Below, in pieces: positions 1 to 32,000 of a stretch of DNA of 32,000 bases. Position 1 is the first letter of the stretch, and each line of letters opens with the position of its first letter. Location: the NCBI GenBank assembly GCA_028279745.1, contig JANQNC010000001.1, positions 240,001 through 272,000 of the forward strand, written 5' to 3'. Origin of the DNA: Candidatus Nanoarchaeia archaeon (GTDB lineage: Archaea; Nanobdellota; Nanobdellia; Woesearchaeales; JANQNC01). The translations under genes and the position numbers were made by a program. The notes beneath the pieces are model-generated. The model did not search any database, had not been told where the DNA came from, and saw only the letters and a program-made list of their open reading frames with translations.

Positions 1-6294: not shown

Positions 6295-7515
6295 ATGTTA
6301 CTAGAGATATTAACAGCAATAATCTGCGGGATTTTATGTGGAGTGGCGACAGGCCTCGTTCCTGGTATACACGTGAACCTCGTCGCTGTAATGCTGATTT
6401 CAGTTAGTCCTTTATTGTTGCAATTTACTTCGCCAGTTGTTTTAGCTGTGTTCATAATAGCATTAGCAACAACCCACACCTTCATTGATTTTATTCCCTC
6501 AGTGTTTTTGGGAGTGCCTGATGCGGAGACTGCACTAAGCGTATTACCAGGACACAAATTAGTCTTACTAGGACAAGGATATGAAGCTGTAAAGTTAGCA
6601 ACAGTTGGCTCAATGATTGCTGTTGTCATTTCAGCTTTGATATTTCCTTTAATGATATTGATTGTTCCTTTTATTTATTCAACCATTTCAGATTATGTTG
6701 GATGGATACTCTTGTTGGTTGTATCTGTTCTTATCTTAAAAGAGAAAGGAAAGAATAGAAAGTTCTGGAGTCTATTCATATTCTTAATTTCTGGAATCTT
6801 AGGTTATATCGTTTTGAATATCAAAGTTTTATCTGAGCCATTATTCCCTTTACTAGGAGGATTATTCGGAACATCAATGTTGATAAACTCATTATTTGAG
6901 AAATCTTCTTTACCGTGGCAACGAGTGACTGAGCAAATTGAAGTAAATAAAACAACAACAGCAAAAGCAGGATTTGCAGCAACAGTTGCAGGAGGCATGA
7001 CAGGAATTTTGCCAGGAATAGGTGCAGCACAGGCATCAGTAATAGGCTCGGCAATTGTGGGAGGAATGGAAAAGATAGGCATTCCTGGATTTTTGATTTT
7101 ACAAGGAGGCATAAATACAGTAAATTTTGTACTTTCATTGGTTGCGTTATACACATTAGGCAAAGCAAGAAATGGTGCAGTAGTCACAGTGATGAGATTT
7201 ATTTCAGAAATAAATGTATATCAATTAATGACTTTTATTGCTGTAGCATTAGTTGTTGGAGGGATAGCAACAATAGTTGCATTAGCTTTAGCAAAGAAGT
7301 TTGCAGTCTGGGTGAGGAAAGTAAATTATCAAGTGATGTGTTTAGGAGTTATTCTCTTAATTGTAGTTATGGTGTTTTTGTTTAGTGGCTTTCTTGGATT
7401 GCTAATTTTATTTGTCTCAACGATGACAGGATTAATACCAATGAGACTAGGCATTGCGAAAAACCATATGATGGGGTGCATAATCTTACCTGTAATAATA
7501 TACTTCTTACTGTAA
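6295..7515 (+). CDS. tripartite tricarboxylate transporter TctA-like (DUF112) permease
   Basis: Polytopic 406-aa protein with an internally repeated G-x-(L/V)PGI signature (GLVPGIHVN near the N-terminus; GILPGIGAAQASVIG mid-protein), as in the TctA/DUF112 family. Confidence 0.65.
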   Translation: MLLEILTAIICGILCGVATGLVPGIHVNLVAVMLISVSPLLLQFTSPVVLAVFIIALATTHTFIDFIPSVFLGVPDAETALSVLPGHKLVLLGQGYEAVKLATVGSMIAVVISALIFPLMILIVPFIYSTISDYVGWILLLVVSVLILKEKGKNRKFWSLFIFLISGILGYIVLNIKVLSEPLFPLLGGLFGTSMLINSLFEKSSLPWQRVTEQIEVNKTTTAKAGFAATVAGGMTGILPGIGAAQASVIGSAIVGGMEKIGIPGFLILQGGINTVNFVLSLVALYTLGKARNGAVVTVMRFISEINVYQLMTFIAVALVVGGIATIVALALAKKFAVWVRKVNYQVMCLGVILLIVVMVFLFSGFLGLLILFVSTMTGLIPMRLGIAKNHMMGCIILPVIIYFLL

Positions 7516-7553
7516 CCAACAAATTTAAAAACAAGCCAAATCAAAAATAAAAC

Positions 7554-8411
7554 ATGGAGTTATGGCTGATACTGATACTGGCAGCTCACCTAGTGGCGTC
7601 AGTGTCAACATCATTGGATAAGTATATGATGAATAAAGGGTTTAACCTATTCAGAACAGGAACGCTAAAGATGTTCTTTGATGGAATCATACTGCTTACA
7701 CTAGGTGTTTTATTCCTGAACTTAGATTTCAGCACAACGCCGATGATATTTGCAGCAATAATAGGAGGAATATACGGGGCAAATAATTTCTTCTACTACA
7801 AATCACTAAAGATGGAAGACATAGAAGATGCAATGCCTTTCTTCAGCGCAGGAAGCATATTACTGGTATTTATACTGTCAACAATACTTTTCAAAGAAGC
7901 ATCGACAAGCATAAACTACATAGGATTAGTATTCATACTAGTAGGATTATATATTGTTATATCAAAAAACGGCATAAGCATACCAAAATTAAACAGAGGA
8001 TTCTTGATGGTTGCAGTAGTCGTAATCATAGGGTCAGTACATGCACTACTATCAAAAAAATTCCTATTAAACATAAACCCAATAAACCTAGTTGTAATGA
8101 TGTACTTCTTTGCAACATTAACAATGGCACTGATGCAGTTCCTATTTGACAGAGAGTCATTAAAATATATGATCAAACCAAACAAAAATTTAGCAATCTT
8201 AATACTGGGCGCTGTGTTTGGCAGCATAAGCGTCTTCCTATATTTCTCAGCACTAGCGATAGGAGAAGCATCAAAAGTATATGCTGTTGGCGCAATACAA
8301 GTAGTGTTTGTGTTCATAATAGCATCACTGTTCCTAAAAGAAAAATTCTACATACACCGATTATTAGGAACAATTGTTGTGGTTGCAGGGATTTACTTTG
8401 TTGCAATATAA
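7554..8411 (+). CDS. EamA/DMT-superfamily transporter
   Basis: 285 aa with about 10 TM helices in two similar halves. C-terminal LLGTIVVVAGIYFV is typical of EamA repeats. Confidence 0.7.
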   Translation: MELWLILILAAHLVASVSTSLDKYMMNKGFNLFRTGTLKMFFDGIILLTLGVLFLNLDFSTTPMIFAAIIGGIYGANNFFYYKSLKMEDIEDAMPFFSAGSILLVFILSTILFKEASTSINYIGLVFILVGLYIVISKNGISIPKLNRGFLMVAVVVIIGSVHALLSKKFLLNINPINLVVMMYFFATLTMALMQFLFDRESLKYMIKPNKNLAILILGAVFGSISVFLYFSALAIGEASKVYAVGAIQVVFVFIIASLFLKEKFYIHRLLGTIVVVAGIYFVAI

Positions 8412-8424
8412 AAAAAGAAAAAAA

Positions 8425-8661
8425 TTATTCTTGAGTTTCTTCAGACTCTTCTGTGTCATCATCCTCATCTTCGAACAAGTCATCGTAAGCTTCATCAAAC
8501 TCTTCTCTAGTGATCAAGTTCTTCTTAACCAACAGATCAACTAAAGCTTCTAGCTTGTCATCAACAAGTTCTGTGTGTTCTTCAGCAGTAAGATCCTCAG
8601 AAGTATCCAGCTCCTCCAATTTTTCTTCATTTGTTTCTTTATTCATATCTTCTTCAGTCAT
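8425..8661 (-). CDS. small highly acidic protein (78 aa from the ATG at 8661)
   Basis: The track ORF starts at 8703 inside a TATA-like sequence. The internal ATG at 8661 is preceded by GAGGTGA about 5 nt upstream. D/E-rich sequence with an acidic C-terminal tail. Confidence 0.5.
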   Translation of the reverse strand: MTEEDMNKETNEEKLEELDTSEDLTAEEHTELVDDKLEALVDLLVKKNLITREEFDEAYDDLFEDEDDDTEESEETQE

Positions 8662-8773
8662 AAATATCACCTCATATAACAACTGATTTTTAGAACTACT
8701 CATTTATAAGCTTTGGCACTACAACATAATAGATAGAAATATTTATAATAAATACAACAATACATTCTATAAA

Positions 8774-9547
8774 ATGAAAACAAAACTACTATTCACAATA
8801 GCAATAATATCAATGCTAATATTGGTTGGGTGCAAAGAAGAGACAATAATAGAACCGGTTCAAAAAGAAGAAATCGTATTAAACATATCAGACACGCTTG
8901 AACCAGAAGAGCCCGAAAATGAAACTATTGAAGTGACAGGACCTGTATGCGGAGATAACATATGCAACGGTAAAGAAACCAAATGTTCATGCGCAGAAGA
9001 TTGCGGAGACTGTGAAGGAGTAGCAGGACAATGTCTAGAGTTTTCATGTATAAATAATGTGTGTTTAAGTGTAAAGAAAGAAGGATGTTGCGGAAATGGA
9101 ATATGTGACAAAGGAGAATCAGCAAGTACTTGCTCAGAAGATTGCCCAGACTATGACCTAAGCGATTTCCCAAAGCCTTTCACCTCAAATACAAAAGTAA
9201 TAGTTGGAAGTGAAGGTGCAGCGACAGACCCGTCAGCAGCGTTAAAGATGATAAATGCAATAGGCTCAAGCGAAGCAGCATACTTGGATTATGAGATAAC
9301 CTCATTAAATAATGTAAACTCAATCATAATAGGAACTCCATGCCAAAACACCTGGGCAAAACAGTTCTATGGAGAGATGAGTGAATGCACAGACTTCATA
9401 AAAGAAGGGAGAGCAATAGCTAAATTATTCAAAACAGGAAACAAATACTCAATATTAATAGCTGGAAAAACTGCAAGAGACACTTTGGATATGGCAGATA
9501 TGATCGCAAAAAATAAACTGTCAGGAAATGAATACATACTAAAATGA
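8774..9547 (+). CDS. secreted Cys-rich lipoprotein / surface protein
   Basis: Lipobox MLILVGC. Two CG(D/N)xIC...C(A/S)EDC modules. TATA AATATTTATAATAAA at 8738-8752, about 29 nt upstream. Confidence 0.65.
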   Translation: MKTKLLFTIAIISMLILVGCKEETIIEPVQKEEIVLNISDTLEPEEPENETIEVTGPVCGDNICNGKETKCSCAEDCGDCEGVAGQCLEFSCINNVCLSVKKEGCCGNGICDKGESASTCSEDCPDYDLSDFPKPFTSNTKVIVGSEGAATDPSAALKMINAIGSSEAAYLDYEITSLNNVNSIIIGTPCQNTWAKQFYGEMSECTDFIKEGRAIAKLFKTGNKYSILIAGKTARDTLDMADMIAKNKLSGNEYILK

Positions 9548-9939
9548 AACTAACACCTGCACTGGACAAAGAATACCTAGACATAGTTGAAAAGTTCAAA
9601 GGCATTTCTGAGGATTGGAAAAAATATGCAGATGGCATAATACCTGAAGACAAAGAGTTCGCAAAAGAGATAGTTACATTTGTTGATAAAGCTCTCGAAT
9701 ATGGAATTCAGAATTTTGATGAGATAGATGTCAAAGCATATCAAGAGTTTTTAGGACACCTTGAATGGGACTTTGTTTATGGCCCTGAAGAAAGGAACTA
9801 TCTAGAATTTGACGAAAGAGAAGGAAAATATTCATTCCAAGAGACATTTTGGGAGCTAGCAGACGAAGAATATGTTCTAACTAAGGAAAAACTACAGGAA
9901 TTAAAGCAAAAAGTAGAAGCTCTCTTAAAAAAGCTTTAA
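9544..9939 (+). CDS. hypothetical protein (131 aa)
   Basis: ATGA overlap with the upstream gene; balanced composition; no motif recognised. Confidence 0.55.
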   Translation: MKLTPALDKEYLDIVEKFKGISEDWKKYADGIIPEDKEFAKEIVTFVDKALEYGIQNFDEIDVKAYQEFLGHLEWDFVYGPEERNYLEFDEREGKYSFQETFWELADEEYVLTKEKLQELKQKVEALLKKL

Positions 9940-9977
9940 GGAAAAAGCTTATAAAGGGACTGTGATTTCTCAGCAAT

Positions 9978-10235
9978 ATGGACGCAATAATAACAAGTTT
10001 CAGAAGATCAAGACACACACAAACAGATAACCACATGATACTGGTAGTTGATGGAGTAGACTCAAAAGATAAAGCTAATGGGTTAGTTGGAAAGAAGGTC
10101 GTGTTCAAAACAGAATCTGGAAAGGAACTTACAGGAAAAGTAGCAGCAGCTCACGGAAACAAAGGAGCAATAAGAGCTATCTTTGACACAGGAATGCCTG
10201 GACAAAGTCTTGGTAAAAAAGTAAGTTTAGAATAA
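9978..10235 (+). CDS. rpl35ae: 50S ribosomal protein L35Ae (eL33)
   Basis: SFRRSRHTQTDNHMILVV...GLVGKKVVFKTESGKELTGKVAAAHGNKGAIRAIFDTGMPGQSLGKKV matches the conserved archaeal L35Ae pattern (RRS...Q..N, HG.kGavRA.F..glPGq.lG). Confidence 0.9.
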   Translation: MDAIITSFRRSRHTQTDNHMILVVDGVDSKDKANGLVGKKVVFKTESGKELTGKVAAAHGNKGAIRAIFDTGMPGQSLGKKVSLE

Positions 10236-10238
10236 AAA

Positions 10239-11783
10239 TTATCTTCTAGCGTATTGTCTATTTCTTTGTTTCTTCTTAAGAATGATCTTTTTGTTGATAT
10301 ATCTCATAGGATTCTTTAAAGCTCCCTTTATGCTTGTCAAACTGTTCACATGACCTTTTGAGTTAAGAGGCATATCATATAATCCAAAGTGTAAATGCTC
10401 ACCTGTTGATCTTCCAGATTTACCCATAATGCCAACAACCTTTCCTTGTTTTACTTTATCGCCAGTTCTGACTGAATACTTACTAAGATGACCATACAAG
10501 AAGATGTTTCCAAAATGATCTCTTAACCAAACCTGTTTACCATAACCATTTGTTTTATGATTGCCTGCATAAATCACTTCTCCATCAAGTACTGCAACAC
10601 ATCCAGGTCTTGAGTTAGTAGAAAGATCTATTCCTGTGTGGAACTTTCTTGAGCCGTCAAATGGATCGTTTCTATACCCATAAAGAGAGAACACTTGGAA
10701 TTGTTTGCCTGACTCGATAGGCACGATCATATTGTACAAATTTCTCTTCTCGCTAACTAGCTGAACATACTTTTTTGTCTCTTTAGGAAGATATTTGAAA
10801 ACTTTCTCGAACTTAGTGCTCTTAGCTTTGTTCATAGCTTTTCTAACATTGCCTGGCCCACAGTTGTAAGCTGCAATAACCAATCTAGGATCTTTAAACT
10901 GTCTGCTCAGCTTATTATCAACTTCATTAACTGTGAATCTTGCGCACGATACAGGATCAAATCTCCAATCACCTTGTTTTGGATCTTTGCAAGGATTTAG
11001 CTCAGTAAACTTTTTACCTTGAACCCAAAAAGGATAGTTTATCAGATTAAGTTTCAGAGCTTTAGCAGATGCGTTAGCGGTTGGAACTATCGGCTGACCA
11101 AGTCCTCCTGCTCTCACCCATTTTTTCTCGATCTCTCCTGTTTTAAGATTCTTAACTTTAGTTTTTCTCTTAGGTGCTAATGCCAAAGGATCCCATTTAG
11201 ATTCCTGTTCTAATATAGCATAAATCATTGCAGGATCATTAGCTCTTGAGACAACTTTTTCAAGTTTTGTTTTAGGAGTTCTCATGTGGTTAGGGAATGA
11301 ATGAGCTGTGAAAAACTCACTTCCTCTACCAAGAGATGCTGTGAAATATTTTTTAGGATCCATACTTTTAGAATAATGAACTGAAACCCCTTCTCCTGAA
11401 TGCTCAACATCCTTATCTTTGCCAACGTTTGAGAGTAATGCATAACCTAAAGCAATTGTAAGAACTATTGTCGCTAACCCTTTAGGTGTGAAACTAGGTA
11501 AGTATTCAGTTATGTCAAAACCAGATGACTTTCTAGGAATAGCACAAACCACCCCATCTTCATCTGCTTGAGTCTCATTTGAGTATGAAAAGAAATCTTT
11601 AACTTTCTCAACAATGCCTTTCTGTTCTCCATAAATTTGATTGTTCAGACTAGCTTCTTTTTCATCCAACATTTCTTCAAGAAGTGCTTTTTTGCCATTA
11701 GTTCTCAATGCAGTCTCTTGTCTAAGGGATTGTAAATTAGCTAGATCTTTAACGGCTTTCTCTTTATCATCAAATAATGCCAT
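10239..11783 (-). CDS. membrane-anchored lytic transglycosylase (SLT) + M23 peptidase fusion (murein hydrolase)
   Basis: SLT motifs AILEQESKWDPLA (catalytic E-S) and AAYNCGPGNV. M23 motifs HTGIDL and GRSTGEHLHFGLY. TM helix GLATIVLTIALGYALL. The track start at 11807 is a GTG; the first ATG is at 11783. Confidence 0.85.
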   Translation of the reverse strand: MALFDDKEKAVKDLANLQSLRQETALRTNGKKALLEEMLDEKEASLNNQIYGEQKGIVEKVKDFFSYSNETQADEDGVVCAIPRKSSGFDITEYLPSFTPKGLATIVLTIALGYALLSNVGKDKDVEHSGEGVSVHYSKSMDPKKYFTASLGRGSEFFTAHSFPNHMRTPKTKLEKVVSRANDPAMIYAILEQESKWDPLALAPKRKTKVKNLKTGEIEKKWVRAGGLGQPIVPTANASAKALKLNLINYPFWVQGKKFTELNPCKDPKQGDWRFDPVSCARFTVNEVDNKLSRQFKDPRLVIAAYNCGPGNVRKAMNKAKSTKFEKVFKYLPKETKKYVQLVSEKRNLYNMIVPIESGKQFQVFSLYGYRNDPFDGSRKFHTGIDLSTNSRPGCVAVLDGEVIYAGNHKTNGYGKQVWLRDHFGNIFLYGHLSKYSVRTGDKVKQGKVVGIMGKSGRSTGEHLHFGLYDMPLNSKGHVNSLTSIKGALKNPMRYINKKIILKKKQRNRQYARR

Positions 11784-11925
11784 ATTACATTCCTCATCGA
11801 AAACCACCCTCTTTTATGGGTTATAATGAGGGTTCATTTATAAAGTTTTCGGTAATTTACCACTTTTAAGTGCTAACATTTGGACATAAGGAACCTTTAT
11901 AAATACCGAAATCAAAGAGCCAACT

Positions 11926-12648
11926 ATGAAAAAAGTAAAGCTTGGCAATACAAAGCTGAAGGTTTCTAGAATGAGTATAGGCACAGATACAATGCAAAAC
12001 CTATCCATAAAAGAAGGTGCTGAGTTGATGGTTATAGGTTACAAAAAAGGGCTTACATTTTGGGACACAAGCGATGATTATGGGAGTCATCCACAACTAA
12101 AAGTTGCACTTGATAAGGTTGGGCGTAAGAATGTAGTTGTTACAACAAAGATAATGTCTCGTTCATACAAGCAAGCGCAAGTTAGTCTAGCAAAATGCCT
12201 CAAAGAGTTAGGCACCAAATACGTCGATATAATCTTATTGCATGCAGTTGATTCTGTAACAGAGTTCCATAACCGATCTGGAGCACTGAAATATTTACTT
12301 GAGGCAAAGAAAAAAGGTTTAGTGAAAGTTGTAGGATTGTCAACCCATAATGCAAACATGGCAAAATACTGTGCAACACAAGATAAGATAGAAGTGATAT
12401 TAGCAACAATAAATTATCGAGGAAATCATGTGCATGGCGGCTTGAATAATATGAAAAAGGCCATGGAATTAAACCATAAAAACGGCAAAGGAGTTTATGC
12501 AATGAAAGTTCTAGGTAGAGGCAGCATAAAAGATATAGAAAGAGCTATCGCTTATGTCAAAAAGCTAGATTATATTGACTCCTTATGTATAGGCGTACAA
12601 AATAAAGAACAGCTAAAAGAAGACATAAAAATCTTCGAATCTATCTGA
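11926..12648 (+). CDS. aldo/keto reductase family oxidoreductase (short form)
   Basis: N-terminal KLGNTKLKVSRMSIGT, then WDTSDDYGSHP, VVTTK and YVDIILLHAVD match the AKR signature order. Confidence 0.8.
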   Translation: MKKVKLGNTKLKVSRMSIGTDTMQNLSIKEGAELMVIGYKKGLTFWDTSDDYGSHPQLKVALDKVGRKNVVVTTKIMSRSYKQAQVSLAKCLKELGTKYVDIILLHAVDSVTEFHNRSGALKYLLEAKKKGLVKVVGLSTHNANMAKYCATQDKIEVILATINYRGNHVHGGLNNMKKAMELNHKNGKGVYAMKVLGRGSIKDIERAIAYVKKLDYIDSLCIGVQNKEQLKEDIKIFESI

Positions 12649-12943
12649 TATCTTTAGCATGAATATAGTTTCCGACCAAGACTTCTTTCATCACAACACC
12701 CTTAACAGACACAGTATCTCCTTCTTTAGGAAGTTCTTCAGAAGATACAGAAATCTTATCTCCTTCAATATCTGTTAAAGTGAATCCAGAAAGCTTGCCT
12801 ATCTTGATAACATTAGAAACTTCTCCTCTGACAGTTACAGTTTCACCCATAAATTCATCAGGATTTTCCTTGATGTCTTCAATTGAGGTGGTGCAACCTG
12901 TTAGAAGAACTAAGCATGCTAACAAAATTATGATTGCTTTCAT
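12641..12943 (-). CDS. small lipoprotein with an OB-fold-like domain
   Basis: Lipobox LVLLTGC. GETVTVRGEV...GDTVSVKGVV beta-rich pattern typical of OB-fold (BOF/tRNA_anti-like) domains. Confidence 0.5.
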   Translation of the reverse strand: MKAIIILLACLVLLTGCTTSIEDIKENPDEFMGETVTVRGEVSNVIKIGKLSGFTLTDIEGDKISVSSEELPKEGDTVSVKGVVMKEVLVGNYIHAKDIR

Positions 12944-12974
12944 GACACCAAGGAAGATCCCTTAATATTTAATA

Positions 12975-13051
12975 TTTTTTAAAAAGAATAAAAAAAGGAA
13001 GGAGCAAGAAGCGAACTTGTATCCGATACGCGTCTGACAGCCTCTTGCTCC
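12975..13051 (-). terminator. GC-rich hairpin followed by a U-tract, downstream of the 13070..14146 gene
   Basis: On the minus strand, GGAGCAAGAGGC (13051-13040) pairs with GCUUCUUGCUCC (13012-13001): 12 bp including one G-U, with an inner GUA/UAC helix. It is followed by UUCCUUUUUUUAUUCUUUUU. The hairpin starts 19 nt after the stop codon. Confidence 0.45.
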
Positions 13052-13069
13052 TAATTTCTCTAATAAAGT

Positions 13070-14146
13070 TTATTCAACTGATTCGTTGTCTTCAGGTTCT
13101 GAATCTTCAGCTTCGTCTTCTATAGCTGAGTCTCCATTACCAGATGCTTTAATTGCCTTCACAATATCCTTAAGGATGACTCTTGCTTCCTTCAGAGCTT
13201 TGTGCGCGTCAACCATGCTTTTATGGCCGTCTGCAACCATGTCAACTGCTCCATTTCCGATATTGTCTTTAGCATCTTTGTAGCTTTCTTGAGCAGCATC
13301 ATAGTGCCCTTTAGCTTCTGCTATCTTAGCATCAAAGTCTTCAACTAACCCTTCAGCTTCTGAGACATCATGTCCTTTGTCTTCTAATCTTTCTAAGATT
13401 CTTTCAAGCTTTTCACCAAGCTTTTCTGACTGAACAATTATGCCACCAATCCTAGCATTGACAACTCTTCCAACAGCATGTTTTAAAGTAACTCTTGTTT
13501 TTGCCCATTCTGTCTTTATGGTTATTGCTGCTTTTGTAATCTCAGCGTTATCGTCAGATTCTTGAACTGTTGCTTTAGCTTCTTCGACATCAGCTATCCT
13601 CTCATCTATGTCTGCAAGAAGTTCTGCTTTTTCTTCTTCAGTTAAGTCTTCACTTTCTGAAACTTTAGCAGCAACCTTGTCTAATGACTCAAGAACAACG
13701 TCTGCAATCTTAACTAAGTATTCTTTAGCATCCGATTTAACTTTCTCTCTTGCTTCTTCACACTCTGTAGAATCATCTCCTCTACACTTAACAACTTCTT
13801 GTTTTGCAGCTAGGAAATCTTGTCTCTTTTCAAGATGTTGTTGTCTTGCTTCAAGATATTTTTCAGCAGCTTCAGCAAACTTTTCCCTTATCTCTTCTTT
13901 CTTCTCTTGCAACCTTTCTCTGATCTTTTTTGCGATAGGTCCTTCTCTTGGCTCAGGCTTGTCATCTTTGCCAGACTCATTTACTGCCTTAGGCACATCA
14001 TCTTTCTCTTCTCCAGATTCATTAACCCCTGCAGAAATAGCTACCACAGTTGGTTCAGTATCATTATCTTCAGCGAATGCAACTCCAGGCATGAAACTGA
14101 ATAACATGACAAACACCATAAACAATGCCATTATACTTTTCTTCAT
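13070..14146 (-). CDS. secreted, highly charged alpha-helical/coiled-coil protein
   Basis: Signal peptide MKKSIMALFMVFVMLFSFMPGVAFA. E/K/A/D-rich heptad-like body. GGAGG lies 9 nt upstream of the ATG. Confidence 0.7.
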   Translation of the reverse strand: MKKSIMALFMVFVMLFSFMPGVAFAEDNDTEPTVVAISAGVNESGEEKDDVPKAVNESGKDDKPEPREGPIAKKIRERLQEKKEEIREKFAEAAEKYLEARQQHLEKRQDFLAAKQEVVKCRGDDSTECEEAREKVKSDAKEYLVKIADVVLESLDKVAAKVSESEDLTEEEKAELLADIDERIADVEEAKATVQESDDNAEITKAAITIKTEWAKTRVTLKHAVGRVVNARIGGIIVQSEKLGEKLERILERLEDKGHDVSEAEGLVEDFDAKIAEAKGHYDAAQESYKDAKDNIGNGAVDMVADGHKSMVDAHKALKEARVILKDIVKAIKASGNGDSAIEDEAEDSEPEDNESVE

Positions 14147-14161
14147 TTTTTAATTTCCTCC

Positions 14162-14254
14162 TCATTGGAGCAGACCATTTTGCTTATCTGCTGCCAACTC
14201 TTTCTTAATTTGATTGATTCGTTGGATCTTATCCAATAGCTTAATCAACTTCAT
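14162..14254 (-). CDS. possible 30-aa upstream small ORF / leader peptide (MKLIKLLDKIQRINQIKKELAADKQNGLLQ)
   Basis: Own translation. The ATG lies about 30 nt downstream of the TATA-like GCTTATAAAG (14278-14287). The ORF ends just before the GGAGG of the next gene. Coding status is unproven. Confidence 0.25.
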   Translation of the reverse strand: MKLIKLLDKIQRINQIKKELAADKQNGLLQ

Positions 14255-14310
14255 TGCATACCCTTAATATCCGATATTGCTTATAAAGAAACTTTTTTTG
14301 ATAGATAATT

Positions 14311-14376
14311 AAAACTTTAGATTGGGATTTAATACTTTATGGAGGGTTAAATAGTTACTTAAAACTTTACAAAGGG
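14311..14376. promoter_or_regulatory. three copies of a 16-nt motif AAWACTTTA-N4-GGG in a divergent intergenic region
   Basis: AAAACTTTAGATTGGG (14311-14326), AATACTTTATGGAGGG (14331-14346) and AAAACTTTACAAAGGG (14361-14376). Starts are spaced 20 and 30 bp apart. Confidence 0.4.
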
Positions 14377-14468
14377 TAAAAAATGGTTTGTTTGGTTAAA
14401 TAAGCGAAAAACCAGGATAAAGCTTTATCGATACGTTTTTATACCTCGGATACAAATGTGATTTAAAA

Positions 14469-15179
14469 ATGAGAAAGATTATGTTATTCATGTTGACATT
14501 TTTCCTAATGATCTCAGCAGTCAATGCAGCAACAATACAAGGCACAGTATATGATTGGGAGCTAAACCCGATAGATAAAGCAGTTATTGAGATTAACACA
14601 ACCCCAAGACAGACTATCGTTGCAGCAGCAGGTGATTATTCTGTTGAGCTTGATCTCGGATCTTATTCAATAAAAGCTACAGATAGAGAAGGCAATGAAG
14701 AGATCGAAACTGTAAACGTTGTGAAAGAAGGAACTTACAATTTAGACATAATAATGTTCCCTTCATTTGATGATCCTGAAAAGATCTTTAACGACTCAGA
14801 ATTTAACCCCGATCAGGAAATAAGCGAAGATGTTCTTGAAGAGACCCCAATAACCAATTACCTTATTTGGGGAGTCGCGTTACTGATCATAATAGGATTA
14901 GTAATAAGTTCACTCTCAAGATTCAAGAGAGGAGAAACCGAAATAAAAAAGGAAGTTACCGAGCTAAAACAAGAAGTCAAGAAAAAAGAAGTTGATCCTG
15001 AACTAAGTAAGATAGTAGAAGCAATAAAGAACTCAGGAGGAAGAACAACACAAAAAGAGTTAAGAAAACAGTTCCCTTCAAGTGAAGCAAAAATAAGCTT
15101 AATGATAACTGAATTAGAAAAAAAAGGAATTATAGAAAAAATAAAGAAAGGAAGAGGAAATATTTTAGTTCTAAAGTAA
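14469..15179 (+). CDS. single-pass membrane protein: extracellular carboxypeptidase-regulatory-like beta domain + cytoplasmic winged-HTH
   Basis: Signal peptide. ATIQGTVYDW...GDYSVELDLGSYSIKATD resembles a CarboxypepD_reg-like fold. TM helix YLIWGVALLIIIGLVISSL. C-terminal GGRTTQKELRKQFPSSEAKISLMITELEKKGIIEKIKKGRGNILVL has a MarR/ArsR-like wHTH pattern. Confidence 0.6.
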   Translation: MRKIMLFMLTFFLMISAVNAATIQGTVYDWELNPIDKAVIEINTTPRQTIVAAAGDYSVELDLGSYSIKATDREGNEEIETVNVVKEGTYNLDIIMFPSFDDPEKIFNDSEFNPDQEISEDVLEETPITNYLIWGVALLIIIGLVISSLSRFKRGETEIKKEVTELKQEVKKKEVDPELSKIVEAIKNSGGRTTQKELRKQFPSSEAKISLMITELEKKGIIEKIKKGRGNILVLK

Positions 15180-15440
15180 TTAGTTTTTACCTTCTAACTC
15201 CATGATAACATGTGTTAAACTATTATGTGCGCCTTCAAAAACCGCTTTTTTTTCTTTAGCCTCTTCAAGACTTAATCCCGCATACGTTCGTTTGTAGTTG
15301 TCAAGAATATTTCTAACACCTTTAAAGTCATACTTTTCCTTTCGATCATAATGACCTTCAACGATGCTATTTACGTTAGTTGTTGACTTCTCAAATTCTT
15401 TCAATGCTTCTGATTTTGCTTGTTCATTACTCATTCTCAA
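15180..15440 (-). CDS. hypothetical protein (86 aa)
   Basis: ORF track only; no motif recognised. Confidence 0.45.
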   Translation of the reverse strand: MRMSNEQAKSEALKEFEKSTTNVNSIVEGHYDRKEKYDFKGVRNILDNYKRTYAGLSLEEAKEKKAVFEGAHNSLTHVIMELEGKN

Positions 15441-15503
15441 TACCTCAAACTTTATTTTAGTTAATTGTAAATCATATATAAGATTACATATGACATTTAT
15501 AAG

Positions 15504-15935
15504 CTAGTTAGCCATGTTTTTTGCTAGCTTTATCTGTATCCTGACTAGGTCTGACTCTACTTTCGGCATCAATCCAGGTTTTTCTTTCATAAATGATTCA
15601 ACACCGTTAAAAACTTGCACAAGACCTTTCTTGCCCGCAACTGTGTTTTTCAGATTCAGGTATGTTTCTTCATTGCCAATAACGTAAAGTTCTTTACTTC
15701 TGCTTTGGATAAATTTTGTATATTTCATAAGTATCCTTAACTCATGACTTGAGAATTTACCCTCGCTGTCGATAACATTTAGTATGATATTCTTATAGTT
15801 AGGACTATTGCATTCTACTGATTCTTTCAGTCTGCCTTCAAGTTGTCTGGAAACATCGCTTATCTTGCTTGTGCCATTTGGCAAGTATTGCAAATAGCTA
15901 GCATTAGCGTATTCCACCCTCATTACGTCTGCCAT
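15504..15935 (-). CDS. hypothetical protein, weakly STAS-like
   Basis: IILNVIDSEGKFSSHELRILMKYTKFIQSRSKELYVIGNEE loosely fits the STAS/anti-sigma-antagonist pattern. A TATA box (minus-strand CCTTTATATATTT) is centred about 27 nt upstream. Confidence 0.45.
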   Translation of the reverse strand: MADVMRVEYANASYLQYLPNGTSKISDVSRQLEGRLKESVECNSPNYKNIILNVIDSEGKFSSHELRILMKYTKFIQSRSKELYVIGNEETYLNLKNTVAGKKGLVQVFNGVESFMKEKPGLMPKVESDLVRIQIKLAKNMAN

Positions 15936-16110
15936 GATAACTTAGCAGTGATAACAAATATATAAAGGTTTCTCTTTTTAACTACTTTTAAGGAGTTAAA
16001 GCGGTAATTTCTGCTTCAGATATGAATAAACTATAAAAACCGCAATATTTATATATAGAAAAAAATCAAAATGTATAATACACATATAATGCACAATAAG
16101 GGGTTTTTAG

Positions 16111-18519
16111 ATGGACAGAAACAATAAGCTAAAGTTATTTCTTATACCTACATTACTCTCATTATCATTGCCTGCAGTATTCGCACAAGGGATACAAGGC
16201 ATATTAAACAACCTATTTAAGGGATTAAACACCTTAATAACAACAGACCATACAAAATTCGGGTTAACTTTCATTGCATTCTTTATAGTATTATATGGAG
16301 TATTCTCAGCAGGACTTAATGCTGTGCCTGCATTCAAAGCTGACGGAAAACTAAGCAAGAACGGAAAACTAATTGCAGTAGGCATGTCACTCTTAGGCGT
16401 AATTGGGATATTCGTAACAACAGACGGAAGACCTTATGACGTAACAAAAAACGTGCTTGAAGCATTTGGGATATATGGAGCCATATTCGTATCTGTGTTG
16501 ATATTCCTGATGCTGTACTTTGCATTCAAAGACACAGACTTCTACAACGACAGACAATGGCAACTGTTAATCTGTTATTTAGGTATTGCAATGTTCCTTG
16601 GAGGAGTAATATCAAACCACACCTCCTGGAGTGATGCAGCAGTAATCTTCCTGATAATAGGTGGTTTCTTCCTGCTTAGCTCATTAATAACTTCAGGAGG
16701 AGATGATGAAGGAGGAGGTCCACTAAAAGGAATAAAAGACTTCTTCAAACCAAAAGGACCAAAATCACCGCCAGCAGCAAAAACACCAAAAGGGCCAGTG
16801 CCAAATGGAGTAAATGGCATTGAGATCAAGTGGGATCCAGAAAAGAAAACAGTAAACATATCATGGGAACCAAACCCAGATTCTGATGAGGTAACAACAT
16901 ACGTAGTAAGAAAAGCAAGATACGGCAGTCCAAGATGGGGCAACCCAATATACTCAAGTCCAAAAGTAAGAGACAAATCAAACCCTCTACCTGATACAGC
17001 AGTAGAACCAAAAAAGACATATGTGTATAAGATAACAGCATACAACAACAATGGAGAAAGTAGTGGTGAAAAGTACGACATAACAATTCCACCACCTGAT
17101 GAAGTGCCTCCTGAACCAGTTACAGCAAAAAAAGGAAAAACAGAAAAAGGAGAGAAAAAGGAGAAAGAATATCCCGATCTAAACATAGAGATAACATCAC
17201 CACAAAACAATCTAGAATTCTTAAAGAAAGGAGACTATCCAAAACCAGAAGAGAAATTTGTGAGGCTAGAAGGAAAAGCTGAAGGAACAGCACCTTACGC
17301 ATGGGCATGGTACGTGAAGGATGAACAAGCAGGAAGAGGGGACAGAGCAATACAAAAGATAGGGGAAGGAACTGGAGATACAATAAGAGAAGAATCATTA
17401 GATCTATCACAAGCAGCACCAGGAAAAAGAGAAATCTACCTGACAGTACGAGACTCAGGAAACAAAACAGGAAACGCAAAAATAACAATCAACGTAAAAG
17501 AAGAAGGCGCACTATCTGTAGTAATCCTAACCAAAGACGGCACAGAATTCCCAGATAACGCATCAGTAAACATAAAAGGAGTTGTGAGTGACAAAAAAAT
17601 ACCAAAAGGAACCAAACTATGGATAGACTTCCTTGTTAACGGAGAACATGCAAAACTCATGAACGAAGTAAAAAATTCTGAAGAGTTTGAGATAAACGTA
17701 AAAGCATTTGAACAAGGAAAAGAATACAAAGTAGGAATAGTATATTATGAAGAAGCAACAAAGAAATGGAAAAGAACAGATGAAAATAAAGAAATAACAA
17801 TCAAAGTAGGAACGGCTGAAGAAAAGAAAGAGGAAGATACAGGTAAAAAAGACGCAACTGAAGAAGTGGTTGAAGAGATAAAGAAAGAAGAAAAAATTAT
17901 CGATGATATGCAAGAAGAAGAAAAACAGATAGAAGAATTAATGACACACTTCAAAGGAGCTTATAAAACATCATTTGAAGCCATGCAAGAAGCACTAATC
18001 TCAATAGGGCATGGAACATTCAGCAGAACTGCAGTTGCACAATCAATCAAGACGGCCTTATCCAACCAGATGAAAAGCACAAAAGGGATATTGACAAGAA
18101 CAGTAAATCACGTTGCAAAACTAAATGAAAAAAGCGAAAGCATCAGAGCGTTAGCAAAAAAAAGGTTCAGTGAAAAAGTAGCAAAAAGAAACAAGATACA
18201 AGGAAGCGATCCAGCAATACAAAAACAAGATCAAAAATTCTTTGACCTACTATCAAAACTAGATCAAGTTGCACTATCCAGAAAATCTTCAATAAGACTA
18301 GTGACCAAATCAGTAACAGAATTTACAACAACTGTTGAACTGCTTACAAAAAGTCTAGATGCCAAACCAATGAAAGTGAATTTGAGCGTGCAGCACATAT
18401 CAAAGCTGATATACATAAGAGAGACAATAACAACCAAGATCAAAAAGATAGACGAAGCAAACGAACTAGAAAAACAATTATTAGCAGAAAGCAAAAGCTA
18501 CAAAGTTTCAGGAGAATAA
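16111..18519 (+). CDS. large membrane protein: signal peptide + about 5-TM domain + Pro/Lys linker + FN3 + two Ig-like domains + helical C-terminal region
   Basis: Signal peptide ...LSLPAVFAQG and TM block to about aa 195. FN3-like IEIKWDPEKKTVNISWEPNPDSDEVTTYVVRK...TYVYKITAYNNNGES. Beta-rich repeats, then an E/K-rich helical tail. The N-terminal domain is paralogous to that of 19450..20970. Confidence 0.8.
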   Translation: MDRNNKLKLFLIPTLLSLSLPAVFAQGIQGILNNLFKGLNTLITTDHTKFGLTFIAFFIVLYGVFSAGLNAVPAFKADGKLSKNGKLIAVGMSLLGVIGIFVTTDGRPYDVTKNVLEAFGIYGAIFVSVLIFLMLYFAFKDTDFYNDRQWQLLICYLGIAMFLGGVISNHTSWSDAAVIFLIIGGFFLLSSLITSGGDDEGGGPLKGIKDFFKPKGPKSPPAAKTPKGPVPNGVNGIEIKWDPEKKTVNISWEPNPDSDEVTTYVVRKARYGSPRWGNPIYSSPKVRDKSNPLPDTAVEPKKTYVYKITAYNNNGESSGEKYDITIPPPDEVPPEPVTAKKGKTEKGEKKEKEYPDLNIEITSPQNNLEFLKKGDYPKPEEKFVRLEGKAEGTAPYAWAWYVKDEQAGRGDRAIQKIGEGTGDTIREESLDLSQAAPGKREIYLTVRDSGNKTGNAKITINVKEEGALSVVILTKDGTEFPDNASVNIKGVVSDKKIPKGTKLWIDFLVNGEHAKLMNEVKNSEEFEINVKAFEQGKEYKVGIVYYEEATKKWKRTDENKEITIKVGTAEEKKEEDTGKKDATEEVVEEIKKEEKIIDDMQEEEKQIEELMTHFKGAYKTSFEAMQEALISIGHGTFSRTAVAQSIKTALSNQMKSTKGILTRTVNHVAKLNEKSESIRALAKKRFSEKVAKRNKIQGSDPAIQKQDQKFFDLLSKLDQVALSRKSSIRLVTKSVTEFTTTVELLTKSLDAKPMKVNLSVQHISKLIYIRETITTKIKKIDEANELEKQLLAESKSYKVSGE

Positions 18520-18536
18520 TCAGGGGGAATAAAAAA

Positions 18537-19388
18537 ATGGCAAACATAATCGACTTCATGTCATGGAAATCAGGAAAATCAAGATCACGAACAGACCGAA
18601 GAATATCAGAGGAATTAGCAGACATAGTTGATAAGATAAAAGAACTGGAATCAAGAGTGCCAGAAGACATACAAAAAGGGGATGTCGAAAAAACATTCAA
18701 AGACGTTTCTGACTTACTAAACTTCATAATACAAGAAGAAAGAGATCTAGAACAGATAGAAAAAGATTCAGCAATACTAGACAAAGAATTGCTTCAAGAA
18801 GTGGGAACAATAAGCCAAGAACTTCAATCAGTACAAAAAGACAGCAGTCTTCAAGACCAGATACAACAACTCCAAGATCTTTCTGGAAGAATAAGAAAAC
18901 TGATAGACAAAGCAAGAATAGACGCAAGAAACGCAGAAGGAGACCGAGAAAAAATAATAAAATACAGAGCGTTCTTAGGATATCACCAAACTGCAAGAGA
19001 CATAAGACACGCAACAAGAGAGATAGGTAGACTAATAGGCAAAGAAAAAGAGCTTGAAAAACACATAAAAAACCATGAAAAAGAAGAAGAAATCATCAAA
19101 AAAGACGTTGCTGAATTCATAAAAGTAGCAGAACAAGAAGCAAAGGACATATACAAAGTAGAACATGATGATATAATCTTTACCTTCTTCATAATAAATA
19201 AGCTTCAGAATATTTACAATGTATTACTAAAGCTAAAACAGGAAGGATTTGAAAAAGAATATCCAGAAAAACAAAAATTGCTAGAGCACAAGTATGCTGA
19301 GGCACAACAACTACTACAAGAAGCAACAACCGAAGCGTACAGCATGGAAAAATACTTGAAAAGAAAAGCCAAAAAACTAGCTGCATAA
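18537..19388 (+). CDS. coiled-coil protein (283 aa), no TM segment
   Basis: All-helical E/K/Q-rich sequence. AGGGGGA lies about 8 nt upstream of the ATG, which is 17 nt after the upstream stop. Confidence 0.65.
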   Translation: MANIIDFMSWKSGKSRSRTDRRISEELADIVDKIKELESRVPEDIQKGDVEKTFKDVSDLLNFIIQEERDLEQIEKDSAILDKELLQEVGTISQELQSVQKDSSLQDQIQQLQDLSGRIRKLIDKARIDARNAEGDREKIIKYRAFLGYHQTARDIRHATREIGRLIGKEKELEKHIKNHEKEEEIIKKDVAEFIKVAEQEAKDIYKVEHDDIIFTFFIINKLQNIYNVLLKLKQEGFEKEYPEKQKLLEHKYAEAQQLLQEATTEAYSMEKYLKRKAKKLAA

Positions 19389-19449
19389 AAGCAGCTCAAT
19401 TCTTTCTTTTATGATAAGATTTATAAAATAAAATAGCTAGAATACTAAT

Positions 19450-20970
19450 ATGAATGTCAAAAGAGCCGCGTTTGGGTTATTTCTAGCAATACCTGCAGTT
19501 TATGCAGCAAGAGGTGACTCAATACAAGATACATTAACAAGATTTTTTACAGGGCTACATGACATACTAACAGTTGAATATATCAAATGGGGACTAGGAT
19601 TTTTAGCATTAGGAATAATCTTCTACGGTGTTTTTTCTGCAGTAATAAAAAATATCCCCATATTCAATGATGGACAGAACATAAACTCTTACGGAAAGAT
19701 GATAAGTGTTGGGTTCACGATAGGTGCGTTATTGGGGATATACACAACAGACAGGATGGGTCTGTTTGGAAATTTGAAAGGATTAAACTTGCTCTTACCG
19801 GGGATAGCAGTAAGCATCGTAATGATACTATCACTAAACCGAAAATTCTCAGCAAGCAAATATGGATACATTGCAGAAAACTCAAGAGGAATATCAATGT
19901 TCCTAACAGCATTACTGATGTTTTTCTTATCAGGATTCATGGAATCACCAGAACTTATACCTGTAGGGATAGGAATAGTCATTACCACCCTTGTGCTTAC
20001 CGGGCTAAGCCACAAGTTTGAAGAGATGCACGAAACAAGAATAAGAACAGACGAACACTATAGAGAAAAAGAAGAAAAAAGAAGAGAGAAGGAAGAAAAA
20101 AAGGTGTTAAAAGAACAAAAAGCAGAGATGAAAAGAGAGAAAGAAATGGGCGCAATGGAAAATTACATCAAACAATACCTTACAGGAAAGGAAGATGAAC
20201 TTAACAGACAAGCAGCACAGACTGAAAAAGAAGAAGACCAAATAATACACAAGATCTACGGCTACTTAGAGATACTTAACAACCTAAAAGCAAGCATAAC
20301 AAAAATGGACAAACAAGTTGCAAAAGGGTATGCAACAAACATAATAGACCGAGTTCAATCAGCAAAAACAACAAAACAACAATATCAAGAATTAGTAAGA
20401 AATGAATTACAAAAACTAACTCAGCTCCTAGTACAAGAAGCAAGCCTAAAAGAAAAACAGGAAGAGCTAACAGACCAAGAGATAAGAGCTATAGAAGGCG
20501 AAGTTAAAAATATACAAAGACAGCTAAAAGGTGAAGAAAGAGACATAATACTAGAACGAAAAGAGATCAAACACACAGTAGAAGAAGCAGAAAAAGCGAT
20601 GGACAGAGGCGAAATAACAAGAATAGAAAAAGAAGAAAAGATACATAATGACATACTAGCAGACCTGATAAAGAAGAAATATGCGGCAAACAAAGAAAAA
20701 GCACTATTATCAAAATTCAACAGAGTAAACAAGTACGAACAAGAAGAAGTACTAAAGATAAGACAACAAGTAGATATGGAAAAATATGTAGAAGCAGCAA
20801 AAGAACTCAAAAAATTACTTGAAAAAGTAAGAGAAGAAGAACAAGCAACAACAAAAATATCAAAAGAACAAAAAGAAGAAGCAGAAAAAACAGAAGATAT
20901 CAAACAGAAAGAATTAGAAGCTGAAAACTTACTAAAAAAAGAAAGAAAGGTTGCCAAGGAAGAAACATAG
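19450..20970 (+). CDS. membrane protein: signal peptide + about 5-TM domain (paralogue of the 16111 N-domain) + about 310-aa E/K-rich coiled-coil tail
   Basis: Shares with the 16111 gene: PAV(F/Y)A..IQ..L..F.GL...T...K.GL.F.A..I.YGVFSA....P.F.......GK.I.VG.....GI..TTD. TATA GATTTATAAAAT lies about 25 nt upstream. Confidence 0.8.
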   Translation: MNVKRAAFGLFLAIPAVYAARGDSIQDTLTRFFTGLHDILTVEYIKWGLGFLALGIIFYGVFSAVIKNIPIFNDGQNINSYGKMISVGFTIGALLGIYTTDRMGLFGNLKGLNLLLPGIAVSIVMILSLNRKFSASKYGYIAENSRGISMFLTALLMFFLSGFMESPELIPVGIGIVITTLVLTGLSHKFEEMHETRIRTDEHYREKEEKRREKEEKKVLKEQKAEMKREKEMGAMENYIKQYLTGKEDELNRQAAQTEKEEDQIIHKIYGYLEILNNLKASITKMDKQVAKGYATNIIDRVQSAKTTKQQYQELVRNELQKLTQLLVQEASLKEKQEELTDQEIRAIEGEVKNIQRQLKGEERDIILERKEIKHTVEEAEKAMDRGEITRIEKEEKIHNDILADLIKKKYAANKEKALLSKFNRVNKYEQEEVLKIRQQVDMEKYVEAAKELKKLLEKVREEEQATTKISKEQKEEAEKTEDIKQKELEAENLLKKERKVAKEET

Positions 20971-21041
20971 AAACCTTTATAAATGAAAAATCACAGGAAT
21001 ATAATAAATCATATTTAATCAAAAAAAGAGGTGAACATCAA

Positions 21042-21539
21042 ATGAGACGTTCTAAAAAAGCAGACCTGAACATGTCAATACAGGCAATTGTAATAATTGT
21101 ACTAGCTATGACACTATTAGGGCTAGGAATAAACTTCATCAGAGGACAGTTCGGTTCTTTGACTGAAACAACAAGTTCTGTACAAGAACAGATAAAACAA
21201 CAGATACTGGACGACTTAAGAACAGGAAACAAAAAACTAAGCTTTCCAGCATCAGAAGTGACAATGGAGAGATCAGACGCTACAGTAATCGCGATCGGAG
21301 TAAAAAACACAGGGAACCAACAGCTAGAATTTAAGATAGATATGGGCTGCACACAAGAAGGAATTGACTTCCTATACCAAGCAGATAAGCCATACACACT
21401 ATCAACCGCAGACGCGCAAGTATACCCTATAAGAGTTACTGCACCAGCAACAACAGGAACATTCCTATGCTCAGTAACAATACTTGAAGGAGAATCAATC
21501 TACGCAGAAAAAGACTTCTTCATAAACGTGGTGGGATAA
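21042..21539 (+). CDS. archaeal type IV pilin-like protein (class III signal peptide)
   Basis: MRRSKKA/DLNMSIQAIVIIVLAMTLLGLGINF: a basic N-terminus, a K-A/D-L candidate prepilin-peptidase site, then a hydrophobic helix. Beta-rich C-domain paralogous to 21799..22317. AGAGGTGA Shine-Dalgarno site. Confidence 0.7.
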   Translation: MRRSKKADLNMSIQAIVIIVLAMTLLGLGINFIRGQFGSLTETTSSVQEQIKQQILDDLRTGNKKLSFPASEVTMERSDATVIAIGVKNTGNQQLEFKIDMGCTQEGIDFLYQADKPYTLSTADAQVYPIRVTAPATTGTFLCSVTILEGESIYAEKDFFINVVG

Positions 21540-21540
21540 A

Positions 21541-21759
21541 ATGAAAGGAAAAAAAAGGTTAACACAAGACCAAGAATTCCAGATCATGAAACTAGTTTTA
21601 GATAAGTTCTTATGGTTAGGATTTGGAATTATGGCATGGGGAGTAGTGAGAATCTTCCAAAAAGCAGTAACAGACGGGATCTTGTTATTGATTGGCGGAG
21701 TTGTGTTACTGATATTATTCATTTGGTTAATCGTTAAAGAATACGAAATAATCAAATAA
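21541..21759 (+). CDS. small 2-TM membrane protein (72 aa)
   Basis: Starts 1 nt after the upstream stop. Two hydrophobic helices (FLWLGFGIMAWGVV; ILLLIGGVVLLILFIWLIV). Confidence 0.55.
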   Translation: MKGKKRLTQDQEFQIMKLVLDKFLWLGFGIMAWGVVRIFQKAVTDGILLLIGGVVLLILFIWLIVKEYEIIK

Positions 21760-21763
21760 AACC

Positions 21764-21789
21764 TTTTTTCTTTTTTTTCTAATTTTTAT
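21764..21789 (+). terminator. oligo-T tract (archaeal termination/attenuation signal) between the 2-TM gene and the second pilin gene
   Basis: CTTTTTTCTTTTTTTTCTAATTTTTA immediately after the TAA at 21757-21759. Confidence 0.3.
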
Positions 21790-21798
21790 CGGTGAAGT

Positions 21799-22317
21799 AT
21801 GAGAAAAAAAGCAGCAATCGAACTGAGTATGAATTTAATCGTAGTTATAATTCTATCAATAGTCATTTTAGGCGCAGGCATCGCATTAACAAGAACAATA
21901 TTCGGCGGAGCGGAGGAAATCCAGCTAAGCTTAGATGAAAGAACACAATCCGCAATAGAAGACTCATTAAGAGACAGCCCAGTAAGCATACCGTTTGCAG
22001 ACAAAGAAGCGGGAAGAGGAGACGCAAGATTATTTGGATTGGGCGTGATGAACATGCTCGGAACAAACAAAGAGTTCAGGTTTGATGTACAACTACTAAG
22101 AGTGCAACCCTCAACAATAAACACAGAGTTAGATATACTTTATAACACAGAATCATTCCCACTAGAAGACAATAATGTTAAAGTTTCACAAATCAGAGTA
22201 GATGTGCCAAAAGATGCAGAAACAGGAACATACGTGTATACTGTCCGTGTTGAATACTTAGAAGGTGCAGTTTGGCAACAGTATCAATCAAGAAACATCT
22301 ATATGACAGTAAGGTAA
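21799..22317 (+). CDS. archaeal type IV pilin-like protein (class III signal peptide), paralogue of 21042..21539
   Basis: MRKKA/AIELSMNLIVVIILSIVILGAGIAL. The C-domain aligns with the first pilin (ARLFGLGVMNMLGTNKEFRFD vs ATVIAIGVKNTGNQQLEFKID; TGTYVYTVRV vs TGTFLCSVTI). GGTGA Shine-Dalgarno site. Confidence 0.7.
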   Translation: MRKKAAIELSMNLIVVIILSIVILGAGIALTRTIFGGAEEIQLSLDERTQSAIEDSLRDSPVSIPFADKEAGRGDARLFGLGVMNMLGTNKEFRFDVQLLRVQPSTINTELDILYNTESFPLEDNNVKVSQIRVDVPKDAETGTYVYTVRVEYLEGAVWQQYQSRNIYMTVR

Positions 22318-22323
22318 ATTCTT

Positions 22324-22626
22324 ATGATATACAATAAATTAGTCAGAGACAAAATACCAGAAATAATAGAAAAAAGAGGGGAGAAGTATAAAATACATAT
22401 CGCAGATGATAAAGAGTACTCTGACAAAATTAAAGAAAAACTAAAAGAAGAAGTTGAGGAATTCTTAAAAGAACCAAATAAAAAAGAGTTAGCAGATGTG
22501 TTGGAAGTAGTATACGCACTAGCCAAAGCGATTGGGATAAGCAGAGAAGAACTAGAAAAAGAAAGAAAAGATAGAGAAGAAAAAAGAGGTGCATTCAAGA
22601 AAAAAATAATCTTAGAAGAATCTTAA
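22324..22626 (+). CDS. MazG-like all-alpha NTP pyrophosphohydrolase (predicted house-cleaning type)
   Basis: YNKLVRDKIPEIIEKRG...KLKEEVEEF...ELADVLEVVYAL...KRGAFKKKIIL matches the small KLVRDKIP-type MazG/HisE-like family. Confidence 0.75.
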   Translation: MIYNKLVRDKIPEIIEKRGEKYKIHIADDKEYSDKIKEKLKEEVEEFLKEPNKKELADVLEVVYALAKAIGISREELEKERKDREEKRGAFKKKIILEES

Positions 22627-23235
22627 TTATTTCTTACAGAAAATATTGATCCAGGTGTCGTTATCATCATCCTCAGTATAGGAGTTTAGAATCTTAAACC
22701 CTGCATTCTCTAACAATTCTTCAAACTCAGACTGTTTATAGAACGCAAAGAACCGAGGCATATTGTTTGACTGATGATACTCAACCAGCCTTTCACCTTC
22801 GCCTTCCTGAACACAGATAAACATCACCCCATCTTTCTTAAGGATATCTCTAAACTTGGTAAGAACTTCAGGAATATGTTCCTTAGGAATGTGAAAAATA
22901 GAAGCACAACACCAGATTCCATCAAAAGTGTCGTTGTCGAAAGTTAGATTTCTCATATCCATTACAGAAAACTTACCATTAGGGACACGTTCTTGAGCTT
23001 CATCAACCATCTCTTTAGAATAATCAACCCCCAACACATCAAACCCTTCTTCACTAAGGTATTCAACATCTTTTCCAGATCCGCAACCCATGTCAACAAT
23101 CTTTGCACCTTTCTCAAGGTAAGAAACAAACTGAGTTAGTTGGTACTGTAAAAGGTTAGGAAAAGTAGATTCTGCATACTCTTTTGCGTACTTAGAGTAT
23201 ACTTCGTAAGTCTTTTTTAATTCCTCCTCACCCAT
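22627..23235 (-). CDS. class I SAM-dependent methyltransferase
   Basis: Motif I IVDMGCGSGKDVEYL, then VLGVDYS, FDGIWCCASIFHI and LKKDGVMFI. Confidence 0.85.
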   Translation of the reverse strand: MGEEELKKTYEVYSKYAKEYAESTFPNLLQYQLTQFVSYLEKGAKIVDMGCGSGKDVEYLSEEGFDVLGVDYSKEMVDEAQERVPNGKFSVMDMRNLTFDNDTFDGIWCCASIFHIPKEHIPEVLTKFRDILKKDGVMFICVQEGEGERLVEYHQSNNMPRFFAFYKQSEFEELLENAGFKILNSYTEDDDNDTWINIFCKK

Positions 23236-23416
23236 ATATTAATTTGAGAGGTTTTTATTTAAAAACATTTCGTAAAAATAGGTTTTTTAGAGAGAAACGT
23301 AAAAAAAGTCACGATAAAAAGAGTGACACTAATAAGCAATAAAAGAAGAAGCATACAAAAAGGCAAAAGAAGAAAAGATTGCAAAGAGAGGTGCTCGTAA
23401 ACTCGCACTTTTTGCA

Positions 23417-23965
23417 TTATTTGCTTACAAACTTGCTGTCTTTAATGAAGAATCTCCACTGTAAATCTTTACCTTGACTTATACCAATCCTTCCAGAAGT
23501 TTTTATCTCTTTATCTTTGATTTTTTTGTAATGATACACTTTTATTTTCTCGTTAACGTCTGTTGAGTTTTGTAGCTTAGTTATTTTCAGTGCATTACAC
23601 AACTTACCGGGGCCAGACATCAAGTTATGAAGGTTGTCTGTTTTTCTTCTACGTTTCATTTTGTTAACTCCATCTAAAGGCTCTAACGCTCTGATCAAAA
23701 CAGCACCAACCTCGCCTTTATTTGTCGTAAAATTAAGACAGTAATACATACCATAAATGATGTAGACATAAACCTTTCCGTAAGAAGAAAGCATTATTTC
23801 AGATCTTGGAGTTATTTTATAACCGTGCGAAGCAGGATCTGACTTGTAAGCTTCAGTCTCAACAATTATGCCTGAAGTGCCGTTAAACTCTACAACTTTT
23901 CCTAAAAGTTCTTTTGCAACAACTAAAGCATCTCTTGCAAAAAAAGAGTTAGATACAGGTTTCAT
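23417..23965 (-). CDS. mpg: DNA-3-methyladenine glycosylase, AAG/MPG family
   Basis: FFARDALVVAKELLGK...GIIVETEAYKSDPASHGY...TPRSEIM...GKVYVYIIYGMYYCLNF...AVLIRALEPL...SGPGKLCNAL follows the AAG/MPG family signature order. Confidence 0.85.
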   Translation of the reverse strand: MKPVSNSFFARDALVVAKELLGKVVEFNGTSGIIVETEAYKSDPASHGYKITPRSEIMLSSYGKVYVYIIYGMYYCLNFTTNKGEVGAVLIRALEPLDGVNKMKRRRKTDNLHNLMSGPGKLCNALKITKLQNSTDVNEKIKVYHYKKIKDKEIKTSGRIGISQGKDLQWRFFIKDSKFVSK

Positions 23966-25917
23966 CTTTCAATAACTTTGCCGTTAGAAGCGTTAATCTT
24001 CAGATGTCTTTTTCCTTTTTTAGAAGAGAGAACAACATCATAAACGGGCAGATAGATTAGTTCGTGTTCAACAATTTCAGAAGCACCAAACCAGTTATTG
24101 ACAGACTTTCCTAATTTTTCAACCTCAACCTTTGGCTTCATTGTTTTAGCATCAACATGTTCAGAAGATGTCTTGATGGGGAAAGTTAACTTGTTAAGTG
24201 TAGGGATAGATAAAGCTGTAAATACACTCCACAACTGACTCTTTCCAGCTTTGCCATCTTTAGTAACTAACCTTTTCTTTGAAAGACCATTTAATGCAGC
24301 ACTAACAGATTGAGTGTTTAAGTTTGTCTTAGCAGCAAGATCGTGAGAACTTAAAGGTTTAGACCCAAATGACTTAAGAACTGAAACTTCATTAGATGAA
24401 AGATTAAGTATCTGGTTAAAATGTTCACACTCTTTATAGTCTGATCTCAAAGGGTTGCCGCTTACAGCATTGAACAAGATTGTATGTTCATTAACCTTCT
24501 TTCCAAGAAGACCTTTCTTTAATGACTTAACCTTTGCTTTGTATAAAGGCTCAAAAGTCAACTGCATAGACTCGATATTCTCCTTATGAGGCCCTAACAA
24601 GATAAACAACTTCTTTTTCTTCTTATCCACAAGATCATAAGCTTGAGGCTCCCTTAAAGATATGGGAATATGCGACACACCTTCAGAAGTTTTTGTTTCA
24701 ACCGATTTAGTCTTTGTCTTTTTTGCCTGATATGTCGAGAATTTATCTCTCAACTCTTTTGATGTGACTTTCTTTACAGAGTCATCATTCAAAGTCTTAT
24801 GAGGCGACAGTAATTCTCTAACTTTTAACTCAATCACCTGATCGAAGTTATCAGGGCTGAAAAGCATAAACTCCCCTGGTTTAAGCTGAGGAAGACTAGA
24901 ACTTATCTGAGATATTTTAGAACCTGCAACAGACTTCAAAGCATTGACAATCTTAGAGATGTCTTGTCTCGTTGTTAATCTGCCTATAGCCCAAGATGAA
25001 AATTGAGCGAAAGCTTTGTAATCTATGTCGCCAGGGTTTTGCGTTGAGGCAATACAACCAACACCATACTTTCTAGCTTGCTTGTACAATAATTTCAAAA
25101 TAGGTTTTGATAAAGGTTTAATTGAGCCTGCAGGCAGGTAAGATGCGATTTCATCAATATAGTATAAAACTTGCAGAGTATCTTTTGGGTTACATAACAT
25201 CCACTGATACAATTCTGTCGTTAACATGGATAAGAAAAATTGCTTTTCTTTCTCATCATGCAAAGTATTCAGATAGATTATGCTGATCTGACCTTTTTTC
25301 AGGAAGTGCTTCATATCTAAAGGCACACCAAAATTAAAAAGAAGATCTTTTTCACCAACTGAGAGATAGCTAAGCTTTCTTATCATAGACTTAACTTCTT
25401 TATCTGAAGAAAAAAGATCTTTAACTTTATCCTCAAGATGATCAGGAAGGTCCTTAAGATGATTTATCAAATCTTCAAAATTATTAATTACACATTTTCC
25501 CTTACAAGCATTCATAAAAATAAAATAGATTAAACTTCTTGCAGCATTGCCTTTATCATCATCCTTATAGCCTAAAAGGTTAGCGATAGAGTTTGCAGTT
25601 TGATGAACAACATTAATCAATTCTTCATTATCAAGCTCATTTGAAGGCTTTTTGAAAGGATTTATGCTTAACGGGATCCCTTTGCTGGATGCAGGGGTGA
25701 ATACTACAGTCTTAAGCTCTGGGTTCATTGCAAAAGAAGCTAAGTCACCCTGAGAATCAACCAAGATACAAGGCAAACCTTGTTTAACTGCTTCTTCAAT
25801 AACAACTTTAGAGAACACCGTTTTTCCACTTCCACTGCCCCCAAACACAGCTAAATGCTTCTTTAAAGACTCAATAGGAAAAGTAACTGCTTTGTTATCA
25901 GATTTGCCCACATTCAT
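23962..25917 (-). CDS. HerA/FtsK-superfamily P-loop ATPase (DUF87/DUF853-like) with a C-terminal winged-HTH region
   Basis: N-terminal Walker A HLAVFGGSGSGKT followed by ILVDSQGDL. Walker B-like VLYYIDEIASYLP. GCIASTQNPGDID and IGRLTTRQD resemble the HerA/FtsK sensor regions. C-terminal LSSHDLAAKTNLNTQSVSAALNGLSKKRLV is wHTH-like. ATGA overlap with mpg. Confidence 0.7.
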   Translation of the reverse strand: MNVGKSDNKAVTFPIESLKKHLAVFGGSGSGKTVFSKVVIEEAVKQGLPCILVDSQGDLASFAMNPELKTVVFTPASSKGIPLSINPFKKPSNELDNEELINVVHQTANSIANLLGYKDDDKGNAARSLIYFIFMNACKGKCVINNFEDLINHLKDLPDHLEDKVKDLFSSDKEVKSMIRKLSYLSVGEKDLLFNFGVPLDMKHFLKKGQISIIYLNTLHDEKEKQFFLSMLTTELYQWMLCNPKDTLQVLYYIDEIASYLPAGSIKPLSKPILKLLYKQARKYGVGCIASTQNPGDIDYKAFAQFSSWAIGRLTTRQDISKIVNALKSVAGSKISQISSSLPQLKPGEFMLFSPDNFDQVIELKVRELLSPHKTLNDDSVKKVTSKELRDKFSTYQAKKTKTKSVETKTSEGVSHIPISLREPQAYDLVDKKKKKLFILLGPHKENIESMQLTFEPLYKAKVKSLKKGLLGKKVNEHTILFNAVSGNPLRSDYKECEHFNQILNLSSNEVSVLKSFGSKPLSSHDLAAKTNLNTQSVSAALNGLSKKRLVTKDGKAGKSQLWSVFTALSIPTLNKLTFPIKTSSEHVDAKTMKPKVEVEKLGKSVNNWFGASEIVEHELIYLPVYDVVLSSKKGKRHLKINASNGKVIER

Positions 25918-26001
25918 CGTTAATCTGCTCTAGGTTAAAGAGTATAAAAAGGTTGTTAAATTGATATTATGATGAATTCCTTTCTATATAGAAAATAAAT
26001 A

Positions 26002-26013
26002 GAGTTTATAAGT
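26002..26013 (+). promoter_or_regulatory. TATA box for the triple-HTH gene (leaderless spacing to ATG 26035)
   Basis: GAGTTTATAAGT centred about 27 nt upstream of ATG 26035. The track start at 26017 is a TTG inside this spacing. Confidence 0.4.
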
Positions 26014-26034
26014 TATTTGCTATTTCTTCAAAGC

Positions 26035-26724
26035 ATGGGGAGTGAGTATAACGTAAATCAAGCAGCAGCAGTGCTAGATACAAATCCAAGGACAGTAAGA
26101 AGACATATCGAAAGGAAATGGATCAAGGCAAGGTTAGTTGACAAAAGTTACAAGATCAAGGAAGAAGCTGTTGCAAGATTCAAAAGTAAAATGGCAGCAA
26201 GATCCCTATTAGGAAACGCGATAGAAGAGATCTATGTATTAAGAAGACATAACACCCATTACAGCAAGTTCTCAGATGTTACAATGGAGTGCCCTTCAAC
26301 GATAGACTTAGCAGTAGAAAGGTACGAAGAAGAAAGAATGTTGCATTTTCAGGCATTAGGGATTACAAGAGCAAAACCTTATTTGTTAGGAAAAGAAGTT
26401 GCAGCAAGGCTGAAGATTGCAGATTATCACGTAATAAACAGGATGATCAACGAAGGATACATAAAAGCAAGACAGATACAGACAGGAACACAATTCAAGA
26501 ATGTAATACAAGACAAATCATTCAGAGAATATCTAGGAAAAGATCTGAATAATCCTTTCTATAATTCTAAATATATCGCAAACCTATTGGGCGTTACAGT
26601 ATACAAGATAGATAGGACTGCCAAAAATAATGGACTAGGAAGAAAAATAGTTCAGACTGACAACAGCCATTACCTGTTCATCTATGAAGACCTCTTAACA
26701 TTCACACAAATACTGAAAAAGTAA
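26035..26724 (+). CDS. DNA-binding protein with three excisionase/MerR-type (HTH_17-like) helix-turn-helix repeats
   Basis: Repeat 1: YNVNQAAAVLDTNPRTVRRHIERKWIKARLV. Repeat 2: YLLGKEVAARLKIADYHVINRMINEGYIKARQI. Repeat 3: FYNSKYIANLLGVTVYKIDRTAKNNGLGRKIV. Confidence 0.6.
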   Translation: MGSEYNVNQAAAVLDTNPRTVRRHIERKWIKARLVDKSYKIKEEAVARFKSKMAARSLLGNAIEEIYVLRRHNTHYSKFSDVTMECPSTIDLAVERYEEERMLHFQALGITRAKPYLLGKEVAARLKIADYHVINRMINEGYIKARQIQTGTQFKNVIQDKSFREYLGKDLNNPFYNSKYIANLLGVTVYKIDRTAKNNGLGRKIVQTDNSHYLFIYEDLLTFTQILKK

Positions 26725-26732
26725 TCTGAACA

Positions 26733-27665
26733 ATGAGTTCCAAAGAAAAAATCGAAAAGATAGAATTCAAACCAAAATTCGTAGAAAGATATTCTCAGCT
26801 GACAGACTTTGAAAAGTTTAAAAAAATATCCCTAACTTACTTGCGGAGAAGCATAAGAGTGAACACGATAAAAAGCTCTGTTGCTGAGATAAAAAAGGGA
26901 TTATCTTCAGATTGGACCCTTACCCAAATACCTTGGTGTAAAGAAGGATTTTGGATTGAGGGAAAAAGAAGAGATGTTGGAAATCTAAATGAACACGCTT
27001 TAGGACATATATACATCCAAGAAGCGGCAAGCATGATCCCTCCAATCATTCTAGACCCAAAACCAGGTGAAACTGTGTTAGATATGTGTGCCAGTCCTGG
27101 AAGCAAATCAACACAGATAGCAGCACTAATGAAAAATCAAGGAGTTCTAGTTGCAAACGACTTTACAGGGACAAGAACTAAGCCATTAGAAGTGAATATG
27201 CAAAGATGTGGGATATCAAATGAAATAATCACAAAAATGCACGGACAAAGATTCAAAAATATAGAATTTGACAAAATCTTAGTAGATGCGCCTTGTTCAG
27301 GAACAGGAACAATAAGAAAATCATTCAAAACACTAAAAATATGGAATCCAGGAATGATAAAAAGATTAGCACATACACAAAAAACACTATTGCAGACCGC
27401 ATTTGATACACTAAAAAAAGGCGGGGTGTTGGTGTATAGCACATGCTCATTAGAACCTGAAGAAGACGAAGGTGTTGTATCTCATTTACTAGAGAATAAT
27501 TCTGATGCTGATTTGGTTCCGATAAAGCTAGATATTGTAAGGAGTGAACCTGTTAATGAGTTTGAAGATGTTAAGTTTGATGCTCGGGTGAAAAACTGCC
27601 TAAGAATATGGCCGCAAGACAACGATACTGAAGGATTCTTTGTGGCAAAAATTGTGAAGAAGTGA
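26733..27665 (+). CDS. NOL1/NOP2/Sun-family RNA (cytosine-C5) methyltransferase
   Basis: VLDMCASPGSKSTQIA (SAM motif), ILVDAPCSGTGTIRK (motif IV Cys) and LVYSTCSLEPEEDE (motif VI TC). Confidence 0.9.
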   Translation: MSSKEKIEKIEFKPKFVERYSQLTDFEKFKKISLTYLRRSIRVNTIKSSVAEIKKGLSSDWTLTQIPWCKEGFWIEGKRRDVGNLNEHALGHIYIQEAASMIPPIILDPKPGETVLDMCASPGSKSTQIAALMKNQGVLVANDFTGTRTKPLEVNMQRCGISNEIITKMHGQRFKNIEFDKILVDAPCSGTGTIRKSFKTLKIWNPGMIKRLAHTQKTLLQTAFDTLKKGGVLVYSTCSLEPEEDEGVVSHLLENNSDADLVPIKLDIVRSEPVNEFEDVKFDARVKNCLRIWPQDNDTEGFFVAKIVKK

Positions 27666-27668
27666 AAG

Positions 27669-29834
27669 ATGAAGAAAAGTATGTTGAGAGAAGCAGTTAA
27701 GAGTTTAGTTTTAAACACCATGATAACTTTTGGAAAGAAAAAAAACAACTCTTTTGTTGTTGTATATCATGACATAAGCCCCACTTCACAGATAAAACCT
27801 GTTGATTTTGAAAAACAGATCAAGTTTTGGTTGAAAAATGGATTCGAGTTTGTCTCAGAGGTTGAAGAATTAAAAAATCCTAAAAGAATCATCTTAACTT
27901 TTGACGATGCTTATGCAAGCTTTGAAGAATGTGTTTTTCCTTTGTTGAAAAAATACAAGTTACCTGCAGTACTGTTTATTCCTACGGACTATCTAGGTAA
28001 AAAGTTTAATGATGGAATATCAAAAAAAGAATATCAAGATAAAAAGATAATCTCGACTGCTTCTCTAAAAAGAATGCACAAATCTAAATTAGTGACACTG
28101 GGCTGTCATACGCACAGACACCTAACTCTTCCTGACAAGAATGAAAATTTTGTTAAAAACGAGATTGAAAAATCCACACAGACAATAAGATCAATTACAA
28201 AAAAGAGTTGCAATCACTTCTGTTACCCTTTGGGAAAAATCAATGCCGCAACTAAAAGCATAGTAAAACGGGCAGGTTTTAGTTATGCATTTGGGTTAGA
28301 ACCCAAATCATTTGGCAACCAAACTGACCGGTTAAAAATACCAAGACTGGATGGCAACCAATTTTTGAGTAATGACCAGTTAAAGCTCTCTATGAACACA
28401 ACACTAAATTTATACTTCTTCCTAGTTGAACTGCTTCAAATTAAGAAAGTGGAGCCTGTAAAGCTATTAGTTAATCACTTTATAAACCCCCTGTTTTGGG
28501 AAAAGATAAAACGAACACAAAGATTCGATATGTTAAAATACCTAAAAAAAAGACAGTGGGACAGCATGGAACAAAACAAGAAAGAGCAAGCAGAAAAACT
28601 TTACAACCTGATAAAACACACACACAACAATGTTCCTTATTATCAAAAGATAATCCAAGAGAATAAAATAAAATATTCAAAAAAGACCATCTTTGAAGAC
28701 ATAAAAAAAATACCTGTCTTAACTCAAGACAACATTAAAAAAAACTTTGAGACTCTGAAGAGTAAAGATAAAAACTACAAGAAAAGAAATCCTTTTATAG
28801 CATACTCAGGAGGTTCTACGGGCCGGCCTAAAAAATTTGTTATGGACAAAATAGTGGGTATGCAGTGCAGTGCAGGAATGGATCTGTTTCAAAATTGGGC
28901 AGGGAGGGATGAAGGAGATTATGCAATAAAACTGTGGGGAGATGCCTCATTAGTCAAGAAATTTAGAGAAAGACTAAGAAACCTCATACTAAGATATATG
29001 ACCAACACAGAATTAGTCACAGCATTTGACATGACCCCAAAAAATATGCTTAACTACGTAAAAAAAATAAACAAGAAAAGACCAAAAATAATAATCGCTT
29101 ATGTGGAAAATATATATGAACTCGCAAAATTCATAAGAAAGAAAAATCTGAAAGTACACTCTCCAAAAGGAATTATAACTGGATCAGGAACTTTATTCCC
29201 TCACATGAAACAAGAGATCGAGGATGTTTTTTGCTGTAATGTTTTTAATCAATACGGCTCAAGAGAAGCTTCAGCAATTGGCTGCAGCTGCGAGAAACAA
29301 AAAGAGATACACATAAACACCTTTAACTATTACCTTGAAATTCTTGATAATAACTTTCAGCAGGTGAAACCTGGAGAAACAGGCAAAATCCATATTACAA
29401 CATTGGACAATTATTCCATGCCCCTAATAAGATACGACATAGGTGATTTTGGAACCGAAGCAAAATACAAACAATGCCGCTGCGGGAGAGGGTGGCCTCT
29501 GATAACAAACATTGAAGGGAGAGAGATGAGTATGTTTAAGACTAAAAAAGGAAAAGTAATTCCTGCCCTATTCTTCATACACCATCTGGGGGTTTTACTT
29601 AACAAAGAGTTCATAACCAAATACCAAATAATACAGAATGACTATGATAACATAACAATCAAGCTTGTGTTGACAAACCAGCAGAAGTTTGAAGAAAGTA
29701 AAGAAGAACTAAGAAGCATCGTGAAAAAAGTTATGGGGAAAAAATGCAAAGTACATTTTGAGCTGGTTAACGATATAAAATCCTTAAAAAATGGAAAGTA
29801 TCTTTATACAATAAGCAAGGTCAAAGAGGAATAA
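27669..29834 (+). CDS. fusion protein: NodB-type polysaccharide deacetylase (N) + CapK/PaaK-like adenylate-forming ligase (C)
   Basis: N-terminal IILTFDDAYASF...LPAVLFIP...LGCHTHRH (NodB motifs). C-terminal AYSGGSTGRPKKF (the P-loop-like SGGSTG.P of PaaK/F390-synthetase/CapK enzymes), then YGSREA and RYDIGD. Confidence 0.7.
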   Translation: MKKSMLREAVKSLVLNTMITFGKKKNNSFVVVYHDISPTSQIKPVDFEKQIKFWLKNGFEFVSEVEELKNPKRIILTFDDAYASFEECVFPLLKKYKLPAVLFIPTDYLGKKFNDGISKKEYQDKKIISTASLKRMHKSKLVTLGCHTHRHLTLPDKNENFVKNEIEKSTQTIRSITKKSCNHFCYPLGKINAATKSIVKRAGFSYAFGLEPKSFGNQTDRLKIPRLDGNQFLSNDQLKLSMNTTLNLYFFLVELLQIKKVEPVKLLVNHFINPLFWEKIKRTQRFDMLKYLKKRQWDSMEQNKKEQAEKLYNLIKHTHNNVPYYQKIIQENKIKYSKKTIFEDIKKIPVLTQDNIKKNFETLKSKDKNYKKRNPFIAYSGGSTGRPKKFVMDKIVGMQCSAGMDLFQNWAGRDEGDYAIKLWGDASLVKKFRERLRNLILRYMTNTELVTAFDMTPKNMLNYVKKINKKRPKIIIAYVENIYELAKFIRKKNLKVHSPKGIITGSGTLFPHMKQEIEDVFCCNVFNQYGSREASAIGCSCEKQKEIHINTFNYYLEILDNNFQQVKPGETGKIHITTLDNYSMPLIRYDIGDFGTEAKYKQCRCGRGWPLITNIEGREMSMFKTKKGKVIPALFFIHHLGVLLNKEFITKYQIIQNDYDNITIKLVLTNQQKFEESKEELRSIVKKVMGKKCKVHFELVNDIKSLKNGKYLYTISKVKEE

Positions 29835-29836
29835 AC

Positions 29837-31345
29837 ATGTTTAAAGATCTGATAAAAGTAGGAAAACACAGCGCAATTTATGGACTTGGAAAGATTCTTC
29901 AAAGGCTGATAGGTTTCTTGCTCATTCCAATATACACAAGATATCTGACACCCACAGACTATGGGGTTGTTGCAGTGCTATTATTGACCATGATTGTAGT
30001 TGAAAGTATCTGGACTGATGCAGTAAATAATGTAATGTCGAGATTCTACTTCAATTATAAAAGCCAAAAAGATAGAAATGAGGTTGTGAGCACCAACCAA
30101 GTTATGCAAATAGTTTTTATTTTAACCATCTCAACTTTAGGGTTCTGGTTTAGCAGAGATATTTGTTTATTATTATTTGGCACCGCAAAGTACGTTCTCC
30201 TCCTAAGATTGATGGTTGGAACTTTCTTTTTTAGCTCGGTAACCGCAATCCCTATGACCTTACTAAGACTTAAAGAAAGATCACTGCACTCATCAATAGT
30301 AAACTTGGCAAAACTTTTGCTTGCCGTGTTCCTGAACATACTGTTTATAGTAATCTTAGATATGGGTCTTTTCGGGTTATTCCTTAGCGGCACTATTAAT
30401 GCGTTTATCTTTTTTTTGATTTTAACACCAAAAATGATTTTTGAGACTGGTTTGAGATTTTCTTTAGAAAAAACAAAACCCATGGTAAAATACATGCTGC
30501 CCTTAATCCCTGCAGGCGGCCTTAGCTTATTGCTACTAAAATCAGATATTTTTCTTCTTCAAAAGTTATCAACAACCGCAAATGCAGGATTATATAACCT
30601 TGCAGAAATGTTTGGGCAAGCGACGCATGTTTTAATACTGGCTCCTTTTGGTTTTATATGGTTCCCTTTTGTCTTTTCAAATTTTAAAAGACCAAAAATA
30701 AGGGAAACACTCTCAAGAATACAAACATACGTCTTGTTCCTCTTGATTTTGGCAGGCTTAGCAGTTTCTATGCTAATCCGTCCTGTCCTAGCAGTTATGG
30801 TTGGACCAGGATTTTTTGAACTATACAAAGCGGTTCCAGTCATAATTCTAGCATTTTTCTTCTTTGGATTATATCAAGCCTTCTTTAACATAGGCTTTTT
30901 GATAAGAAAAAAGACAAAGTACCAGCTTCTAGTCCAAGGTATATCGGCAATAATAATAATCGCTTTGAACCTTCTTTTAATCCCCACGTTTGGATTTATG
31001 GGCGCAGCAATATCAAAACTAATCGCCTTCTCCTTACTTGCGCTGATCGCTTACGCAATCTCATTCAAGCTTTACAACATACCCATTGAAAAAAGAGTTG
31101 TAGGTATGTTTTTTTTGGCAATACTGTTCTACTTCATCAGTAAAGCCATACCTATAAAATCTGCGATAACCCATCTATTGTTGGATGCAATCTTGTTAAT
31201 CCTATTTATTATTACACTATACCTATTCAAATTCTTCAGAGATGACGAGCTCAATAAGATAAAACAGATATTGTATAAGTTTAAGAAAGTAGGGACCAAA
31301 AACATAATAAGAACTTATTTTATGAATCCTCCCCCCACAAGTTAG
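29837..31345 (+). CDS. MOP/Wzx-type polysaccharide flippase
   Basis: 502 aa with about 12-14 TM helices. N-terminal SAIYGLGKILQRLIGFLLIPIYTRYLTPTDYGVVA is typical of Polysacc_synt family proteins. Confidence 0.8.
   Translation: MFKDLIKVGKHSAIYGLGKILQRLIGFLLIPIYTRYLTPTDYGVVAVLLLTMIVVESIWTDAVNNVMSRFYFNYKSQKDRNEVVSTNQVMQIVFILTISTLGFWFSRDICLLLFGTAKYVLLLRLMVGTFFFSSVTAIPMTLLRLKERSLHSSIVNLAKLLLAVFLNILFIVILDMGLFGLFLSGTINAFIFFLILTPKMIFETGLRFSLEKTKPMVKYMLPLIPAGGLSLLLLKSDIFLLQKLSTTANAGLYNLAEMFGQATHVLILAPFGFIWFPFVFSNFKRPKIRETLSRIQTYVLFLLILAGLAVSMLIRPVLAVMVGPGFFELYKAVPVIILAFFFFGLYQAFFNIGFLIRKKTKYQLLVQGISAIIIIALNLLLIPTFGFMGAAISKLIAFSLLALIAYAISFKLYNIPIEKRVVGMFFLAILFYFISKAIPIKSAITHLLLDAILLILFIITLYLFKFFRDDELNKIKQILYKFKKVGTKNIIRTYFMNPPPTS

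Positions 31346-32000: not shown

What the first reader, a model, noticed from the sequence alone, without database searches (positions are those of the whole stretch)
16111..22317. Co-directional 6-kb cluster: two paralogous polytopic membrane proteins with giant tails, a coiled-coil protein, two pilin-like proteins and a 2-TM protein (candidate novel surface/contact apparatus)
Six plus-strand genes are separated by only 17, 61, 71, 1 and 39 nt. (i) An 802-aa protein: signal peptide, about 5 TM helices, a Pro/Lys linker, FN3, two Ig-like domains and a helical C-terminal region. (ii) A 283-aa soluble coiled-coil protein. (iii) A 506-aa protein whose signal peptide and TM domain are paralogous to (i), followed by an E/K-rich coiled coil of about 310 aa. 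(iv) and (vi) Two paralogous proteins with class III signal peptides (KKA/DLNMS..., KKA/AIELSMN...). (v) A 72-aa 2-TM protein. No canonical pilus ATPase (PilB/FlaI), platform protein (PilC/FlaJ) or prepilin peptidase is present in the window. The architecture of (i) and (iii) is a cleavable signal peptide, then a multi-TM block, then a long variable hydrophilic extension, duplicated in tandem. That recalls VirB6/TrbL/CedA-type channel components of conjugation-like machines. Those machines also use small pilins and a VirB4/HerA-class ATPase, and one such ATPase gene lies 1.6 kb downstream on the other strand. This resemblance is architectural only; I cannot demonstrate homology by eye. The alternative reading is an adhesion or filament system for attachment to a host cell.
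Basis: inference. Interest (0 to 1): 0.75.

Follow-up and report, generated by a model that had tools for sequence, protein, structure and literature searches.

The report
Woesearchaeal membrane-anchor and pilin cluster
A conserved gene cluster of a tiny, probably symbiotic archaeon (Woesearchaeota) encodes two membrane proteins that share an undescribed anchor domain with very variable tails, a coiled-coil partner and two pilin-like proteins; it looks like cell-surface attachment gear tied to type IV pili, not a conjugation-like DNA channel.

Summary
Both claimed paralogies hold (E 4e-18 and 7e-14). The cluster splits into two separable conserved modules.

Module A is (i)-(ii)-(iii). Genes (i) and (iii) share an N-terminal domain: a cleavable signal peptide, an amphipathic helix and five TM helices. 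This domain defines an unannotated family of at least 215 clusters; every named member is Woesearchaeota. Its C-terminal tails range from 0 to 2,100 aa. They carry adhesin-type beta-sandwiches, papain-like proteases or coiled coils. Gene (ii) is its conserved soluble partner.

Module B is (iv)-(v)-(vi): two class-III-signal pilin-like proteins flanking a well-conserved 2-TM protein.

Module A keeps a fixed chromosomal site beside L35Ae, TctA and an SLT+M23 murein hydrolase. In one distant genome it follows a complete type IV pilus operon. Module B lies next to a prepilin peptidase elsewhere.

The VirB6/T4SS reading failed every test: Pfam, hhalign at 0.5% probability, and Foldseek. The HerA-like ATPase is syntenic in none of the related loci.

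Best reading: a type-IV-pilus-linked surface attachment system. Tail topology is unresolved, because charge rules place the tails in the cytoplasm while their domain content suggests they are outside.

The parts
16111..18519 (+). (i), 802 aa. Layout: signal peptide (aa 1-25, cleavage site VFA|Q), amphipathic helix (27-45), five TM helices (51-194), Pro/Lys linker (196-236), FN3-like domain (242-317), two Ig/PKD-like domains (about 360-570), helical C-terminal region (about 575-802). Founding member of the anchor-domain family.
   Evidence: The family profile finds 215 representatives. The anchor domain is 58% identical to the L001 orthologue but the tail only 30%.
18537..19388 (+). (ii), 283 aa. 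Soluble helical or coiled-coil protein with no signal peptide and no TM segment. Conserved partner of the anchor-family genes. Ends in ...KKLAA.
   Evidence: Homologues lie directly next to anchor-family genes in L001, L008, L009, L010, L011 and L014. No Pfam, NCBIfam or PDB relative apart from generic coiled coils.
19450..20970 (+). (iii), 506 aa. Paralogous anchor domain (aa 1-190) followed by a 310-aa E/K-rich coiled-coil tail.
   Evidence: The same architecture recurs in L001, L010 (451 aa) and L011. The tail is conserved (49% identity to L001), unlike the tail of (i).
21042..21539 (+). (iv), 165 aa. Class-III-signal (type IV pilin-like) protein with a beta-sandwich C-terminal domain.
   Evidence: It is 53% identical to the L002 gene that lies about 0.6 kb from a Peptidase_A24 gene. 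Faint NCBIfam hits to UpsA and ArlG.
21541..21759 (+). (v), 72 aa. Two-TM hairpin protein with N and C termini predicted in the cytoplasm. The best-conserved member of the pilin module.
   Evidence: It is 59-63% identical to the L002 and L005 homologues, which always sit directly after the (iv) homologue; in L005-L007 the (vi) homologue follows immediately, in L002 it lies about 2 kb further on.
21799..22317 (+). (vi), 172 aa. Second pilin-like protein, paralogue of (iv).
   Evidence: Ten homologues were found, one of them named Candidatus Woesearchaeota.
10239..11807 (-). 522-aa membrane-anchored murein hydrolase (SLT lytic transglycosylase plus Peptidase_M23). Linked to module A by synteny and by a fusion protein.
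   Evidence: Pfam SLT 4e-11 and M23 1.3e-23. Its orthologue lies about 0.5 kb upstream of the (i) orthologue in L001. Family member P0091 carries a near-threshold SLT match fused in front of the anchor domain.
12641..12943 (-). 100-aa lipoprotein-like protein (LLTGC lipobox) that travels with the hydrolase and (i).
   Evidence: Its orthologue lies between SLT-M23 and the (i) orthologue in L001 (E 7e-33). Sequence shown.
22324..22626 (+). 100-aa MazG-like ORF that starts 6 nt after (vi) on the same strand. It may be co-transcribed. Whether it belongs to the system is uncertain.
   Evidence: The Pfam MazG-like hit is sub-threshold (E 1.9e-4). It is not conserved next to the trio in L002 or L005.

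Best explanation
The cluster is two adjacent, separable modules of a Woesearchaeota-specific cell-envelope attachment system that works with type IV pilus machinery encoded elsewhere in the genome.

Module A, (i)-(ii)-(iii).
- Shown: two paralogous proteins sit in the membrane through a shared, previously undescribed anchor domain. It consists of a cleaved Sec signal peptide, an amphipathic helix and five TM helices.
- Shown: the domain has no conserved catalytic residues. Its only conserved polar feature is the first loop, F-x(n)-L-S/N-K-x-G-K.
- Inferred: the anchors of (i) and (iii) associate in the membrane.
- Inferred: (i) presents a fast-evolving tail of FN3/Ig-type domains. In relatives the tail carries CarboxypepD_reg, Big_1, invasin-like or SdrD-like modules, papain-like proteases or an SLT domain. 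This tail binds or degrades the surface of a partner cell.
- Inferred: (iii) contributes a conserved coiled-coil stalk or scaffold, and the soluble coiled-coil protein (ii) binds this assembly.

Module B, (iv)-(v)-(vi).
- Inferred: two pilin-like proteins are processed by a prepilin peptidase and assembled into a short filament or surface structure. The conserved 2-TM protein (v) acts as a membrane accessory.

The neighbouring membrane-anchored SLT+M23 hydrolase suggests the target is a peptidoglycan-walled bacterium (inferred).
For: - Family size and spread. 215 representatives at E<=1e-3 and 91 at <=1e-10. The domain is N-terminal in 145 of 151 scored, and tails range from 0 to 2,137 aa. All five named members are Candidatus Woesearchaeota.
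- Signal peptide. The cleavage site is conserved: Pro at -5 in 36 of 47, V/A at -3 in 42 of 47, Ala at -1 in 42 of 47.
- Tail content in 82 long members: CarboxypepD_reg 20, fn3 7, Peptidase_C1 4, Big_1 4, SdrD_B 3, Invasin_D3 2, plus SpaA, collagen and gamma-PGA hydrolase.
- Evolutionary rates. The tail of (i) is 30% identical to its orthologue while the anchor is 58%. The tail of (iii) is 49% identical.
- Synteny of module A. The (i)-(ii) pair recurs in L001, L008, L009, L010, L011 and L014. (iii)-type genes recur in L001, L010 and L011. Tandem anchor paralogues occur in six loci.
- Link to type IV pili. In L013, two pilin-like genes, T2SSE and two T2SSF genes are followed directly by two anchor-family genes on the same strand. 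In L010, two T2SSF genes lie 8 kb upstream. The window and L001 have pilin genes adjacent. In L002 the pilin module sits next to Peptidase_A24.
- Link to murein hydrolysis. SLT+M23 lies beside (i) in L001 and 4.3 kb away in the window. P0091 shows an SLT-anchor fusion. Large extracellular SLT proteins are already noted as a Woese-/Pacearchaeota trait (PMC8204110).
- Precedent. Archaeal type IV pilus loci commonly carry lineage-specific adhesin-like proteins and intracellular coiled-coil proteins (PMC4858521).
Against: - Topology. The positive-inside rule places the tails in the cytoplasm. Mean K+R is 3.66 in loop 1 and 0.40 in loop 4, with five TM helices after an N-out start. Surface adhesion would then be impossible unless the amphipathic helix (KD 0.11, hydrophobic moment 1.39) also spans the membrane.
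- (ii) has no signal peptide.
- The pilus link is not universal. T2SSE/F or pilin genes lie within 10 kb in 4 of 8 informative loci. The window and L001 are close relatives, so they are not independent. L009, L011, L012 and L014 show none.
- No pilus ATPase or platform gene is in the window.
- No function rests on homology. The anchor domain, (ii) and (v) match nothing in Pfam, NCBIfam, PDB sequences or PDB folds.
- There is no expression or localisation data.
- The host is unknown.
Confidence: 0.45

Rival explanations
1. Conjugation-like or Ced-like conduit. (i) and (iii) would be VirB6/CedA-type channel subunits with extended tails. (v) or (iv)/(vi) would supply the pilus. The SLT+M23 enzyme would be the VirB1/PrgK-type wall hydrolase. 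The HerA-class ATPase at 23962-25917 would power DNA or protein transfer.
For: - The architecture resembles extended VirB6 proteins: N terminus out, five TM helices, large variable C-terminal extension, tandem paralogues.
- SLT plus M23 with an N-terminal TM anchor is the domain set of Gram-positive VirB1-like hydrolases such as PrgK (my own knowledge; domains).
- The ATPase has weak CedD, VirB4 and TrwB matches.
- Faint TrbC/VirB2 and T4SS_pilin Pfam hits occur in 3 and 2 of 47 anchor domains, at E about 0.01.
Against: - hhalign against six VirB6 proteins gives 0.5% probability, and against TrwL/VirB2 0.4%.
- There is no TrbL Pfam match.
- Foldseek against the PDB and BFVD gives nothing at E<=0.001.
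- tblastn finds no plasmid homologue.
- ATPase scores are far below family cut-offs: CedD 47 bits against 600, VirB4 34 bits against 643.
- The ATPase has no homologue in any related locus.
- The ATPase sits on the other strand, overlaps a DNA glycosylase gene, and its best hit is PADLOC mad8, next to a mad1-like HTH gene.
- No relaxase, coupling protein or VirB8-like gene was seen.
- The locus is chromosomal and syntenic with L35Ae and TctA.
- (v) has N and C termini inside, the opposite of VirB2.
Confidence: 0.07
2. Intracellular membrane-tethered scaffold. The charge-based topology is correct and all tails are cytoplasmic. Module A would then be a membrane-anchored coiled-coil and beta-sandwich scaffold, for example organising the membrane, cell shape or division, or the cytoplasmic face of a contact site. 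(ii) would be its soluble partner. The adjacency to pilin genes would be incidental.
For: - The positive-inside pattern holds across 47 sequences.
- (ii) has no signal peptide, and its family often ends in a conserved ...[KR]xAA motif.
- The tail of (iii) is a highly charged coiled coil with no Cys and no N-glycosylation sequons.
- A quarter of family members have almost no tail.
- Modules A and B are separable.
Against: - The tail domains are classes that are almost always extracellular: Big_1, Invasin_D3, SdrD_B, SpaA, FN3, PKD and papain-like proteases.
- P0091 places an SLT-like domain, which must act outside the cell, in the same polypeptide.
- The tail of (i) diverges quickly, as expected for an exposed surface.
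- The organism does export charged coiled coils: the 358-aa protein at 13070-14146 has a signal peptide.
Confidence: 0.2
3. Generic surface-display anchor unrelated to pili. The anchor domain would simply be the lineage's way of fixing diverse exoproteins (adhesins, proteases, hydrolases) to the membrane, working on its own. The proximity to pilin and pilus genes would reflect clustering of envelope genes, not a shared machine.
For: - The tails are extremely diverse, and some members stand alone, such as L012.
- Four of eight loci show no pilus-related gene within 10 kb.
- The pilin trio occurs without any anchor-family gene in L002.
Against: - This does not explain the conserved partner (ii) or the conserved coiled-coil paralogue (iii).
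- A five-helix domain with a strongly conserved loop (pLDDT 96-97 at residues 60-100) is elaborate for a passive anchor.
- L013 places two family genes directly after T2SSE and T2SSF on the same strand.
Confidence: 0.2

Closest known systems
Archaeal type IV pilin-like proteins and adhesion pili (class III signal peptide proteins such as UpsA/B, AapA/B, EpdA-E, PilA; census in PMC4858521)
   Same: (iv) and (vi) have the defining N-terminus: a short basic leader ending in K-K-A/G, then about 20 hydrophobic residues. They are 165-172 aa long with a beta-rich head, and they occur as tandem paralogues. A homologue lies next to a Peptidase_A24 prepilin peptidase in L002. Such loci often carry lineage-specific adhesins and intracellular coiled-coil proteins.
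   Different: No Pfam or NCBIfam pilin model is matched; UpsA gives only E 0.012. The window has no ATPase, platform or peptidase gene. The conserved 72-aa 2-TM protein between the two pilins, and the five-TM anchor family, are not among the components listed in the passages of that census that I read.
Extended VirB6 proteins of type IV secretion systems (F-plasmid TraG, Rickettsiales RvhB6 paralogue arrays) and CedA of the archaeal Ced DNA-import system
   Same: The resemblance is architectural only: N terminus outside, about five TM helices, a large and variable hydrophilic C-terminal extension, tandem paralogues in a host-dependent organism, and a nearby SLT-type wall hydrolase.
   Different: No similarity was detected in sequence, profile or fold. 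There is no syntenic VirB4/CedB ATPase, coupling protein or relaxase. The locus is chromosomal. CedA, PrgH and TcpH themselves could not be compared here.
[quoted passage not shown]
   Same: Same lineage. An SLT domain in an archaeon, proposed to bind or degrade bacterial cell walls. Family member P0091 (1,660 aa) combines an SLT-like domain with the anchor domain, and the window encodes an SLT+M23 enzyme close to the cluster.
   Different: In the passages I read, that work reports only the SLT domain and leaves most of the module's families unannotated. It does not mention the anchor domain, its partner (ii), the coiled-coil paralogue or the pilin link.
Multi-domain bacterial surface adhesins (Big_1/invasin, SdrD, SpaA-type)
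   Same: The tails of (i)-type proteins are strings of the same beta-sandwich modules, and they diverge quickly between relatives.
   Different: Those adhesins attach through LPXTG/sortase, beta-barrels or a single TM helix. Here the attachment is an N-terminal five-helix domain, and the predicted topology does not obviously place the tail outside.

Membership tests
VirB6/TrbL (T4SS polytopic channel subunit) | Sequence-profile match to TrbL/VirB6 (Pfam PF04610) or to VirB6 alignments | tested here: not met
   No TrbL hit for (i) or (iii) at E<=1. TrbL is not among the 25 families listed (of 46 matched) for the 47 anchor domains. hhalign of A2 against six MPF_T VirB6 proteins gives 0.5% probability, E 0.12.
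VirB6/TrbL (T4SS polytopic channel subunit) | Fold similarity to solved VirB6 (TrwI in the R388 T4SS structures) | tested here: not met
VirB6/TrbL (T4SS polytopic channel subunit) | Polytopic membrane protein with five or more TM helices, periplasmic or external N terminus, and often a hydrophilic extension | tested here: met
   Signal peptide plus five TM helices. The charge distribution gives N-out and C-in. This is architecture only and is not specific to the family.
Type IV secretion / Ced system as a whole | A VirB4/CedB-class ATPase encoded with the membrane components | tested here: not met
   The window ATPase scores 34 bits against a cut-off of 643 for VirB4, 33 against 700 for CedB and 47 against 600 for CedD. 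It has no homologue in any of 15 related loci. Its best PADLOC hit is mad8 at 1e-17.
VirB2/TrbC/CedA1 conjugative pilin | Small two-helix hairpin with N and C termini outside and a basic cytoplasmic loop; profile match to TrbC or T4SS_pilin | tested here: not met
   (v) has no Pfam hit, and its basic N terminus predicts N and C inside. hhalign of A2 against TrwL gives 0.4%. Only faint TrbC or T4SS_pilin hits were seen, in 3 and 2 of 47 anchor domains.
Archaeal type IV pilin-like (class III signal peptide) proteins | Short basic leader ending in K/R-G/A/S, followed directly by a hydrophobic helix of about 20 residues | tested here: met
   The alignment of 13 homologues gives the consensus M-x-KK[AG][AS][IL][EN]LS-N-LVVIILSIVILG. 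Hydropathy peaks are 2.6 and 2.95.
Archaeal type IV pilin-like (class III signal peptide) proteins | Genomic association with a prepilin peptidase (Peptidase_A24) and/or T2SSE/T2SSF assembly genes | tested here: inconclusive
   Not met in the window. Met in L002, where the (iv)-(v) homologues lie about 0.6 kb downstream of Peptidase_A24. The rest of the source genome could not be read.
Archaeal type IV pilin-like (class III signal peptide) proteins | Cleavage by the prepilin peptidase and assembly into a filament | not testable with these tools
   Needs biochemistry or cryo-EM.
Archaeal type IV pilin-like (class III signal peptide) proteins | Match to a curated pilin model | tested here: not met
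   The UpsA NCBIfam hit is E 0.012 at 15.7 bits against a cut-off of 130, and ArlG is E 0.011. There is no Pfam pilin family. Pilin sequences are known to diverge quickly, so this is weak evidence.
SLT lytic transglycosylase / M23 peptidase (murein hydrolase at 10239-11807) | Pfam domains above the gathering score | tested here: met
   SLT scores 42.9 bits against a cut-off of 21.3. Peptidase_M23 scores 83.5 bits against 28.7.
HerA/FtsK-superfamily ATPase (23962-25917) | DUF87/HerA central domain above the gathering score | tested here: met
   DUF87 scores 52.1 bits against a cut-off of 23.2. HerA_C scores 37.3 against 22. It was judged not to be part of the cluster.

The most novel reading that the evidence does not exclude
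The anchor domain may not be a passive anchor. It could be a new kind of membrane translocation or presentation module. Its amphipathic helix and five TM helices would oligomerise, with (i) and (iii) together and (ii) bound on the cytoplasmic side. The resulting pore would let each protein's own C-terminal passenger cross the single archaeal membrane, or be pushed into a bacterial host after the SLT/M23 enzymes open the wall. The passenger starts on the cytoplasmic side by topology yet is built from extracellular-type adhesin, protease and hydrolase domains. This would be an archaeal counterpart of autotransporters or extended-VirB6 effector presentation, evolved independently in Woesearchaeota.
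Probability: 0.1. Interest if true: 0.85.

Novelty: new variant of a known kind. Interest (0 to 1): 0.55.

Why it matters
Woesearchaeota are abundant, uncultured, small-genome archaea. They are presumed to live attached to other cells, but nothing is known about how they attach or to whom.

This locus supplies a concrete, conserved and lineage-wide candidate:
- a family of at least 215 sequence clusters with a new membrane domain;
- hypervariable adhesin- or enzyme-bearing tails;
- a fixed partner protein;
- recurring links to type IV pilus genes and to murein hydrolases, which only make sense against bacteria.

It turns the question [quoted passage not shown] into testable predictions. One can test tail localisation, binding of the tails to peptidoglycan or bacterial surfaces, and co-variation of tail repertoires with co-occurring bacteria.

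It also flags a real puzzle. Extracellular-type domains sit on the predicted cytoplasmic side of a five-TM domain.

Tried and rejected
- Full-length (i) against 5.8 billion proteins found only itself. Low-complexity words probably swamped the candidate list. The anchor domain alone found one relative. Only the full HMMER profile search opened up the family.
- The first AlphaFold run, on a 3-sequence alignment, was unusable at pLDDT 54. The second, on 47 sequences, reached 86.
- Profile searches of the anchor domain and of (ii) against PDB sequences gave only noise or generic coiled coils.
- The search for related loci rejected alignments A2 and A3 because they lacked a conserved stretch. Genome-contig scans with A4 and A8 found nothing. 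The metagenome scan with A8 gave one 2.8-kb contig. Synteny therefore rests on 14 loci obtained by exact-protein look-ups, plus that one contig.
- An exact look-up of (i) did not return the source contig, so the rest of the 1.3-Mb genome could not be checked for pilus genes.
- tblastn of the anchor domain against plasmids found no match.
- Possible homology between (ii) and the helical ends of (i), (iii) or the 358-aa protein was rejected.
- The sigma-70 promoter and intrinsic terminator scan did not exceed shuffled controls and is not suited to archaea.
- A mobile-element or ICE origin was considered and rejected because of the conserved L35Ae/TctA neighbourhood.
- An exosortase-like enzyme was considered because of faint EpsH hits in 4 of 47 members. 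It was rejected because the family has no conserved Cys, His or Arg. The nearly invariant residues are F75, G85 and G177.

Full report
OBSERVATION

The six plus-strand ORFs are exactly as described: 802, 283, 506, 165, 72 and 172 aa, with gaps of 17, 61, 71, 1 and 39 nt. The window is 31-40% G+C throughout, with no compositional island, and it has no tRNA or Rfam feature.

The N-terminal regions of (i) and (iii) are paralogous: 38% identity over 91 aa, E 4e-18. So are (iv) and (vi): 32% over 157 aa, E 7e-14.

Hydropathy shows the following:
- a signal-peptide-like segment plus five TM segments in (i);
- a similar block in (iii);
- one N-terminal hydrophobic helix in each of (iv) and (vi);
- two TM segments in (v).

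None of the six reaches a curated threshold in Pfam, NCBIfam or PADLOC. The FN3 hit (E 5.6e-4) and the PKD-like hit (E 0.007) in (i) are sub-threshold.

The window has no T2SSE, T2SSF or Peptidase_A24 gene. The gene at 23962-25917(-) is a HerA/FtsK-class ATPase (DUF87, 52 bits) with a C-terminal winged helix.

ORGANISM

All six proteins are singletons at 90% identity. They derive from one 1.30-Mb NCBI contig. Homologues with a source name are all Candidatus Woesearchaeota. Related loci carry the archaeal/eukaryotic ribosomal protein L35Ae. I infer that the source is a Woesearchaeota-type DPANN archaeon.

THE ANCHOR DOMAIN IS A LARGE, UNDESCRIBED FAMILY

A word-indexed search found only one relative, P0008 at 57% identity. 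A full HMMER search with a 3-sequence profile then found 215 cluster representatives at E<=1e-3 and 91 at <=1e-10.

The domain is N-terminal in 145 of 151 proteins scored. What follows it ranges from nothing to 2,137 aa, with a median of 197.

Across 47 members the signal-peptidase site is conserved: Pro at -5 in 36, Val/Ala at -3 in 42, Ala at -1 in 42. After it comes an amphipathic helix (mean hydropathy 0.11, hydrophobic moment 1.39), then five hydrophobic helices.

The only nearly invariant residues are F75, G85 and G177. They include a basic loop motif, F-x(n)-L-S/N-K-x-G-K, and no catalytic-type residues. AlphaFold2 on this alignment gives pLDDT 86, rising to 96-97 around that loop.

The domain matches nothing known:
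- no Pfam family beyond noise;
- no PDB sequence;
- no PDB or viral fold at E<=0.001;
- no plasmid-encoded protein.

TAILS

Among 82 long members, the Pfam hits at E<=1e-3 are as follows:

| Domain | Members |
|---|---|
| CarboxypepD_reg | 20 |
| fn3 | 7 |
| Peptidase_C1 | 4 |
| Big_1 | 4 |
| SdrD_B | 3 |
| Invasin_D3 | 2 |
| SpaA, collagen, gamma-PGA hydrolase | single hits each |

One protein, P0091 (1,660 aa), has a near-threshold SLT lytic-transglycosylase match in front of the anchor domain (20.3 bits against a gathering score of 21.3, E 4e-4).

Against its L001 orthologue, (i) is 58% identical in the anchor but only 30% in the tail. The coiled-coil tail of (iii) is 49% identical, and (v) is 59-63% identical to its homologues. 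So (i)-type tails are the fast-evolving element, while (ii), (iii) and (v) are conserved parts.

SYNTENY

Fourteen related loci were retrieved by exact-protein look-ups, plus one short contig from a metagenome scan. They were scanned with profiles.

Module A:
- The (i)-(ii) pair recurs in L001, L008, L009, L010, L011 and L014.
- A (iii)-type gene (anchor plus E/K coiled coil) recurs in L001, L010 and L011.
- Tandem anchor paralogues occur in the window, L001, L010, L011 (three copies), L013 and L014.
- The locus sits by L35Ae and/or TctA in the window, L001, L010, L011 and L014. This marks an inherited chromosomal site, not a mobile element.

Module B:
- The (iv)-(v)-(vi) trio recurs in L005-L007.
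- It also recurs in L002. There it lies about 0.6 kb from a Peptidase_A24 prepilin peptidase, and no anchor-family gene lies within 10 kb.

The two modules are therefore separable. They are adjacent only in the window and in its relative L001.

The most informative locus is L013. It runs, all on one strand: two class-III-signal genes, a 697-aa protein, T2SSE, two T2SSF genes, and then two anchor-family genes. L010 has two T2SSF genes 8 kb upstream.

The SLT+M23 hydrolase and a 100-aa lipoprotein lie immediately upstream of the (i) orthologue in L001. In the window they lie 4.3 and 3.2 kb upstream.

TESTING THE T4SS READING

I built an alignment of six MPF_T VirB6 proteins: R388 TrwI plus five relatives at 26-31% identity.
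- hhalign against the 47-sequence anchor profile gave 0.5% probability.
- hhalign against the VirB2 pilin TrwL gave 0.4%.
- Pfam TrbL was not matched.
- Foldseek returned no T4SS chain.

The ATPase falls far below every T4SS or Ced model cut-off. It has no homologue in any related locus. It overlaps a methylpurine-DNA glycosylase gene by 4 nt. Its best hit is PADLOC mad8 (1e-17), and the divergent HTH gene beside it hits mad1 (1e-7).

I conclude that the ATPase belongs to a different DNA-related module. The VirB6 resemblance is architectural only. CedA, PrgH and TcpH could not be compared directly.

TOPOLOGY PUZZLE

Over 47 sequences the mean K+R content per segment is as follows:

| Segment | Mean K+R |
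|---|---|
| Loop 1 | 3.66 |
| Loop 2 | 1.45 |
| Loop 3 (7.5 residues) | 1.26 |
| Loop 4 | 0.40 |

The signal peptide is cleaved, and P0091 has an extracellular-type SLT-like domain ahead of the anchor. Together with the charge pattern, this gives N-out, five TM helices and tail-in.

That fits the charged coiled coil of (iii) and the signal-less (ii). It clashes with the adhesin, protease and hydrolase content of the (i)-type tails. The tails would be outside if the amphipathic helix also spans the membrane, for example as a pore-lining helix in an oligomer. I could not resolve this question.

The organism does export charged coiled coils. The 358-aa protein at 13070-14146 has a signal peptide.

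TRANSCRIPTION UNITS (INFERENCE ONLY)

- TATA-like boxes precede (i), (iii) and (iv).
- T-tracts follow (ii) and (v).
- GGGG or GGTGA Shine-Dalgarno-like motifs precede (i), (ii), (iv) and (vi).
- A weak hairpin sits at the end of (ii), though the scan as a whole is at chance level.

Several transcription units are more likely than one operon.

LITERATURE

- Castelle et al. 2021 (PMC8204110) report large extracellular SLT-domain proteins and a module of 51 mostly unannotated families specific to Woese-/Pacearchaeota. They suggest bacterial hosts. The passages I read do not mention the anchor domain or this gene arrangement.
- Makarova et al. 2016 (PMC4858521) show that archaeal type IV pilus loci often include lineage-specific adhesin-like proteins and intracellular coiled-coil proteins. 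This fits the present picture.
- The Patescibacteria T4SS survey (PMC12102498) gave no link to DPANN.

CONCLUSION

Most likely (about 0.45), this is a Woesearchaeota-specific envelope attachment system in two modules, functionally tied to type IV pilus machinery and to murein hydrolysis.
- Shown: the family, its architecture, the conserved partners, the synteny, and the negative T4SS tests.
- Inferred: oligomerisation of the anchors, surface exposure of the tails, filament formation by (iv)/(vi), and a bacterial target.

It is a new variant of known kinds (pilin-like surface systems and modular adhesins), built on a membrane domain with no detectable relatives.

Noticed in passing
window 23962-25917(-) and 26017-26724(+): The best hit of the HerA-like ATPase is PADLOC mad8 (E 1e-17). 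The divergently transcribed 235-aa double-HTH_17 protein hits mad1 (E 1e-7). The ATPase also carries a C-terminal MarR-type winged helix and overlaps the methylpurine-DNA glycosylase gene (23417-23965) by 4 nt. This may be a defence-like or DNA-repair module unrelated to the cluster.
   Followed up: partly
window 18537-19388; L001 12951-13802; L008 2866-3720; L009 14508-15437; L010 15047-15916; L011 17131-18126(-): Proteins of the (ii) family end in a conserved ...[KR]-x-A-A carboxy terminus (KKLAA, HKIAA, HRLAA, KRAA, SRAA). The L014 homologue lacks it. A conserved C-terminal Ala-Ala could be a recognition or degradation tag.
   Followed up: partly
window 14469-15179(+): A 236-aa protein with a signal peptide, a CarboxypepD_reg domain, one TM helix and a cytoplasmic winged helix (DUF7343, E 2e-14). 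It looks like a membrane-tethered one-component regulator. Its sensor domain is of the same type as many anchor-family tails, and it lies 0.9 kb upstream of (i).
   Followed up: no
window 10239-11807(-): An archaeon encodes a membrane-anchored SLT lytic transglycosylase plus M23 peptidase. Archaea have no murein, so the enzyme suggests activity against bacterial walls. The orthologue in L001 is 40% identical.
   Followed up: partly
window 13070-14146(-): A 358-aa protein with a signal peptide and a long E/K/D-rich coiled coil lies between the hydrolase and the cluster. It has no homologue in the related loci examined.
   Followed up: no
window 22324-22626(+): A 100-aa MazG-like ORF starts 6 nt after (vi) on the same strand, so the co-directional run has seven genes. 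A MazG-family gene also lies 1.5 kb upstream of the anchor gene in L009.
   Followed up: no
L010 17721-18107 and L011 19728-20138: In two loci a conserved 128-136-aa four-TM protein follows the (iii)-type gene, in the position where the window has the pilin trio. It has no homologue in the window.
   Followed up: no
window 4080-4967(+): A Fic/DOC-domain protein with strong PADLOC hits (PDC-S04 at 1e-35, SoFic at 3e-31).
   Followed up: no
window 2374-3330, 8774-9547, 12641-12943: Several ORFs begin with lipobox-like signals (LVGC, LTGC). This suggests lipoprotein-type anchoring of exported proteins in this archaeon. The ORF at 8774-9547 is Cys-rich, like the giant Cys-rich protein at the start of the L013 pilus locus.
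   Followed up: no
L001 10001-12902 and 13904-15516; L011 18262-19694: In these metagenome contigs the (i) or (iii) orthologues are split by a frameshift or by runs of N. These are assembly problems, not real gene fission.
   Followed up: partly
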